Shown here: piece by piece, positions 1-64,000 of the stretch
How the letters are laid out: every line of letters starts with the position of its first letter
Position numbering within the stretch: the stretch's first letter is position 1
DNA from: Escherichia coli
Lineage (GTDB): Bacteria; Pseudomonadota; Gammaproteobacteria; Enterobacterales; Enterobacteriaceae
Strand: one strand, 5' to 3'
Assembly (NCBI RefSeq): GCF_036507355.1
Contig: NZ_AP027877.1
DNA length: 64,000 nt
Made by a program: the position numbers and the translations under genes
Notes under the pieces: generated by a model
What the model was told of the DNA's origin: nothing
What the model saw: only the letters and a program-made list of their open reading frames with translations
Database searches by the model: none

Positions 1-96
1 GTCAACTCTGCTAAGATTTCAATATCGTTTTTGATCAATAAATTACGAATTGCTGCGATAGCAAGAGGATGGTCATCAATAATTATTGCGTTCATA
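1..96 (-). CDS. evgA: Response regulator EvgA, 5' end only (first 32 codons; rest lies beyond window start)
   Basis: Reverse-complement of 1-96 translates MNAIIIDDHPLAIAAIRNLLIKNDIEILAELT, matching the EvgA N-terminus as I recall it; divergent from emrK as in K-12. Confidence 0.88.
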
Positions 97-319
97 GATT
101 ATTCCCTTTGCAATGAAGCATCTCCCTTCTCCCTGTAGTAATACAGACATAAGGCATCATCTCATTTTCTCAATAAAAATAAGAAAATTTGAGCTTCCTT
201 TAAGATAATTCGACAAGTATACCATATAAATAGTCGGCATATATGAAATGTCAACAATAAAATTAGGGATTGTACCGATGATTTATAGTTTCACATTAGC
301 ACTATAAGTCTTCTCACTA

Positions 320-337
320 ATCCTACAGGCGTAAGAA
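320..337. promoter_or_regulatory. Candidate EvgA box in the evgA-emrK divergent intergenic region
   Basis: ATCCTACAGGCGTAAGAA: two 8-nt half-sites close to the recalled EvgA consensus TTCPyTACA / TGTAPuGAA separated by 2 nt. Confidence 0.4.
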
Positions 338-510
338 TTGTATTGCAAAAGCCACGGTTTAGTCCTCTGTTGTTTTTTTTGCACCTCATTTAAATTAGGC
401 CTCCAACGTTCCTGGGATAATGTGCAACACATGCACTGTGTTTGATATGAAGAATGAATACTCTTTTCATTCAATTCATAAATTTCATCTATGCGAAATG
501 AGAGATAAAA

Positions 511-1674
511 GTGGAACAGATTAATTCAAATAAAAAACATTCTAACAGAAGAAAATACTTTTCTTTATTGGCGGTAGTTTTATTTATTGCGTTTTCAGGT
601 GCCTATGCCTATTGGTCAATGGAATTAGAAGACATGATTAGTACAGATGACGCCTATGTCACGGGGAATGCAGATCCAATTTCTGCACAAGTCTCAGGTA
701 GTGTCACTGTAGTTAATCATAAAGATACGAACTACGTTCGACAGGGTGACATTTTAGTTTCACTGGATAAAACTGATGCCACTATCGCACTCAATAAAGC
801 TAAAAATAATCTGGCAAATATTGTTCGGCAAACGAATAAACTATACTTACAGGATAAACAATACAGTGCCGAAGTCGCTTCAGCACGTATTCAGTATCAA
901 CAATCTTTAGAAGATTATAACCGTCGTGTGCCTTTAGCGAAGCAGGGGGTTATTTCAAAAGAAACGCTGGAGCATACCAAAGATACGTTAATAAGTAGCA
1001 AAGCGGCATTGAATGCCGCTATCCAGGCTTATAAAGCGAATAAAGCTTTAGTAATGAACACACCATTAAACCGTCAGCCACAAGTCGTTGAAGCTGCGGA
1101 TGCAACCAAAGAAGCCTGGTTGGCGCTTAAACGTACGGATATTAAGAGTCCGGTTACCGGCTATATTGCCCAGAGAAGTGTTCAGGTCGGCGAAACAGTG
1201 AGCCCCGGACAATCGTTAATGGCTGTCGTACCGGCACGTCAAATGTGGGTTAATGCCAACTTTAAAGAAACACAACTCACGGATGTACGGATTGGTCAAT
1301 CGGTCAATATTATCAGCGATCTTTATGGTGAGAATGTTGTGTTTCATGGCCGGGTGACAGGGATCAATATGGGAACCGGCAATGCGTTCTCCTTATTACC
1401 TGCACAAAATGCGACAGGGAACTGGATCAAAATCGTTCAGCGTGTACCGGTTGAAGTTTCTCTTGATCCAAAAGAACTCATGGAACACCCCTTGCGCATT
1501 GGTTTATCGATGACTGCAACTATTGATACGAAGGACGAAGACATTGCTGAGATGCCTGATCTGGCTTCAACCGTGACCTCCATGCCTGCTTATACCAGTA
1601 AGGCTTTAGTTATCGATACCAGTCCGATAGAAAAAGAAATTAGCAACATTATTTCGCATAATGGACAACTTTAA
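511..1674 (+). CDS. emrK: Multidrug efflux membrane fusion protein EmrK
   Basis: 387-aa ORF with GTG start, HlyD-family periplasmic adaptor sequence; stop overlaps emrY start (ATGG... at 1674). Confidence 0.9.
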   Translation: MEQINSNKKHSNRRKYFSLLAVVLFIAFSGAYAYWSMELEDMISTDDAYVTGNADPISAQVSGSVTVVNHKDTNYVRQGDILVSLDKTDATIALNKAKNNLANIVRQTNKLYLQDKQYSAEVASARIQYQQSLEDYNRRVPLAKQGVISKETLEHTKDTLISSKAALNAAIQAYKANKALVMNTPLNRQPQVVEAADATKEAWLALKRTDIKSPVTGYIAQRSVQVGETVSPGQSLMAVVPARQMWVNANFKETQLTDVRIGQSVNIISDLYGENVVFHGRVTGINMGTGNAFSLLPAQNATGNWIKIVQRVPVEVSLDPKELMEHPLRIGLSMTATIDTKDEDIAEMPDLASTVTSMPAYTSKALVIDTSPIEKEISNIISHNGQL

Positions 1675-3212
1675 TGGCAATCACTAAATCAACTCCGGCA
1701 CCATTAACCGGTGGGACGTTATGGTGCGTCACTATTGCATTGTCATTAGCGACGTTTATGCAAATGTTGGATTCCACTATTTCTAACGTCGCAATACCGA
1801 CAATATCTGGCTTTCTGGGAGCATCAACAGACGAAGGTACCTGGGTTATCACTTCGTTTGGCGTAGCAAATGCCATTGCGATCCCTGTTACCGGCAGGCT
1901 GGCACAAAGAATAGGCGAATTAAGGTTATTTTTACTTTCAGTCACTTTTTTTTCGCTGTCTTCCTTAATGTGTAGTTTATCGACCAATCTTGATGTGCTG
2001 ATATTTTTTAGAGTCGTTCAGGGGTTAATGGCGGGGCCGTTAATTCCACTGTCACAGAGTTTATTATTAAGGAATTATCCACCAGAAAAAAGGACATTTG
2101 CTCTGGCATTATGGTCAATGACCGTGATTATCGCTCCGATATGTGGGCCGATATTGGGCGGCTATATTTGTGATAACTTTAGCTGGGGTTGGATATTTTT
2201 AATCAATGTCCCTATGGGGATTATCGTCCTGACATTATGCTTAACCTTACTTAAAGGAAGAGAAACTGAGACTTCACCGGTCAAAATGAATCTACCAGGA
2301 CTGACCCTGTTAGTGCTCGGTGTTGGTGGCTTGCAAATTATGCTTGATAAAGGGCGCGATCTGGATTGGTTCAACTCGAGTACAATAATAATATTAACAG
2401 TAGTATCAGTTATTTCTCTGATCTCTTTAGTCATTTGGGAGTCGACCTCAGAGAACCCGATTCTTGATCTCAGTTTGTTTAAGTCCCGTAATTTCACCAT
2501 TGGTATTGTGAGTATCACATGCGCGTATTTATTTTACTCTGGAGCGATCGTCCTTATGCCGCAGTTATTCCAGGAAACGATGGGGTATAATGCGATATGG
2601 GCCGGACTTGCTTATGCGCCCATCGGCATCATGCCACTATTAATTTCACCTTTGATAGGACGTTATGGCAACAAAATAGACATGCGGTTGTTAGTGACAT
2701 TTAGTTTTTTGATGTATGCGGTTTGCTATTACTGGCGTTCTGTGACATTTATGCCAACGATTGATTTTACAGGTATCATTTTGCCGCAGTTTTTTCAGGG
2801 ATTCGCCGTTGCCTGTTTCTTTTTACCCTTAACAACGATTTCGTTTTCAGGCTTGCCAGATAATAAATTTGCCAATGCCTCGAGTATGAGTAATTTTTTT
2901 CGTACCTTGTCAGGATCAGTTGGTACATCGTTGACAATGACGCTGTGGGGGCGACGCGAATCGTTACACCATAGTCAGTTGACAGCAACCATCGATCAAT
3001 TTAACCCTGTATTTAATTCATCGTCACAAATTATGGATAAATACTATGGTTCGCTTTCAGGAGTTCTTAATGAAATTAATAATGAAATAACCCAGCAGTC
3101 ACTTTCTATTTCTGCAAATGAGATTTTCCGTATGGCGGCTATTGCTTTTATCTTACTTACGGTTTTGGTTTGGTTTGCGAAACCGCCGTTTACAGCGAAA
3201 GGCGTTGGGTGA
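1674..3212 (+). CDS. emrY: MFS multidrug efflux pump EmrY
   Basis: 512-aa ORF, multi-TM MFS (DHA2-like) protein, translationally coupled to emrK. Confidence 0.9.
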   Translation: MAITKSTPAPLTGGTLWCVTIALSLATFMQMLDSTISNVAIPTISGFLGASTDEGTWVITSFGVANAIAIPVTGRLAQRIGELRLFLLSVTFFSLSSLMCSLSTNLDVLIFFRVVQGLMAGPLIPLSQSLLLRNYPPEKRTFALALWSMTVIIAPICGPILGGYICDNFSWGWIFLINVPMGIIVLTLCLTLLKGRETETSPVKMNLPGLTLLVLGVGGLQIMLDKGRDLDWFNSSTIIILTVVSVISLISLVIWESTSENPILDLSLFKSRNFTIGIVSITCAYLFYSGAIVLMPQLFQETMGYNAIWAGLAYAPIGIMPLLISPLIGRYGNKIDMRLLVTFSFLMYAVCYYWRSVTFMPTIDFTGIILPQFFQGFAVACFFLPLTTISFSGLPDNKFANASSMSNFFRTLSGSVGTSLTMTLWGRRESLHHSQLTATIDQFNPVFNSSSQIMDKYYGSLSGVLNEINNEITQQSLSISANEIFRMAAIAFILLTVLVWFAKPPFTAKGVG

Positions 3213-3319
3213 TGGTAAAAGCAGGGGGTTATAGCGGGTAAGACCGGGGATCTTAAGTCTGCGCCATCGGCAGCATCGCTCACCCAGGGAAAGGATGGCG
3301 ATGCTGCGTTGAAATGTTA

Positions 3320-3568
3320 TTAACGGCCTTTTGCCAGATATTGATTCATCTCTTCTTCCGGCACCATTCCACCTCCCGTCGCCCACACCAGATGAGTGGC
3401 ATTACGCAGTTGTTCTGCGCTGAAACCGTGCATCAGTTGGTAACTTACTGATGCACACACGCGCTGAGGTCCGGCCATACCCGCCAGTGCCGAAGGTTCA
3501 AGACGAATACCTTCTTCCTGCGCCAACCCAAGAATTACAGTGCGGTTAGATGGCGGAAAGCCGGTCAA
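3320..3568 (-). pseudogene. dsdA: 3' remnant of D-serine dehydratase gene (about 83 C-terminal codons)
   Basis: Minus-strand frame ends ...[24 protein letters not shown], the DsdA C-terminus as recalled; similarity stops near 3570, after which the frame reads non-DsdA sequence; the track ORF uses an alternative TTG start. Confidence 0.75.
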
Positions 3569-3572
3569 GAGT

Positions 3573-3767
3573 GTTTGGGGAGGTGGGGAAGGCGGTGATT
3601 CTGCATTTGCTCCACAACCAATACAATTTATAAAGACCTTGGCTAAGCATAAAAAAGCTATTTTTGGGTTTGAACCTTATGGATCAACTATGCAAGTAGT
3701 TGAGTTTGACTTGTCTGAGATTGATAAGGTTGTGGAAAAAATTTCACAGTCTTGCAATTGGAAATAA
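3573..3767 (+). other. Open frame ending ...MQVVEFDLSEIDKVVEKISQSCNWK*, possibly the 3' end of an unknown gene in AT-rich foreign DNA
   Basis: Track ORF 3540-3767; its 5' part overlaps the dsdA remnant so only the distal part is plausible. Confidence 0.2.
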
Positions 3768-3784
3768 CAAAAAAATCTCATATG

Positions 3785-3808
3785 AACCCAGTTGGCTCTG
3801 GGTTTTTT
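3785..3808 (+). terminator. Rho-independent terminator
   Basis: AACCCAG-TTGGCT-CTGGGTT hairpin followed by TTTTTTATTT. Confidence 0.55.
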
Positions 3809-4145
3809 ATTTCTGTTGTCTATAATGTATTCATAATTTTTACTGGGATACAGTGCACATAAAATCCCAATTGCGGTAGGACGATAACTGGATCAGGTGG
3901 AGGCACTTACGCAAGAATTGATAGTATTAATTTGCATAGAGCAACGCGAAGTTATTTATAAATTAACTGATATAGAGTACTAGATGTAATCCGAACCGGT
4001 TATGATTCGTCACCAATTTTGCAAGAGGCTGGGTAGGTAAGCTATTGGATACCGTAGGTAGCAAAAATATAGAAGGAGGGGAAGAATTGCTAAACTCGAG
4101 CATTCACTTAAATCTGAGTTATTTATTGTTAAGATATAATACACT

Positions 4146-4409
4146 TTGAATAATAGAGGCTATATGACAACGAAAATAAGCAAAGATGATAAACATCTGC
4201 TTGATCCTTATTTAAAATGGCTTGCAAACAAGAAGCTAATGGTTGCCTTCTGGTTGGTGCTAATGATATGTGGTTGCATATATGCATATATAGAAAATGA
4301 TTGGTCACTTCTTCCCCGATTCGGATGTTTAGGCATAATGATTGGCACATTGCTTACTCTTTCTCCGCTTTTTGCAGAAGGTATCTACCTATCAAGGCGA
4401 GAAGCATGA
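4146..4409 (+). CDS. Hypothetical small membrane protein (87 aa, two predicted TM helices); stop codon supplied by the IS end
   Basis: ORF with hydrophobic segments LMVAFWLVLMICGCIYAYI and GCLGIMIGTLLTLSPLF; TGA at 4407-4409 is the first 3 nt of the IS, so the native 3' end may be lost. Confidence 0.35.
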   Translation: MNNRGYMTTKISKDDKHLLDPYLKWLANKKLMVAFWLVLMICGCIYAYIENDWSLLPRFGCLGIMIGTLLTLSPLFAEGIYLSRREA

Positions 4410-4424
4410 ATCGCCACGGATAAT

Positions 4425-5237
4425 CTAGACACTTCCGAGCCGTTGATAATACTGGTTTTCATATTCTGTCGGTGACATCTGATCGCTGGAACCATGCCGA
4501 CGCTTACTGTTATAAAACATTTCGATGTAATCAAAAATATCGCTGCGGGCTTCTTCCCGCGTTCCGTAGATCTTTTTCTTTATCCGTTCGCGTTTCAACA
4601 ACTGGAAAAAGCTTTCTGCAACCGCATTATCATGGCAGTTACCGCGACGGCTCATGCTGCCATCCAGGCCGTGTGATTTCAGGAACGACTGCCACTCATG
4701 GCTTGTGTACTGACTGCCCTGATCCGAATGAACCAGCACCTGTTTTTGGGGATTACGGCGCCATACAGCCATCAGCAGTGCGTTCAGGACAATGTCCTTT
4801 GTCATCCGGGATTGCATGGACCAGCCGATAATTTTGCGTGAGAACAGATCAACAACCACGGCAAGATACAGCCAGCCTTCGTGGGTCCTGATGTAGGTTA
4901 TGTCCGTTACCCAACGCTTATCCGGAGCATCCGGATTGAACTGTCGCTGGAGCCTGTTGGGCGACACGATACTGGCCTCGCCTTTACGTGCCCGCGGGCT
5001 CCGGTATCCGACCTGAGCCTTTATCCCGACACGTTTCATCAGTCGCCAGACTCTGTTCACTCCGCACTGTTGCCCGCTGTCCCGCAGATCCAGATGGATT
5101 TTGCGATAACCATAGACGCATCCCGATTCCAGCCAGAACTGTTTAATCTGCCCTGTCAGCCTCAGGTCTGCCTGATGGCGTTGTGAATGCGGCTGCTGAA
5201 GCCAGGCGTAAAAACCACTGGGATGAACATCCAGCAC
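4425..5237 (-). CDS. IS3-family transposase OrfB (DDE integrase domain); expressed as OrfAB fusion by -1 frameshift
   Basis: 270-aa ORF from first Met; motifs DITYIRTHEGWLYLAVVVDLFSRKIIGW and HSDQGSQYTS; frame stays open upstream of the Met. Confidence 0.8.
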   Translation of the reverse strand: MLDVHPSGFYAWLQQPHSQRHQADLRLTGQIKQFWLESGCVYGYRKIHLDLRDSGQQCGVNRVWRLMKRVGIKAQVGYRSPRARKGEASIVSPNRLQRQFNPDAPDKRWVTDITYIRTHEGWLYLAVVVDLFSRKIIGWSMQSRMTKDIVLNALLMAVWRRNPQKQVLVHSDQGSQYTSHEWQSFLKSHGLDGSMSRRGNCHDNAVAESFFQLLKRERIKKKIYGTREEARSDIFDYIEMFYNSKRRHGSSDQMSPTEYENQYYQRLGSV

Positions 5238-5293
5238 CCGACAGAGCAGGCGAACAGGCCAGCAACAGGTGTTGTCACGGATAAAGGCGTACC

Positions 5294-5578
5294 TCAGTCG
5301 GACAGCTTTGCGAAGTACGCCGCGGCTTTTTTTAATATGTCCCGTTCGTCGGTAACCCGCTTCAGCTCTTTCTGGAGACGGCGGATCTCGGCCTGAGCAT
5401 CTGACTGTTCTTTATTAGCGGAAGAATCCGGACCGTACTTCTTTATCCAGGCGTAAAGGCTGTGGGTGGTGATATCGAGACGTGTTGCAACGCTGGCAAC
5501 AGAATAACCGCGATCAACAACCTGTTTGACTGCTTCAATTTTAAACTCTTCGGGATAACGCTTACCGCTCATGGGCAC
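5294..5578 (-). CDS. IS3-family transposase OrfA (HTH plus leucine zipper)
   Basis: 94-aa ORF MPMSGKRYPEEFKIEAVKQV...; ends near an A7G slippery run. Confidence 0.8.
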   Translation of the reverse strand: MPMSGKRYPEEFKIEAVKQVVDRGYSVASVATRLDITTHSLYAWIKKYGPDSSANKEQSDAQAEIRRLQKELKRVTDERDILKKAAAYFAKLSD

Positions 5579-5635
5579 CTCTCTTTAAGCCATCTTAAAT
5601 GACTCTGAGGTGTCTGTTAAACCCGTGGCGATTCA

Positions 5636-6036
5636 GGAAGAGTTCGAAATACGCAGCGAAATTGTTGGAATTCAAATTAGTTGATCTTGACGTTCTTAAG
5701 CGAACATACTTCTTTTTTGCAGACCGTTATCTGGCAGATGTAGTGAAGTTTGAAAACCTATGTGGTGATTTAGAGCATACATCGCAGAAGGCTAGGGATG
5801 AAAAAATTAAGGCCATGCAATTAAAGACAAACGACCCTGAAATTCAGTTAGGTGTTTGTATTTTTGTTTGTTTCAGGTTGCGAAACAACCTTTTTCATGG
5901 ACCAAAATGGCGTTATTTGCTTGATGGGCAAGAGGATTTGCTCTTAATTGCCGGAAATTTTATACATTCTATTCTATTACAGGTGCCTAGTAGAGATGGC
6001 TGGGAATTCAAGAATATTTTAACTTCTACTGATTAG
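5636..6036 (+). pseudogene. 3' fragment of an Abi-like (Abi_2 / HEPN-type) abortive-infection gene, truncated at the IS boundary
   Basis: Open frame starts exactly at the IS end with no start codon; C-terminal ...FRLRNNLFHGPKWRYLLDGQEDLLL contains an Rx4H HEPN-like motif; AT-rich. Confidence 0.4.
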
Positions 6037-6221
6037 CTTTGATTTTCCATAATCAACCCGCCATAATCATGTCATCGGAGCCTGAACAACTCCGGTGACT
6101 TCTGCGCTTTGAGGGGACTCAAAGTGCAAACGACAATCAGAACACCTTTCAACCAGTCACAGATGCAGAAATGCACCTGCAATATCTTGCATCCAACGTT
6201 TGACCTCTGCGGAGGTGAAGC

Positions 6222-6677
6222 GTGAACCTCCCACAAGACGGCATCAAATTACATCGCGGTAACTTCACTGCTATCGGTCAGCAGATCCAGCCTTATCTGG
6301 AGGAAGGCAAATGCTTTCGCATGGTGCTTAAACCGTGGCGGGAGAGACGCAGTCTTTCCCAGAATGCACTCAGCCACATGTGGTACAGCGAAATCAGTGA
6401 ATACCTCATCAGCAGGGGTAAAACGTTCGCCACTCCAGATTGGGTAAAAGATGCTCTCAAACACACTTATCTCGGTTATGAAACCAAAGAACTGGTTGAT
6501 GTCGTAACCGGTGAGATCACCACTATCCAGTCGTTACGCCATACCTCCGATCTTGATACCGGAGAGATGTATATCTTCCTGTGTAAGGTTGAAGCCTGGG
6601 CGGTGAATATTGACTGCCACCTGACTATTCCGCAGAGCTGCGAGTTCCAGCTGCTGCGCGACAAGCAGGAGGCGTAA
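6222..6677 (+). CDS. YbcN-like / NinB-family phage protein
   Basis: 151-aa ORF, GTG start, position and size as ybcN in DLP12-type nin regions. Confidence 0.55.
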
Positions 6678-6839
6678 TGGCTACACCGCTTATTCGTGTC
6701 ATGAACGGACACATCTACAAAGTACCAAATCGTCGTAAGCGTAACCCTGAGCTGAAGCCATCCGAAATACCAACTCTGCTCGGATATACCGCCAGCCTGG
6801 TTGATAAAAAATGGTTGCGACTGGCAGCAAGGAGGAATC

Positions 6840-7130
6840 ATGGCTGATTTGAGAAAAGCAGCGCGTGGTCGGGAATGCCAGGTAAGAATCCCTGGCGTAT
6901 GTAATAGCAATTCTGAAACGTCTGTACTGGCACATATCCGGCTGGCTGGATTGTGCGGTACCGGTATCAAACCGCCAGACCTGATTGCCACCATCGCATG
7001 TTCTGCCTATCACGACGAAATCGACCGCCGCACACATTTTGTCGATGCTGAGTATGCAAAAGAATGCGCGCTGGAAGGTATGGCGAGAACACAGGTTATC
7101 TGGCTGAAAGAGGGGGTTATTAAGGCGTGA
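6840..7130 (+). CDS. YbcO-like (DUF1364) phage protein
   Basis: [22 protein letters not shown]...[13 protein letters not shown], matches recalled DLP12 YbcO; upstream of rusA as in DLP12. Confidence 0.6.
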
Positions 7131-7489
7131 ATACTTACAGCATCACATTACCCTGGCCTCCGAGCAATAATCGCTATTACCGCCATAATCGCGGGCGCAC
7201 GCACATCAGCGCAGAGGGGCAGGCATACCGCGATAACGTCGCCCGAATCATTAAAAACGCAATGCTGGATATCGGCCTGGCTATTCCTGTGAAAATCCGC
7301 ATTGAGTGTCACATGCCGGATCGCCGTCGCCGTGACCTGGATAATCTGCAAAAAGCTGCTTTTGACGCACTTACCAAAGCAGGTTTCTGGCTGGATGATG
7401 CTCAGGTCGTTGATTACCGCGTTGTGAAGATGCCGGTTGTCAAAGGTGGAAAGCTGGAACTGACCATCACTGAACTGGGAGATGAATGA
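7127..7489 (+). CDS. rusA: Holliday junction resolvase RusA
   Basis: 120 aa, [26 protein letters not shown]..., near-identical to recalled RusA. Confidence 0.9.
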
Positions 7490-7626
7490 TGTTTGAGTTT
7501 TATACGGCAGAACTTCTTCGCCACCGCTGGATGCGCCTGCGCTTATATCGTTTCCCCGGTTCTGTTTTGACCGATTACCGAATACTGAGGAATTACGCCA
7601 AAACCCTGACAGGAGCAGGAGTATGA
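7489..7626 (+). CDS. ylcG: YlcG-like small phage protein (45 aa)
   Basis: ATG overlapping rusA stop (ATGA coupling); [24 protein letters not shown]...; below the ORF-track size cutoff, read by hand. Confidence 0.5.
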   Translation: MFEFYTAELLRHRWMRLRLYRFPGSVLTDYRILRNYAKTLTGAGV

Positions 7627-7696
7627 AGTCAGAGATAACAATCAACTAATACTGTTTTGTTGATTTTTGCTTGTAATTGGCGTTCTGGTCTGATTT

Positions 7697-8089
7697 TTGT
7701 GGAGTAAGTTGATGCGTGATATTCAGATGGTTCTTGAGCGTTGGGGAGCGTGGGCGGCTAATAATCATGAAGATGTGACCTGGTCGTCCATTGCCGCCGG
7801 TTTTAAGGGATTAATTCCTTCAAAAGTAAAATCTCGCCCACAATGTTGTGACGATGACGCGATGATCATTTGCGGGTGCATGGCCCGTCTGAAAAAGAAC
7901 AACAGCGATTTGCATGATTTATTGGTGGACTATTATGTCGGCGGCATGACTTTTATGGCGCTTGCACGTAAGCATGGGCGATCTGATTGTTGGGTTGGCA
8001 GGATGCTCCAGAAAGCTGAGGGCGTAGTGGAGGGTATGCTGATGGTGTTGGATCTCCGATTGGAGATGGATGCTGATTGTTCGAAATAA
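7697..8089 (+). CDS. Late-gene antitermination protein Q (QuuD / phage-82-type)
   Basis: 130-aa ORF (true start may be Met at 7712); Cys-rich zinc-binding region [16 protein letters not shown]; followed by terminator tR'. Confidence 0.8.
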
Positions 8090-8187
8090 TTAAAGGAAAA
8101 GTTGCTGTCTGATTGTCATTAGTCTAACATTTTAAATGTTGGAATCGCAACGTAGTTATTATCATATAACAGCTTGTTTCCTGATTT
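8090..8187 (+). promoter_or_regulatory. Probable late promoter pR' / qut region
   Basis: Position immediately 3' of Q and 5' of a strong terminator, as in lambdoid late control regions; promoter hexamers not confidently assigned. Confidence 0.3.
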
Positions 8188-8217
8188 AGCCAGCCTCCCC
8201 AAAGGCTGGTTTTTTTC
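8188..8217 (+). terminator. Rho-independent terminator (tR'-like)
   Basis: AGCCAGCCT-CCCCAA-AGGCTGGT hairpin followed by TTTTTTT. Confidence 0.55.
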
Positions 8218-8244
8218 TAATAAGTATTATTTCGGGTAGGGATT

Positions 8245-8769
8245 TTATTGTTTAACCCATAATAATTCATTGACATTGAATCCCAACTTTTGAGCGGTTC
8301 GCACATAGTCTGCTTTTACTTTATCTGGAATAGTTGGGGTCCTTGCCAGAATCCATAGGTATTCTCTGTTCGGACCACTGACAAGAGCATACTTATACTC
8401 ATCATCCAGTTTGATTACATTATAGCCACCATAGAAGGGGCCAAAAAACGAAACCTTCAATGCTGCAGTTTTAGTATCTCCAGTAAAGTATGCTTTACCT
8501 TCGCTCTCGCTCCATTTATTTTTCGTTGGATCGTATCCACGGTTAAGTACACGAATCCCTCCGTCGTTCCGTTTTCCATAAGTAGCGCTGACCTGTTCCA
8601 GATCACGTTCGAACCGGTTCTCGAGGCGAGCTATTTCATACCATTTTCCGAGGTAGCGGTTGGCGTCAAAATTTGTAATCGGCTGCACACCTTTAGGTGG
8701 TGTCGGGGCCTTACATGCTATAAGAGTGAAAGAGAGTGCAATGCCAGTCAACACAGGCCATAACTTCAT
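8245..8769 (-). CDS. Outer-membrane lipocalin, Blc homologue (lipoprotein)
   Basis: 174 aa; lipobox LIAC; NFDANRYLGKWYEIARLENRFERDLEQV...KVSFFGPFYGGYNVI closely parallels E. coli Blc; opposite strand to phage late genes. Confidence 0.85.
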   Translation of the reverse strand: MKLWPVLTGIALSFTLIACKAPTPPKGVQPITNFDANRYLGKWYEIARLENRFERDLEQVSATYGKRNDGGIRVLNRGYDPTKNKWSESEGKAYFTGDTKTAALKVSFFGPFYGGYNVIKLDDEYKYALVSGPNREYLWILARTPTIPDKVKADYVRTAQKLGFNVNELLWVKQ

Positions 8770-8961
8770 AATAAATCCTGTACTTTTGATAGTTGAGAGT
8801 AAGTATGAAAGATAGATGATTACGACCGATCACTTAAAGAACTTTCATACTATATTAGGAATAGTCCATAACAGAAAAATTGTCAGTGATGACGCCAGAA
8901 AGGCAATTTATTCCGTGCACTACACAGTTTATGTGTTAATGAATTAGTCAAGGGGGAGAAT

Positions 8962-9921
8962 ATGATAAAAAAACCTGTGATTGGAATCAGCGGTTGTTTG
9001 GCCGGTTCTGCTGTTCGTTTTGATGGTGGTCACAAAAGAGCTGACTTTTTAATGGACAAATTAGTGGAATGGGTAACATTCAGACCAGTATGTCCGGAAA
9101 TGGCTATAGGGCTGCCAGTTCCGCGTCCTGCTCTACGTCTTGTGCGCTCGACGCAAGGAAATATACGGATGTGTTTCAGCCACGACCAGAATGAGGATGT
9201 GACAGAGAGAATGACAGAGTTTAGTCGTTCTTATATGGACAAATTAAAGGATGTATCGGGGTTTGTGGTTTGTGCTAAATCTCCCAGCTGTGGCATGGAG
9301 CGCGTGCGTGTCTATGATGAAAATGGTAATCGAGGTCGTAAAGATGGAGTGGGACTATTTACGAGTACTTTGATGGAAAAGTTTTCCTGGCTACCGGTTG
9401 AAGAGGATGGGCGATTACATGATCCAGTGCTTCGTGAGAATTTTGTTGAAAGAGTTTTTGCTTTGCATGAGCTCAATCACCTTTACAAGGAGAAATTATC
9501 AAGAAGAGAGTTATTAGCTTTTCATAGTCGTTATAAGCTTCAGTTGTTGGCGCATAGTCAGGCAGGCTATAAAGATATGGGACCATTTGTGGCTGCAATA
9601 CACGAGTGGGCGGACCTTGAATCATACTTTGAGGTGTATCGTGATAAGCTGATGGCGATTCTCAGAAAACCTGCATCACGTAAAAATCACACGAATGTGC
9701 TGATGCATATACAGGGGTATTTTAGTAACTACTTAAGTACACGCCAGCGTAAAGAGTTGAGCGAGGTTATACTTAACTATCGTTCTGGCACATTACCTCT
9801 TCTTGCGCCGTTGACTCTGCTGAAGCATTATCTGGGTGAGTATCCTAATGATTACTTGCTTACACAGAATTACTTCGATCCCTATCCGGACGAACTGGCT
9901 CTAAGACTGATGGTAAATTAA
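8962..9921 (+). CDS. DUF523 (TudS-like thiouracil desulfidase, Fe-S) fused to DUF1722 (YbgA-like) protein
   Basis: 319 aa; N-terminal GISGCLAGSAVRFDGG, PVCPEMAIGLPVPR and SPSCGMERV cysteine motifs typical of DUF523; C-terminal LRENFVERVFALHEL...YKLQLLAHSQAGY typical of DUF1722. Confidence 0.55.
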   Translation: MIKKPVIGISGCLAGSAVRFDGGHKRADFLMDKLVEWVTFRPVCPEMAIGLPVPRPALRLVRSTQGNIRMCFSHDQNEDVTERMTEFSRSYMDKLKDVSGFVVCAKSPSCGMERVRVYDENGNRGRKDGVGLFTSTLMEKFSWLPVEEDGRLHDPVLRENFVERVFALHELNHLYKEKLSRRELLAFHSRYKLQLLAHSQAGYKDMGPFVAAIHEWADLESYFEVYRDKLMAILRKPASRKNHTNVLMHIQGYFSNYLSTRQRKELSEVILNYRSGTLPLLAPLTLLKHYLGEYPNDYLLTQNYFDPYPDELALRLMVN

Positions 9922-10263
9922 TTGTATGCGATATCATCCAAAAGGATGAGTTCCTGCATGCAGGATATTTACAATCGTAAAAACTACACTATGATACCCA
10001 GAGTGTCAGTTTGTATAAAAACTCTGTTTACGCTGAAGAAACAATTGAGATGCAACTTAAAGTTGGTAAACATGCCAGTCAAAATATATAATATTATGAT
10101 TCCACGCAGCTATATATAATATAACAGATTGGTTTAATAATTTGTCTTTGTGAGTTAAATACATAATTTTATACTTGTGATGCAATGAAATTTTCCTTAT
10201 TGTTGAACTGGCGAATATTGATTTTCCACCTATACTTACCTGGTGTAACCCCAATGATATCAG

Positions 10264-11004
10264 GTGGATAATATGCCATACATATGTTCTATCATTTTGG
10301 TGTTGAACTCGTTTGATGTCCGAATTGGTAAAGAAGATATTTTGTTTAAAAAAGGAAGTGCTGTTCTCATTGATTACAATTTAAAAGATTTTTTTTCATC
10401 AAATATAGATCATGTAATGATCGTAGATGTTGAAGAGAAAACAGTTAATGATTTCTTTAAAAGCAACACACTCTCACCTTTTTCTGTAAGAAGGTTTTAT
10501 CCGGCATACTTGATGGTGGAATGTGAAGATTTTTCATTGTTAAAGAACTTGATTGCATGCTTGAATTGTGATGGCAGAACTGTGGATTTTGTTAGAAATC
10601 AAATATCACTTGCATGTCTTGCTATCTTATCTTCAGAGAAAATAGTGCAAAGTTTTTTATTTGGATGTCTTAATAGTTTAGGAAGTAAAGTTAAGGCTAT
10701 TATTCACACGGATATATCTGCAGCATGGAGACTTTGTGATATATCTTCAAGACTGTATCTGAGTGAAAGTCTGTTAAAAAGAAAATTAAAGCACGAAGGC
10801 TTATCATTTAGTAAGTTAATTCTTGAAGAGCGAATGGTGATGGCGGAAAGGTTATTAAGCTACAATTTATATTCTGTTGGAAAAGTTGCTGAGATATGCG
10901 GTTATGAAAACACGTCATATTTTGTGAGTGTTTTCAGAAGATATTTTGGTGTTCCTCCCCATCAATATTCATCAAGATTTTTTTTAGAAAAAGACATGAT
11001 GTAA
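10264..11004 (+). CDS. AraC-family transcriptional regulator, AppY/EnvY-like
   Basis: 246 aa; C-terminal double HTH (WRLCDISSRLYLSESLLKRKLK...VGKVAEICGYENTSYFVSVFRRYFGVPP); very AT-rich gene and upstream region. Confidence 0.8.
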   Translation: MDNMPYICSIILVLNSFDVRIGKEDILFKKGSAVLIDYNLKDFFSSNIDHVMIVDVEEKTVNDFFKSNTLSPFSVRRFYPAYLMVECEDFSLLKNLIACLNCDGRTVDFVRNQISLACLAILSSEKIVQSFLFGCLNSLGSKVKAIIHTDISAAWRLCDISSRLYLSESLLKRKLKHEGLSFSKLILEERMVMAERLLSYNLYSVGKVAEICGYENTSYFVSVFRRYFGVPPHQYSSRFFLEKDMM

Positions 11005-11065
11005 CATGATGCGTTTTAATGATTTTGTAATTTTCGTATTTGATAATTGTATGATGCTTTCAGCT

Positions 11066-11097
11066 ACGCCAGAATAATCGCTGGCGTTTTTCTTTTT
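11066..11097 (+). terminator. Rho-independent terminator after the AraC-like gene
   Basis: ACGCCAG-AATAATCG-CTGGCGT hairpin followed by TTTTTCTTTTT. Confidence 0.4.
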
Positions 11098-11192
11098 GAA
11101 TAGATGTTCAAGCCTTACGCTAATGTAACTTCTATACCTTTCCTCTTCGTTCCGAACCGTGTACACCATCCGTTATTTGCGGAGGTGAGGCT

Positions 11193-11408
11193 ATGAAATC
11201 TATGGATAAGTTAACAACGGGCATTGCCTACGGCACCTCCGCAGGCAGTGCTGGCTACTGGTTTTTACAGTTGCTCGATAAAGTCACGCCCTCACAGTGG
11301 GCAGCAATAGGTGTGCTGGGTAGCCTGGTATTTGGCCTGCTGACGTACCTGACAAACCTTTATTTCAAGATTAAAGAAGATAAGCGCAAGGCTGCGAGAG
11401 GTGAATAA
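11193..11408 (+). CDS. Class II holin (phage-21 S21-type pinholin)
   Basis: 71 aa, [26 protein letters not shown]..., two TM segments, matches recalled S21/EssD. Confidence 0.85.
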
Positions 11409-11905
11409 TGCCTCCATCATTACGAAAAGCCGTTGCTGCTGCTATTGGTGGCGGAGCAATTGCTATAGCATCAGTGTTAATCACTGGCCCAAGTGGTAAC
11501 GATGGTCTGGAAGGTGTCAGCTACATACCATACAAAGATATTGTTGGTGTATGGACTGTATGTCACGGGCATACAGGAAAAGACATCATGCTCGGTAAAA
11601 CGTATACCAAAGCAGAATGCAAAGCCCTCCTGAATAAAGACCTTGCCACGGTCGCCAGACAAATTAACCCGTACATAAAAGTTGATATACCGGAAACAAC
11701 GCGCGGCGCTCTTTACTTGTTCGTTTACAACGTGGGCGCTGGCAATTTCAGAACATCGACGCTTCTTCGCAAAATAAACCAGGGCGATATCAAAGGCGCA
11801 TGTGATCAGCTACGTCGCTGGACATATGCTGGCGGTAAGCAATGGAAAGGGCTGATGACTCGCCGTGAGATTGAGCGTGAAGTCTGTTTGTGGGGGCAAC
11901 AATGA
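11408..11905 (+). CDS. SAR endolysin (phage-21 R-type lysozyme)
   Basis: 165 aa; N-terminal Gly/Ala-rich signal-anchor-release segment [18 protein letters not shown]; lysozyme catalytic region. Confidence 0.88.
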
Positions 11906-12345
11906 GTAGAGTAACCGCGATTATCTCCGCTCTGGTTATCAGCATCATCGTCTGCCTGTCATGGGCTGTTAATCATTACCGTGATAACGCCATGACCTAC
12001 AAAGAACAGCGCGACAAAGCCACATCCATCATCGCTGACATGCAGAAGCGTCAACATGATGTAGCAGAACTCGACGCCAGATACACAAAGGAGCTTGCTG
12101 ATGCTAACGCGACTATCGAAAGTCTTCGTGCTGATGTTTCTGCTGGTCGTAAGTGGCTGCACGTCAAAGCAGTCTGTCCGGACAAGCATAAAACCACCGC
12201 CGCCTCCGGCGTGGATGATGCTTCCAGCCCCAGACTTACTGACACCGCTCAACGGGATTATTTCGTTCTCAGAGAGCGCATCGAAACCATAACTAACCAA
12301 TTGAATGGCCTGCAAGAATATGTGAGATCACAGTGTTCATATTAG
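11902..12345 (+). CDS. i-spanin Rz
   Basis: N-terminal TM helix then coiled-coil periplasmic domain; overlaps endolysin stop. Confidence 0.8.
12101..12292 (+). CDS. o-spanin Rz1 (lipoprotein) embedded in +1 frame of Rz
   Basis: Lipobox LVVSGC followed by Pro-rich stretch KPPPPPAW; entirely inside Rz. Confidence 0.65.
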
Positions 12346-12758
12346 AAAAGTCTTATCATAAGATTTTTGTATATGGATGCATTATGTCTCAATACGCTCA
12401 CGTTGCTTTAATCGCTTATCATTTGGTGGCTGATAGCTCAATGACTCCTCGTGATGCATGGGATGCAGCTATCGCAGAGGTTACAGAAAGCGAATCGTCA
12501 AGAAAGAAGATATGCCCAAGGGCAACATTTCTCGCCCTGGCGGATAGCGGTTACCTGAAGAATGTAAAACCACTGCATGGGGAGAAAAAGGGCGGTAAGT
12601 TGTACCAAAGGGCAATTGAAGTTGCGAATCTGATTCTTGATTTACCCGGAATCAGTAAAGCTGAATTGGTTGATAAAACTGGTTACAAAGACAGGCAAGG
12701 GTCTTATGACCTGATTCTCGCTCTGTATCATCATGAGCAACTCCAGCGATCGGAATAA
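12333..12758 (+). CDS. YbcV-like hypothetical phage protein
   Basis: 141-aa ORF (start possibly Met at 12386) at the position of ybcV in DLP12; no recognisable motif. Confidence 0.4.
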
Positions 12759-12875
12759 TTATCCCAGCATCAGTGTCAAAAATAGGCAGTGATACGCTAT
12801 TTTCCTGAAAATACTTTACTAACATTTTATGAGAATTATCCTAGTAATGTGTTTATTTAAAAGGAGTTTGGGTTT

Positions 12876-13079
12876 ATGAAAATTCTCTGGGTCATCAGTC
12901 TTTTGTGTAGTGCTATTGGATTTATTGAAGGAATCCTCGGGGTTTTCGGTGCTCAGAGTGCTCCACAACAGGCTGCAGGTGCAGCAATGGGAGTAGCATG
13001 GGCAGTTATTCCATATTGTATTTGTCGTGCTATCCAACAATTGCGCCCTCGAGAAGTCATTATTAAAAAGGAAGAATGA
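12876..13079 (+). CDS. YbcW-like small membrane protein (67 aa)
   Basis: ORF with RBS-like GGAG upstream; two hydrophobic segments. Confidence 0.4.
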   Translation: MKILWVISLLCSAIGFIEGILGVFGAQSAPQQAAGAAMGVAWAVIPYCICRAIQQLRPREVIIKKEE

Positions 13080-13144
13080 CCAGATCTTATCCGGTGTTTT
13101 TTCTGTCTAAGCCTCGCGTCGCGGGGCTTTTTATTGGAGCCAGC

Positions 13145-13495
13145 ATGCCACCACGAACACCAAAAGCCTGCCGTGTTCGCGGCTGCCGCCATACCACAAC
13201 TGACCCGTCAGGCTATTGCGAAAGCCACAAAAGTGAAGGCTGGAAGCAATACAAGCCGGGCCAGTCCAGACACCAGCGCGGTTATGGTTCGAAATGGGAT
13301 GTTATCCGTGAACGTGTGCTCAAGCGTGACAAAGGACTGTGTCAGTTATGTCTGCGTGGTGGTGTGGTACGTGAGGCGAAAACCGTTGACCACATCATCC
13401 CTAAAGCGCATGGCGGCACTGATGCCGACAGCAATCTGCAGAGCCTGTGCTGGCCGTGTCATAAGGCGAAGACGGCCCGTGAACGGTTGAAGTAA
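13145..13495 (+). CDS. HNH endonuclease (packaging-associated)
   Basis: CxxC...DHIIPKAHGGTDADSNLQSLCWPCH HNH motif; directly upstream of terminase genes; start taken at MPPRTPKA. Confidence 0.8.
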   Translation: MPPRTPKACRVRGCRHTTTDPSGYCESHKSEGWKQYKPGQSRHQRGYGSKWDVIRERVLKRDKGLCQLCLRGGVVREAKTVDHIIPKAHGGTDADSNLQSLCWPCHKAKTARERLK

Positions 13496-13611
13496 GAACC
13501 AGTTCCCACTGCCAGAGGGGAGGGGCGGGTCAAATCCCTGTGACCTGACGTCTTCCGGACTGCCCGCCCCATCGTTTTTTTATACCCGCGAAAAATGAAA
13601 TTTAACCAGGA

Positions 13612-14115
13612 GTGCCGCATATGGCTGGAACGGCGGGGCGTTCCGGGCGTCGCCCCAAGCCAACGGCGCGCAAGGCGCTGGCCGGAAACCCCGGCAAGCG
13701 AGCCCTGAATAAAGATGAACCTGTTTTTACGCCCATCAAAGGTGTTGAGCCACCGGAGTGGTTCGCTGAAGAAGATCTCCCTCTCGCCACGATCATGTGG
13801 CAACTGACAACCAAAGAACTCTGCGGTCAGGGCCTGCTGTGCGTGACTGACCTGGCGGTACTTGAGCGGTGGTGTGTGGCCTATGAGTTCTGGCGACGTG
13901 CCGTGAAAAATATTGCCAGACAGGGCAACACCATCACCGGTGCAATGGGCGGTATGGTCAAAAATCCTGAGCTGACCGCCAAAAAAGAACAGGAGTCCGA
14001 GATGAGCAGTACGGGGGCAATGCTCGGACTCGACCCCAGCAGCCGCCAGCGTCTGATTGGCCTGGCGGGGCAGAAGAAAGCCACTAACCCGTTTCTGAAA
14101 ATTATCGAATCATGA
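13612..14115 (+). CDS. Terminase small subunit (P27 family)
   Basis: 167-aa ORF preceding and overlapping terL; terminase small-subunit-like sequence. Confidence 0.7.
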
Positions 14116-15845
14116 GCCGGAAATCTTACCCCAACGTAAATGCTGCCAATCAGTATGCCCGGGATGTCGTTCGCGGAAAGATTGTGGCCTGCCAGTTTGT
14201 GATTCAGGCCTGCCAGCGCCATCTTGATGACCTGATGGCGGAAAAAAGTAAGTCGTTTCGTTACCGCTTCGACAAGGACCTGGCTGAACGGGCCGCCAAA
14301 TTTATTCAGCTGTTGCCGCATACCAAGGGTGAGTGGGCATTCAAACGGATGCCCATCACGCTGGAGCCGTGGCAGCTCTTTGTGATCTGCTGTGCGTTTG
14401 GCTGGGTCAATAAAGGTACCCGGCTGCGCCGCTTCCGGGAGGTGTATACCGAAATCCCCCGTAAGAACGGCAAATCGGCAATCTCTGCCGGTGTTGCCCT
14501 GTATTGTTTTGCCTGTGATAACGAGTTTGGCGCGGAAGTGTATTCCGGTGCCACGACAGAGAAACAGGCGTGGGAAGTCTTTCGCCCGGCGCGACTGATG
14601 TGTAAACGCACACCCATGCTGACGGAAGCGTTCGGGATTGAGGTTAACGCCTCAAACATGAACCGTCCGGAGGATGGCGCGCGGTTTGAACCGCTGATCG
14701 GTAACCCCGGTGATGGTTCATCACCCCACTGTGCTGTGGTGGATGAATATCACGAGCATGCCACAGATGCACTTTACACCACGATGCTTACCGGGATGGG
14801 CGCGCGACGTCAGCCACTGATGTGGGCCATTACTACTGCCGGGTACAACATTGAGGGGCCGTGCTACGACAAGCGGCGGGAAGTCATCGAGATGCTCAAC
14901 GGCTCGGTGCCCAACGATGAACTGTTCGGGATCATCTATACCGTTGATGAAGGTGACGACTGGACCGACCCGCAGGTGCTGGAAAAAGCCAATCCAAATA
15001 TTGGCGTGTCGGTTTATCGCGAATTTTTGTTAAGTCAGCAGCAGCGTGCGAAAAATAACGCCCGTCTGGCAAACGTCTTTAAAACAAAACACCTCAATAT
15101 CTGGGTGTCGGCGCGTTCGGCGTATTTCAACCTGGTGAGCTGGCAGAGCTGCGAGGATAAATCACTGACCCTTGAGCAGTTCGAGGGGCAGCCGTGCATT
15201 CTGGCCTTTGACCTGGCGCGCAAGCTGGATATGAACAGCATGGCGCGACTTTATACCCGCGAGATTGACGGTAAAACGCATTACTACAGTGTGGCCCCGC
15301 GTTTCTGGGTACCGTATGACACGGTGTACAGCGTCGAGAAAAATGAAGATCGCCGGACAGCCGAACGCTTTCAGAAATGGGTGGAAATGGGCGTTCTGAC
15401 CGTTACCGATGGTGCGGAGGTGGATTATCGCTACATCCTCGAGGAGGCCAAAGCGGCGAACAAAATCAGCCCGGTCAGTGAGTCACCCATCGACCCCTTC
15501 GGGGCGACCGGGTTGTCACATGACCTTGCTGATGAAGACCTGAACCCCATCACTATCATTCAGAACTACACCAACATGTCCGACCCGATGAAAGAGCTGG
15601 AAGCGGCAATTGAATCGGGGCGCTTTCATCATGATGGCAATCCCATCATGACCTGGTGTATCGGCAACGTGGTCGGCAAAACCATTCCGGGTAACGATGA
15701 TGTGGTGAAGCCCGTCAAAGAGCAGGCGGAAAACAAAATCGATGGTGCAGTTGCGCTGATTATGGCGGTTGGCAGAGCCATGCTGTACGAGAAAGAAGAC
15801 ACGCTGTCTGACCACATTGAGTCCTATGGGATCCGCTCGCTTTAA
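14112..15845 (+). CDS. Terminase large subunit
   Basis: 577 aa; ATPase and nuclease regions typical of TerL. Confidence 0.9.
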
Positions 15846-15856
15846 CTGAGGTAATT

Positions 15857-16039
15857 ATGATCATGCTGATTCTCGCGCCTCTGGTGGGCGTGCTGGGGGC
15901 GCTTTTGCTGGCGTATGGTGCCTGGCTGATTTATCCCCCGGCGGGGTTTGTTGTTGCCGGGGCGTTGTGCCTGTTCTGGTCGTGGCTGGTGGCGCGATAT
16001 CTCGACCGTACACAGTCGTCTGTCGGCGGAGGTAAATAG
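15857..16039 (+). CDS. Small hydrophobic phage protein (60 aa)
   Basis: ORF between terL and portal, mostly hydrophobic. Confidence 0.3.
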
Positions 16040-17280
16040 TGTTCTTTTCGGGATTATTTCAACGAAAAAGTGACGCACCGGTGACCACGCCAGCAGAGCT
16101 GGCGGATGCTATCGGGTTGTCCTACGACACCTATACCGGAAAGCAGATCAGCAGCCAGCGGGCCATGCGACTGACGGCGGTTTTTTCCTGTGTCAGGGTG
16201 CTGGCGGAGTCGGTCGGGATGTTGCCCTGCAACCTGTATCACCTGAACGGCAGCCTGAAGCAGAGAGCCACTGGCGAACGTCTGCATAAGCTGATCTCCA
16301 CGCATCCCAATGGCTATATGACGCCGCAGGAGTTCTGGGAGCTGGTGGTCACCTGTCTGTGCCTGCGGGGAAACTTTTACGCCTACAAAGTGAAAGCATT
16401 TGGCGAAGTGGCTGAACTGCTGCCCGTCGATCCCGGCTGTGTGGTACCGAAGCTTAACAGTAGCTGGGAGCCGATCTATCAGGTCACATTCCCGGATGGC
16501 TCCACGGATGTACTGAGCCAGGAGGATATCTGGCATGTGCGCACGCTGACGCTGGACGGACTGGTGGGGCTGAATCCCATCGCCTATGCCCGCGAGGCAA
16601 TATCGCTGGCAGCTGCGACCGAAGAGCACGGGGCCAGACTGTTCAGCAATGGCGCGGTGACGTCGGGTGTGTTGCGTACAGAGCAGACGCTGTCAGATCA
16701 GGCTTATGAGCGCCTGAAGAAAGATTTTGAGGAGCGTCACACCGGGCTTGGCAATGCTCACCGCCCGATGATCCTTGAGATGGGGCTGGACTGGAAGTCG
16801 ATGGCGCTGAACGCCGAGGACAGCCAGTTCCTGGAAACCCGCAAGTTTCAGCTTGAAGAAATCTGTCGTCTGTTCCGGGTGCCGTTGCACATGGTGCAGA
16901 ACACCGATCGCGCCACCTTCAACAATATCGAAGAGCTGGGGCTGGGATTTATCAACTATTCACTGGTGCCGTATCTGACCCGCATCGAACAGCGGATCAA
17001 CACCGGACTGGTACGAAAAAGTAAGCAGGGCGTTTATTACGCCAAATTTAACGCCGGGGCGTTACTGCGCGGGGATATGAAGTCCCGTTTTGAAGCCTAC
17101 GCCACCGGGATCAACTGGGGAATTTACTCTCCCAATGACTGCCGCGACCTGGAAGATATGAATCCGCGTCCCGGTGGTGATGTCTATCTCACACCGATGA
17201 ACATGACCACGAAACCCTCCGATGGCAGTAAGGCCGGTAAGCAGAAGGATAACGCCAATGCAGACGAAACAACGTCTTGA
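16039..17280 (+). CDS. Portal protein (HK97 family)
   Basis: 413 aa, position after terL, portal-like sequence. Confidence 0.85.
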   Translation: MFFSGLFQRKSDAPVTTPAELADAIGLSYDTYTGKQISSQRAMRLTAVFSCVRVLAESVGMLPCNLYHLNGSLKQRATGERLHKLISTHPNGYMTPQEFWELVVTCLCLRGNFYAYKVKAFGEVAELLPVDPGCVVPKLNSSWEPIYQVTFPDGSTDVLSQEDIWHVRTLTLDGLVGLNPIAYAREAISLAAATEEHGARLFSNGAVTSGVLRTEQTLSDQAYERLKKDFEERHTGLGNAHRPMILEMGLDWKSMALNAEDSQFLETRKFQLEEICRLFRVPLHMVQNTDRATFNNIEELGLGFINYSLVPYLTRIEQRINTGLVRKSKQGVYYAKFNAGALLRGDMKSRFEAYATGINWGIYSPNDCRDLEDMNPRPGGDVYLTPMNMTTKPSDGSKAGKQKDNANADETTS

Positions 17281-17908
17281 TGTACTGCTGAGTCTGAAAT
17301 CTGTCAGTGACTCCGGTGAGTTTGAAGGGTATGGCTCCGTCTTTGGTGTAAAGGACAGCCACGATGATGTGGTGATGTCCGGGGCATTTGCTGCTTCCCT
17401 GCGGGCGTGGAGTGACAGAAAAGCGTTACCTGCGCTGCTCTGGCAGCACCGCATGGATGAACCCATCGGTGTTTACACCGAAATGAAGGAAGACGATGTC
17501 GGGCTTTACGTCAGGGGACGGTTGCTTATTGATGATGATCCCCTCGCAAAACGCGCACATGCACACATGAAGGCCGGTTCGTTAACCGGCCTTTCTATTG
17601 GGTACGTCCTGAAAGACTGGGAATACGACCGGAGCAAAGAAGCCTTTCTGCTGAAAGAAATCGACCTCTGGGAAGTCAGCCTGGTGACGTTCCCGTCTAA
17701 CGACGAGGCGCGGATCAGCGACGTCAAGAACGCACTGGCCCGCGGGGAAATCCCCGAACAGAAAAAAATCGAAAGAGTCCTGCGTGATGTCGGACTCTCC
17801 CGTACCCAGGCCAAAGCATTCATGGCCGGGGGCTATGGCGCACTGTCCCTGCGCGACGCTGAGGATGTGGGCTCTGCACTGAATGCACTGAAAAATCTGA
17901 ACTTCTAA
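17258..17908 (+). CDS. Prohead protease (HK97 family)
   Basis: ORF following portal; start taken at MQTKQRLDVLL. Confidence 0.7.
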   Translation: MQTKQRLDVLLSLKSVSDSGEFEGYGSVFGVKDSHDDVVMSGAFAASLRAWSDRKALPALLWQHRMDEPIGVYTEMKEDDVGLYVRGRLLIDDDPLAKRAHAHMKAGSLTGLSIGYVLKDWEYDRSKEAFLLKEIDLWEVSLVTFPSNDEARISDVKNALARGEIPEQKKIERVLRDVGLSRTQAKAFMAGGYGALSLRDAEDVGSALNALKNLNF

Positions 17909-17922
17909 TCAGGAGAAATACG

Positions 17923-18582
17923 ATGGCGGTTGATATTAAAGATGTCGAACAGGTCGCGCAGGAGCTGCAGCAGAAGTTTGACGACTTCAAAGCAAAGAAC
18001 GACAAGCGCGTGGATGCGATTGAGCAGGAAAAAGGCAAGCTTGCCGGGCAGGTGGAAACCCTGAACGGGAAACTCAGCGAGCTGGAAAATCTCAAAAGCG
18101 ACCTTGAAAAAGAGCTGTTTGAGCTGAAACGTCCGGCAACGGCGTATGTCGAAAGCGGGGTGCTGCGCATTCAGCGTGATGTCACCACGTACAGGAAAAA
18201 TGCTTACGGGGTTGCGGATAACAGCTACCTCGACAGCGAGACGCTGCATACCAGTGCGTATGTACTGCGCAAACTGAAATCCGTCATTACCAGTAAGTAC
18301 GGGCGTCACAAGCTTGCCAGCGACGGTACCCGCTTTGGTCCCGGTCAGGCGATTGTCACCCCGGCGGTGATCAAAGGGGAACTGCTGGCAACCTACCGTC
18401 AGCTTGGGCGTGCGGGGATCGTGGAAAACTACGAACTGTTTAAGCAGTACCTGGTTGTGGAGCGTGATGCCAGCGATCCGAACCGCCTGAACACGCTGTT
18501 CCCGCCTGACTATGTTAACCAGTTGCGTGTCTTTGCCGTGGTTAACCAGTTCCGTCTTCAGTATTCAGAGGAGTCTGCATAA
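17923..18582 (+). CDS. Phage structural protein; N-terminal coiled-coil resembling the delta domain of an HK97-like major capsid protein but far too short (219 aa); probable deletion remnant
   Basis: N-terminus AQELQQKFDDFKAKNDKRVDAIEQEKGKLAGQVETLNGKL is delta-domain-like; a complete capsid gene would be about 400 codons. Confidence 0.35.
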   Translation: MAVDIKDVEQVAQELQQKFDDFKAKNDKRVDAIEQEKGKLAGQVETLNGKLSELENLKSDLEKELFELKRPATAYVESGVLRIQRDVTTYRKNAYGVADNSYLDSETLHTSAYVLRKLKSVITSKYGRHKLASDGTRFGPGQAIVTPAVIKGELLATYRQLGRAGIVENYELFKQYLVVERDASDPNRLNTLFPPDYVNQLRVFAVVNQFRLQYSEESA

Positions 18583-18938
18583 TGGCCCGTATCGGGGGAA
18601 CCTGTTATTTCAAAATTGACGGTCAGCAGCTATCGCTGACCGGCGGCATTGAGGTGCCCATGAACAGGACGGTCAATGATGACATCATCGGCCTGGACGG
18701 TTCAGTGGACCGCAAAGAAACTCACCGTGCGCCTTATGTCAAAGGGACCTTCAAGGTGCCGAAGAATTTTCCGGTGAGCAAAATCACCTCGTCTGATGAG
18801 ATGACCATCACTGCCGAGCTGGCAAACGGTCAGGTCTATGTACTGTCGTCTGCCTGGCTGCACGGCGAAGCGAACCATAATGCCGAAGAAGGCACGGTCG
18901 ATCTTGAGTTCCACGGTGAAGAAGGGGATTACCAGTAA
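18582..18938 (+). CDS. Hypothetical phage structural protein (118 aa)
   Basis: ORF coupled to flanking genes; no secure assignment. Confidence 0.3.
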   Translation: MARIGGTCYFKIDGQQLSLTGGIEVPMNRTVNDDIIGLDGSVDRKETHRAPYVKGTFKVPKNFPVSKITSSDEMTITAELANGQVYVLSSAWLHGEANHNAEEGTVDLEFHGEEGDYQ

Positions 18939-19120
18939 TGAAAGAGCTTGAGTTAAAGAAACCGATTACCGCTCATGGCGAGACACTCTCCGTACTGGAG
19001 TTTGATGAGCCCACCGGGAAAGATGTCCGCGAGCTGGGATATCCCTACCAGATGAATCAGGATGAGTCCGTCAGACTTCTGGCGCATGTGGTATCGAAAT
19101 ACATCGTGCGGCTGCCCTGA
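18938..19120 (+). CDS. Hypothetical phage protein (60 aa)
   Basis: ORF with ATGA overlap to next gene. Confidence 0.3.
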
Positions 19121-41636: not shown

Positions 41637-42461
41637 ATGAACAAAACCGCGATTGCGCTGCTGGCCCTGCTTGCCAGTAGCGTCAGCCTGGCAGCGACGC
41701 CGTGGCAAAAAATAACCCAACCTGTGCCGGGTAGTGCACAATCGATAGGCAGTTTTTCTAATGGCTGTATCGTCGGCGCTGACACGTTGCCGATACAGTC
41801 CGAACATTATCAGGTCATGCGTACCGATCAGCGTCGCTATTTCGGTCACCCGGACCTGGTGATGTTTATCCAGCGTCTGAGTAGCCAGGTGAGCAATCTG
41901 GGCATGGGTACGGTGCTGATTGGCGATATGGGGATGCCCGCTGGTGGGCGTTTCAACGGCGGTCATGCCAGCCACCAGACCGGACTGGATGTCGATATCT
42001 TTCTGCAACTGCCGAAAACTCGCTGGACCTCCGCGCAGCTCTTGCGCCCGCAAGCACTGGACTTAGTTTCCCGCGACGGTAAACACGTTGTCTCCACGCT
42101 GTGGAAGCCAGAAATTTTCAGCTTGATCAAACTCGCCGCCCAGGACAAAGACGTCACGCGCATTTTTGTTAATCCGGCGATTAAACAACAACTTTGCCTT
42201 GATGCGGGCACCGATCGCGACTGGTTGCGCAAAGTGCGACCCTGGTTCCAGCATCGTGCGCATATGCATGTACGATTACGTTGTCCTGCCGATAGTCTGG
42301 AGTGTGAAGATCAACCTTTACCGCCACCAGGCGATGGTTGCGGGGCAGAACTGCAAAGCTGGTTTGAACCTCCAAAACCGGGAACAACAAAGCCTGAGAA
42401 GAAGACACCGCCTCCGTTGCCGCCTTCCTGCCAGGCGCTACTGGATGAGCACGTGATCTAA
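41637..42461 (+). CDS. mepA: Murein DD-endopeptidase MepA
   Basis: 274 aa, signal peptide, MepA match. Confidence 0.9.
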
Positions 42462-43270
42462 TGGAAACGTTTAATAGCCTGTTTATGGTTTCCCCGCTGT
42501 TGCTGGGAGTTCTCTTTTTTGTCGCCATGCTGGCGGGATTTATCGACTCGATTGCCGGTGGTGGTGGGTTACTCACGATTCCGGCATTAATGGCAGCGGG
42601 GATGTCTCCCGCTAATGCGCTGGCAACCAATAAACTGCAAGCCTGCGGCGGCTCTATTTCCGCCACTATCTACTTTATTCGCCGCAAAGTGGTTAGTTTA
42701 AGTGATCAGAAACTCAATATCGCCATGACCTTTATCGGCTCAATGAGCGGCGCACTGCTGGTGCAATACGTTCAGGCTGATGTCTTACGGCAGATTTTGC
42801 CCATTCTGGTGATTTGTATCGGCCTCTATTTCTTGCTGATGCCAAAGCTGGGTGAAGAAGATCGCCAGCGCCGGATGTACGGTTTACCTTTCGCGTTAAT
42901 TGCCGGTGGCTGCGTCGGTTTTTATGACGGATTCTTTGGTCCGGCAGCCGGATCGTTTTACGCGCTGGCCTTTGTTACGCTGTGCGGATTCAACCTCGCC
43001 AAAGCCACGGCTCACGCCAAATTACTCAACGCAACGTCAAACATCGGCGGTTTACTGCTGTTTATTCTCGGCGGCAAAGTGATTTGGGCGACGGGCTTTG
43101 TGATGCTGGTGGGGCAGTTCCTCGGCGCGCGCATGGGTTCAAGACTGGTGTTGAGCAAAGGACAAAAACTGATCCGCCCGATGATCGTTATCGTCTCGGC
43201 GGTGATGAGTGCCAAATTACTTTATGATAGCCACGGACAGGAGATCCTCCACTGGTTGGGGATGAACTAA
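42461..43270 (+). CDS. yfcA: TauE/SafE-family inner membrane protein YfcA
   Basis: 269 aa multi-TM protein. Confidence 0.85.
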   Translation: METFNSLFMVSPLLLGVLFFVAMLAGFIDSIAGGGGLLTIPALMAAGMSPANALATNKLQACGGSISATIYFIRRKVVSLSDQKLNIAMTFIGSMSGALLVQYVQADVLRQILPILVICIGLYFLLMPKLGEEDRQRRMYGLPFALIAGGCVGFYDGFFGPAAGSFYALAFVTLCGFNLAKATAHAKLLNATSNIGGLLLFILGGKVIWATGFVMLVGQFLGARMGSRLVLSKGQKLIRPMIVIVSAVMSAKLLYDSHGQEILHWLGMN

Positions 43271-43818
43271 TGAACAGTACACACCACTATGAGCAGTTGA
43301 TTGAAATTTTTAATAGCTGCTTTGCCGATGATTTTAATACCCGTCTGATTAAAGGCGACGACGAACCGATCTATCTTCCCGCTGATGCGGAAGTACCGTA
43401 TAACCGAATCGTCTTTGCTCATGGCTTTTATGCCAGCGCAATTCATGAGATTTCGCACTGGTGTATTGCCGGAAAAGCGCGCCGTGAGCTGGTTGATTTC
43501 GGCTACTGGTATTGCCCGGACGGACGCGATGCCCAAACGCAAAGCCAGTTTGAAGATGTTGAAGTGAAGCCGCAGGCGCTCGACTGGTTGTTCTGCGTGG
43601 CGGCTGGATATCCGTTTAACGTCAGTTGCGACAATCTGGAAGGCGACTTCGAACCGGACCGCGTGGTGTTTCAACGGCGAGTACATGCGCAGGTGATGGA
43701 TTATCTAACAAATGGCATTCCGGAACGCCCGGCACGTTTCATTAAAGCACTACAAAATTATTATCACACGCCGGAACTTACGGCGGAACAGTTCCCGTGG
43801 CCGGAAGCGCTCAACTGA
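43270..43818 (+). CDS. epmC: EF-P lysine hydroxylase EpmC (YfcM)
   Basis: 182 aa. Confidence 0.85.
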   Translation: MNSTHHYEQLIEIFNSCFADDFNTRLIKGDDEPIYLPADAEVPYNRIVFAHGFYASAIHEISHWCIAGKARRELVDFGYWYCPDGRDAQTQSQFEDVEVKPQALDWLFCVAAGYPFNVSCDNLEGDFEPDRVVFQRRVHAQVMDYLTNGIPERPARFIKALQNYYHTPELTAEQFPWPEALN

Positions 43819-43851
43819 AGCCAGCGCCACGTTTTACAATGAGGAAAGAAG

Positions 43852-44130
43852 ATGATCGCGGAGTTTGAATCACGCATTCTGGCATTAATCGACGGTATGG
43901 TTGACCATGCCAGTGATGATGAGTTGTTTGCCAGTGGGTATTTGCGTGGCCACCTGACATTAGCCATCGCAGAACTGGAAAGTGGTGATGACCACTCCGC
44001 TCAGGCGGTGCATACGACCGTTAGCCAGAGTCTGGAAAAAGCCATTGGTGCTGGTGAATTGTCGCCGCGTGACCAGGCGCTGGTGACCGATATGTGGGAA
44101 AACCTGTTTCAGCAGGCGTCACAGCAGTAA
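43852..44130 (+). CDS. yfcL: YfcL family protein
   Basis: 92 aa. Confidence 0.8.
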
Positions 44131-44136
44131 GTTGCG

Positions 44137-44191
<55 letters not shown>

Positions 44192-44198
44192 GTCACAC

Positions 44199-44257
<59 letters not shown>

Positions 44258-44258
44258 G

Positions 44259-45513
<1,255 letters not shown>

Positions 45514-45529
45514 ACAATGCCAAAGCTGG

Positions 45530-47602
<2,073 letters not shown>

Positions 47603-47622
47603 CTATTAATTGGCTGATCGGA

Positions 47623-47656
47623 CTTGTTCGGCGTACAAGTGTACGCTATTGTGCAT
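47623..47656 (+). promoter_or_regulatory. fabB control region: candidate FadR activator site and FabR palindrome
   Basis: GCTGATCGGACTTGTTC (47623-47639) FadR-box-like; GCGTACAAGTGTACGC (47641-47656) perfect palindrome resembling the FabR operator. Confidence 0.5.
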
Positions 47657-47694
47657 TCGAAACTTACTCTATGTGCGACTTACAGAGGTATTGA

Positions 47695-48915
47695 ATGAAA
47701 CGTGCAGTGATTACTGGCCTGGGCATTGTTTCCAGCATCGGTAATAACCAGCAGGAAGTCCTGGCATCTCTGCGTGAAGGACGTTCAGGGATCACTTTCT
47801 CTCAGGAGCTGAAGGATTCCGGCATGCGTAGCCACGTCTGGGGCAACGTAAAACTGGATACCACTGGCCTCATTGACCGCAAAGTTGTGCGCTTTATGAG
47901 CGACGCATCCATTTATGCATTCCTTTCTATGGAGCAGGCAATCGCTGATGCGGGCCTCTCCCCGGAAGCTTACCAGAATAACCCGCGCGTTGGCCTGATT
48001 GCAGGTTCCGGCGGCGGCTCCCCGCGTTTCCAGGTGTTCGGCGCTGACGCAATGCGCGGCCCGCGCGGCCTGAAAGCGGTTGGCCCGTATGTGGTCACCA
48101 AAGCGATGGCATCCGGCGTTTCTGCCTGCCTCGCCACCCCGTTTAAAATTCATGGCGTTAACTACTCCATCAGCTCCGCGTGTGCGACTTCCGCACACTG
48201 TATCGGTAACGCAGTAGAGCAGATCCAACTGGGCAAACAGGACATCGTGTTTGCTGGCGGCGGCGAAGAGCTGTGCTGGGAAATGGCTTGCGAATTCGAC
48301 GCAATGGGTGCGCTGTCTACTAAATACAACGACACCCCGGAAAAAGCCTCCCGTACTTACGACGCTCACCGTGACGGTTTCGTTATCGCTGGCGGCGGCG
48401 GTATGGTAGTGGTTGAAGAGCTGGAACACGCGCTGGCGCGTGGTGCTCACATCTATGCTGAAATCGTTGGCTACGGCGCAACCTCTGATGGCGCAGACAT
48501 GGTTGCTCCGTCTGGCGAAGGCGCAGTACGTTGTATGCAGATGGCGATGCATGGCGTTGATACCCCAATCGATTACCTGAACTCCCACGGTACTTCGACT
48601 CCGGTTGGCGACGTGAAGGAGCTGGCAGCTATCCGTGAAGTGTTCGGCGATAAGAGCCCGGCGATTTCTGCAACCAAAGCCATGACCGGTCACTCTCTGG
48701 GCGCTGCTGGCGTACAGGAAGCTATCTACTCTCTGCTGATGCTGGAACACGGCTTTATCGCCCCGAGCATCAACATTGAAGAGCTGGACGAGCAGGCTGC
48801 GGGTCTGAATATCGTGACCGAAACGACCGATCGCGAACTGACCACCGTTATGTCTAACAGCTTCGGCTTCGGCGGCACCAACGCCACGCTGGTAATGCGC
48901 AAGCTGAAAGATTAA
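47695..48915 (+). CDS. fabB: 3-oxoacyl-ACP synthase I FabB
   Basis: 406 aa, full-length FabB. Confidence 0.95.
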
Positions 48916-49004
48916 TTCGGAGTAGGCCGGAGCAGGTCGGATAAGAGGCGCCAGCGTCGCATCCGACGTTACGCGCCAATGCGGCATCCGGCACTAACGC
49001 CAAA

Positions 49005-49027
49005 GGGAACCCGATGGTTCCCTTTTT
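49005..49027 (+). terminator. Rho-independent terminator of fabB
   Basis: GGGAACC-CGAT-GGTTCCC followed by TTTTT. Confidence 0.55.
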
Positions 49028-49186
49028 CACATCATTGACAATCGCCGCCTGTTCCAGGCAAACTTCCCGCTTTATCGATTTCCTTCTGAAAAGACGTACG
49101 CGTTAATTCCTGCCAACGCACCGTAACCCTGAAACCAGAGAGATGAGACGGGGATACTCCTCGCCTTGCGCTGCATTCTGGAGTAA

Positions 49187-51360
<2,174 letters not shown>

Positions 51361-51458
51361 TACGTATCCTTATACCTGAAATCTTCGCAAGTATGCCTGG
51401 CCGCGAGATTATGGCACACTTGTCCGGTTAACTCTCGTCTCATACAGGTAACACAAAC

Positions 51459-52595
51459 GTGAAAATCCTTGTTGATGAAAATATGCCTTATGCCCGCGAC
51501 TTATTTAGCCGTTTGGGTGAGGTGATCGCGGTTCCCGGGCGTCCAATCCCCGTCGCTCAACTGGCAGACGCGGATGCGCTGATGGTGCGTTCGGTCACGA
51601 AAGTGAATGAATCTTTGCTGGCAGGAAAACCCATTAAATTTGTTGGCACTGCCACTGCGGGGACCGACCATGTCGATGAAGCATGGTTGAAGCAGGCGGG
51701 AATTGGTTTTTCCGCTGCACCTGGCTGTAATGCGATTGCGGTGGTGGAATATGTTTTCTCCTCCCTGCTGATGCTTGCCGAACGCGATGGATTTTCACTG
51801 CACGAGCGTACCGTGGGGATCGTGGGCGTTGGTAACGTTGGTCGGCGTTTACAGGCACGACTGGAAGCGTTAGGGATTAAAACCTTACTTTGCGATCCGC
51901 CTCGCGCCGACCGTGGGGATGAGGGTGATTTCCGCTCGCTGGATGAGTTAGTCCAGCGCGCGGATATTCTGACTTTCCATACGCCACTCTTTAAAGATGG
52001 TCCGTACAAAACGCTGCATCTGGCGGATGAAAAACTGATCCGTAACCTGAAGCCAGGAGCGATTCTGATTAACGCCTGCCGTGGCGCAGTCGTCGATAAT
52101 ACCGCGCTGCTGACCTGCCTGAATGAAGGCCAGAAGTTAAGCGTAGTGCTGGATGTCTGGGAAGGCGAACCGGAACTTAACGTGGAGTTGCTGACAAAAG
52201 TGGATATCGGCACGCCGCATATTGCAGGCTATACCCTGGAAGGTAAAGCACGCGGTACTACGCAAGTGTTTGAAGCCTATAGCAAGTTTATTGGGCATGA
52301 ACAGCACGTTGCGCTGGATACATTACTGCCCGCGCCAGAGTTTGGTCGCATTACGCTGCATGGCCCGCTCGATCAACCAACGCTGAAAAGGCTGGTGCAT
52401 TTGGTGTATGATGTGCGCCGCGATGACGCACCGCTGCGTAAAGTCGCCGGGATACCGGGTGAGTTCGATAAACTGCGCAAAAACTATCTTGAGCGCCGTG
52501 AATGGTCATCTCTGTATGTAATTTGTGATGACGCCAGTGCGGCATCATTGCTGTGTAAACTGGGTTTTAACGCCGTTCATCATCCGGCACGTTAA
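51459..52595 (+). CDS. pdxB: Erythronate-4-phosphate dehydrogenase PdxB
   Basis: 378 aa from GTG ([11 protein letters not shown]). Confidence 0.9.
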
Positions 52596-52660
52596 TCTCT
52601 TCTTCATGCTCTCTGCTGTAACATTGGCAGGGAGCTTTGCTATTTCTGGAGTAAACCACC

Positions 52661-53674
52661 ATGTCTGAAGGCTGGAACATTGCCGTCCTGGGCGCAACTG
52701 GCGCTGTGGGCGAAGCCCTGCTTGAAACGCTGGCTGAACGTCAGTTCCCGGTTGGGGAAATTTATGCACTGGCACGTAACGAAAGCGCAGGCGAACAACT
52801 GCGCTTTGGTGGTAAGACAATCACCGTGCAGGATGCTGCTGAATTCGACTGGACGCAGGCGCAGCTGGCATTTTTTGTCGCAGGCAAAGAAGCTACCGCT
52901 ACCTGGGTTGAAGAAGCGACCAACTCAGGTTGCCTGGTGATCGACAGCAGCGGATTGTTTGCTCTCGAACCCGACGTACCGCTGGTGGTGCCGGAAGTAA
53001 ACCCGTTTGTACTGACCGATTACCGCAACCGGAATGTCATCGCCGTACCAGACAGTCTGACCAGCCAGCTGCTGGCGGCACTGAAACCGTTAATCGATCA
53101 GGGCGGTTTGTCGCGTATCAGTGTTACCAGCCTGATTTCAGCCTCCGCCCAGGGCAAAAAAGCGGTCGATGCGTTAGCGGGGCAGAGTGCGAAATTGCTC
53201 AACGGCATTCCGATTGACGAAGAAGATTTCTTCGGGCGTCAGCTGGCGTTCAACATGCTGCCGTTACTGCCGGATAGCGAAGGTAGCGTGCGTGAAGAAC
53301 GTCGTATCGTTGACGAAGTACGCAAAATCCTGCAGGACGAAGGGCTGATGATTTCGGCAAGCGTCGTCCAGGCACCGGTATTCTACGGTCATGCCCAGAT
53401 GGTCAACTTTGAAGCACTGCGTCCGCTGGCGGCAGAAGAAGCGCGTGATGCGTTTTCTCAGGGCGAAGATATTGTGCTCTCTGAAGAGAACGAATTCCCG
53501 ACTCAGGTAGGGGATGCTTCGGGTACGCCGCATCTTTCTGTTGGCTGTGTGCGTAATGATTACGGTATGCCGGAGCAAGTCCAGTTCTGGTCGGTGGCAG
53601 ATAACGTTCGCTTTGGCGGCGCGCTGATGGCAGTAAAAATCGCCGAGAAACTGGTGCAGGAGTATCTGTACTAA
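52661..53674 (+). CDS. usg: Aspartate-semialdehyde-dehydrogenase-like protein Usg
   Basis: 337 aa. Confidence 0.85.
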
Positions 53675-54486
53675 TGTCCGACCAGCAACAACCGCCAGTT
53701 TATAAAATTGCGCTGGGCATTGAGTACGACGGCAGTAGGTATTACGGCTGGCAACGGCAGAATGAAGTCCGCAGTGTGCAGGAGAAGCTGGAAAAGGCGC
53801 TCTCCCAGGTGGCGAACGAACCGATCACCGTCTTCTGCGCCGGGCGTACTGACGCAGGGGTACACGGTACCGGGCAGGTGGTGCATTTCGAAACTACCGC
53901 GCAGCGCAAAGACGCTGCGTGGACGTTGGGCGTAAATGCGAATTTACCTGGTGACATCGCCGTGCGTTGGGTTAAAGCTGTACCTGATGATTTTCATGCC
54001 CGATTTAGCGCCACGGCTCGCCGTTATCGCTACATCATCTACAATCATCGGCTGCGCCCGGCGGTACTGAGTAAAGGGGTAACCCATTTTTACGAACCGC
54101 TGGACGTTGAACGGATGCATCGGGCTGCGCAATGCTTGCTGGGCGAGAATGATTTCACCTCGTTCCGTGCGGTGCAGTGCCAGTCCCGAACCCCGTGGCG
54201 CAACGTTATGCATATTAATGTCACGCGTCACGGTCCTTATGTGGTGGTAGATATCAAAGCGAATGCCTTTGTACATCATATGGTCAGGAATATTGTCGGC
54301 AGCCTGATGGAAGTCGGTGCCCACAACCAGCCGGAGAGCTGGATAGCAGAGTTGCTGGCGGCAAAGGACAGAACGCTGGCAGCAGCAACGGCAAAAGCGG
54401 AAGGGCTGTATCTGGTCGCGGTGGATTACCCTGACCGGTTTGATCTTCCGAAACCGCCAATGGGCCCGCTATTTCTGGCGGACTAA
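53674..54486 (+). CDS. truA: tRNA pseudouridine synthase TruA
   Basis: 270 aa. Confidence 0.9.
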
Positions 54487-54568
54487 CGAGAATAATGCTC
54501 GGAACATTTCAGGCTGTAGCCAACGTAGTTACAGCCTGAAAGATGACGAGTACAAGGCATAGGCAAAT

Positions 54569-55228
54569 ATGGACCTGATTTATTTCCTCATCGATTTTAT
54601 CCTGCACATTGACGTGCATCTGGCAGAGCTGGTCGCGGAGTACGGCGTCTGGGTTTATGCCATTTTGTTCTTAATTTTGTTCTGTGAAACCGGTCTGGTG
54701 GTAACGCCGTTTTTACCGGGTGATTCATTGCTGTTTGTTGCCGGTGCGTTGGCATCACTGGAAACCAACGATCTCAACGTCCATATGATGGTGGTGCTGA
54801 TGCTGATCGCCGCGATTGTGGGTGACGCGGTCAATTACACTATCGGGCGGTTGTTCGGTGAAAAGTTATTCAGTAATCCCAATTCGAAAATTTTCCGTCG
54901 CAGTTATCTCGACAAAACCCATCAGTTTTATGAGAAACATGGCGGCAAAACGATTATTCTCGCCCGTTTTGTGCCGATCGTCAGAACGTTCGCCCCGTTT
55001 GTTGCGGGAATGGGCCACATGTCGTACCGTCATTTCGCCGCTTATAACGTGATCGGCGCACTGTTGTGGGTACTGCTTTTTACCTACGCAGGCTATTTCT
55101 TCGGTACAATCCCGATGGTTCAGGATAACCTTAAGCTGCTGATCGTCGGGATTATTGTGGTTTCTATTTTGCCGGGCGTCATCGAAATAATCCGTCACAA
55201 ACGCGCTGCGGCACGCGCCGCAAAATAA
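54569..55228 (+). CDS. dedA: DedA-family inner membrane protein
   Basis: 219 aa. Confidence 0.9.
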
Positions 55229-55383
55229 AAAGTAACTCCGCGGTTCGACCACTTTTTTATCCAAAGTTTCGGGCTGTTATGTTTTAATGTGCAACATTCA
55301 TGGTCTGTTGGGGGCAAAAATGGCATTATGCGTCCCCAAAGATAAAACTGGCATCGAACCAGGTTCAGACAGAAAGGTCCCTA

Positions 55384-56298
55384 ATGAGCTGGATTGAACG
55401 AATTAAAAGCAACATTACTCCCACCCGCAAGGCGAGCATTCCTGAAGGGGTGTGGACTAAGTGTGATAGCTGCGGTCAGGTTTTATACCGCGCTGAGCTG
55501 GAACGTAATCTTGAGGTCTGTCCGAAGTGTGACCATCACATGCGTATGACAGCGCGTAATCGCCTGCATAGCCTGTTAGATGAAGGAAGCCTTGTGGAGC
55601 TGGGTAGCGAGCTTGAGCCGAAAGATGTGCTGAAGTTTCGTGACTCCAAGAAGTATAAAGACCGTCTGGCATCTGCGCAGAAAGAAACCGGCGAAAAAGA
55701 TGCGCTGGTGGTGATGAAAGGCACTCTGTATGGAATGCCGGTTGTCGCTGCGGCATTCGAGTTCGCCTTTATGGGCGGTTCAATGGGGTCTGTTGTGGGT
55801 GCACGTTTCGTGCGTGCCGTTGAGCAGGCGCTGGAAGATAACTGCCCGCTGATCTGCTTCTCCGCCTCTGGTGGCGCACGTATGCAGGAAGCACTGATGT
55901 CGCTGATGCAGATGGCGAAAACCTCTGCGGCACTGGCAAAAATGCAGGAGCGCGGCTTGCCTTACATCTCCGTGCTGACCGACCCGACGATGGGCGGTGT
56001 TTCTGCAAGTTTCGCCATGCTGGGCGATCTCAACATCGCTGAACCGAAAGCGTTAATCGGCTTTGCCGGTCCGCGTGTTATCGAACAGACCGTTCGCGAA
56101 AAACTGCCGCCAGGATTCCAGCGCAGTGAATTCCTGATCGAGAAAGGCGCGATCGACATGATCGTCCGTCGTCCAGAAATGCGCCTGAAACTGGCGAGCA
56201 TTCTGGCGAAGTTGATGAATCTGCCAGCGCCGAATCCTGAAGCGCCGCGTGAAGGCGTAGTGGTACCCCCGGTACCGGATCAGGAACCTGAGGCCTGA
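55384..56298 (+). CDS. accD: Acetyl-CoA carboxylase carboxyltransferase beta subunit AccD
   Basis: 304 aa from [17 protein letters not shown]; zinc-finger CDSCGQ...CPKCDHH; track ORF begins upstream. Confidence 0.95.
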
Positions 56299-56367
56299 TA
56301 ACTGATAAGGGCAGGGCCACTGGCTCTGCCCTTTTGCTATTCTCACCGTAACGAATCAGCGGATACC

Positions 56368-57636
56368 ATGATTATCAAACGCACTCCTCAAGCCGCGTCG
56401 CCTCTGGCTTCGTGGCTTTCTTATCTGGAAAACCTGCACAGTAAAACTATCGATCTCGGCCTTGAGCGCGTGAGCCAGGTCGCGGCTCGTCTTGGCGTCC
56501 TGAAACCAGCGCCATTTGTGTTTACCGTTGCGGGTACGAATGGCAAAGGCACCACCTGCCGTACGCTGGAGTCGATTCTGATGGCGGCAGGGTACAAAGT
56601 GGGCGTCTACAGTTCGCCGCATCTGGTGCGTTATACCGAGCGCGTACGTGTACAGGGCAAGGAATTGCCGGAATCGGCCCACACCGCCTCTTTTGCGGAG
56701 ATTGAATCGGCACGCGGTGATATTTCCCTGACCTATTTCGAGTACGGTACGCTGTCGGCGTTGTGGCTGTTCAAACAGGCACAACTTGACGTGGTGATTC
56801 TGGAAGTAGGGCTGGGCGGTCGTCTGGACGCAACCAATATTGTCGACGCCGATGTCGCGGTAGTAACCAGCATTGCGCTGGATCATACCGACTGGCTGGG
56901 GCCAGATCGCGAAAGCATTGGTCGCGAGAAAGCAGGCATCTTTCGCAGCGAAAAACCGGCAATTGTCGGTGAGCCGGAAATGCCTTCTACCATTGCTGAT
57001 GTGGCGCAGGAAAAAGGTGCACTGTTACAACGTCGGGGCGTTGAGTGGAACTATTCCGTCACCGATCATGACTGGGCGTTTAGCGATGCTCACGGCACGC
57101 TGGAAAACCTGCCGTTGCCGCTTGTCCCGCAACCGAATGCCGCAACGGCGCTGGCGGCACTGCGTGCCAGCGGGCTGGAGGTCAGTGAAAATGCCATTCG
57201 CGACGGGATTGCCAGCGCAATTTTGCCGGGACGTTTCCAGATTGTGAGCGAGTCGCCACGCGTTATTTTTGATGTCGCGCATAATCCACATGCGGCGGAA
57301 TATCTCACCGGGCGTATGAAAGCGCTACCGAAAAACGGGCGCGTGCTGGCGGTTATCGGTATGCTACATGATAAAGATATTGCCGGAACTCTGGCCTGGT
57401 TGAAAAGCGTGGTTGATGACTGGTATTGTGCGCCACTGGAAGGGCCGCGCGGTGCCACGGCAGAACAACTGCTTGAGCATTTGGGTAACGGCAAATCATT
57501 TGATAGCGTTGCGCAGGCATGGGATGCCGCAATGGCGGACGCTAAAGCGGAAGACACCGTGCTGGTGTGTGGTTCTTTCCACACGGTCGCACATGTCATG
57601 GAAGTGATTGACGCGAGGAGAAGCGGTGGCAAGTAA
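56368..57636 (+). CDS. folC: Dihydrofolate / folylpolyglutamate synthase FolC
   Basis: 422 aa. Confidence 0.9.
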   Translation: MIIKRTPQAASPLASWLSYLENLHSKTIDLGLERVSQVAARLGVLKPAPFVFTVAGTNGKGTTCRTLESILMAAGYKVGVYSSPHLVRYTERVRVQGKELPESAHTASFAEIESARGDISLTYFEYGTLSALWLFKQAQLDVVILEVGLGGRLDATNIVDADVAVVTSIALDHTDWLGPDRESIGREKAGIFRSEKPAIVGEPEMPSTIADVAQEKGALLQRRGVEWNYSVTDHDWAFSDAHGTLENLPLPLVPQPNAATALAALRASGLEVSENAIRDGIASAILPGRFQIVSESPRVIFDVAHNPHAAEYLTGRMKALPKNGRVLAVIGMLHDKDIAGTLAWLKSVVDDWYCAPLEGPRGATAEQLLEHLGNGKSFDSVAQAWDAAMADAKAEDTVLVCGSFHTVAHVMEVIDARRSGGK

Positions 57637-58288
57637 GTTTCAGAATCGGTTAGTGGGCACGATCGTGCTGGTGGCGCTGGGGGTGATTGTACTTCCAGGG
57701 CTGCTGGACGGGCAGAAAAAACATTATCAGGATGAGTTTGCGGCTATCCCGCTGGTTCCAAAAGCGGGCGATCGCGATGAGCCTGATATGATGCCAGCCG
57801 CCACCCAGGCGTTGCCGACGCAGCCGCCAGAAGGCGCAGCGGAAGAGGTGCGGGCAGGTGATGCCGCAGCACCGTCGCTCGATCCGGCCACTATTGCAGC
57901 CAATAACACCGAGTTTGAACCGGAACCTGCACCGGTCGCCCCACCGAAGCCGAAACCGGTGGAGCCGCCTAAACCAAAGGTTGAAGCACCACCTGCGCCG
58001 AAGCCAGAACCGAAGCCGGTCGTGGAAGAAAAAGCTGCACCGACGGGTAAAGCCTATGTTGTGCAACTGGGTGCGCTGAAAAATGCCGATAAAGTGAATG
58101 AGATTGTCGGTAAGCTGCGCGGTGCCGGTTATCGGGTTTATACGTCGCCATCCACGCCAGTGCAGGGTAAAATTACCCGTATTCTGGTTGGGCCGGATGC
58201 CTCGAAAGATAAGCTGAAAGGTTCGCTGGGTGAGTTGAAGCAACTTTCTGGCTTAAGTGGCGTGGTAATGGGCTATACGCCGAATTAA
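57626..58288 (+). CDS. dedD: Cell-division protein DedD (SPOR domain)
   Basis: 220 aa from GTG with AGGAGA RBS; Pro/Lys-rich linker and C-terminal SPOR domain. Confidence 0.85.
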   Translation: MASKFQNRLVGTIVLVALGVIVLPGLLDGQKKHYQDEFAAIPLVPKAGDRDEPDMMPAATQALPTQPPEGAAEEVRAGDAAAPSLDPATIAANNTEFEPEPAPVAPPKPKPVEPPKPKVEAPPAPKPEPKPVVEEKAAPTGKAYVVQLGALKNADKVNEIVGKLRGAGYRVYTSPSTPVQGKITRILVGPDASKDKLKGSLGELKQLSGLSGVVMGYTPN

Positions 58289-58297
58289 TACGGTCTT

Positions 58298-58381
58298 GCC
58301 TGATGCGACGCTGGCGCGTCTTATCAGGCCTACGCAGGGTTAGAACCGTAGGTCGGATAAGGCGTTTACGCCGCATCCGAC
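58298..58381. repeat. REP / BIME cluster
   Basis: GCCTGATGCGACGCTGGCGCGTCTTATCAGGCCTAC ... GTAGGTCGGATAAGGCGTTTACGCCGCATCCGAC. Confidence 0.6.
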
Positions 58382-58474
58382 ACGCATTGCACGATGCCGC
58401 AAAGGCATAAAAAGTCGATGGCGTTGAATATTTTTTCAGCGCCATTTTTATTGATGCGCGGGAAGGAAATCCCT

Positions 58475-58490
58475 ACGCAAACGTTTTCTT
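58475..58490 (+). promoter_or_regulatory. PurR box upstream of cvpA-purF
   Basis: ACGCAAACGTTTTCTT fits the PurR operator consensus. Confidence 0.6.
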
Positions 58491-58546
58491 TTTCTGTTAG
58501 AATGCGCCCCGAACAGGATGACAGGGCGTAAAATCGTGGGACACAT

Positions 58547-59035
58547 ATGGTCTGGATTGATTACGCCATAATCGCGGTGATTGCTTTTTCCTCTCTGGTT
58601 AGCCTGATCCGCGGCTTTGTTCGTGAAGCGTTATCGCTGGTGACATGGGGTTGTGCTTTCTTTGTTGCCAGTCATTACTACACTTACCTGTCAGTCTGGT
58701 TTACGGGCTTTGAAGACGAACTGGTTCGAAATGGGATTGCCATCGCGGTACTGTTTATCGCTACCCTGATCGTTGGTGCTATCGTGAACTTCGTGATAGG
58801 CCAGTTGGTGGAGAAAACGGGGTTGTCAGGCACCGATCGGGTGCTGGGCGTCTGTTTCGGTGCGTTGCGCGGTGTGTTGATTGTTGCTGCCATTCTCTTC
58901 TTTCTCGACTCCTTTACCGGGGTGTCGAAAAGCGAAGACTGGAGCAAATCACAGCTGATCCCGCAATTCAGTTTTATCATCAGATGGTTTTTTGATTATC
59001 TGCAAAGCTCGTCAAGTTTCTTGCCCAGAGCGTAA
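58547..59035 (+). CDS. cvpA: Colicin V production protein CvpA
   Basis: 162 aa membrane protein. Confidence 0.9.
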   Translation: MVWIDYAIIAVIAFSSLVSLIRGFVREALSLVTWGCAFFVASHYYTYLSVWFTGFEDELVRNGIAIAVLFIATLIVGAIVNFVIGQLVEKTGLSGTDRVLGVCFGALRGVLIVAAILFFLDSFTGVSKSEDWSKSQLIPQFSFIIRWFFDYLQSSSSFLPRA

Positions 59036-59071
59036 GTGCTCTGAGATGTGGCTTAACGAGGAAAAAGACGT

Positions 59072-64000: not shown

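Follow-up and report, generated by a model that had tools for sequence, protein, structure and literature searches.

What became of the D-serine locus in this Escherichia coli chromosome, and what is the AT-rich DNA that now stands in its place? The stretch of DNA analysed here (64,000 nucleotides, hereafter the window) begins in the evgA-emrK-emrY region, with emrK at 511-1674 and emrY at 1674-3212 on the plus strand, the latter being an intact 512-aa ORF annotated as emrY in matching E. coli genomes. It is followed by a convergent but incomplete dsdA, and both the emrY/dsdA intergenic sequence and this orientation are the same as in E. coli genomes. Further downstream, a prophage reaches argW and is followed by yfdC, mlaA, fadL, fadIJ, sixA and the yfc fimbrial genes, in the order known from other E. 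coli. The initial annotation, which interpreted the 1.1 kb from emrY to an insertion sequence (IS), proposed that the locus had been replaced by DNA of unknown origin. As detailed below, one deletion running from inside a resident argW prophage into dsdA very probably explains the junction.

The dsdA remnant (3320-3525, minus strand), as delimited by similarity to intact dsdA, consists of the stop codon, 67 complete codons and two additional nucleotides. BLAST and alignment showed that, up to 3525, it is 99.8-100% identical to the intact dsdA of E. coli ECNB21-M121. Once translated, it matches the last 68 residues of the 442-aa DsdA, the 68th residue (Leu) being encoded by the junction codon, which was recreated by chance. 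Only DsdA residues 375/376-442 are encoded, and the frame of about 442 codons with the N-terminal PLP-binding part was not found. The truncation initially described is hence genuine, but the approximately 83 codons assigned to the remnant are about 15 too many, and similarity to dsdA, which was thought to end at about 3570, stops 45 bases earlier, at 3525, for both DNA and protein. In the 82-aa ORF present at 3320-3568, the first 14 codons are antisense phage sequence. The absence of dsdX and dsdC was corroborated, DsdX and DsdC giving no match across the 64-kb window by either tblastn or blastn, and the dsdCXA DNA of strain LSC52 matches the window at 3213-3525 only. The csc genes and the dsdX remnant or stub typical of csc strains are likewise absent from the whole 64-kb window.

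A three-way alignment of the window, intact dsdA and the phage IdasGreatGrand located the switch at 3524-3525. The window matches intact dsdA through 3525 (...CTTCTTCCTGCGCCA) and the phage from 3524 (CAACCCAAGAATTAC...), the dinucleotide CA alone being common to dsdA and the phage gene; the end points of the BLAST matches to dsdA and phage overlap at the same two positions. This CA sits inside an imperfect 11-12-nt patch of similarity, which reads GCCAGCCAAG in dsdA and GACAACCCAAG in the phage. The break joins two unique sequences, with no mobile-element end or att site there and the nearest IS end 881 bp away. Such a junction has the appearance of a short-homology, recombinase-independent deletion. 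A microhomology of 2 bp is close to chance and says little on the enzymology involved, and the sequence cannot discriminate between slippage, breakage-rejoining and an aberrant excision attempt.

On the other side of the junction, the DNA is that of a phage. Its AT-richness, correctly pointed out from the start, is pronounced, with a GC content of 0.376 for 3526-4406 and 0.354 for 3768-4163 versus 0.539 in the dsdA remnant, the rest of the prophage being at 0.50. Its origin, presented as unknown, can be assigned: the nin region of the lambdoid phage IdasGreatGrand (Escherichia; PP925829) matches 3524-4407 at 99.5% identity, and a lambdoid prophage present in E. coli S21 and H14 does so at 99%. 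In IdasGreatGrand and S21, this segment sits between ren and ninB, 2.2-3.9 kb upstream of DNA which matches the window from 6037/6071 onward in the same orientation. The segment is collinear with the ninB-Q block that follows and with the rest of the prophage, to which it belongs, instead of lying between emrY and the prophage as initially described.

These data bear directly on the proposal that an AT-rich island, independent of the prophage, supplanted dsdCX together with the beginning of dsdA. In its favour, replacement at the argW-dsdCXA hotspot is documented (PMC4366372; PMC8787464) and the GC content of the segment is far below that of its neighbours. Nevertheless, this scenario is highly improbable, as the segment corresponds to nin-region DNA at 99-99.5% identity, neither of its genes is complete, the same prophage carries on beyond the IS in the right order and orientation, and the prophage lacks exactly the part expected between the segment and dsdC.

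The first gene of the segment (3525-3767, plus strand) is the 3' remnant of a VasI/TagO-like gene, encoding residues 85-164 and the stop of a 164-aa phage protein with a signal peptide (secreted), whose RefSeq name in S21 is TagO. The full-length protein matches phrog_1848, a PHROGs family with no assigned function (E 2.7e-70), and more modestly Pfam VasI PF11319 (6e-06). It is followed by a terminator-like hairpin and T-run (3784-3815, plus strand) with an 8-bp stem, a 6-nt loop and a TTTATTTCTG tail. Regarding the terminator proposed initially, the hairpin itself (3784-3805) and its T-run are present but statistical support is not, one site having been found by the terminator scan versus 1.3 expected in shuffled sequence; its credibility comes from its position 17 nt past the VasI-like stop codon, not from statistics. 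An AT-rich non-coding spacer of the nin region (3768-4163; 396 nt, 35% GC) extends to the second gene. No Rfam family was detected in this spacer at E<=1, and it contains a promoter-like site at 4126-4154, a type of site no commoner than in shuffled sequence.

The second gene (4164-4406, plus strand) is the 5' part of a membrane-protein gene cut by the IS. It corresponds to the first 81 codons of a three-helix phage protein of 134 aa, and these 81 residues are identical to the IdasGreatGrand protein, which has hydropathy peaks at residues 25-43, 53-71 and 111-129. The ORF at 4164-4409 retains two hydrophobic helices and, as already recognised, borrows its stop from the IS, whose terminal repeat opens with the TGA at 4407-4409. 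Its counterpart in S21 is WP_032227093.1, and no family match was obtained in PHROGs, Pfam or PADLOC. A defence role was considered for the VasI-like protein, the membrane protein and a 195-aa protein encoded beyond the IS, and was rejected: there was no PADLOC match, and PHROGs and Pfam returned only a family with no assigned function and the modest VasI hit.

Judging from gene content and composition, the AT-rich DNA appears to be commonplace low-GC phage cargo (a "moron"), with a putative terminator of its own. Phage morons are low-GC cargo genes which bring their own promoter and terminator and are inserted between conserved lambdoid genes; similarly, the VasI-like gene, together with its terminator, and the membrane-protein gene are low-GC units found between ren and ninB in only a subset of lambdoid phages. 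Unlike working morons, both cargo genes are truncated here and are relics.

The IS3-family element which interrupts the membrane-protein gene (4407-5635, minus strand; 1229 bp) contains orfA (~5294-5578) and orfB (~4425-5237), which match the transposase model NCBIfam NF033516 with E-values of 1.9e-18 and 8.5e-101, respectively. A programmed frameshift is annotated in RefSeq copies of this IS, and copies 99.8-99.9% identical are present in many E. coli. Its terminal repeats begin TGAATCGCCACGG, at 4407, with the complement ending at 5635 (TG...CA). A second, identical copy with the same ends is found in inverted orientation 29.8 kb away (35440-36668, plus strand), where it replaces 4.7 kb of the yfc fimbrial operon. 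Neither copy is bordered by a target duplication, the flanks being GCA versus GGA for the first and GGG/TAA for the second. To the right of the first copy lies the 3' two-thirds of the 195-aa nin-region gene (5636-6036, plus strand), 99.3% identical to that of E. coli LR-50 (WP_029396318.1), so the left flank derives from the membrane-protein gene and the right one from a different, non-contiguous gene. The lack of target duplication and the non-contiguous flanks imply that the DNA 0.9 kb from the junction was rearranged at least once more, and point to IS-adjacent deletions having probably followed the arrival of the element.

With an IS only 881 bp from the junction, an identical inverted copy 29.8 kb further and the propensity of repeats to cause misassembly, it had to be considered whether the junction is an assembly join or chimera, a caveat expressed in the initial annotation, or whether it was made by the IS, through an adjacent deletion or an inversion between the two copies. 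An IS-mediated deletion was rejected on the basis that the break is located 881 bp from the IS end, between unique sequences. An inversion between the two copies was also rejected, the gene order being collinear with other E. coli from emrK to fadJ/sixA, with no net inversion, and the four flanks being devoid of reciprocal target duplications. Concerning an assembly join, an independent short-read assembly of another isolate argues against it. On this contig (L007, Logan assembly ERR3330519), evgS-evgA-emrK-emrY is accompanied by the dsdA junction seen in the window and by the IS end, and 2 of 4435 positions differ from the window; these two differences indicate a different isolate and hence an inherited junction, not an assembly artefact. 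An artefactual or IS-made junction is highly improbable. An exact-protein look-up of the truncated 81-aa product returned four contigs, L007 among them. In another of the four, a metagenome contig (L008), the IS insertion point is identical and the upstream VasI-like gene is intact, which indicates that the IS insertion preceded the deletion.

Beyond the 195-aa gene, the rest of a defective prophage extends to argW (6037-23777, plus strand), with ninB, ninE, rusA, Q, a lipocalin gene, a ybgA-like gene, lysis genes, terminase, portal, two internal deletions, an acyltransferase gene (21196-22320, minus strand) and intS (22461-23654, minus strand). The latter is located directly beside argW, on the same strand, and is 95.7% identical to intS of TB06052. 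The argW gene itself (23778-23854, minus strand) encodes a tRNA-Arg(CCT) delimited by ARAGORN at 23780-23854, with the att core at 23778-23794. This 17-bp core, AATGGTGTCCCCTGCAG (from PMC8787464), occurs once in the window, in the 3' end of argW. Positions 6037-12165 are 96.7% identical to, and collinear with, IdasGreatGrand, and collinearity from 6037 is also seen with S21. Among intact relatives, the best is the LSC52 prophage at argW, which covers 98% of 5636-23900 at 98% identity and whose late genes are collinear with the window at 97.7-98.9% identity except for two internal gaps.

The LSC52 prophage provides a reference for what is missing. From the dsd side, its order is dsdA, dsdX, dsdC, an ipuAB-upaE island, torI, early-left genes, exo/bet/gam and kil, then the repressor (cI), cro, a cII-like gene, O, P, ren, nin, Q, the lipocalin, ybgA-like and lysis genes, and finally terminase, head, tail, acyltransferase, intS and argW, in the same orientation as in the window. 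In TB06052, which is among the closest backbones, torI is also on the dsd/csc side and intS beside argW, and it has been described that in argW prophages, int adjoins yfdC while xis adjoins dsdC (Kapi1 paper, PMC8787464). Within the window, neither torI/xis nor a second att core (attR) was found at the dsdC-facing end, nor was any left-arm DNA of LSC52, TB06052 or IdasGreatGrand. This absence of the attR/torI side is what a deletion from the prophage into dsdA predicts. The prophage also lacks capsid and tail genes, and comparison with LSC52 disclosed two internal deletions: 1) 4.2 kb at 18135-18138, with a 4-bp GGCA overlap, and 2) 7.4 kb at 19102-19114, with an imperfect overlap of ~10 bp. 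With two further short-homology deletions, the prophage has been pared down repeatedly in this way.

Based on these comparisons, a scenario can be proposed. The ancestor would have carried, in argW, a lambdoid prophage of the KplE1/CPS-53 layout, with the order dsdA-dsdX-dsdC (or a variant of the locus), attR, torI (excisionase), early-left genes, repressor, O, P, ren, nin-region cargo, Q, lysis, head, tail, acyltransferase, intS and attL in argW. In a first step, the IS3-family element would have entered the nin region, in the gene for the small membrane protein. A single illegitimate, RecA-independent recombination would subsequently have joined dsdA, at about codon 375, to codon 85 of the VasI-like gene at the shared CA. 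The 5' 1.1 kb of dsdA, dsdX, dsdC, attR, torI and the recombination, immunity and replication genes would have been lost in this event. Judging from relatives, the deletion would amount to ~15 kb or more, made up of ~3.6 kb of dsd DNA, the dsdC-attR spacer and ~10-11 kb of prophage, and would be larger if an island lay between dsdC and attR. No genome was found with the exact same prophage and its left arm beside dsdC, and the model draws on mosaically related prophages.

A multi-step history would lead to the same end state with a different number and order of events. The dsd locus might have been altered earlier, for instance by csc replacement of dsdC and 5' dsdX, or the VasI-like/membrane-gene module might have come from a second prophage. 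A csc locus and a dsdX stub are carried by the strains that match the window at 100% identity over the emrY-dsdA 3' end, as well as by most contigs with the L007 emrY allele, and the non-contiguous IS flanks testify to other rearrangements nearby. Moreover, in S21 and H14 the nin-region cargo corresponding to 3524-4406 is carried by a prophage at argU, not argW, which leaves room for an earlier inter-prophage recombination. Against this, the window contains no csc or dsdX trace, the order of the module and the nin genes that follow is the one found in a free phage genome, making an extra step unneeded, and the present junction is one clean break. Several successive events are unlikely, and the single deletion is retained as the preferred explanation.

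Comparison with known systems helps to situate this deletion. At the argW hotspot, csc (sucrose) genes have replaced dsdC and 5' dsdX in E. coli O157:H7 and many strains of groups B1, D and E (PMC4366372). The dsd locus was rightly qualified as a known site of gene replacement, this hotspot being documented (PMC4366372; PMC8787464), but a csc-type replacement is not the event here. Both situations concern the same locus, csc replacement abolishes D-serine catabolism, as is predicted here, and it has likewise been invoked for lineage differences (PMC4366372). However, csc replacement keeps dsdA intact and inserts cscRAKB, while here no csc DNA is present and dsdA is reduced to 67 codons; in addition, the far side of the break is inside a prophage. 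Decayed argW prophages (CPS-53/KplE1 in K-12; CUS-3-like in K1) offer another parallel, with the same attachment site, intS at argW and torI/xis on the dsdC side. Decay of these prophages between dsdC and argW is documented, with loss of internal DNA bringing cargo nearer to dsdC (PMC9659370). In the decayed argW prophages described, remnants nonetheless stop at attR and dsdC is intact, whereas here the deletion would have crossed attR and taken the dsd genes.

In lambda genetics, aberrant (illegitimate) prophage excision, which yields specialised transducing phages, leaves a deletion in the chromosome. The pattern is the same as in the window, with one break in the prophage and one in host DNA, minimal homology, and one att site and host genes gone. 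Unlike a transducing phage, the piece excised here would lack cos, packaging and late genes and would not be packageable. Excision functions are not needed to account for the junction, as replication slippage or breakage-rejoining fits equally well.

The distribution of this arrangement was assessed by megablast of 3200-4420 against 5426 complete E. coli genomes. In nearly all of them, the match is confined to the initial 326-333 bases (emrY 3' end, intergenic sequence and dsdA 3' end), while S21 and H14 match query positions 325-1208, where the genes are annotated as 'TagO' and 'hypothetical protein'. None of the 5426 genomes covers 80% of the query. In this comparison with other E. coli genomes, of the kind recommended at the outset, 0 of 5426 genomes shared the junction, and the 34-mer spanning it (CCTTCTTCCTGCGCCAACCCAAGAATTACAGTGC), used as search probe, was found in none of the JGI metagenome contigs or GTDB species-representative genomes. 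With no complete genome and one other read-set assembly containing it, the genotype is sufficiently rare to mark a lineage, as had been suggested. None of the 5426 complete genomes is more than 98.8% identical to the window backbone; this best value indicates a lineage without representative in the complete E. coli set, possibly Shigella or a similar one. The exact EmrY sequence of the window had no counterpart on record, and the EmrY allele of L007 is too widespread to point to a lineage. By comparison, dsdA (at least 80% of the gene covered) is retained in 5378 of the 5426 genomes (99%), including csc strains, and dsdCXA has been reported to be carried by 38% of genomes (PMC4699771). Loss of dsdA itself is uncommon, whereas loss of dsdCX is common. 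The loss of dsdA in fewer than 1% of complete E. coli, the lack of a close relative among them and the IS-destroyed yfc operon are compatible with a selected loss.

Regarding function, this locus would no longer be able to produce D-serine deaminase (DsdA), the transporter DsdX or the regulator DsdC, since a 67-codon remnant lacks almost the whole enzyme. D-serine is described as bacteriostatic, dsdCXA permitting its use, in one account of the system (PMC4569052). The D-serine-negative phenotype initially proposed is a sound inference for this locus. It applies to the 64 kb visible and is not assertable genome-wide, because second dsdCXA copies exist in some E. coli, according to Moritz and Welch (2006) as cited in PMC4366372, and a DsdA of the leuX island is listed in PMC7545054. 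Likewise, with no excisionase, attR, repressor or replication genes, the prophage is predicted to be a fixed cryptic remnant, unable to excise.

It is conceivable, although unlikely, that the deletion was selected as pathoadaptive in a lineage of E. coli sensu lato that is host-restricted and undergoing IS expansion. The same event would then have both eliminated D-serine catabolism and DsdC and, through the loss of excision and lytic control, locked in the surface-modifying acyltransferase of the prophage. The event itself is ordinary genome decay, giving a rare genotype and a new structural allele of the hypervariable argW-dsd region, in which the only unusual point is that one deletion crossed attR into the chromosome. 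Its value is mainly for annotation and strain typing: the "unknown" DNA corresponds to the interior of a decayed argW prophage, and the exact junction marks a rare lineage. The full loss of dsdA, which is uncommon, may be of interest for the study of D-serine as a niche signal, and the locus adds one more case of prophage domestication by a deletion spilling into adjacent chromosomal genes.

A low-GC pair of genes located between ren and ninB (remnants at window 3525-4406; 4750-6045 in L004, a comparison sequence carrying the same pair) encodes a secreted VasI/TagO-like protein assigned to phrog_1848 and a 134-aa membrane protein with three helices. The pair was found in the Escherichia lambdoid phage IdasGreatGrand and in the E. 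coli strains S21 and H14, and two Klebsiella phages possess a stretch of the VasI/TagO-like gene with 71% identity. When the pair was compared with defence-system models, none matched.

Further cargo is located just 3' of the Q antiterminator, where a lipocalin (Blc-like) gene (8245-8769) is accompanied by a YbgA-family gene (8962-9921). Phage IdasGreatGrand shows an identical arrangement of these two genes after Q, and so does E. coli LSC52 in its intact argW prophage. Where the window prophage borders argW, an acyltransferase-family gene (21196-22320) adjoins intS and occupies the spot at which argW prophages have genes for surface modification, for example neuO or gtr. This acyltransferase-family gene is still present although the prophage is heavily decayed.

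Sequence comparison with the LSC52 prophage revealed two additional internal gaps in the window prophage. The first, a 4.2-kb deletion extending from the major capsid gene to the tail sheath gene, is marked by a 4-bp GGCA overlap at 18135-18138, and the second, a 7.4-kb deletion extending from the tape measure gene to the baseplate, by an overlap at 19102-19114 which is imperfect and about 10 bp long.

Across 5426 complete E. coli genomes, identity to the chromosomal backbone of the window (1-3523 and 23700-61000) does not exceed 98.8%, despite a conserved gene order. In emrY, the window differs at nucleotide 2568 from L007, a Logan contig of ERR3330519 sharing the dsdA junction, and the EmrY sequence of the window has no record in the protein collection searched. 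Because of this limited backbone identity and of the unrecorded EmrY, the source lineage of the window is taken to be missing from these complete genomes.

Within the backbone, the yfcO adhesin gene is interrupted by an additional insertion of about 1.06 kb (36983-38039), and a stretch of about 14 bp in the reference sequence has a match at both flanks of this insertion. The insertion contains an ORF (37042-38043) which, as judged by eye, resembles an IS30-family transposase. In the yfc fimbrial operon, 4.7 kb of sequence, from the usher gene to yfcP, is replaced by a second copy of the IS3-family element (35440-36668), around which a target duplication is absent. This copy is essentially identical to the first one, which cuts the 134-aa membrane-protein gene, and lies 29.8 kb away from it in inverted orientation. 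The segment comprising the prophage, argW and the fad genes could undergo inversion via these two inverted IS3-family copies.

Follow-up and report, generated by a model that had tools for sequence, protein, structure and literature searches.

The locus raises two questions: what kind of gene has been reduced to the short reading frame at 5636-6036 of the window, which is the whole stretch of 64,000 nucleotides of Escherichia coli DNA that was analysed, and what the intact gene might do. The original prediction took the frame for the C-terminal part of an Abi_2 (AbiD/AbiF-like) abortive-infection protein, possibly marking a former defence hotspot of a prophage that an IS-associated deletion destroyed. 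We consider it likely that the frame is a recent IS-made pseudogene of a lambdoid accessory (moron-type) gene and that the intact product is a solo HEPN-like protein, probably an RNase, from a family other than Abi_2.

The fragment and the insertion sequence beside it

The features between the left limit of the prophage remnant and the first conserved gene on the right are the following:

3524..3767, + strand: 3' fragment of the gene labelled 'TagO' in E. coli S21, recognised by its match to the S21 prophage
4164..4406, + strand: 5' fragment (81 of 134 codons) of a small membrane-like hypothetical cargo gene, 99.0% identical to the S21 CDS WP_032227093.1 (L015 2147-2551)
4407..5635, - strand: IS3-family element of 1,229 bp, recognised by terminal inverted repeats and Pfam domains
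4425-5237, - strand: orfB of the IS
5294-5578, - strand: orfA of the IS
5636..6036, + strand: 3' fragment of a 195-codon prophage cargo gene for a stand-alone HEPN-like protein, comprising codons 64-195 and the stop codon (6034-6036), with 99.8% nucleotide identity to E. coli LR-50
5857..5910, + strand: conserved block CIFVCFRLRNNLFHGPKW with the Rx4H motif (R codon 5881-5883, H codon 5896-5898)
6058..6221, + strand: conserved joint forming the right edge of a variable cargo slot, seen in a four-way alignment and common to LR-50, Yu5 and S21
6222..6677, + strand: ybcN (NinB/Orf family), first conserved nin-region gene past the slot, identified by Pfam NinB and annotated as ybcN in LR-50, B1S11, S21 and Yu5

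The frame holding 5638-6036 is open from within the IS, and a mechanical ORF list (ORF 5599-6036, 145 aa) places its sole upstream in-frame ATG at 5599, inside the element. The original prediction of a frame that opens at the IS boundary without a start codon and encodes about 133 aa in AT-rich DNA agrees well with the sequence: the IS ends at 5635, no start codon is present outside it, 132 codons and a stop are left, and the GC content is 37.2% at 5636-6036 versus 49.3% both in the neighbouring nin genes and in the whole window. The same prediction had put an Rx4H motif at the end of the frame, where it does not lie. RNNLFH is found at 5881-5898, corresponding to residues 82-87 of the 132 in the fragment, and 45 residues follow it. 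The motif alone is weak evidence because the pattern is common in the open segments of the window: R.{4}H is present in 32 of 152 open 132-aa segments (21%) and R[NHDQ]xxxH in 9 of them (6%).

The window copy has lost residues 1-63 and with them the first long core helix (35-56, 22 residues, pLDDT above 90) and an invariant glutamate, Glu52. No Shine-Dalgarno sequence was found before the in-IS ATG at 5599, and a simple scan of 5400-5640 gave no promoter-like site on the + strand; the only such site in the IS end is on the minus strand and points inward. Since the core helix and Glu52 are gone and neither a recognisable promoter nor a ribosome-binding site exists outside the IS, the window copy should be inactive. 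Most likely, the fragment at 5636-6036 is an inactive, silent pseudogene.

The interrupting element has an orfA (HTH_Tnp_1), an orfB (rve, DDE) and inverted repeats, as is characteristic of the IS3 family; the Pfam domains HTH_21 and rve_2 were also detected in its reading frames. Its terminal inverted repeats, read directly, begin TGAATCGCCACGG at 4407 and, reverse-complemented, at 5635. Elements of the IS3 family possess orfA and orfB joined by a frameshift, have TG...CA ends with inverted repeats and generate a target duplication of 3-4 bp. Copies of the 1,229-bp element with 99.8-99.9% identity occur in many E. coli chromosomes and plasmids and are labelled 'IS3 family transposase, programmed frameshift' in RefSeq. 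In YZ_2_1 the same element sits inside ybcN. The possibility that the IS in the S21 slot is this element was considered and rejected, as the four-way alignment shows a different IS end there, which we take to resemble IS2.

A 3-bp target duplication was not found around the IS, whose flanks, read directly, are GCA and GGA; the mismatch is compatible with a deletion or recombination that followed the insertion. To the left of the element, 3524-4406 is 99% identical to a prophage of E. coli S21, where ren and an antirepressor-like gene (P22AR_C) lie on either side of it. On account of the 'TagO' label, chromosomal type VI secretion DNA was considered for this flank and rejected, because in S21 the sequence belongs to the cargo of this very prophage region. 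The gene at 4164-4406, for which Pfam and PADLOC gave no match, has lost its 3' end to the IS: the match to S21 stops at the element, and the terminal TGA of the element serves as stop codon. The IS therefore sits between two truncated cargo genes of one accessory region.

With truncated cargo genes on both flanks and no target duplication, the sequence agrees with the IS-associated deletion of the original prediction, and approximately 2 kb appears to be missing. We infer this loss rather than read it off because no single reference carries both flanks; the figure combines the maps of S21 and LR-50, not that of a direct ancestor. According to these two maps, the lost DNA would have comprised the remaining part of the 134-codon gene, a Bro-N/P22AR_C gene, a gene of 66 codons, a gene for a DNA polymerase III theta-like protein and 63 codons of the HEPN-like gene. 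An IS3-family element together with an internal deletion of about 2 kb would thus have replaced the DNA between the fragment and the upstream cargo gene. The prophage remnant itself has its left limit at about 3524, where it is joined to a 313-bp 3' fragment of dsdA (3213-3525) beside emrY, and the left arm of the prophage (integrase, immunity, replication O/P, ren) is missing from the window. Because the remnant ends against the dsdA fragment at this point, the left arm is missing for a reason separate from the IS, and the junction at about 3524 is a second deletion or rearrangement, independent of the element.

Intact homologues and the protein family

When 5637-6100 was used as megablast query against 5,426 complete E. 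coli genomes, one full-length match was obtained, in E. coli LR-50 with 99.8% identity. Three other matches were 76-78% identical over 62-77% of the query, and 454 genomes matched only its 3' part, the joint region upstream of ybcN. The junction between the IS and the fragment is present in no other genome of this set. The LR-50 match (L001 6001-6400) lies within a CDS of 195 codons (5813-6400; WP_029396318.1, 'hypothetical protein'), which is the final gene ahead of ybcN-ninE-ybcO-rusA-ylcG-Q in a lambdoid prophage, and an intact homologue with 76% identity occupies the same position in B1S11. Residues 65-195 (131 residues) are identical in the window and LR-50, and the sole nucleotide difference falls in the junction codon; that the retained residues have undergone no further mutation indicates a recent truncation. 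Intact homologues and their 5' neighbours, named in the original prediction as a check, were thus found in LR-50 and B1S11 with the theta-like gene upstream.

The annotation of this upstream region varies. In B1S11 the annotated CDS of 225 aa (L002 5614-6291) begins inside the frame of the theta-like (HolE/Hot-like) protein and fuses theta-like residues to the HEPN-like protein, and the annotation of LR-50 marks the theta-like gene (L001 5570-5826) as frameshifted. Translation of the HEPN-like protein probably begins at an internal methionine (MEKDEQLDF / MQENEKQ).

By itself, the window fragment would be an ordinary IS-generated pseudogene that documents the IS-driven erosion of a prophage cargo slot, but it leads to a large and widespread family of solo HEPN-like proteins that is unnamed in the profile libraries and solved-structure sets searched. 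A word-seeded search yielded 40 clusters, all from Enterobacteriaceae, 54-100% identical and all named 'hypothetical'. An exhaustive profile search of 1.84 billion representatives gave 547 clusters at 50% identity (E<=1e-3), and a later, relaxed search (E<=10) gave 1,529 clusters at 90% identity, of which the best 120 were listed. The family extends over Proteobacteria, Bacteroidota, Desulfobacterota, Chloroflexota and others, and its members are mostly stand-alone single-domain proteins of 160-180 aa (160-200 aa overall, with 195 aa for the LR-50 protein).

The Abi_2 profile PF07751 was matched neither by the fragment (hmmscan against Pfam-A, E<=1) nor by two intact proteins (E<=10), 69 diverse relatives (E<=0.1) or 10 more (E<=10). 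Likewise, neither the fragment nor the intact proteins nor any of about 80 diverse relatives matched a HEPN or Abi model of Pfam, NCBIfam or PADLOC; the profile search by which the original prediction was to be checked thus returned no named HEPN or Abi_2 model. No Pfam or PADLOC family recurred among the 69 members, and the ten further members matched nothing. The only profile match was phrog_27260 of PHROGs, a family of unknown function (E 2e-9 to 2.2e-7). Searches of PDB sequences with profiles A1 and A2 gave only chance matches to bacterioferritin, Cas9 and RNase A (E>0.5).

Some database names point elsewhere. Among the matches listed, two members bear the UniRef name 'Apea-like HEPN domain-containing protein', and hmmscan against current Pfam gave no HEPN_Apea match, even for the member so named. 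In the P0204 cluster, near-identical members have clashing names: 'hypothetical protein', the same Apea-like name (UniRef) and 'nuclear hormone receptor family protein' (RefSeq, Comamonas). The last of these looks spurious, being backed only by a sub-threshold match to Pfam Hormone_recep (E 0.04-0.07).

In alignments A2 (69 sequences) and A3 (148 sequences), which comprise diverse members with 23-26% mean column identity, the residues E52, R93, R145, N147, H150, G151 and K153 (LR-50 numbering) are invariant. The family consensus block reads RxRNNLFHGxKW. Because the R, the second N and the H, G and K of RxRNNxFHGxKW do not change in 148 relatives with only 26% mean column identity, the Rx4H motif is above chance in this family. 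The residue following R145 is N in at least 90% of the sequences and H in some. Glu52 lies in the first long helix and has no K/R at +4, placing it outside the usual Ex3[K/R] context.

AlphaFold2 gave an all-alpha model with a pLDDT of 84.4 from the enterobacterial alignment, and, for a 167-aa member modelled from the alignment of 148 sequences, a model with a pLDDT of 92.5 and a pTM of 0.90. Foldseek found no match in the PDB at E<=0.001. Among the best 60 structural matches of the 148-sequence model, 12 were HEPN-domain chains (from 1jog, 8xdj, AbiA 8oz7, 2hsb, 7ae2, 5yep, Cas13b 6aay and 8wf8, 1ylm, Swt1 4pqz and 1ufb); the model from the enterobacterial alignment showed the same HEPN trend with lower Z. 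The models have a four-helix up-down alpha fold that resembles solved HEPN domains. In both of them RxRNN closes a long helix (130-149 / 113-131) and the histidine lies in the loop after it. [quoted passage not shown] On the basis of these models, the proteins very probably constitute a divergent HEPN family. As judged by sequence, this family is not Abi_2, nor is it HepS, HepT or ApeA. Of the identity originally predicted, the HEPN type is upheld by motif invariance and fold resemblance, whereas the assignment to Abi_2 fails for want of a PF07751 match.

A variable cargo slot and the contexts of relatives

The joint begins at about 6058, right after the stop codon of the fragment, and is common to prophages with different cargo in the four-way alignment (A4). 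Between ren and this joint, the following cargo is found:

Yu5: two genes of 74 and 471 codons, the latter on the opposite strand
LR-50: an 84-codon gene, a 471-codon opposite-strand gene (PADLOC HEC-07, E 1e-9), Bro-N/P22AR_C, a 66-codon gene, the frameshifted theta-like gene and the HEPN-like gene
S21: a TagO-like gene, a 134-codon gene, P22AR_C, BstA (PADLOC E 3.6e-121) and an IS
YZ_2_1: emrE, ybcK, a P22AR_C fragment, an IS and BstA

The slot upstream of ybcN/ninB in DLP12-/lambda-like prophages hence swaps its cargo (BstA, HEC-07-like, HEPN-like) at a conserved joint. BstA occupies the slot just upstream of ybcN in S21 (L016 7010-7939) and in YZ_2_1 (L017 5409-6338). With a variable slot that harbours BstA in these two prophages, the idea of a former defence hotspot is a reasonable one, BstA alone among the cargo being experimentally established as a defence gene.

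IS3-family elements are inserted near BstA in both S21 and YZ_2_1. The 471-aa opposite-strand gene (LR-50 L001 2485-3903, - strand; Yu5 L018 5481-6899, - strand), which lacks any Pfam domain and modestly matches the PADLOC candidate system HEC-07, may be another candidate defence gene of this slot. A further cargo block is located between Q and the lysis genes, a region that often carries morons such as stx or nmpC in lambdoid phages. In the window this block (8245-11004) contains a lipocalin (Blc-like) gene on the - strand, a gene of the YbgA family (DUF523/DUF1722) and an AraC-type regulator, and it is also present in E. coli Yu5 with 98.8% identity.

About 13 contexts of family members were inspected, several of them prophages. 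Besides those of LR-50 and B1S11, they are:

L003: a 283-aa gene 11 nt downstream
L004: prophage, adjoining a fused PARIS AriAB
L005: phage early region, between replication and terminase genes
L006: integrase/IS91 context
L007 (4001-5333): ICE, beside SMODS+SLATT, with an endonuclease-effector-like DUF6650 gene 77 nt downstream
L008/9: chromosomal site beside urease genes
L010-13 (3736-4495): member P0235, 17 nt downstream of a gene for an 82-aa XRE-type HTH repressor-like protein, in a small prophage whose early genes are divergent from it
L019 (1-4007): 63 nt downstream of the gene for a NACHT protein exceeding 2,146 aa
L021/22: near an MmeI-type enzyme and transposases
L023/24: a 74-76-aa gene 5-11 nt downstream
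L025/26 (L025 3501-4989): a ThsB-like TIR protein gene 91 nt downstream

No conserved partner gene was found across these contexts. A conserved downstream partner was considered and rejected, since the neighbours in L003 (283 aa) and L006 (240 aa) are not related to each other and those elsewhere differ as well. An adjacent MNT nucleotidyltransferase was likewise absent from them, the only Polbeta-type nucleotidyltransferase seen being 3.4 kb away on the opposite strand (L004 954-1592). The P0235 arrangement occurs on more than 40 contigs (80 index blocks), and its cI-rex-like layout suggests expression in the lysogen. The tight neighbours in L025, L007 and L019 may represent two-gene arrangements with interchangeable effectors; none of these neighbours recurs in the sample. 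Overall, the contexts follow the pattern of mobile single-gene defence or toxin cargo, which is an association and not proof.

Possible function, alternatives and comparison with known systems

By analogy with characterised HEPN proteins, the intact protein would be a metal-independent RNase with a composite active site, in which two Rx4H motifs would meet at the interface of a dimer or higher oligomer. Because there is no conserved partner gene or antitoxin, the protein may stay inactive until it is opened by a trigger derived from the phage, as happens with HepS. Once triggered, it would cleave RNA and thereby cause abortive infection or exclude competing phages. The commonest target of HEPN-Abi proteins is tRNA. 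We tentatively suggest, as a possibility to which we give somewhat less than even weight, that the intact gene (WP_029396318.1 together with about 1,500 clusters at 90% identity) represents a new single-gene HEPN abortive-infection family with its own phage trigger and RNA target, distinct from HepS, ApeA, Tha and AbiD/F. The family is found where single-gene anti-phage effectors such as HepS and BstA occur, and if it indeed consists of defence RNases, current defence-finders miss it. The intact allele of LR-50, a 195-aa single-gene candidate in a lambdoid prophage, offers an easy experimental entry.

The main alternative is that the family instead serves the lytic cycle of the phage or counter-defence, either as an early RNase acting on host or competitor RNA or as a non-catalytic binder of RNA or nucleotides, and this we regard as unlikely, though not negligibly so. 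A lytic role is conceivable because in LR-50 and B1S11 the gene points the same way as the early-right operon with its replication and nin genes, and a simple scan detected no promoter of its own directly upstream in either; the member in L005 likewise lies between replication and terminase genes, and non-nuclease HEPN domains exist (PMC3710099). However, the strict invariance of R, N and H and of the upstream E would argue for catalysis, many members are located outside phages, in defence islands, ICEs and chromosomes beside TIR, NACHT, PARIS and SMODS genes, and a tblastn search of 50,697 sequenced phage genomes with the intact protein found no copy. The gene in L010-13 moreover follows a repressor-like gene and is divergent from the early genes, as expected for expression in a lysogen, and HepS, which is comparably placed, is constitutively expressed (PMC13043305). 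We consider it distinctly improbable that the protein is the toxin of a two-gene toxin-antitoxin or defence module whose partner was lost here with the 5' end. Tight neighbours do exist in L010-13 (the XRE HTH gene), L023/24, L003, L025 and L007, but they are mutually unrelated, none of the contexts has an adjacent MNT, and the flanking genes of the enterobacterial members (theta-like, ybcN) occur without the HEPN-like gene in other prophages.

Two further alternatives concern the fragment itself. The chimeric ORF 5599-6036 might be expressed and retain partial activity, for example as a truncated or dominant-negative HEPN fragment; its frame is open from the in-IS ATG and the 131 retained residues are identical to those of the intact protein, with no further decay. 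Without a Shine-Dalgarno sequence or a + strand promoter-like site, and with the 22-residue first core helix and Glu52 missing, so that a four-helix core minus one helix would be unlikely to fold, we judge this very unlikely. Least probable of all is the Abi_2 identity, that is, that the fragment is the C-terminal part of an AbiD/AbiD1/AbiF-like protein. The Rx4H motif with Asn after Arg resembles AbiD/F-type HEPN domains, and the AT-rich cargo DNA inside a prophage would be in line with it. Yet the motif does not single out Abi_2, because it is common to the whole HEPN superfamily; PF07751 and the PADLOC Abi models remain unmatched by the fragment, the intact proteins and about 80 relatives, and the intact protein is a short, single-domain one (195 aa, 160-180 aa in most relatives). 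A recent pseudogene of a solo HEPN-like accessory gene thus remains our preferred reading.

Several known systems can be compared with this family. HepT and the MNT-associated HEPN proteins (1wwp, 1jog, 5yep, 7ae2, 8xdj, 1ylm) differ from it in that the family has no adjacent MNT antitoxin gene, does not match the Pfam HEPN or DUF86 models and has extra helices between the core hairpins. Abi_2 (AbiD, AbiD1, AbiF; PF07751) shares the HEPN superfamily and a motif of the R-N-x3-H type, whereas the family is unmatched by its profile, is much shorter and has another conserved block; the LR-50 protein with its 195 aa is about half the size of AbiD1/AbiF. Abi_2 proteins have been assigned to the HEPN superfamily with a role in single-gene abortive infection (PMC3710099). 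ApeA (PF18739), whose name UniRef gives to two members of the family, is presented as a single-gene HEPN defence protein in a preprint (bioRxiv 10.64898/2026.01.26.701840). ApeA proteins have an N-terminal domain of about 300 aa (PMC3710099), which the family lacks, as it lacks any match to HEPN_Apea or the PADLOC ApeA model. The prophage-encoded abortive infection protein BstA is a positional analogue, occupying the same slot upstream of ybcN in S21 and YZ_2_1, but the proteins are unrelated: BstA has 309 aa (BstA model, E 3.6e-121) and lacks a HEPN motif.

HepS (STM14_3211) of the Salmonella prophage Gifsy-1 is a solo HEPN abortive-infection protein (Sargen et al., Nature 2026, PMC13043305). 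It is encoded in the accessory region of a lambdoid prophage, is made constitutively, forms a tetramer, is triggered by the J tail tip and cuts tRNA anticodon loops (PMC13043305). An hmmsearch with A1 and A2 against all PDB chain sequences (E<=10) retrieved neither a HEPN chain nor the HepS chains 9OIJ/9OIK, the presence of 9OIJ in the set being unconfirmed, and the LT2 version of Gifsy-1 (NC_010392) contains no recognisable hepS and no ORF with R100/H105. By analogy in architecture and position, HepS is nevertheless the nearest functional analogue of the family. Like HepS, the family consists of small single-domain HEPN-type proteins with an R-N-x3-H motif, which stand alone without a conserved partner gene and are often borne by prophages, and the gene of LR-50 and B1S11, like hepS, lies in a variable accessory region of a lambdoid prophage beside replication, antirepressor and nin genes.

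Follow-up and report, generated by a model that had tools for sequence, protein, structure and literature searches.

The segment between the late-gene antiterminator Q and the holin gene S is probably a lysogenic-conversion ("moron") cassette occupying the Q-S slot of quuD/essD-type lambdoid phages, and it appears to be built from two sub-modules. One would be the divergent genes blc and rudS, taken up from the chromosome of an enterobacterium with loss of the pair's MerR-type regulator; the other would be a very AT-rich AraC regulator of the PatE/Psr/YdeO type, restricted to phages and prophages of Escherichia coli. In the 64-kb window (the whole stretch of DNA analyzed), positions 8090-11192 hold three ORFs in the order Q, blc (minus strand), rudS (plus), AraC gene (plus), holin S. 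The sequence-only reading had placed three genes between Q and the lysis cassette, and all three ORFs are indeed there and intact. The features referred to below are as follows.

7712..8089, plus strand: late-gene antiterminator Q, 125 amino acids from the ATG (the ORF list opens at TTG 7697), matching phrog_79 "anti-termination protein Q-like" (E 1.3e-51)
8090..8187, plus strand: presumed pR'/qut region (late promoter and Q-loading site), placed by its position from the Q stop codon to the first plus-strand terminator
8188..8218, plus strand: tR'-like intrinsic terminator (hairpin 8188-8211 and T-run), a 9-bp G+C-rich stem plus T7
8245..8769, minus strand: blc, predicted outer-membrane lipocalin lipoprotein, 174 amino acids (NCBIfam NF007786, 314.5 bits; phrog_2809 over its full length)
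8770..8961, no strand assigned: divergent blc/rudS intergenic region, 33.9% GC, presumed to hold the promoters of both genes
8962..9921, plus strand: rudS, TudS-DUF1722 fusion, predicted [4Fe-4S] tRNA 4-thiouridine desulfidase, 319 amino acids (PF04463 and PF08349; phrog_3275)
9922..10272, plus strand: AT-rich spacer, 31.9% GC, with a stable hairpin at 9922-9963
10273..11004, plus strand: AraC/XylS-family regulator of the YdeO/GadX/PatE type, 243 amino acids (HTH_18/HTH_AraC; phrog_1450)
11066..11097, plus strand: intrinsic terminator between cargo and holin gene (hairpin 11066-11087 and T-run), a 7-bp stem with 5 G-C pairs, then TTTTTCTTTTT
11193-11408, 11408-11905 and 11890-12345, plus strand: lysis cassette of holin S (phrog_9876 and phrog_20), endolysin R (endolysin family matches) and spanin Rz

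Q shares 97% (96.8%) amino acid identity with the Q of phage 1H12 and is annotated as "antiterminator Q family protein" in Yu5, 1H12, and IdasGreatGrand, and the counterparts of the lysis genes in Yu5 are annotated essD, rrrD, and lysis protein. GC content is 38.1% in the island itself; the left flank stands at 47.2%, the stretch 11193-21000 at 53.2%, and the window overall at 49.3%. Windowed GC bears out the proposal that the island is more AT-rich than the flanking phage genes (47-53%). Among segments of 3103 bp its GC is essentially the minimum (0.379, at 8051), just 0.2% of such segments being as low, and GC inside it falls to 30%.

In prophages that share the rusA-ylcG-Q and essD-rrrD-rzpD flanks, a porin gene (nmpC/ompC-like) takes the place of the three genes. 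Homology between these porin-type prophages and the window stops at 8071 and resumes at 11182, with the last 18 bp of the Q gene falling within the swapped segment. The same flanks around a porin in DLP12-type prophages indicate an exchangeable cargo slot, and comparison of the Q-S regions of related prophages thus upholds the suggestion that the three genes stand where DLP12 has nmpC and Stx phages have stx. The likeness to DLP12 nmpC extends to the flanks (rusA-ylcG-quuD ... essD-rrrD-rzpD) and to the presence of a terminator before S; the slot takes cargo on either strand, the porin gene lying on the minus strand as blc does. What differs from the DLP12 and Stx cargo is the content, and also the whole segment from the end of Q to the start of S, including pR'/tR', which is a distinct allele.

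The cassette was matched in 1155 of 5426 complete E. coli genomes, at least 80% of it being present in 991, as well as in 12 phage records and 36 IMG/VR loci. Among the phage records, the E. coli genomes compared by annotation, and the IMG/VR loci long enough to show its placement, it lies between Q and holin in 1H12, IdasGreatGrand, a Mu-like-tail prophage, and a Qin-like prophage, and also in Yu5 and JNE25-001; every sufficiently long IMG/VR locus has the same order. Q, island, and S move together between different phage backbones. Many E. coli genomes carry IS1, IS2, IS3, or IS5 inside the island, for which the spacer at 9922..10272 is a frequent insertion site; IS-mediated deletions of the AraC gene or of rudS are tolerated in prophages, and even laboratory derivatives of E. 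coli B retain a truncated copy.

An identical Q-to-holin gene order is found in 1H12 and other "Lambda_ev/2E9"-type infant-gut coliphages (Jouyvirus; Mathieu et al. 2020, PMC6969025), and blc is already listed there as a moron in >50% of 19 infant-gut lambda-like phages. The window copy differs from 1H12 in belonging to another allele lineage, 99.3-99.9% identical to IdasGreatGrand and E. coli Yu5, and in lying, unlike 1H12, inside a defective prophage with a Mu-like-tail backbone. The three-gene cassette and its pieces are thus already published or catalogued and the finding is an ordinary one, with no new kind of system; it should be noted that the available portions of PMC6969025 and PMC11417400 make no mention of the AraC gene or of a chromosomal origin of blc-rudS.

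Two of the three genes, which had been described as unrelated, proved to be neighbors elsewhere: blc is divergent from rudS in 21 of 41 species-representative chromosomal loci from other Enterobacteriaceae, and the divergent pair occupies non-phage loci in Enterobacter, Leclercia, Lelliottia, and some Citrobacter. The Enterobacter cloacae-type locus, blc <-> merR-(hiuH)-rudS, has the same divergent layout as the phage copy, with 68-81% identity between chromosomal and phage Blc and 66-76% for RudS, and in C. sedlakii and Citrobacter JGM124 no other gene stands between the two, which is also the phage arrangement. The chromosomal loci differ in carrying a MerR/MlrA-type regulator (between blc and rudS in 18 of the 21) and often a hydroxyisourate-hydrolase-like gene, and in their non-phage flanks; Q, S, and R were found in none of these loci. 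Salmonella ORF319 (RudS_ST) is likewise under a MerR-family regulator. The phage copy has no MerR regulator, and its intergenic DNA, near-identical among the three island alleles, is unrelated to that of the chromosomal loci and could not be aligned with the Citrobacter chromosomal intergenic regions. The source would have had blc back-to-back with a (merR-hiuH-)rudS operon; no donor came out of the comparison, the best chromosomal matches being 76% (RudS) and 81% (Blc). A Citrobacter lambdoid prophage has independently captured another rudS (73% amino acid identity), by itself, in its nin region and in the direction of the early-right operon. A search for the whole trio as a conserved non-phage chromosomal block gave none: the AraC gene is present in 0 of the 41 species-representative loci, and in the phage records, the IMG/VR contigs, and the E. 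coli genomes compared by annotation the trio lies between Q and a holin.

By homology, the blc product is an outer-membrane lipocalin. It scores well above the curated Blc cut-off of NF007786 (267 bits) and matches solved Blc structures over its full length (PDB 3mbt, E. coli Blc, E 3.7e-68; also 1qwd and 2aco, all at E 1e-67 to 1e-68). The lipoprotein signal peptide has an LIAC lipobox, MKLWPVLTGIALSFTLIAC|K, in which Cys19 is followed by Lys at +2, and so lacks the inner-membrane retention signal (no Asp at +2). Amino acid identity is 58% to K-12 Blc, 96.6% to 1H12 Blc, and 78-81% to the rudS-linked chromosomal Blc of most Enterobacter, Leclercia, and Lelliottia loci (68-81% over the 21 blc-bearing loci); dN/dS is 0.07-0.19.

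The fusion gene, which the sequence-only reading had left at the level of its domains as a DUF523-DUF1722 protein, has both: PF04463 (2-thiouracil desulfurase, formerly DUF523) at residues 7-149 (E 1.6e-39) and PF08349 (DUF1722) at 192-309 (E 2.2e-40), with a full-length match to phrog_3275 (E 1e-227). A function can now be added, as the protein is 93.4% identical to RudS_vir (1H12 gp66) and is assigned by this similarity as a RudS tRNA 4-thiouridine desulfidase, the activity being known from the 1H12 protein. It has Cys12, Cys44, and Cys110, the residues that hold the [4Fe-4S] cluster in RudS_vir (numbering from Table 1 of PMC11417400), together with the CPE and SPSC (SPSCG) motifs. Expressed in E. 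coli, RudS_vir lowered tRNA s4U, and despite good expression it showed the weakest tRNA desulfidation among the enzymes tested (Jamontas et al. 2024, PMC11417400). The dN/dS of rudS is 0.10-0.28. Core E. coli has the DUF1722 stub YbgA only, which implies that RudS would add an activity otherwise absent from the host, and about one in five complete E. coli genomes has the cassette, though the RudS-defining paper describes E. coli as having no RudS (PMC11417400).

The AraC gene (start taken as the RefSeq ATG at 10273; the ORF list gives a GTG at 10264) has 31.8% GC and a GC3 of 26.6%. The best NCBIfam model of its product is YdeO (NF007407), aligned over residues 4-239; at 127.3 bits against an equivalog cut-off of 348, an identity as YdeO itself is ruled out and the protein is YdeO-like only. 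Its closest solved structure is the GadX DNA-binding domain, and it shares 82.7% identity with the 1H12 counterpart and 51% with Sakai ECs_0287 (72% in the DNA-binding half and 40% in the N-terminal half). ECs_0287 is presumed to be PatE, since no other regulator-type gene is annotated in the right-hand part of Sp1/CP-933H, the part without phage functions. PatE (Z0321), PsrA (Z1789), and PsrB (Z2104) are AraC-like proteins encoded by prophages of E. coli O157:H7, where they activate the GAD/hdeAB acid-resistance genes; PatE and PsrB act on the gadE and hdeAB promoters (PMC10877973). The island protein resembles these three in being prophage-borne, about 245 amino acids long, and encoded by very AT-rich DNA (ECs_0287, 35% GC), and its identity to the presumed PatE makes activation of H-NS-silenced stress genes, gadE and hdeAB among them, its most likely role, in the manner of PatE and PsrB. 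It belongs, however, to another clade than ECs_0287, and the divergence of the N-terminal half means that its targets and signals may differ; ECs_0287 also sits at a prophage end, whereas the island gene lies in the Q-S slot beside blc-rudS.

The AraC gene is a separate, phage-restricted addition to the blc-rudS pair. Between the window and the Qin-type allele dS is ~0.025 for blc and rudS and 0.34 for the AraC gene, and all of its relatives with a source name, in a search of 5.8 billion proteins, come from E. coli; together with the low GC, this points to a separate history. The recombination breakpoint between the blc-rudS and AraC alleles must lie at about 9922..10272. The dN/dS of the AraC gene is 0.21-0.27. 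By homology, strains with the cassette would gain a membrane lipocalin, a tRNA sulfur-mark eraser, and an acid-stress-type regulator, from what looks like a chromosomal stress locus of two genes that a phage took up and joined to a regulator specific to phages; the slot is the one used for Shiga toxin in pathogens. Given its prevalence, prophage cargo could be the source of strain differences in tRNA s4U level and near-UV growth delay, and perhaps in the regulation of acid resistance.

In a lysogen, the cassette genes would be expected to run from their own promoters, with RudS stripping sulfur from the 4-thiouridine of host tRNA and the 11066 terminator shielding the lysis genes from cassette transcription. 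Once an intact phage is induced, Q-modified RNA polymerase starting at pR' would pass tR', transcribe blc in antisense, and continue over rudS, the AraC gene, and the 11066 terminator to S-R-Rz. The stx genes belong to the Q-dependent late transcript of Stx phages. As a late transcript of lambda type can arrive at S only by way of the island, both plus-strand genes would lie in the Q-dependent read-through path, and from lambda and Stx-phage biology we infer that rudS and the AraC gene would be boosted with the late genes. The earlier suggestion that read-through puts these genes under induction control is thus plausible on lambda-type architecture; it does not hold in cis in this window. The immunity and replication region of the prophage has been lost to an IS3-family element, and there are large deletions in the head and tail genes. 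Loss of the early region leaves Q without an early promoter in cis, so induction control could here be exerted only in trans, from another resident phage of the same Q specificity; for such a remnant, only stand-alone expression or trans-activation by another phage's Q can apply. The three cassette ORFs are intact despite the decay of the prophage around them.

That the cassette serves mainly the lytic cycle of the phage, rather than the lysogen, appears unlikely. Late expression of rudS could erase s4U after UV induction and so avert UVA-induced s4U8-C13 cross-links, uncharged tRNA, and a stringent response that would throttle late protein synthesis. Lambdoid prophages are classically induced by UV, rudS points the same way as the late operon and lies downstream of Q/pR', and the lone rudS of the Citrobacter prophage was acquired independently. 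RudS expression also shortened the UVA-induced growth delay, an effect demonstrated for a Pseudomonas RudS only (PMC11417400). Many related phages, however, have a porin and no cassette, blc runs antisense to late transcription, and the intact cassette of a dead prophage, under purifying selection, fits a benefit to the host at least as well. An elaboration in which the cassette is a phage-controlled tRNA-editing device, with rudS put under late (in the Citrobacter lineage, early-right) transcription, UVA-sensitive s4U erased at UV induction, and the AraC protein replacing the lost light-responsive MerR as the lysogenic control of blc and rudS, is decidedly unlikely.

That the island is functionless, H-NS-coated hitch-hiker DNA, silent and retained only for its place between two essential modules that the phages exchange together by recombination, is very improbable. 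Its AT-richness, its travel as a Q-island-S block, the frequent IS landings, and the tolerated deletions would all fit; against this, dN/dS is 0.07-0.28 for all three genes across three diverged alleles, indicating purifying selection, the ORFs have stayed open in a decayed prophage, and the RudS orthologue is enzymatically active (PMC11417400). Very improbable too, in our view, is a phage-exclusion or defence cargo in which Blc, acting at the envelope as Cor, Llp, and Bor-type lipoproteins do, blocks superinfection with the other two genes in support. The alternative cargo of the slot is a porin, a phage-receptor-type protein, membrane proteins dominate the lambda morons (Mathieu et al., PMC6969025), and Blc has a lipobox and outer-membrane sorting features. 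Yet Blc is an orthodox lipocalin, PADLOC defence models gave 0 matches for Blc, RudS, the AraC protein, and a 65-aa spacer ORF, and the occurrence of blc-rudS at non-phage loci of many genera argues for a housekeeping or stress role. A lysogenic-conversion cassette of two sub-modules remains our preferred reading.

Searches for transcription signals in the island returned numbers at the level of chance. Promoter-like matches (13, vs 12.0 +/- 4.1 in shuffled sequence) and terminator-like sites (2, vs 2.9 +/- 1.9 in shuffles) show no excess, and for the terminators the meaning therefore lies in their positions and not in their number. In 8090..8187 no pR' hexamer pair stands above chance and the promoter was not pinpointed; this region is conserved among island-bearing phages and unlike the porin-type allele except for a short ATATAACAG block. 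The two canonical intrinsic terminators found by the scan are both on the plus strand. The 11066 terminator is kept in all three island alleles, and the porin-type allele has a different one at the same place; the tR'-like terminator is kept in 1H12 and in the Qin-type allele. Each gene had been credited with its own terminator-like hairpin, a claim that holds cleanly for the AraC gene only: the hairpin after rudS (-21 kcal/mol, z -4.5) is without a proper U-tract, and the 8188 hairpin, taken on the minus strand as a possible end for blc, lacks a U-tract and is no more stable than shuffled sequence (z -0.6). On the plus strand the same hairpin folds at -19.1 kcal/mol (z -4.3), and it sits right after Q, where a tR'-type terminator is expected.

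Three intact open reading frames were confirmed between Q and the holin gene S, at 8090-11192, where the sequence-only reading had placed three genes, and the domain assignments made there proved correct.

Features of the island and its borders (window coordinates)
7712-8089, plus strand: late antiterminator Q (phrog_79, E 1.3e-51), upstream of the island
8188-8211 followed by a T7 run, plus strand: tR'-like terminator, about 100 bp past Q, at the expected tR' site
8245-8769, minus strand: blc, intact ORF, 174 aa
8962-9921, plus strand: rudS, intact ORF, 319 aa
10273-11004, plus strand: AraC gene, intact ORF, 243 aa; the start is the RefSeq ATG
11066-11087 followed by a T-run, plus strand: intrinsic terminator, about 105 bp ahead of S
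11193-11408, plus strand: holin S, downstream of the island
11408-11905, plus strand: endolysin R, downstream of the island, where the spanin is also found

Blc scores 314.5 bits against the NCBIfam model "outer membrane lipoprotein Blc" (cut-off 267), has matches among the solved structures of E. coli Blc at E ~1e-68, and carries a lipobox (LIAC; Cys19, then Lys). Both PF04463 and PF08349 are present in the 319-aa RudS protein, and the 243-aa protein has the double helix-turn-helix of the AraC type. The island is also, as claimed, more AT-rich than the flanking phage genes: its GC content is 38.1%, compared with 47.2% in the left flank, 53.2% in 11193-21000 and 49.3% in the whole window, of which it is the lowest-GC 3.1-kb stretch.

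We searched the E. coli genomes with a query reaching from rusA through Rz (7127-12345). In most of these genomes the same flanks (rusA, ylcG, quuD ... essD, rrrD, rzpD) enclose a porin gene in the Q-S slot. Aligned with one such porin-type prophage, the window loses homology at 8071, 18 bp ahead of the stop codon of Q, and regains it at 11182, 11 bp short of the start codon of S. The pR'/tR' region as a whole and the terminator ahead of S differ in allele between the island and porin types. The island is thus exchangeable phage cargo in the Q-S slot, as the sequence-only reading had it. Of 5426 complete E. coli genomes, 1155 gave a match to it, and in 991 the match spans 80% or more of the island; 12 phage records, the isolated phages 1H12 and IdasGreatGrand among them, and 36 IMG/VR loci also carry it. 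All copies with sufficient flanking sequence have the order Q, blc (minus strand), rudS, AraC gene, S, R. Upstream, the backbone has rusA-ylcG in some carriers and ydfU (Qin-like) in others, and their tails are not alike, being of siphovirus type in 1H12 and with a Mu-like sheath in the prophage of strain Yu5; the same gene order on differing backbones and tails indicates that Q, island and S move as one recombination module. PMC11417400 assigns all viral RudS genes to Siphoviridae.

Natural submodules (blc-rudS only, or blc only) were considered and rejected, as the examined copies are IS1- or IS3-mediated deletions. Strain EC361 has lost its AraC gene through IS1. In E. coli NEBExpress, a laboratory derivative of E. 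coli B (NZ_CP053599.1, 2846294-2848350), Q is present and the phage blc is intact, but IS3 has truncated rudS to its first ~147 bp; what BL21-type hosts carry is therefore a dead remnant of the cassette. Such hosts have served for RudS gene assays in the literature. Insertions of IS1, IS2, IS3 and IS5 are common inside the island of other genomes (matches H14-H16, H26-H29, H145, H153, H169 and H172), and the AT-rich spacer 9922-10272 and its counterparts therefore appear to be an insertion hot spot.

The terminator scan found only two canonical intrinsic terminators in the island, both on the plus strand, at 8188 and 11066. The suggestion that every gene has a terminator of its own thus holds in part: the strong hairpin that follows rudS (z -4.5) has no U-tract, and neither does the 8188 hairpin when read in the direction of blc. 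A search for pR' in 8090-8187 gave no outstanding hexamer pair, and promoter-like matches across the island were at the level expected from shuffling, the genes' own promoters not being identifiable above chance. A short block, ATATAACAG, is common to the island and porin-type alleles; located at 8160-8172, it precedes the tR'-like hairpin by 15-30 bp, is the sole clearly shared sequence of the two otherwise unrelated Q-S intergenic alleles (window versus the porin-type allele L047), and may belong to the late promoter or Q-utilisation site. Transfer RNA genes occur in the Q-S regions of Stx phages; hidden RNA genes were rejected for this island, in which ARAGORN found no tRNA and no Rfam match came near its gathering score (the best, 28.6 bits versus 50, was on the tR' hairpin itself). 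Repeats as marks of insertion ends were likewise rejected: only short two-copy families are present, and a pair of 20-nt copies with 85% identity, at 8160 and 10115, is close to chance level, roughly four such pairs being expected in 3.9 kb of AT-rich DNA.

Scanning a single genome from each species recovered 41 loci with a RudS 66-76% identical to that of the window, all of them lacking the AraC gene, Q, S and R. In 21 of these, blc lies divergently upstream of rudS, with a Blc 68-81% identical to the phage protein, which runs counter to the description of the island as three unrelated genes. The usual order in Enterobacter, Leclercia, Lelliottia and Pseudenterobacter is blc (minus strand), a MerR/MlrA-type regulator, a hydroxyisourate-hydrolase-like gene and rudS; in Citrobacter sedlakii and Citrobacter JGM124 blc and rudS are directly adjacent, as in the phage. 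The flanks of the chromosomal blc-rudS loci are ordinary chromosomal genes. Phage Blc has 78-81% identity to most rudS-linked Blc proteins but only 58% to K-12 Blc, so blc and rudS were probably captured together from a chromosome as a single piece, without the MerR regulator. No donor was found among the sampled genomes, and the blc/rudS intergenic regions of phage and Citrobacter do not align. It should be noted that Citrobacter braakii ATCC 51113 has two rudS copies: one (L006) is the last gene of an operon with a cyclopropane-fatty-acid-synthase-like gene and several ORFs lacking an NCBIfam match, a third type of chromosomal rudS context, and the other (L008) lies between GGDEF/EAL genes.

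The AraC gene, at 31.8% GC, is much more AT-rich than blc and rudS, and every relative of its product that has a source name is named from E. coli. When the window is compared with the Qin-type allele of the island, dS is ~0.025 for blc and rudS and 0.34 for the AraC gene. Judged from these comparisons, the AraC gene has had a history different from that of blc-rudS. The best curated match of its product is YdeO (full length, 127 bits, under the cut-off of 348), and among solved structures the DNA-binding domain of GadX comes closest. Identity to ECs_0287 of the Sakai prophage Sp1 is 51%, with 72% over the DNA-binding half and 40% over the N-terminal half; judged by its position, ECs_0287 is presumably PatE. 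Both PatE and PsrB are activators of gadE and hdeAB (PMC10877973), and a role similar to theirs is our best guess for the AraC protein. The literature on a link between LitR and lipocalin yielded nothing usable.

Fusions of TudS and DUF1722 constitute the RudS family, [4Fe-4S] desulfidases that convert tRNA 4-thiouridine to uridine, and the enzymes assayed include RudS_vir, gp66 of phage 1H12 (PMC11417400). According to the 1H12 annotation, the RudS_vir gene sits in the same cassette as that of the window; the two proteins are 93.4% identical, with Cys12, Cys44 and Cys110 kept. In that study, tRNA s4U fell 4.7- to 26-fold when RudS genes were expressed in E. coli, with RudS_vir toward the weak end, and a RudS from Pseudomonas reduced the UVA-induced growth delay from ~105 to ~60 minutes (PMC11417400). 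The same paper describes E. coli as lacking RudS and having only the DUF1722 stub YbgA (PMC11417400), whereas we find a prophage-borne RudS in about a fifth of E. coli genomes. In PMC6969025, blc is listed as a moron in >50% of 19 infant-gut lambda-like phages. Present in public annotated phage genomes, with blc called a moron and rudS characterized biochemically from the same cassette, the cassette is already known as an object.

In Stx phages, stx is under induction control through a Q-dependent late-transcript arrangement, and the gene anatomy suggests a comparable Q-dependent read-through of the island. An intact phage would have pR' as its single late-operon promoter, with transcripts stopping at tR' unless Q is present. 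Because S, R and Rz are on the far side of the island, Q-modified polymerase would have to cross it, reading blc in antisense, rudS and the AraC gene in sense, then the 11066 terminator and finally S-R-Rz. In a repressed prophage the island genes would depend on their own promoters, and the 11066 terminator would shield the lysis genes from island transcription. In this window emrK and emrY are followed by an IS3-family element (4425-5578), which adjoins the truncated left end of the prophage in place of the expected early region, and then directly by ybcN, ninE, rusA and Q; repressor, O and P are absent. A head protease ORF directly precedes an ORF matching a C-terminal fragment of a tail sheath, and most tail genes are absent; the prophage is a remnant. 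With the early region missing, Q has no early promoter in cis, and induction control of this copy would therefore be possible only in trans, if at all. The proposed induction control of the plus-strand genes would concern an intact phage and does not apply in cis here.

A benefit to the phage, with RudS sustaining translation after UV-triggered induction, gains some weight from a second independent rudS capture, in the nin region of a lambdoid prophage (six IMG/VR contigs, L086-L091, and Citrobacter sp. MGH106, L018). This rudS, whose product is 73% identical to that of the window, occurs alone, without blc or the AraC gene, at 4001-4960 of L086-L091, in the order cI, cro, cII, replication genes, dnaC-like gene, rudS, ydfU-like gene, Q. 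However, the cassette is dispensable and has been kept in a dead prophage, which a benefit to the host fits at least equally well. That the island is silent passenger DNA is contradicted by dN/dS values of 0.07-0.28 for all three genes, indicative of purifying selection on each of them. A role in defence finds no support and a defence island was rejected, PADLOC giving no match for any island protein.

Several further features of the prophage were observed. A second 270-aa ORF, at 35838-36650, has the same length as the ORF of the 4425-5578 element, the opposite orientation and the same internal antisense ORF pattern, which suggests a second copy of the IS and a possible mediator of rearrangements. 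The late region 17222-20907 is heavily deleted: the prohead protease ORF, the tail-sheath C-terminal fragment and a tail tube gene are followed by fragments of baseplate wedge, tail-fibre and fibre-assembly genes, and the major capsid gene is absent. Right after the tail-fibre remnants, an O-antigen acetyltransferase-like gene (phrog_3333, E 2e-86) adjoins a tyrosine integrase gene (21196-23654, minus strand), and the two resemble a serotype-converting module at the end of the prophage. A small block at 12333-13079, which separates the spanin from the HNH/terminase genes, contains a gene of DUF6979 type (phrog_5039) and a hydrophobic ORF of 67 aa (phrog_12304); it occupies a second typical cargo position.

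Follow-up and report, generated by a model that had tools for sequence, protein, structure and literature searches.

A Blc-family lipocalin gene from a second enterobacterial lineage, paired with RudS in a cargo block of lambdoid prophages of Escherichia coli

Why does a prophage of Escherichia coli carry a lipocalin gene when the host already has the chromosomal lipocalin gene blc, and where did the prophage copy come from? The question is raised by a gene at 8245..8769 (minus strand) in the 64,000-nt stretch of E. coli DNA analysed here (contig NZ_AP027877.1, assembly GCF_036507355.1), hereafter the window. A preliminary description had read this gene as a Blc-like outer-membrane lipocalin encoded within a prophage, and had proposed that it is an unusual second paralogue of blc which could modify envelope lipid handling or stress tolerance of the lysogen.

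The ORF starts with ATG, encodes 174 amino acids and spans exactly 8245..8769 on the minus strand. Its product matched Pfam PF08212 (Lipocalin_2; E 1e-43, 149 bits against a cut-off of 24) and the NCBIfam model NF007786 (PRK10477, 'outer membrane lipoprotein Blc') at 314.5 bits, above the curated cut-off of 267, with residues 1-174 covering profile positions 1-174 of 176 in an end-to-end match. The protein aligned without gaps to the E. coli Blc structures 3MBT and 1QWD (E 4e-68 for 3MBT), 98 of the 155 mature residues being identical (63%), and the allele is identical to WP_001544776.1. A lipoprotein signal peptide (8713..8769, minus strand) was read from the translation. The N-terminus, MKLWPVLTGIALSFTLIAC|K, carries the lipobox L-I-A-C at residues 16-19, with Cys19 colinear with the cysteine of E. 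coli Blc and a Lys at +2, and the lipocalin motif G-x-W-Y is present as G41-K-W43-Y44. A lipocalin beta-barrel is the expected fold at this level of identity to solved Blc structures. Lipidation at Cys19 and Lol sorting to the periplasmic face of the outer membrane are predicted, the latter because the +2 residue is Lys and not Asp. A search of the whole window found no second lipocalin gene. The protein belongs to PHROG family phrog_2809, to which no function is assigned. Judged from its sequence, this is a real and intact Blc-family outer-membrane lipoprotein gene, correctly identified in the preliminary description from its full-length alignment, lipobox and lipocalin core.

The lipocalin gene lies in a defective prophage remnant at argW (5599..23654). 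An IS3-family element (4425..5578) abuts the left end of the remnant, intS (22461..23654, minus strand) marks the other end, and a tRNA-Arg gene follows at 23783..23854 (minus strand). This tRNA was the sole match in the Rfam scan, which found no RNA family near the lipocalin. No immunity, replication or recombination genes are left in the remnant. Near 18135 the capsid gene runs directly into a tail-sheath fragment, and a second deletion lies near 19105. None of the complete E. coli genomes contained at least 80% of window positions 1-24000. The earlier placement of the gene inside a prophage late region stands as regards its opposite strand and its position at the start of a lambdoid late region, but the carrier is a deleted remnant and not an intact prophage. 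At the prophage end, an Acyl_transf_3 family acyltransferase gene (21196-22320, minus strand) adjoins intS; to judge by family and location, it may serve in lysogenic conversion by modifying the O antigen.

The lipocalin runs against all its phage neighbours: plus-strand ybcO-rusA-ylcG-Q come before it, and a RudS/YbgA-like gene, an AraC-like gene and essD-rrrD-Rz come after it. The antiterminator Q gene (7697..8089, plus strand; PGAP start at 7712; Pfam Phage_antitermQ, E 2.5e-51) is followed by an intrinsic terminator at 8188..8218 (plus strand), found in the terminator scan as a hairpin with a 9-bp stem (8188..8211) and a T-run; the lipocalin gene has its 3' end 34 nt away, and the minus strand has no T-run here. 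By analogy with lambdoid architecture it is a candidate tR'-type, Q-controlled terminator of the late promoter. The RNA of 8120-8225 folds at -28 kcal/mol (z -4.5 against shuffled controls), and a second plus-strand hairpin lies at 8123-8143 within this Q-to-terminator interval. On the other side of the lipocalin, a 192-bp divergent spacer (8770..8961) separates it from a gene for a RudS-type tRNA 4-thiouridine desulfidase (8962..9921, plus strand; TudS/DUF523 and DUF1722 in Pfam). Next come a YdeO/GadX-like AraC-family regulator gene (10264..11004, plus strand; Pfam HTH_18/HTH_AraC) and a terminator-like hairpin from the terminator scan (11066..11097, plus strand). The lysis cassette (11193..12345, plus strand; essD holin, rrrD endolysin and Rz-like, annotated from E. 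coli Yu5) forms the downstream edge of the cargo slot. Yu5 is 98.7% identical to the window and colinear with it only over 6039-18138, with 2.35 kb at 100%.

In lambdoid phages the interval between Q and the lysis genes is a known slot for accessory cargo genes ('morons'), and both position and composition place the lipocalin block among them. In the viral contigs that reach far enough, a Q of 97-100% identity always flanks the lipocalin, with RudS and then an AraC-like allele (83-100%) on its other side, while differing types of rusA (40% or 94% identity) and of endolysin (33% or 96-99%) surround this constant block. The G+C content is 44% in the lipocalin, 38-47% across lipocalin and RudS and 30-34% in the AraC gene, whereas the nin and lysis regions on either side are at about 50%. 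The block also occupies different chromosomal prophage sites, argW here and a Qin-type remnant in E. coli HS. Constant between Q and holin amid differing phage modules, and distinct in G+C from the flanking phage DNA, the Q-lipocalin-RudS-AraC unit behaves as a moron block of mosaic lambdoid phages is expected to. In HS (NC_009800.1 1666673-1679197) the remnant that bears it is cryptic, carries essQ, rrrQ, rzpQ and cspI, and adjoins an IS1.

The gene is also common. It was found at a coverage of at least 80% in 1,044 of 5,426 complete E. coli genomes (about 19%). The matching records comprised 625 at an identity of at least 99% and 504 at 95-99%, and about 1,044-1,130 of the 5,426 genomes carry the gene at 95% identity or above. 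The 2.35-kb Q-lipocalin-RudS block was complete in 995 of these genomes (about 18%), out of 3,636 that matched part of the Q-to-RudS query. Twelve cultured coliphage genomes carry the lipocalin, IdasGreatGrand at 100% identity and eleven infant-gut lambda-like phages at 96.6%, the copies in the latter being annotated 'Lipocalin Blc'. A further set of about 45 IMG/VR viral contigs matched at 90-100% (44 at 97% or above), and no IMG/VR copies fell between 60% and 90%. Mathieu et al. (2020, PMC6969025) had already counted blc among the morons, with more than 50% of the lambda-like phages of the infant gut carrying it. The phage lipocalin is therefore an ordinary gene that has already been described, annotated in RefSeq and named in 2020 as one of the frequent morons in lambda-like phages of the gut, and the word 'unusual' in the preliminary description has to be withdrawn.

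To place the phage gene among its relatives, we searched a single genome of each bacterial species. Closest to it, with 74-82% identity, were genes on the chromosomes of Enterobacter, Leclercia, Buttiauxella, Kosakonia, Klebsiella and Kluyvera; for the mature proteins, the phage alleles are 80-82% identical to those of Enterobacter, Leclercia and Buttiauxella. A neighbour-joining tree resolved two enterobacterial clades, with the phage alleles inside clade A and both E. coli Blc and plasmid Blc in clade B. Identity values agree: the phage alleles are 63-65% identical to E. coli Blc, to Blc of CMY plasmids and to frd-ampC-sugE-linked genes. Buttiauxella agrestis and Kosakonia pseudosacchari carry both lineages, the second type being 55-57% identical. 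The prophage gene is thus not a paralogue of E. coli blc in the sense first proposed; it comes from a second enterobacterial lipocalin lineage.

The gene neighbourhoods separate the two clades in the same way. A RudS gene (DUF523+DUF1722) lies within 5 kb of the lipocalin in 10 of 23 clade-A loci and in none of 13 clade-B loci. An MlrA-like MerR regulator shows the same counts (10 of 23 against 0 of 13), and a transthyretin/uraH-like gene is present at 7 of the 23 clade-A loci. The 13 clade-B loci carry frdABCD/sugE instead, which are absent from phage and clade-A loci. In the usual clade-A order RudS, the uraH-like gene and the MerR gene share one strand and the lipocalin is divergent; in one Kluyvera locus (L018) RudS and lipocalin are directly divergent across a 114-bp spacer, compared with 192 bp in the phage. 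Five genera (Enterobacter, Leclercia, Buttiauxella, Kosakonia and Kluyvera) keep this divergent adjacency, as do all phage copies, and in an alignment of 11 upstream regions the DNA upstream of the phage lipocalin aligned with the promoter regions of chromosomal clade-A genes. The shared divergent pair and the homologous upstream DNA together indicate that both genes were taken up in a single capture, along with their regulatory DNA. The phage lipocalin has diverged from all chromosomal relatives to saturation at synonymous sites, and its GC3 is 40% against about 72% in the clade-A relatives, so none of the sampled species is a recent donor.

Linkage between lipocalin and RudS is confined to enterobacterial clade A. 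The broader idea that lipocalins widely occupy light-response clusters with photolyase, cfa or RudS was rejected: the loci of 44 more distant lipocalins (from Flavobacterium, Microbulbifer and other bacteria) had neither photolyase nor RudS nearby and showed only lineage-specific synteny, their neighbours being, by clustering and Pfam, lipoamide dehydrogenase-type proteins, Cys/Met PLP enzymes, DoxX and GMC oxidoreductases. Separately, an E. coli plasmid of 304 kb (NZ_CP081783.1) carries at 1-8986 an Enterobacter-type block of AAA ATPase, RudS, uraH, MerR regulator and clade-A lipocalin, in which the lipocalin is truncated, being interrupted where a hypothetical gene and two integrase genes adjoin it.

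Being antisense to the late operon, the phage lipocalin requires its own promoter. The alignment of 11 upstream regions placed a -10-like CATACT at 8807..8802 and a conserved box, TAATATAGTA, at 8857..8848 (both minus strand) within the divergent spacer, and both elements are homologous to the promoter region of the chromosomal clade-A lipocalins. The -10-like element reads CATACT in the phage and CTACACTT in the clade-A chromosomal genes, and the upstream region of E. coli blc carries the same CTACACTT core, as TCTACACTTAG. As CATACT departs from CTACACTT and is without the C at -13 that sigma-S promoters typically have, the regulation of the lipocalin cannot be read from the sequence. A generic sigma-70 promoter scan called no promoter upstream of the gene, and the terminator scan found no minus-strand terminator for it.

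RudS, a fusion of DUF523 and DUF1722, is a tRNA 4-thiouridine desulfidase (Jamontas et al. 2024, PMC11417400). The window RudS retains Cys12, Cys44 and Cys110 and is 93% identical to H3V29_gp66 of phage 1H12, the 'RudS_vir' of that study, which lowered tRNA s4U in E. coli, although less than other RudS proteins did (PMC11417400). RudS_vir (gp66) adjoins gp65, 'Lipocalin Blc', in 1H12; the main text of the RudS paper is silent on the lipocalin, and E. coli is said in that paper to have no RudS (PMC11417400). Contrary to that statement, about 18% of complete E. coli genomes possess RudS by way of the present block. The AraC-like protein scored 127 bits with the NCBIfam YdeO model, below its cut-off of 348. 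Its gene is very AT-rich (31-33% G+C), and its alleles in other phages are 52-100% identical, or 83-100% in the viral contigs with the lipocalin block. Two regions of EDL933 (1.63-1.69 Mb) in which we sought an AraC gene for comparison with the acid-resistance regulators PatE, PsrA and PsrB, which are prophage-encoded, contained none.

The coding sequence of the lipocalin has been well maintained. Between the window and 1H12 alleles there are 21 synonymous and 6 non-synonymous differences (dN/dS 0.074, dS 0.20), which points to strong purifying selection. Every annotated copy examined is an intact CDS with no pseudogene flag, and the gene is retained in decayed prophage remnants, both here and in HS. 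In E. coli Blc, 19 residues lie within 4 Å of the ligand, in a cavity that also holds vaccenic acid (Bozhanova 2020, PMC8177097). Eighteen of these 19 are identical in the phage lipocalin, the other being K77R, against an overall identity of 63%. Heme and hematoporphyrin also bind to this pocket of the host protein, which made hematoporphyrin much more light-sensitive in solution (PMC8177097), and its physiological ligand is disputed between lysophospholipid and heme/tetrapyrrole (PMC8177097 among other sources). The conserved pocket suggests that the phage lipocalin binds the Blc ligand class, namely lysophospholipids, fatty acids and possibly tetrapyrroles.

We consider it somewhat likely (probability about 0.6) that the lipocalin is a member of the cargo block that gives the lysogen a second, differently regulated lipocalin for envelope maintenance and stress, with Blc-like lipid binding. 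Under this reading, the lipocalin and RudS were taken from a clade-A chromosome as a divergent pair, the MerR regulator having been lost or never taken. The three-gene block of lipocalin, RudS and AraC-like regulator then spread with one Q allele among mosaic phages; in lambda-like E. coli phages its place is between the Q antiterminator with its terminator and the lysis genes. Late transcripts passing the terminator would cross the lipocalin in antisense and RudS and AraC in sense. Because the lipocalin points against the late operon, its expression is expected from its own promoter in the lysogen and not during lytic growth, and the lysogen would gain a second dose of an envelope-maintenance and stress lipocalin under different regulation. 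The suggestion in the preliminary description of a role in envelope lipid handling or stress tolerance is a plausible hypothesis. Several points count against this explanation: the pocket is nearly identical to that of host Blc, which clouds the benefit of a second copy; the promoter and terminator scans called neither element for the gene; its -10-like element has diverged; and the physiological ligand is disputed even for E. coli Blc.

An unlikely but attractive alternative makes lipocalin and RudS a single light/UVA-stress module that phages spread to E. coli, which is otherwise without RudS. RudS would remove photosensitive s4U, and the lipocalin would sequester photosensitising tetrapyrroles or photo-oxidised lipids in the envelope. 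The divergent adjacency kept in five genera and all phage copies speaks for it, as does the regulator found between the clade-A genes, an MlrA paralogue whose second-best NCBIfam match is the light sensor CarH. RudS genes have also been connected with light-responsive operons of the MerR/LitR type and with alleviation of the growth delay caused by UVA (PMC11417400), and the binding of heme and hematoporphyrin by E. coli Blc, with the increased light sensitivity of the latter, fits as well (PMC8177097). However, the phage copy has lost the MerR regulator, 13 of the 23 clade-A loci have no RudS nearby, the distant lipocalin loci show no linkage to RudS or photolyase, and adjacency alone could reflect co-capture. 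A more specific version is more doubtful still and frankly speculative: that an s4U eraser and a photosensitiser-scavenging lipocalin, drawn from a chromosomal islet that a MerR regulator of the MlrA/CarH type controls in other Enterobacteriaceae, and carried by lambda-like phages into about one fifth of E. coli strains, help lysogens to survive in sunlit, extra-intestinal environments. Should the pair prove to be a working stress module, which is likewise speculation, it would neatly illustrate how phages can spread traits for survival in the environment.

It is improbable that the lipocalin is a passenger, co-captured with RudS and without a selected function in E. coli lysogens. Its capture within a pre-existing gene pair and its apparent biochemical redundancy with host Blc would fit such a history, but the dN/dS of 0.074 at a dS of 0.20, the intact reading frame in each annotated copy examined and its persistence in decayed remnants do not. 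Less probable again is a role like that of Cor or Llp in superinfection exclusion or receptor masking, as opposed to host lipid handling. The gene does encode a prophage-borne outer-membrane lipoprotein in a moron slot, and among the morons of gut lambda-like phages membrane proteins dominate and sie genes are about as frequent (PMC6969025). Against this, neither the lipocalin nor RudS nor the AraC-like protein matched any PADLOC family at E <= 0.001, phrog_2809 carries no functional assignment, the closest relatives are chromosomal non-phage genes, and the conservation of 18 of 19 pocket residues points to binding of a small ligand and not of a receptor.

An assembly artefact, a recent duplication of host blc or an insertion of the plasmid ampC-blc-sugE module is excluded by the 58.6-59.2% identity to chromosomal Blc in HS, a genome that carries both genes, by the failure of a DNA search with the phage gene to detect E. 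coli blc, by the 61-65% identity to CMY-linked Blc with neither ampC nor sugE nearby, and by the presence of the same block in cultured phage genomes. Identity to host chromosomal blc had been named beforehand as the result that would overturn the preliminary description, and it was not found. In HS, where the chromosomal blc was located by synteny between sugE and ampC and the phage-type lipocalin lies in the Qin-type remnant, the two genes are about 66% identical over 329 nt of DNA and 58.6% identical as proteins. The proposal of a second lipocalin beside host blc is thereby confirmed, as is its distinctness from the plasmid lipocalins (67% DNA identity to the CMY-linked, Citrobacter-type gene). 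The sensitive DNA search with the phage lipocalin, which missed chromosomal blc, gave matches in only 1,408 of the 5,426 genomes. E. coli MS6198 carries the prophage lipocalin on its chromosome (NZ_CP015834.1) and a CMY-6-linked Citrobacter-type blc on plasmid pMS6198A; with the core chromosomal blc that we presume it to have, this strain would hold three lipocalin genes. GenBank OR845915.1 ('Escherichia phage ECO95 1-6-1', host O157; 1,479 bp) contains a clade-B lipocalin fragment distinct from E. coli blc. We rejected it as a source of E. coli chromosomal blc, its best matches being CMY-plasmid lipocalins at 82% in 303 genomes only, and it is probably non-phage contaminant DNA.

The phage lipocalin can now be set against the systems it most resembles. 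With E. coli Blc (P0A901; PDB 1QWD, 2ACO, 3MBT) it shares the family model, a gap-free colinear alignment and the position of lipobox and cysteine, and it probably works biochemically like the host protein. It differs in clade, in identity (59% for the precursor, 63% for the mature protein), in G+C content (44% against 53%) and in the -10 of its promoter, which has diverged. Its place in the tree is within clade A, apart from the clade-B frd-ampC-blc-sugE locus, and it has no frd-ampC-sugE neighbours. At position 84 the phage protein has Asn where the host has Gly; in host Blc this is the residue altered in the G84E variant, which is associated with inflammatory bowel disease. The host gene has been described as stationary-phase expressed (Bishop 1995, as reported in a citing paper). 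The plasmid ISEcp1-blaCMY-blc-sugE module is likewise a mobilised Blc-family lipocalin of E. coli, but its Blc belongs to clade B, sharing 89.7% identity with E. coli Blc and 64.5% with the phage protein, and travels with ampC and sugE, whereas the neighbours of the phage lipocalin are Q and RudS. Morganella phage IME1369_01 also bears an 'outer membrane lipoprotein Blc' (5001-5516) near its lysis genes. That protein is 51-53% identical to the phage lipocalin and forms a separate branch, and its gene is placed after the lysis genes and before the terminase, or the reverse, on the strand of the late genes, unlike the antisense coliphage gene; the separate branch and the other position and strand mark it as an independent acquisition.

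Two comparisons are closer. The 'blc' moron of Mathieu et al. 2020 (phage 1H12 gp65, 'Lipocalin Blc') is the same gene at 96.6% identity in the same Q-lipocalin-RudS-AraC-lysis arrangement; the allele differs, and the carrier here is a degraded remnant and not an inducible phage. The chromosomal clade-A lipocalins share the divergent RudS pairing and the homologous upstream DNA, from which the phage copy departs by its long branch and by having neither the MerR regulator nor the transthyretin/uraH-like gene. To these earlier accounts the present analysis adds that the phage gene stems from the second enterobacterial lipocalin lineage and is no copy of E. coli blc, that it was captured with its neighbour RudS from a MerR-regulated chromosomal pair, and that the ligand pocket of Blc has been kept in it under strong purifying selection.

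Follow-up and report, generated by a model that had tools for sequence, protein, structure and literature searches.

A predicted tRNA 4-thiouridine desulfidase (RudS) encoded between the Q antiterminator and lysis genes of Escherichia coli prophages

The stretch of DNA analysed here, hereafter the window, comprises 64,000 nucleotides of the E. coli contig NZ_AP027877.1 (assembly GCF_036507355.1). It contains a prophage in which the order of genes and signals is Q, a putative PR' followed by a tR'-like terminator, a lipocalin gene on the opposite strand, rudS, an AraC-like gene, an intrinsic terminator and the holin gene (Table 1). Upstream of Q lie ybcN, ninE, ybcO, rusA and ylcG. RefSeq starts Q at 7712 and names its product 'antiterminator Q family protein'; in DNA identical to the lysis cassette its names are essD, rrrD and lysis protein. 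An earlier note on this DNA, made from its letters and open reading frames, had placed the product of rudS between Q/tR' and the holin, in the slot where lambdoid phages carry so-called morons, and the coordinates of the three flanking features bear this out. The AraC-like product has YdeO as its best NCBIfam match, at 127 bits, which is under the cut-off of 348.

Table 1. Features of the rudS locus, in window coordinates
Feature	Coordinates	Strand	Basis and remarks
Q antiterminator gene, Q21 family	7697..8089	+	PHROG 79 'anti-termination protein Q-like' E 1.3e-51; PDB Q21 6p18/6jnx E 1.9e-8
Putative late promoter PR'	8102..8130	+	-35 TTGCTG 8102-8107, 17-nt spacer, -10 TAACAT 8125-8130; inferred, read from sequence
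tR'-like intrinsic terminator	8188..8218	+	Terminator scan, hairpin plus T-run 8188-8211; 9-bp stem, 5 GC pairs, then T7
Blc-type outer-membrane lipocalin lipoprotein gene, divergent from rudS	8245..8769	-	NCBIfam NF007786 Blc 312 bits (cut-off 267); PHROG 2809
rudS, predicted tRNA 4-thiouridine desulfidase, 319 aa	8962..9921	+	Pfam; 93% identity to RudS_vir; PHROG 3275
TudS/DUF523 catalytic domain, aa 7-149	8980..9408	+	Pfam; predicted [4Fe-4S] ligands C12, C44, C110; catalytic E46, R55, S107, S109
DUF1722 domain, aa 192-309, all-helical	9535..9888	+	Pfam; helices 155-317 in model
AraC/XylS-family regulator gene, YdeO/GadX-like	10264..11004	+	PHROG 1450; GC ~31%; RefSeq start 10273
Intrinsic terminator, interval between AraC-like gene and holin gene	11066..11097	+	Terminator scan
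Lysis cassette	11193..12345	+	Holin essD 11193..11408, lysozyme rrrD 11408..11905, Rz-like spanin 11890..12345; ORFs

The putative PR' lies directly after Q, as in lambdoid phages. It was missed by the consensus promoter scan, and its stretch is near-invariant in phages 1H12 and IdasGreatGrand and in E. coli C4. The leader at 8136-8222 is predicted to fold with -24 kcal/mol (z -3.8), and the tR'-like terminator is invariant among the four aligned phages and prophages. In the Q-to-holin region a search for known RNAs with Rfam gave no match near the gathering score (best 28.6 bits against 50).

The nin and lysis genes of the phage backbone have a GC content of ~50%, from which both rudS (~43%, GC3 0.40) and the AraC-like gene (~31%) deviate; the cassette of lipocalin gene, rudS and AraC-like gene is compositionally foreign to that backbone. 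Known occupants of the Q-to-holin slot are stx in Stx phages and nmpC in DLP12. The rudS cassette has in common with these lambdoid morons both the slot, after Q, PR' and tR' and before the holin, and an unlike base composition; it differs from them in its cargo, which is a toxin or a porin in the other morons and here a predicted tRNA-modification eraser with a lipocalin and a regulator. The earlier description as cargo in a moron slot holds for position, and the foreign GC agrees with it. As to signals of its own, a terminator follows the AraC-like gene, and the consensus promoter scan gave 13 sites against 11.3 expected in shuffled sequence, with no confident candidate upstream of rudS.

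The rudS reading frame is uninterrupted, starts with ATG, is preceded by a strong Shine-Dalgarno sequence (AAGGGGGAG) and encodes the 319-residue protein that had been described before. Pfam assigns residues 7-149 to PF04463 (2-thiour_desulf, i.e. DUF523/TudS; E 1.6e-39) and residues 192-309 to PF08349 (DUF1722; E 2.2e-40), hence the fusion of both domains in one polypeptide, which the earlier note had proposed together with this very check, is correct. The three cysteine motifs that had been read from the translation (GISGCLAG, PVCPE and SPSCG) are found as G8-ISGC12-LAG15, P42-VC44-PE46 and S107-PSC110-G111. Residues C12, C44, E46, R55, S107, S109 and C110 do not vary among six closely related sequences, and each is conserved to 90% or more in a set of 83 diverse homologues. 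RefSeq annotates the gene product as WP_000592546.1, 'YbgA family protein', and PHROG 3275, matched with 755 bits, carries the label 'unknown function', so that the databases hide the function of RudS. Since the frame is annotated by RefSeq and is present in 1135 complete E. coli genomes, the locus is not a chance one.

An AlphaFold2 model built on the 83 homologues has a pLDDT of 96.2 and a pTM of 0.92. When this model was compared with the PDB by Foldseek, the only significant matches were the TudS structures 6zw9, 6z96, 6z93 and 6z92 (probability 1.0, TM 0.72-0.76, 26-27% identity), all spanning the N-terminal domain; the helical DUF1722 half had no solved counterpart among the PDB matches. 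Sequence comparison by phmmer likewise retrieves 6Z92 and its sibling entries as sole solved relatives (E 2e-4). Structure prediction had been suggested earlier as a check on a [4Fe-4S] site, and the confident model, the TudS matches and the three conserved cysteines together are consistent with such a site.

The TudS-DUF1722 fusion was named RudS and characterised as a tRNA 4-thiouridine (s4U) desulfidase by Jamontas et al. (Nucleic Acids Res 52:10543, 2024; PMC11417400). Overexpression in E. coli of six RudS proteins, including the phage protein RudS_vir, lowered tRNA s4U 4.7- to 26-fold, while stand-alone TudS and YbgA left it unaffected (PMC11417400). Desulfuration of tRNA s4U was demonstrated in vitro with RudS_KT, and mutation of the cluster cysteines, Glu51, Ser111, Ser113 or Arg60 left that enzyme inactive; a model backed by mutants has DUF1722 holding the tRNA anticodon arm, and RudS_KT cut the growth delay that UVA causes in E. 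coli from ~105 to ~60 min (PMC11417400). With RudS enzymes, growth was poor on 4-thiouracil and absent on 2-thiouracil (PMC11417400). A literature search on RudS and s4U in prophages turned up only this paper and reviews citing it. The earlier statement that no role had been described for such an enzyme in a prophage is outdated, given that one of the six tested proteins is the 93% identical gp66 of phage 1H12.

This protein, RudS_vir, corresponds to H3V29_gp66 (YP_009909557.1) of Escherichia phage 1H12 (NC_049947). It has the same length of 319 aa and the same numbering of Cys12, Cys44 and Cys110 as the window protein, and none of the 21 amino-acid differences between the two affects a catalytic residue. 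The cassette order Q, lipocalin (minus strand), gp66, AraC-like gene and holin is alike, and the DNA is collinear from the end of Q to the start of rudS. The phages differ: 1H12 is an intact inducible siphovirus, and the window copy belongs to a remnant with deletions, related to phages with tails of the myovirus type. Phage IdasGreatGrand encodes a protein 99.7% identical to the window RudS in the same gene order. RudS_ST (ORF319, STM1389) of Salmonella enterica LT2 also has 319 aa with cysteine positions as in the window RudS, and lowered s4U 18-fold (PMC11417400). We file the window protein as a RudS by homology, on account of its 93% identity to the tested RudS_vir, the shared cassette and the conserved catalytic residues.

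More distant members were compared as well. Chromosomal homologues of Citrobacter, Enterobacter and Klebsiella are 73-77% identical to the window RudS, and the nearest non-enterobacterial representatives 40-56%. RudS_KT (PP_0741) of Pseudomonas putida KT2440, which is encoded in a LitR/photolyase operon and has the same two-domain architecture, is more distant than the enterobacterial proteins. Its Cys17/49/114, Glu51, Arg60 and Ser111/113 would correspond to C12/44/110, E46, R55 and S107/109 of the window protein by a constant numbering offset. Its sequence was sought among the representatives with no match, the best having 19 of the 36 marker residues; the correspondence of tRNA-binding residues therefore rests on numbering offsets.

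Two other identities were considered for the window protein and rejected. TudS (DUF523Vcz; PDB 6Z92/6Z93/6Z96/6ZW9) has the catalytic fold and the three-cysteine [4Fe-4S] site in common with it; TudS lacks DUF1722 and acts on free bases and nucleotides (thiouracil or 4-thio-UMP). A stand-alone TudS is a single domain of ~150-170 aa that lets a uracil auxotroph grow on thiouracils, against 319 aa with a second domain here, and the behaviour of RudS_vir in such a growth test was unlike that of TudS (PMC11417400). YbgA (b0707) of E. coli K-12 is a stand-alone DUF1722 protein, encoded upstream of the photolyase gene phr and devoid of a catalytic domain. The window protein matches the YbgA model NF007549 with E 1.4e-56, which explains the RefSeq name, and YbgA was discarded as an identity since the match is confined to the C-terminal half (aa 160-315) and, at 190.8 bits, falls short of the 237 required by the equivalog model.

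The mechanism that we propose follows the published enzymes. A [4Fe-4S] cluster would be held by C12, C44 and C110 of the TudS/DUF523 domain, leaving a fourth iron free that could bind the sulfur of 4-thiouridine. E46, oriented by R55, S107 and S109, would then activate a water such that oxygen replaces the sulfur, while the C-terminal DUF1722 domain would dock the enzyme on the tRNA. The net effect would be conversion of s4U8 (and s4U9) of host tRNA to uridine and thereby erasure of the near-UV photosensor of tRNA. The substrate should be available, for E. coli encodes ThiI and has s4U8. The window gene probably encodes an active RudS, with the s4U8 of host tRNA becoming U at the three-cysteine [4Fe-4S] site, the enzymatic steps having been demonstrated in close homologues as opposed to the window allele itself.

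With regard to substrate, the earlier note had spoken of a thiouracil or thionucleobase desulfidase. The TudS-type desulfidase family to which it pointed is the right one; the main substrate of RudS is tRNA s4U, thiouracils being poor ones or none (PMC11417400). Its alternative guess, that thiolated tRNA of the host is altered, fits the s4U lowering reported for the RudS set. The phage enzyme might still act mainly in the manner of TudS, on free 4-thiouracil, 4-thiouridine or 4-thio-UMP from tRNA breakdown, for salvage or detoxification, with tRNA activity being secondary. RudS_vir had the shortest lag on 4-thiouracil among the RudS proteins tested and, for the large amount of soluble protein present, the weakest effect on tRNA, lowering s4U less than that amount predicts (PMC11417400). 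Phage RudS may therefore be less strict in its choice of substrate than its relatives; the TudS fold of the catalytic domain points the same way. However, RudS_vir did not give the TudS-like rescue of a uracil auxotroph and did lower tRNA s4U, which stand-alone TudS left unchanged (PMC11417400). Moreover, the tRNA-binding DUF1722 domain is intact under purifying selection, and the free s4U nucleotide pool should be tiny, hence offer a small salvage benefit. We consider a mainly TudS-like role improbable and retain tRNA s4U as the likely substrate.

Whether the gene is expressed in the window genome is a matter of the prophage that carries it. This prophage sits at a tRNA-Arg(CCT) gene (23780-23854), beside the integrase gene at 22461..23654. 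An IS3-family element at 4425-5578 replaces everything left of ~6039, due to which no immunity or replication region is present, and internal deletions at 18138 and 19114 have removed most head and tail genes. The prophage is a defective remnant without early region, in which the rudS cassette is intact; rudS is identical at the nucleotide level (100%) to the gene of strain C4. As the early region is absent, late-operon expression of rudS is doubtful in this genome. Q-driven late transcription is the ancestral architecture and not necessarily the route by which rudS is expressed here, which would need either a local promoter or a compatible Q provided in trans by another prophage. Of the phage late operon that the earlier note had described, the Q-to-holin position stands, while late transcription itself is ancestral.

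A decaying prophage raises the question whether rudS is a passenger that rides along with the Q-lysis module, a silent leftover without present function. The loss of the early region and of many structural genes would fit this, as would the result of the promoter scan, which established no promoter. In addition, IS elements have disrupted the gene or its cassette in some strains: BL21, LR-51 and, by IS2, four genome matches (H3, H4, H14 and H15). Selection on the gene argues otherwise. Between the window and 1H12 alleles dN/dS is 0.10 over a dS of 0.30, indicating purifying selection on rudS inside phage genomes. The gene occurs in 1135 of the 5426 complete E. coli genomes (~21%), has at least 80% of full length in 1063 of these carriers and keeps its catalytic residues. 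It is also kept in remnants that have already lost their structural genes, and Providencia and Citrobacter prophages have such cargo too. A passenger without function has, in our judgement, only a slim chance of being the correct explanation.

The cassette is inherited as a unit. The lipocalin gene is found in 1134 and the AraC-like gene in 1033 of the same 5426 genomes, and the lipocalin, rudS and AraC-like genes are co-inherited. In IMG/VR, searched with an alignment of six RudS sequences, about 40 loci show the constant order Q, lipocalin, RudS, AraC and holin, while the flanking early and structural modules vary. Together with 1H12, IdasGreatGrand and the Providencia prophages, where the gene lies just after Q, these loci bear on the survey of homologues at the Q-S junction that had been suggested earlier.

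RudS is not confined to E. coli phages. Providencia alcalifaciens prophages encode a 57-59% identical RudS, with a 331-aa form among them, directly after Q and before a cspA-like gene and the lysis genes; a Blc-type lipocalin gene lies directly downstream in locus L065 and ~5 kb downstream in loci L074-L077. A retron-type reverse transcriptase is encoded near RudS in L065. In Citrobacter prophages a 73% identical RudS is encoded in the nin region, adjoining a dinI-like gene, and a prophage remnant of Salmonella Derby has a near-identical copy beside ttcA.

Chromosomal relatives of rudS sit in light-response operons, in agreement with the discussion in PMC11417400. In Citrobacter braakii the chromosomal rudS ends an operon of SnoaL, SDR, amine-oxidase, DUF1365 and CFA-synthase genes, and a metagenomic contig has a RudS-MerR-photolyase-SnoaL-SDR-amine oxidase operon. 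Chromosomal rudS genes are linked to a MerR-family regulator (PMC11417400) or placed in a SnoaL/SDR/amine-oxidase/CFA-synthase light-stress operon, in contrast to the prophage location of the window copy, and GC3 is 0.63 in the C. braakii gene against 0.40 in the phage copy. The light-responsive MerR/LitR regulator is absent from the phage cassette, hence the link of that cassette with light is by analogy only. We also considered that the cassette lipocalin had been captured along with rudS from a chromosomal light-stress operon and rejected this, as BLASTP detected no similarity to either of the two small proteins encoded beside rudS in C. braakii, a 175-aa ORF and DUF3833.

The genomic surroundings bear on a further explanation, in which RudS would serve in phage-phage or defence conflict, either by blunting a tRNA-targeting nuclease or by excluding superinfecting phages that depend on s4U-containing tRNA. 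Conflict or virulence genes are often found in the slot that rudS occupies as an accessory gene, and the reverse transcriptase of the Providencia locus could be taken as a hint in this direction. The chromosomal context of the family is nevertheless light stress rather than defence, both in PMC11417400 and in the loci described here, and none of the three cassette products matched a PADLOC defence model. Moreover, to our knowledge no defence system reads s4U8. A role in conflict is in our view highly improbable.

If RudS acts on host tRNA, the following benefit can be envisaged. In an intact phage, Q-modified RNA polymerase would read rudS after induction, and a promoter of its own may also drive the gene in lysogens. 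The tRNA would no longer cross-link under UVA, which would result in less uncharged tRNA, less growth delay and a weaker stringent response. The beneficiary might be the lysogen in light, or a sunlight-induced cell that is still translating late phage proteins. Expression from the late operon only would leave little time before lysis for de-modification of tRNA to pay off. Inhibition of the lytic development of lambdoid phages by ppGpp has been reported; were this so, weakening the stringent response would be in the interest of the phage. It is conceivable, and we put this forward tentatively as a rather unlikely possibility, that the lipocalin-RudS(-AraC) cassette forms a phage-borne 'sunlight module' by which the prophage sets s4U, near-UV growth delay and the stringent response of its host.

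The presence of RudS in the window is real and it is already known and explained, given that a 93% identical phage protein from the same cassette has been characterised. It constitutes no new kind of system, since both the RudS family and a near-identical phage copy had been characterised before. What is added to the 2024 paper is the prevalence in E. coli, the co-inheritance of the cassette, the purifying selection, the recurrence in Providencia and Citrobacter prophages and the partnership with the lipocalin. E. coli was said to lack RudS (PMC11417400), a statement that holds for K-12-type strains only, the prophage copy being present in about a fifth of complete genomes. The s4U content of E. 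coli tRNA was measured in that work with BL21 as one of the host strains (PMC11417400), and BL21 carries a truncated copy of rudS.

Lambdoid phages in at least three genera keep RudS, a predicted eraser of a tRNA modification, and a prophage may make natural E. coli strains differ in the s4U content of their tRNA and in their response to UVA. If the cassette were indeed a sunlight module, roughly one in five E. coli strains would owe their s4U level and near-UV response to a prophage. The enzyme would then keep translation running under the same solar UV that induces the prophage and by which, without RudS, s4U8 would become cross-linked to C13 and ppGpp would rise. The repeated joint occurrence of RudS and a Blc-type lipocalin in prophages of E. 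coli and Providencia would, in that case, mean that the two act together against photo-oxidative damage, which affects tRNA as well as the membrane.

The window's prophage is a decayed remnant, sited at a tRNA-Arg(CCT) gene (22461-23854 region, with the integrase). In the 3500-6040 stretch, an IS3-family element (4425-5578) has taken the place of the early region, and head and tail genes were lost via two internal deletions, at 18138 and 19114. The lysis genes and the accessory cassette are still intact. The cassette partners of rudS, the gene for the tRNA 4-thiouridine (s4U) desulfidase, are listed below with three further features; the 145-aa ORF among these gave zero matches in an NCBIfam search.

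Features of the remnant prophage, in window coordinates
Feature	Position	Strand	Remark
Conserved phage ORF, 145 aa	5599-6036	+	adjoins IS element
Blc-type outer-membrane lipocalin gene	8245-8769	-	
AraC/XylS-family regulator gene, YdeO/GadX-like	10264-11004	+	third cassette member
Conserved phage ORF, DUF6979/PHROG 5039	12333-12758	+	directly 3' of spanin gene
Integrase gene	22461..23654		kept in remnant prophage

A short leader (8136-8222, plus strand) separates the putative PR' from the terminator and folds into two hairpins (-24 kcal/mol, z -3.8); it is kept in related phages and matched no family in Rfam. Other lambdoid phages make short transcripts from PR', and this leader could likewise be set free as a small RNA. 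Prophage regulators such as PatE, PsrA and PsrB have been described. The AraC-like gene of the cassette has a GC content of about 31%, was found in 1033 E. coli genomes and occurs as two classes of allele, one with at least 99% identity and the other with 80-90%.

IS2 or IS3-family insertions were found within the cassette or at its edge in several E. coli strains (DNA matches H3, H4, H14 and H15). Strain LR-51 (locus L071, 15735-16904) carries a copy of ISEc52 in place of Q and the lipocalin gene, and rudS is spared. BL21 (locus L070, NZ_CP053601.1, 3284-5340) has the lipocalin gene, and an IS3 element truncates its rudS to the first 147 nt. One host strain for the published s4U measurements (PMC11417400) was BL21(DE3), a background that is thus rudS-null through the accident of an IS insertion.

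Outside E. coli, RudS of Citrobacter prophages (L044, 4001-5423) is 73% identical; its gene belongs to the nin region, precedes Q and has a dinI-like gene on its downstream side. Salmonella Derby (L007, 4285-7814) has a near-identical copy, in what looks like a prophage remnant, with a DUF1367 phage gene on one side and on the other ttcA, the gene for tRNA 2-thiocytidine synthetase. A single database entry from an E. coli contig (P0002, 403 aa) joins the first ~292 residues of window-type RudS to a GGDEF domain (PF00990), a fusion that may have arisen by recombination or may reflect an assembly error. At the prophage-like Providencia locus L065, a retron-type reverse transcriptase gene (1130-2311; NF038233, E 6e-29) is located ~1.6 kb upstream of RudS.

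Lipocalin and rudS genes show a near-perfect co-distribution in E. coli (1134 versus 1135 genomes). They are also companions in Providencia prophages: at L065 the lipocalin gene (4976-5485) is immediately 3' of RudS, and in four others (L074-L077) it lies a few kb downstream, from ~10968 on. Co-distribution and companionship together suggest that the lipocalin and RudS form a hitherto undescribed functional pair.

Follow-up and report, generated by a model that had tools for sequence, protein, structure and literature searches.

AraC-type regulators carried by prophages, such as PatE, PsrA/B and AppY, feed into the circuits that govern acid resistance and virulence in Escherichia coli. PatE (Z0321 / ECs_0287), encoded on prophage CP-933H/Sp1 of EHEC O157:H7, activates gadE, gadBC and hdeAB (PMC10877973). 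PsrA and PsrB are AraC/XylS regulators of EHEC secretion that are found only on prophages and act through GadE and YhiF; PatE and PsrB activate gadE/hdeAB and bind one hdeA element, from -132 to -45 (PMC10877973). PsrA and PsrB are 90% identical, yet the list of acid-resistance activators names PsrB and not PsrA (PMC10877973), a contrast that makes the transfer of function between paralogues unsafe. For AppY, from prophage DLP12 of E. coli K-12, direct binding to gadE, gadY and slp has been reported, as has a dependence of its expression on H-NS, ArcA and RpoS; gadE is controlled by GadW, GadX and YdeO (PMC10057817). The characterised relatives converge on the acid fitness island, and the general premise of the initial annotation, that prophage AraC regulators rewire stress genes of the host, agrees with what is known of PatE, PsrB and AppY (PMC10877973, PMC10057817).

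The regulator described here is encoded in a 64,000-nucleotide stretch of E. coli DNA, hereafter the window. It is an uncharacterised cousin of PatE, carried by about one-fifth of the complete E. coli genomes and by plaque-forming phages under a generic name only. The gene is a fairly ordinary, unnamed addition to the known PatE-type regulators, and its description is of value as an extension of a known regulator family and as the correction of an annotation; no new kind of biology is involved.

Reading frame and start codon

Both the program-made list of open reading frames and the reading of the sequence gave a frame at 10264-11004 on the plus strand, with a GTG start and 246 amino acids. 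The frame is real and intact as the initial annotation had it, but the start had been placed too far upstream. Judging from the sequence, translation almost certainly begins at the ATG at 10273, 9 nt downstream from the GTG, giving a protein of 243 amino acids. The GTG at 10264 was rejected as the start because it is located inside the Shine-Dalgarno sequence, that is, within the ribosome-binding site.

10273..11004, plus strand, coding sequence of the AraC/XylS-family regulator (243 amino acids and stop)
10261..10266, plus strand, Shine-Dalgarno sequence AGGTGG, its end 6 nt before the ATG at 10273, conserved in all three allele groups

In agreement with this assignment, the identical gene in RefSeq is also begun at the ATG (WP_001146308.1; 12574-13305 of locus L001, corresponding to 10273-11004 of the window), and the N-termini of all homologues read either MPxICS or MATTCS. 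The window copy is untruncated, as it aligns without gaps to PatE across 235 residues and a tract of eight T residues (T8) stays in frame. A truncated copy lacking the second helix-turn-helix had been named beforehand as the finding that would speak against the annotation; the window copy is intact, with both helix-turn-helix units present. RefSeq names the protein "helix-turn-helix domain-containing protein" in every record, PHROGs assigns it to phrog_1450, function unknown (E 3.5e-107), and a literature search with the RefSeq protein accessions and the cassette found nothing relevant.

Location within a defective lambdoid prophage

The gene is located between a Q-family antiterminator gene and the lysis cassette, in a module aligned in the order Q, blc, ybgA, araC and holin. 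The components of this module and the features that mark the prophage are as follows.

4406-5635, IS3-family element of 1230 bp, replacing the early region (repressor and replication genes)
7712..8089, plus strand, Q-family late antiterminator (RefSeq-type start; longest open reading frame from 7697; phrog_79)
8188..8211, plus strand, terminator-like hairpin (candidate tR' or bidirectional terminator) just 3' of Q and at the 3' end of blc
8245..8769, minus strand, Blc-type outer-membrane lipocalin gene, conserved cargo module
8962..9921, plus strand, YbgA-family gene (DUF523/2-thiouracil-desulfurase (TudS)-like and DUF1722), conserved cargo module
11193..11408, plus strand, holin of the essD type, opening the lysis cassette
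11408-11905, plus strand, lysozyme
11890-12345, plus strand, Rz
22461-23654, IntS-type integrase
23780-23854, tRNA-Arg(CCT) gene argW
35440-36669, inverted copy of the IS3-family element (99.8%)

The prophage is lambdoid, of the KplE1/CPS-53 type and integrated at argW, with yfdC and mlaA beyond argW and with emrK and emrY (511-3212) at the opposite end. It is a defective remnant: the capsid gene has been cut short, tail genes have gone, and an IS3-family element stands in for the early region. Alignment with an intact relative in NZ_AP022261 is colinear over 7669-18138 of the window, which then lacks about 4.2 kb, between a point within the major capsid gene and the tail sheath gene; further tail genes are missing.

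The same module is recurrent in 37 IMG/VR loci, and was detected in the isolated plaque-forming phage IdasGreatGrand (protein 99.2% identical), in lambda-like phages (82.7%) and in a Qin-like prophage. The position between Q and holin within an argW prophage, together with the presence of the gene in isolated phages, bears out the phage-borne origin proposed in the initial annotation. This position next to Q and the lysis genes is the one taken by the stx genes in Stx phages.

Domain organization

The protein consists of two domains, the second of which is the C-terminal double helix-turn-helix of an AraC/XylS protein, as had been recognized from the sequence.

10273..10677, plus strand, N-terminal regulatory/dimerisation domain (residues 1-135); in the AlphaFold model, a beta-rich core (strands 3-54 and 79-82) and helices 87-132
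10678..10977, plus strand, C-terminal double helix-turn-helix DNA-binding domain (residues 136-235), with recognition helices at about 164-174 and about 214-225

Pfam (in the 246-residue numbering) detected HTH_18 (E 2e-14, residues 161-237) and, on the second helix-turn-helix, HTH_AraC (E 5e-7), with the first helix-turn-helix reaching only E 0.25. In the AlphaFold model, built from a 33-sequence alignment (pLDDT 91.0, pTM 0.86), the DNA-binding domain is complete with its seven helices, and this modelled domain superposes on the GadX crystal structure (TM 0.89-0.93, rmsd 1.0-1.3 A) as well as on the DNA-binding domains of MarA and AraC. Residue K169, conserved at 90% or above in the homologue alignment, is the counterpart of AppY K170, of which the K170E substitution abolishes DNA binding (PMC10057817).

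Over about 245 aligned columns, the best full-length matches in a Foldseek search were the virulence regulators Rns, CsvR and ToxT (E 1e-11 to 1e-7), the complete structures of which are solved; Rns and ToxT are of a fatty-acid-responsive type. All three have, as the window protein has, a beta-rich N-terminal domain followed by a double helix-turn-helix. The TM score to these proteins reaches only 0.40-0.44, owing to a different orientation of the two domains. The identity is 17-20%, the sequence alignment with Rns spans only residues 109-236 of the window protein, and the targets of Rns, CsvR and ToxT are pilus and toxin genes.

Placement beside PatE

The closest characterised relative is PatE, with 53.6% identity over 235 residues in a gap-free alignment (E 2e-88). 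The two proteins are of similar length (247 residues for PatE and 243 for the window protein), are both prophage-borne and both start with MxxxCS(V/I)IL. The identity is distributed unevenly between the domains, 40% for residues 1-135 and 72% for residues 136-235; recognition helix 1, SESLLKRKLK, is identical in the two, while recognition helix 2, TSYFVSVFRRYFG in the window protein and VSYFTYVFRRYFG in PatE, differs at three positions. The sites of the two genes also differ, patE being located at a prophage end by an IS3-family remnant and the window gene between Q and the holin gene.

In a neighbour-joining tree, the window clade (with homologue clusters P0003, P0006 and P0013) is sister to the PatE clade, and AppY with GadW, YdeO, and GadX with EnvY are all located further out. 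By sequence comparison the window protein is thus a full-length homologue of the PatE/Psr group forming a clade separate from PatE. The N-terminal domain is rare, since only 10 clusters (at 50% identity) sharing it were found at E 1e-30 among 1.84 billion representatives. Homologue cluster P0018 is an allele of PatE, as it adjoins the pao/yag genes like patE; cluster P0017 was found on a context-free contig of 1.5 kb. The kinship to PsrA/PsrB is drawn from their description in a review; linkage to type III effector loci, a feature of the Psr genes, is not seen here, and tblastn against the Sakai Sp6 and EDL933 CP-933N stretches detected no homologue.

The original label "AppY/EnvY-like" is loosely right for AppY and wrong for EnvY. 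AppY is 32% identical over the full length, and shares the two-domain architecture, the N-terminal domain, the prophage-borne location and the AT-rich composition, but PatE, at 54%, is nearer. AppY belongs to a different clade, together with GadW, and appY is located at a prophage end and not in the slot between Q and holin; with 32% identity and placement in another clade, orthology to AppY was rejected. As targets, the hya and app operons are specific to AppY, and there is no basis for transferring them to the window protein. EnvY gives only a partial match (29%), with 13% identity in the N-terminal and 41% in the C-terminal part, and groups with GadX. The N-terminal identity to EnvY and GadX is 13-15%, and for EnvY this value of 13% means that only the DNA-binding domain is in common; the label "EnvY-like" was rejected for want of a shared N-terminal domain.

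Among the chromosomal regulators, which are not phage-borne, the alignment extends over the full length for GadW (34%) and YdeO (32%), and across the C-terminal 101 residues only for GadX (41%). YbcM gives a partial match at 22%. Two NCBIfam assignments were considered and rejected: the YdeO family NF007407, which is the best NCBIfam hit (E 7e-37) and yet scores 127.3 bits against a cut-off of 348, and the GadX equivalog family NF007432, at 85.5 bits against 500 and over residues 103-238 only.

Base composition and transcription signals

The marked AT-richness noted in the initial annotation was confirmed, gene and spacer having about 32% GC against 49.3% for the window. The GC content of the gene is 31.8% (GC3 26.6%), that of the adjacent phage late genes is 55%, and the 1083-bp stretch 9922-11004 ranks 7th lowest in GC among 1259 sliding windows. 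The AT-rich upstream region, estimated earlier at about 340 bp, measures 342 nt to the GTG and 351 nt to the ATG.

9922..10272, plus strand, AT-rich spacer (31.9% GC, 351 nt) separating ybgA from the regulator gene, probably also a leader
9968..9995, plus strand, candidate sigma-70 promoter TTTACA-16-TATGAT (10/12 consensus match; best promoter-like hit of the scan)
11066..11087, plus strand, intrinsic-terminator-like hairpin (7 pairs, 5 of them G-C) followed by a T run, between the regulator stop and the holin gene

After alignment of the spacers of the different alleles, two conserved islands were detected amid diverged, indel-rich DNA. The first, TTTACAATCGTAAAAACTnCnCTATGAT at 9968-9995, coincides with the candidate promoter and is the sole block of the distal spacer kept in all three allele lineages; the second comprises the final 50 nt or so of the spacer, including the Shine-Dalgarno sequence. 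Promoter-like sites as such are not enriched in the region, 13 being found against 12 expected from shuffles. An Rfam scan of the spacer and the surroundings of the gene detected no known RNA, the only match being the tRNA-Arg at 23783-23854.

The promoter block and the terminator would fit a self-contained moron. Of the features of a moron, a terminator, a foreign composition and a variable content of the slot between Q and holin were observed; the promoter is a conserved consensus match only.

Predicted mode of action and targets

From the comparison with its relatives, we favour, with somewhat more confidence than doubt, the view that the gene encodes an intact two-domain AraC/XylS activator of the PatE/Psr-GadW-AppY-YdeO group, carried as a moron in a now-defective prophage, of which the likeliest targets are gadE and hdeAB. 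Transcription would start from its own candidate promoter at 9968-9995, run across an AT-rich leader of some 275 nt and end with the hairpin of 11066-11087. If the phage were intact, Q-antiterminated late transcription would add read-through upon induction; in the present host this is unlikely, because the prophage is devoid of the early region on which expression of Q would depend.

In the lysogen, expression is probably held low by H-NS-type silencing of this 32% GC DNA, by analogy with appY (PMC10057817). A weak and not decisive scan for the H-NS high-affinity motif TCGATAAATT, allowing up to two mismatches, gave 0 sites in 9922-11004 against 1.28 per kb window-wide.

Once made, the protein would use both recognition helices to contact AT-rich sites lying upstream of promoters of the host, which it would activate. 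The control of host loci, as suggested in the initial annotation, is thus a prediction from sequence. To judge from PatE, PsrB, AppY, YdeO and GadW/GadX, the likeliest targets would be the promoters of gadE and hdeAB in the acid fitness island, which serve glutamate-dependent acid resistance (AR2); other regulons would be affected indirectly. The identity of 72% to PatE in the DNA-binding domain and the identical first recognition helix make activation of AR2 promoters, when the protein is expressed, the best guess. The N-terminal domain, at only 40% identity to PatE, counts against it. If the activation of gadE/hdeAB is true, the gene represents a widespread, strain-variable input to acid survival.

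Distribution and linkage to the neighbouring cargo genes

Gene and spacer were detected in 1,081 of 5,426 complete E. coli genomes (about 1 in 5), with at least 80% coverage in 867. The copies fall into three allele groups, one with at least 99% identity in 585 genomes, one of about 90% in 263 and one of about 85% in 225. The dN/dS ratio between the three groups is 0.22-0.27 overall, 0.13-0.14 for the DNA-binding domain and 0.32-0.56 for the N-terminal domain; the overall ratio of 0.22-0.27 indicates purifying selection on a working protein.

Given the constancy of the module, the real targets might be the neighbouring cargo genes blc and ybgA rather than host regulons. In each of the three allele groups the regulator is still accompanied by Q, blc and ybgA, despite its own divergence to 83-86%, and the linkage of the cargo persists even though the downstream lysis genes vary between the rrrD type and the rrrQ type. 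The linkage breaks, however, in more distant relatives. The gene of P0013 (65% identity) directly follows Q, on a contig that ends past the regulator, and that of P0015 (56%) is located between the Q gene and the holin gene, both without blc or ybgA; the gene of P0023 (49%) directly precedes the holin gene, as does that of P0015, with no gene called in the 831 nt upstream. Adjacency to Q and the lysis genes is therefore what is constant in the wider clade, and the case for regulation of blc and ybgA is weakened accordingly. PatE, located at a prophage end, is likewise without blc or ybgA, and the targets of every characterised relative are host promoters. We consider control restricted to the cassette unlikely, and retain the activation of host promoters as the preferred prediction.

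Recurrent inactivation at the T8 tract

10389..10396, plus strand, T8 homopolymer in codons 39-41, frameshift hotspot, in frame in the window copy

The forms of the tract were counted by exact matches to an 88-nt probe (T8) and an 87-nt probe (T7). Among the 582 complete genomes with the allele of the window, 239 matched T8 and 232 matched T7. Truncation by the T8-to-T7 frameshift, which the window copy has escaped, was thus observed in roughly 40% of the same-allele copies (232/582), a proportion indicating that the gene is dispensable in many lineages. All six T7 copies inspected, as well as the tract-frameshifted copies L063 and L064, are marked "frameshifted" by PGAP, and the IMG/VR copies of the 99% allele include three T7 and one T6, all with premature stops. 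By contrast, the 86% and 83% alleles carry interrupted T runs (TCTTTTTT and TTTTCTTTT, respectively) and showed no frameshifts in the loci examined.

In a table of haplotypes drawn up for 30 copies, the T7/T6 forms stand on at least three well-supported backgrounds, possibly six. They include a clone-like haplotype (L024, L025 and L053-L056), the background of L057 and L058, L051, which stands beside its T8 siblings L052 and L059, and the copies L063, L044 and L064. The comparison of sequences identifies the tract as a recurrent site of loss of function. Additional homopolymer deletions, which could be long-read assembly errors, were found in L063, L044 and L064. Second indels in some T7 copies point to decay rather than reversible switching.

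These observations raise the possibility that the gene is carried along without a function and is decaying towards a pseudogene within a dead prophage, with the window copy spared so far. The defective state of the prophage, the exact T7 frameshift in so many complete genomes, its occurrence on several haplotype backgrounds with second indels in some copies, and a cluster of 623 N-terminally truncated products of 195 residues, starting from M49, beside 1131 full-length proteins in the protein database are all in line with this interpretation. We regard it as improbable in view of the intact window copy, the low dN/dS between allele groups (0.13-0.27), the conservation of promoter block and ribosome-binding site, the two other allele groups with interrupted runs and without frameshifts in the loci examined, and the intact copies in plaque-forming phages.

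Alternatively, the T8 tract might serve as a contingency switch, turning the regulator ON or OFF between E. coli lineages or subpopulations by slipped-strand mutation or transcriptional slippage. The gene has the feature of a contingency gene in its 5' coding homopolymer, with T8, T7 and T6 lengths across strains, and such a switch would account for the nearly equal numbers of T8 and T7 as well as for recurrent frameshifts only in the allele with an uninterrupted run. With the second indels pointing the other way, we hold a switch of this kind to be quite improbable. If, as we prefer, the protein is an activator of gadE/hdeAB, frequent inactivation from T8 to T7 would add a natural ON/OFF polymorphism to that activity.

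A regulator serving the phage itself, tuning lysis or late-gene expression, would agree with the position between Q and the holin gene conserved across the clade and with the orientation shared with the late operon, but is highly unlikely, as we know of no AraC-family lysis regulator in this group, the gene is absent from most lambdoid phages (present in 33 of 50,697 phage records), a terminator of its own separates it from the holin gene, and its 32% GC is foreign to the phage backbone (48-55%) and typical of morons.

Allelic variation within the regulator gene

The coding sequence of the PatE-like AraC-family regulator carries a homopolymeric tract near its 5' end and stands near two cargo genes within the prophage.

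Regulator region of the window
10389-10396, + strand: T8 run, codons 39-41 of the regulator gene
8245-9921: Blc-type lipocalin gene (reverse strand) and YbgA-family gene (DUF523/2-thiouracil-desulfurase-like plus DUF1722)

Among 582 complete E. coli genomes with the window allele, the tract was T7 in 232 and T8 in 239, and frameshifts of the regulator gene were found on several haplotype backgrounds of this allele. For the remaining allele groups, the T run was interrupted and frameshifts were absent in the loci examined. The tract site was also seen in other copies of the regulator gene (L024, L025, L033, L044, L051, L053-L058, L063 and L064).

The regulator alleles are mosaic, as judged by comparison of 10273-11004 with loci L013 (86 % allele) and L002 (83 % allele). 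Against the 86 % allele, dS was 0.10 in the N-terminal domain and 0.70 in the DNA-binding domain, while the 83 % allele showed the opposite pattern, with 0.42 and 0.29, respectively. This contrast between domains, reversed between the two alleles, points to recombination within the regulator gene.

The lipocalin and YbgA-family genes form a conserved cargo module, accompanying the regulator in the Q-to-holin interval of many E. coli prophages and phages. The PHROGs entries for this pair, phrog_2809 and phrog_3275, are both described as "function unknown".

For the related regulator gene psrA (z1789), reviews give OI-50/CP-933N as the location. At odds with this placement, no AraC-family homologue was annotated or detected by tblastn in the stretches examined of Sakai Sp6 (L004) and EDL933 CP-933N (L069, EDL933 1,625,001-1,675,000).

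Prophage damage and genomic setting

The prophage in the window is defective. Compared with NZ_AP022261, about 4.2 kb is absent between the interior of the major capsid gene and the tail sheath gene (junction at 18135-18140), and a 1230-bp IS3-family element (4406-5635) stands in place of the early region.

Features around the prophage
511-3212: emrK and emrY homologues
35440-36669: second IS3-family copy, inverted relative to the first, 99.8 % identical and 30 kb off

Since the inverted copies enclose the prophage, argW and the adjoining core genes to about 35.4 kb, the pair could serve as a substrate for inversion of this segment.

The evgAS genes, which adjoin emrKY in E. coli K-12, stand at the head of the EvgAS-YdeO-GadE acid-resistance cascade. 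With emrKY flanking the prophage, a PatE/YdeO-like regulator thus lies about 10 kb or less from that locus, a closeness that probably reflects nothing more than where the argW attachment site happens to be.

For the core genes in 40001-64000 (purF, folC, fabB, mnmC, yfcJ and others), the closest full-coverage match among 5,426 complete E. coli genomes did not exceed 98.3 % identity, and a single record was at 99 % or more. This level of core-gene identity and the IS copies suggest either a Shigella-like genome or a lineage of Escherichia that is under-sampled.

Additional islands of low GC content (33-35 %) were located in the window.

Low-GC islands
21196-22320: acyltransferase-family gene adjoining intS
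26093-27373: 277-aa ORF with no NCBIfam match
34000-35300: stretch around 34.7 kb that lies upstream of the second IS copy

Follow-up and report, generated by a model that had tools for sequence, protein, structure and literature searches.

Does an intact lysis cassette mark a working prophage? The question is raised by positions 11193-12345 of a 64,000-nucleotide stretch of Escherichia coli DNA (contig NZ_AP027877.1; hereafter, the window), for which the original prediction described a phage-21-type cassette of a pinholin, a signal-anchor-release (SAR) endolysin and Rz with an embedded Rz1, and from it concluded that the late region is probably functional. Here, we present an analysis of the cassette and its surroundings, according to which the region very probably holds a lysis cassette related to those of phage 21, DLP12 and SfI that has stayed intact within a defective prophage at argW.

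All four open reading frames (S, R, Rz and Rz1) were found on the plus strand at 11193-12345, and their translations are intact, with no frameshift or internal stop. Families were assigned using Pfam and PHROGs, and the four proteins matched their expected Pfam families with E-values from 1e-15 to 1e-44. NCBIfam returned no family for S, Rz, Rz1 or the upstream antiterminator Q and only sub-threshold matches for R, and an Rfam search of the cassette region gave no match. S and R meet in a TAATG junction with a 1-nt overlap, and R and Rz in an ATGA junction with a 4-nt overlap, both as in phage 21. These matches of predicted family and junction are far beyond chance. The cassette is followed by a DUF6979 gene.

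The holin gene S has two potential starts. The long form (11193-11408, plus strand; 71 aa), equivalent to the antipinholin S21-71, begins with Met1 followed by Lys2, and the short form (11202-11408, plus strand; 68 aa), equivalent to the pinholin S21-68, begins at Met4. The MKSM dual-start motif (11193-11204) aligns with the two starts annotated in phage 21 for S21-71 and S21-68 and predicts two products, the longer of which would carry an extra positive charge. S scores 120.9 bits (cutoff 26; E=2.2e-35) with PF04971 ("Bacteriophage P21 holin S"), the alignment spanning all but the last of the 64 model positions (1-63), and its residues are identical to those of DLP12 EssD at 70 of 71 positions and to those of S21-71 at 62 of 71. 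The first transmembrane domain (TMD1, approximately residues 9-27) is weakly hydrophobic, with no 15-residue Kyte-Doolittle window above 1.0, and the second (TMD2, approximately residues 36-56) is strongly hydrophobic, with such windows reaching 2.12. With about 70 residues, two TMDs, weak first and strong second, and a charged C-terminus, S thus has the features of a pinholin, and the claim of a 71-residue, S21-like protein with two TMDs is borne out. At the DNA level, S and S21 are approximately 78% identical with saturated synonymous sites, and the differences comprise 36 synonymous and 11 non-synonymous changes (dN/dS 0.03). S21-68 itself forms channels of approximately 2 nm, by which the membrane is depolarised and a cytoplasmic endolysin is not released (PMC9636201). 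A Shine-Dalgarno GGAGG, read from the sequence (11181-11185, plus strand), lies 7 nt ahead of the first ATG and forms part of the 3' arm of a small hairpin predicted at 11164-11187, and a similar start-region hairpin is predicted for phage 21 and SfI. With folding z-scores of only -1.2 to -1.6, which are not significant, a regulatory hairpin at the S start was not counted.

R (11408-11905, plus strand; 165 aa) is a SAR endolysin of the GH24 lysozyme type (PF00959, E=3.6e-44), identical at 164 of 165 residues to RrrD (PDB 4ZPU) and at 162 of 165 to R21 (PDB 3HDE), both of which have solved structures. Residues 1-97 show no difference from R21, and the Gly/Ala-rich SAR segment that had been predicted is therefore the same in both proteins: residues 8-26 (11429-11485, plus strand) hold 7 Ala, 3 Gly, 1 Ser and 1 Thr (12 of 19 positions), with Arg6-Lys7 just before them, as expected for a SAR domain. 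The catalytic triad of Glu35 (11510-11512), Asp44 (11537-11539) and Thr50 (11555-11557), all on the plus strand, is kept in 102, 100 and 102, respectively, of 106 diverse R homologues. It forms the E-x8-D-x5-T motif, in line with a lysozyme fold, and this catalytic motif has been described for SAR endolysins (PMC9239132). Judging from its 98% identity to R21, R would undergo Sec-dependent export, inactive tethering and release on depolarisation. The dN/dS of the R lineage is 0.07.

One position in R stands out. Codon 104 (11717-11719, plus strand) reads TTG (Leu) in place of the TCG or TCA (Ser) of relatives, a rare substitution. The position is part of the conserved A-L-x-S-F-x-Y-N-x-G, with Ser in 85 and Leu in 1 of the 106 homologues, and Asn108, four residues further on, is Asn in 102 of them. 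The 61-nt segment bearing the TTG codon was matched exactly in none of the 71 phage records that hold the segment (best match 98.4%, one mismatch). At least three prophages of other backgrounds share the Leu104 allele, and the additional nucleotide differences, 3-12 in number, are all synonymous. Decay peculiar to this remnant was rejected as the origin of Ser104Leu, since prophages of other types encode an identical protein from genes that differ by synonymous changes only. The substitution may reduce endolysin activity.

Rz (11902-12345, plus strand; 147 aa from ATG; PF03245, E=2.2e-39) has the layout of an i-spanin, with an N-terminal TMD (approximately residues 4-24; hydropathy up to 2.85 for residues 4-18) and two periplasmic helical stretches with a linker between them. 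In the AlphaFold model, which is of moderate confidence (mean pLDDT 65), these appear as a helix at residues 2-80, an unstructured part at 81-113 and a second helix at 114-145. Rz is identical to SfI Rz at 146 of 147 residues. Rz1 (12101-12292, plus strand; 63 aa from ATG; PF06085, E=3.7e-15), the o-spanin lipoprotein precursor, lies wholly inside Rz at an offset of +1 (11902 mod 3 = 1; 12101 mod 3 = 2), with AAGGAG at 12087-12092 ahead of its ATG, and the same embedded +1 architecture was found in eight other alleles. It is identical to the embedded open reading frame of SfI at 63 of 63 residues. Its exact sequence is labelled "Rz1 family lipoprotein" in public records, and the embedded gene has been left out of the annotation in related genomes. 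The lipobox L-V-V-S-G-C (12143-12160, plus strand; residues 15-20) aligns with LVVVGC of phage 21 Rz1, and Cys20 is followed by Thr-Ser (LVVSGC-TS), with no Asp at +2. A lipoprotein cysteine followed by a residue other than Asp is expected for sorting to the outer membrane. A run of PPPPP at residues 32-36 contributes to the 9 Pro among 44 mature residues, and the predicted signal peptide, the lipobox Cys and the short proline-rich mature part together point to an o-spanin. The predicted lipobox, proline stretch and embedding of Rz1 are thus all present, and in the alignment with phage 21 (OL657228), which the original prediction had itself proposed as a check, both the SAR segment and the lipobox on which it hinged are there.

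The cysteines of the spanin deserve separate attention. Rz has two periplasmic cysteines, Cys92 and Cys145, which do not vary among 8 alleles and align with lambda C99 and C152, and Rz1 is without a second cysteine, having no equivalent of the Cys29 found in lambda and phage 21 Rz1. Spanin homodimer disulfides involve lambda Rz C99 and C152 and Rz1 C29, of which one of C152 and C29 suffices, and the absence of Cys29 from SfI Rz1 has already been published (PMC6139136). With Cys92 and Cys145 of Rz kept, the predicted proteins hold the minimal one cysteine needed but not the full three-cysteine pattern. Inactivation of the spanin through the missing Rz1 Cys29 was rejected, given that SfI has the same Rz1, that IdasGreatGrand Rz1 is also without a periplasmic cysteine, and that one cysteine is enough (PMC6139136).

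Taken allele by allele, the cassette reads as a mosaic of known parts, with S as in DLP12 EssD, R as in RrrD/R21 and Rz/Rz1 as in SfI. The label "phage-21-type" is therefore apt for the identity of every element, but close relatedness to phage 21 holds only for R. As far as the sequence tells, the components contain nothing new and the biology is already known, as the original prediction had also recognised: the parts are near-identical to proteins studied genetically or structurally (S21/EssD, R21/RrrD) or recorded in sequenced phages (SfI Rz/Rz1). The exact sequences of all four proteins are already in public collections, and of 5,426 complete E. coli genomes, 5,058 carry a homologous cassette.

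The surroundings of the cassette give a different picture from its genes. The right end of the prophage is marked by an integrase and attachment site (22461-23854, minus strand; ARAGORN, Rfam and Pfam), comprising the integrase gene at 22461-23654 and a tRNA-Arg(CCT) at 23780-23854, and the site is argW. The terminase-to-tail genes belong to the SfI/SfV-like phage group. Compared with the intact relative prophage L002, a total of 11.6 kb of head and tail genes has been lost at two deletion junctions. At the first (18135-18138; blastn map against the L002 annotation), 4.2 kb is missing (L002 positions 20120 to 24343), and the start of the capsid gene is joined to the end of the tail-sheath gene in a fused open reading frame (17923-18582) that matches only the C-terminal domain of the sheath in Pfam. 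At the second (19102-19114; blastn map and Pfam of the remaining open reading frames), 7.4 kb is missing (25322 to 32744), including the tape measure, the DNA circularization protein, and tail assembly and baseplate genes. Furthermore, the tail-fibre gene (19570-20502) has an in-frame stop at codon 237 (20278-20280, plus strand), where L002 has Gln. A 1,230-bp IS3-family insertion sequence (4406-5635, minus strand; Pfam rve and HTH_21) sits inside the leftover nin-like region; it is 99.8-99.9% identical to IS3-family elements, and a second copy was found. No cI, cro, O or P was detected in the prophage, homology to the phage genome IdasGreatGrand begins just past the replication genes of the latter, and a second att copy was not found. 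Complete immunity, replication and head/tail regions and two att sites, as expected of an inducible lambdoid or SfV-like prophage, are thus not present. Besides the lysis genes, Q, HNH, both terminase subunits, the portal and the prohead protease are intact. From this gene content, the prophage is predicted to be unable to make particles or to control Q from pR. The expectation of a probably functional late region fails on the structural deletions, the tail-fibre stop and the missing immunity/replication region, and the competent-looking part is the lysis cassette only.

The decay appears in related assemblies as well. Near-identical sibling assemblies carry still larger deletions, and in the window and three sibling remnants alike, structural genes have been deleted and Q and the lysis genes kept. 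The same deletion junctions were found in no complete E. coli RefSeq genome, and the 50-nt junction pattern was absent from GTDB species representatives. The flanking chromosome is rich in insertion sequences and shows 97-98.8% identity to E. coli. The dN/dS values of S and R (0.03 and 0.07) point to strong purifying selection in the lineage of these genes. Over 12 kb, only 0-2 substitutions separate the remnant from its siblings, because of which the intactness of the 1.15-kb cassette says almost nothing on selection; it reflects recent decay rather than proven selection.

Upstream of the cassette, the late antiterminator Q (7712-8089, plus strand; 125 aa from ATG; PF06530, E=2.5e-51), labelled "antiterminator Q family protein" in relatives, is the presumed activator of cassette transcription. 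A terminator-like hairpin with a T-run was found by pattern scan approximately 100 nt past Q (8188-8211, plus strand) and is a candidate tR', which could be read through by Q-modified polymerase. Between Q and S lie approximately 3 kb of cargo with lipocalin, YbgA-like and AraC-like genes, and a second terminator-like hairpin with a T-run (11066-11087, plus strand; pattern scan and sequence) is located past the AraC-like gene, 105 nt before S. A scan for a late promoter past Q gave only weak consensus matches at chance frequency, and neither DLP12 nor L006 could be aligned to the region past Q. From Q through the cargo to S and R, the sequence corresponds to that of IdasGreatGrand, a deposited phage genome with the record source "mud in swamp", with 97.0% identity over 3524-12165.

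Based on work on phage 21 and lambda (PMC9636201, PMC9239132), a working order for the cassette can be proposed. Transcription would depend on Q (7712-8089) passing the terminators at 8188-8211 and 11066-11087, across the 3 kb of cargo. S would be translated from two starts, giving the 68-aa pinholin and a 71-aa form whose extra Lys would delay triggering. The weakly hydrophobic helix 1 of the pinholin would then exit the inner membrane and helix 2 would form small heptameric channels, leading to collapse of the membrane potential. R would reach the inner membrane by way of Sec and stay anchored there in inactive form through its Gly/Ala-rich SAR segment until depolarisation sets it free, whereupon it would refold and cut the peptidoglycan. 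Finally, Rz in the inner membrane and Rz1 as an outer-membrane lipoprotein would form a bridge through which the outer membrane would be disrupted, most likely by membrane fusion. The cassette would probably be competent if expressed, but since particle production and pR control of Q are lost, it is probably silent or weakly expressed.

Other readings of the locus were weighed against this one. It is unlikely that the cassette is dead or crippled despite its open reading frames, either through weakening of the endolysin by Ser104Leu or because loss of pR-driven Q has left the genes untranscribed. Such damage would agree with a Leu where 80% of diverse homologues have Ser, four residues before Asn108 (Asn in 102 of 106), with the lack of the Leu104 allele in all 71 phage records, with the missing cI and pR region and with the two terminator-like sites between Q and S. 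However, several different prophages, apparently complete as far as sequenced, retain the Leu104 allele with only synonymous changes around it, the catalytic residues of R are all intact, and the DLP12 cassette, likewise cut off from phage control, is reportedly transcribed (PMC7918800). Quite unlikely, too, is a working module kept by the host for cell-wall turnover, vesicles or biofilm, as proposed for essD-rrrD-rzpD/rzoD of DLP12. Deletion of the DLP12 operon in K-12 raises vesicle production approximately four-fold and its expression is stress-responsive (PMC7918800), S and R match DLP12 EssD and RrrD at 70 of 71 and 164 of 165 residues, and the deletions in the window and its three siblings hit structural genes and spare Q and the lysis genes. 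However, four near-identical genomes of such recent divergence are far too small a sample to reveal selection, and terminase and portal, without a plausible host role, are equally intact. An improbable extension of the host-kept module would have Ser104Leu weaken the endolysin enough for low-level expression to be tolerated, with the cassette partly replacing the DLP12 module in an insertion-sequence-rich and possibly Shigella-like genome; Shigella flexneri has lost the DLP12 module, a loss described as pathoadaptive (PMC7918800). It is highly improbable that a complete, inducible prophage with a functional late (morphogenesis) region uses the cassette to leave the cell. In its favour stand intact genes for Q, S, R, Rz/Rz1, HNH, both terminase subunits, the portal and the prohead protease, but the deletion map refutes this reading, with 4.2 and 7.4 kb of head/tail genes missing compared with L002, capsid and sheath merged into one fragment, a stop in the tail-fibre gene, and immunity/replication genes and the distal att site absent.

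The preferred reading therefore remains that of an intact cassette stranded in a defective prophage. At argW, it identifies the late operon of an SfV/SfI-like prophage that has decayed, and an intact lysis cassette is thus no evidence for a working prophage. For annotation, it also draws attention to an embedded Rz1 gene that has been passed over in related genomes.

Among known systems, lambda S-R-Rz-Rz1 shares the four-gene logic, the dual-start holin, the embedded Rz1 and spanins of the same families (PF03245, PF06085). In contrast, lambda S105 is a three-helix canonical holin making very large holes and lambda R a soluble cytoplasmic transglycosylase (PMC9636201), instead of which the window would encode, by sequence family, a two-helix pinholin and a Sec-exported SAR lysozyme. 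Phage 21 (OL657228; R21 3HDE/3HDF) has the same gene order, 1-nt and 4-nt overlaps and MKSM motif, an R identical at 162 of 165 residues with the same SAR segment and triad, and an Rz1 embedded at +1 with lipobox and proline run. It differs in S (62 of 71 in protein but approximately 78% in DNA), in Rz (approximately 68% identical, the window Rz having a 7-residue deletion) and in Rz1 (approximately 58%, without Cys29 in the window), and its cassette lies directly past pR'/tR' and two tRNA genes, with bor after it, whereas that of the window has 3 kb of cargo before it and DUF6979 after it. The DLP12 genes of K-12, essD-rrrD(ybcS)-rzpD/rzoD, likewise lie past a PF06530-type Q and cargo in a defective lambdoid prophage, but Rz (97 identical of 154 aligned columns) and Rz1 (35 of 63) are of another allele. 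The prophage in the window is also set apart from DLP12 by its location at argW, its lipocalin/YbgA-like/AraC-like cargo and Leu104 in R, compared with a different chromosomal site, nmpC and Ser104 in DLP12. The Shigella phage SfI (NC_027339), an SfV/e14-like temperate myovirus, has the S21 allele of S (62 of 71 to the window), Ser104 in R, a cassette directly past Q and two tRNA genes, and integration at thrW. Unlike the S gene, its Rz (146 of 147) and Rz1 (63 of 63) match those of the window, the DNA being 99-100% identical from approximately 11830 on, including the DUF6979 gene, and SfI with these matching spanin genes has been induced and forms plaques (PMC3636060).

The four lysis genes lie on the plus strand at exactly the positions of the original prediction, both in the ORF list and in the raw sequence, and comprise S (11193-11408; 71 aa, starting MKSM; PF04971, 'Bacteriophage P21 holin S', E=2.2e-35), R (11408-11905; 165 aa; PF00959, E=3.6e-44), Rz (11902-12345; 147 aa counted from the ATG, which was taken as the start, the mechanical ORF opening at a GTG further upstream; PF03245, E=2.2e-39) and Rz1 (12101-12292; 63 aa from its ATG, with AAGGAG upstream at 12087-12092; PF06085, E=3.7e-15). 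The S stop and the R start share one base within TAATG, the R-Rz overlap is the four-base ATGA, and Rz1 is, as had been described, fully embedded in Rz with a frame shift of +1. At the sequence level the assignment of all four to their Pfam families is unambiguous, and the PHROGs holin, endolysin and spanin families are concordant with it. Homologous cassettes were found in 5,058 of 5,426 complete E. coli genomes, and all six proteins looked up (S, R, Rz, Rz1, an AraC-like regulator and Q) are already present in public collections as exact sequences, that of Rz1 annotated as 'Rz1 family lipoprotein'. In the RefSeq annotation of a closely related prophage locus (L001) and of an intact E. coli relative (L002), S, R and a 'lysis protein' (Rz) are given and the embedded Rz1 gene is left out. 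The cassette is well-known biology that had been identified correctly, and one over-reaching inference is corrected here.

As phage 21 reference we used the curated genome OL657228, which annotates the S21-71/S21-68 dual-start pair, R, Rz and Rz1; the SAR segment and the lipobox are both present in the alignment. S is identical to its phage 21 counterpart at 62 of 71 residues and shares the MKSM dual start, and its weakly hydrophobic first helix (no 15-residue window above 1.0) followed by a strongly hydrophobic second one (up to 2.1) matches what has been described of the S21 pinholin, in line with the S21-like holin of 71 aa originally proposed. R is identical at 162 of 165 residues, including the first 97 N-terminal residues, and therefore has the SAR segment, with 12 Gly, Ala, Ser or Thr among the 19 residues 8-26, as well as the Glu35/Asp44/Thr50 triad; in the Protein Data Bank it matches RrrD (4ZPU) at 164 and R21 (3HDE) at 162 of 165 residues. 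Rz is ~68% identical to that of phage 21, with a 7-residue deletion, and Rz1 ~58% identical. The expected Rz1 lipobox and proline-rich stretch were both seen: the lipobox reads LVVSGC (LVVVGC in phage 21) with Thr directly after its Cys, PPPPPAW is shared with phage 21, and 9 of the 44 mature residues are Pro. The N-terminal helix of Rz is strongly hydrophobic, and AlphaFold, given eight alleles, predicts with moderate confidence two helices (residues 2-80 and 114-145) with an unstructured linker between them, matching the published i-spanin layout. By homology with the published pathway, which leads from pinholes through a depolarised membrane and endolysin release to outer-membrane disruption by spanins (PMC9636201, PMC9239132), S pinholes would depolarise the membrane, the tethered endolysin would then be released and refold, and the spanin complex would finally disrupt the outer membrane.

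The cassette had also been taken as confirming a probably functional late region, which it does not support, since the surrounding prophage is, judging by its gene content, defective. This prophage ends at tRNA-Arg(CCT) (23780-23854), which adjoins the integrase. Window positions 6039-18138, 18135-19114 and 19102-25000 map to L002 8001-20120, 24343-25322 and 32744-38642, respectively, which reveals two internal deletions. The first (4.2 kb, junction 18135-18138) removed the stretch from the capsid gene to the sheath gene, most of both included, and the second (7.4 kb, junction 19102-19114) removed the tape measure, DNA circularization protein and baseplate genes. By Pfam, all that is left is terminase, portal, protease, tube and a fibre-assembly gene, together with three damaged genes, namely a sheath fragment, a Gp48 fragment and a truncated fibre. 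In the glycine-rich tail-fibre gene (19570-20502) the reading frame is interrupted by a stop at codon 237 (20278-20280), where the intact L002 has Gln. On the left side, homology with the deposited phage genome IdasGreatGrand starts immediately past that phage's cI, cro, cII, O and P genes, all five of which are missing from the window. Phage-derived DNA begins ~300 bp past emrY (end 3212; region 3212-6039), there are no dsdCXA or csc genes, which in other E. coli lie between emrY and the argW prophage, and no second att copy was found in the window. The leftover early region carries an IS3-family element of 1,230 bp (4406-5635); a second copy (35440-36669; 99.84% identical) lies ~30 kb away in inverted orientation. 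The chromosomal DNA flanking the prophage matches E. coli genomes at only 97-98.8% identity and contains several IS elements. Three public assemblies have the same remnant at 99.97-100% identity with larger deletions, from window position 17605 to 19632 (L004, L005) or 17350 to 20908 (L009), which suggests that decay is stepwise and ongoing in closely related strains. The remnant with the junctions seen in the window occurs in 0 of the 5,426 complete E. coli RefSeq genomes. The DNA may come from a Shigella or from an E. coli lineage that has not been sampled. Next to the integrase, a minus-strand acyltransferase of the Acyl_transf_3 family (21196-22320), possibly an O-antigen acetylase, occupies the place where SfI/SfII-type phages have O-antigen modification genes.

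Upstream of the cassette, Q (7712-8089; PF06530) is intact and is followed by a terminator-like hairpin (8188-8211). Between this and a second such hairpin (11066-11087), and thus between Q and the holin, lie three cargo genes (8245-11004): a Blc-like lipocalin (8245-8769, minus strand), a YbgA/2-thiouracil-desulfurase-like protein (8962-9921) and a YdeO/AppY-like AraC-family regulator (10264-11004) whose similarity to YdeO spans the whole protein (E=7e-37, a match that does not reach the NCBIfam cutoff). Shiga toxin genes occupy this Q-to-holin position in Stx phages. The Q-cargo-S-R layout is one borne by a sequenced phage, as IdasGreatGrand has the same arrangement (97.0% alignment over window 3524-12165), and the cargo block also occurs in E. 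coli argW prophages. On the other side, a DUF6979 protein (126 aa, 12378-12758) and a probable membrane protein of 67 aa (PHROG 12304; 12876-13079) separate the spanin genes from the HNH endonuclease/terminase genes; phage 21 and DLP12, the cryptic prophage of E. coli K-12, have bor at this position, and the Shigella phage SfI has the DUF6979 gene as in the window. No late promoter of the cassette was identified downstream of Q, and pR is gone from the prophage. The intactness of the cassette is uninformative, as the remnant, with 0-2 substitutions over 12 kb relative to its siblings, is too young. The nearest precedent for a stranded cassette is DLP12, for whose lysis operon transcription, stress responsiveness and an effect on vesicle production are reported (PMC7918800), so by analogy a host role is conceivable here.

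At codon 104 (11717-11719) the R gene reads TTG and so encodes Leu; its relatives encode Ser there, with TCG or TCA. At this position, part of the motif A-L-x-S-F-x-Y-N-x-G, 106 diverse homologues drawn from an exhaustive HMMER search have Ser in 85 cases, Asp in 10 and Leu in one. The 61-nt segment bearing TTG had an exact match in 0 of the 71 phage records with the segment, the best being one base off. The exact Leu104 protein was found on 16 public contigs, lambda-like and P22-like prophages included, and the R genes of these carriers differ from that of the window at 0-12 positions, every one synonymous; such varied carriers with synonymous-only differences suggest a tolerated allele. In Rz1 the only Cys is the lipobox Cys20, and Cys29, present in lambda, phage 21 and DLP12, is absent. 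The literature already describes this sole unusual spanin feature in SfI, whose o-spanin without C29 is expected to keep its function because one of Rz C152 and Rz1 C29 is enough (Kongari et al. 2018; PMC6139136), and SfI proved inducible and plaque-forming (PMC3636060). In the window Rz the two periplasmic cysteines, Cys92 and Cys145, are both retained, and neither varies across the eight alleles.

Compared by sliding nucleotide identity and at the protein level, the cassette is a mosaic of known alleles in three parts. S is the same allele as DLP12 EssD (70/71 residues, 92-100% DNA identity), whereas its DNA is only ~78% identical to S21, with synonymous sites saturated; R is near all three references (phage 21, DLP12 and SfI); and downstream of ~11830 the DNA matches SfI at 99-100% identity, with 146 of 147 Rz and 63 of 63 Rz1 residues shared. 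'Phage-21-type' is thus correct as a mechanistic class, and among named relatives DLP12 is closest in S and R, and SfI in the spanins.
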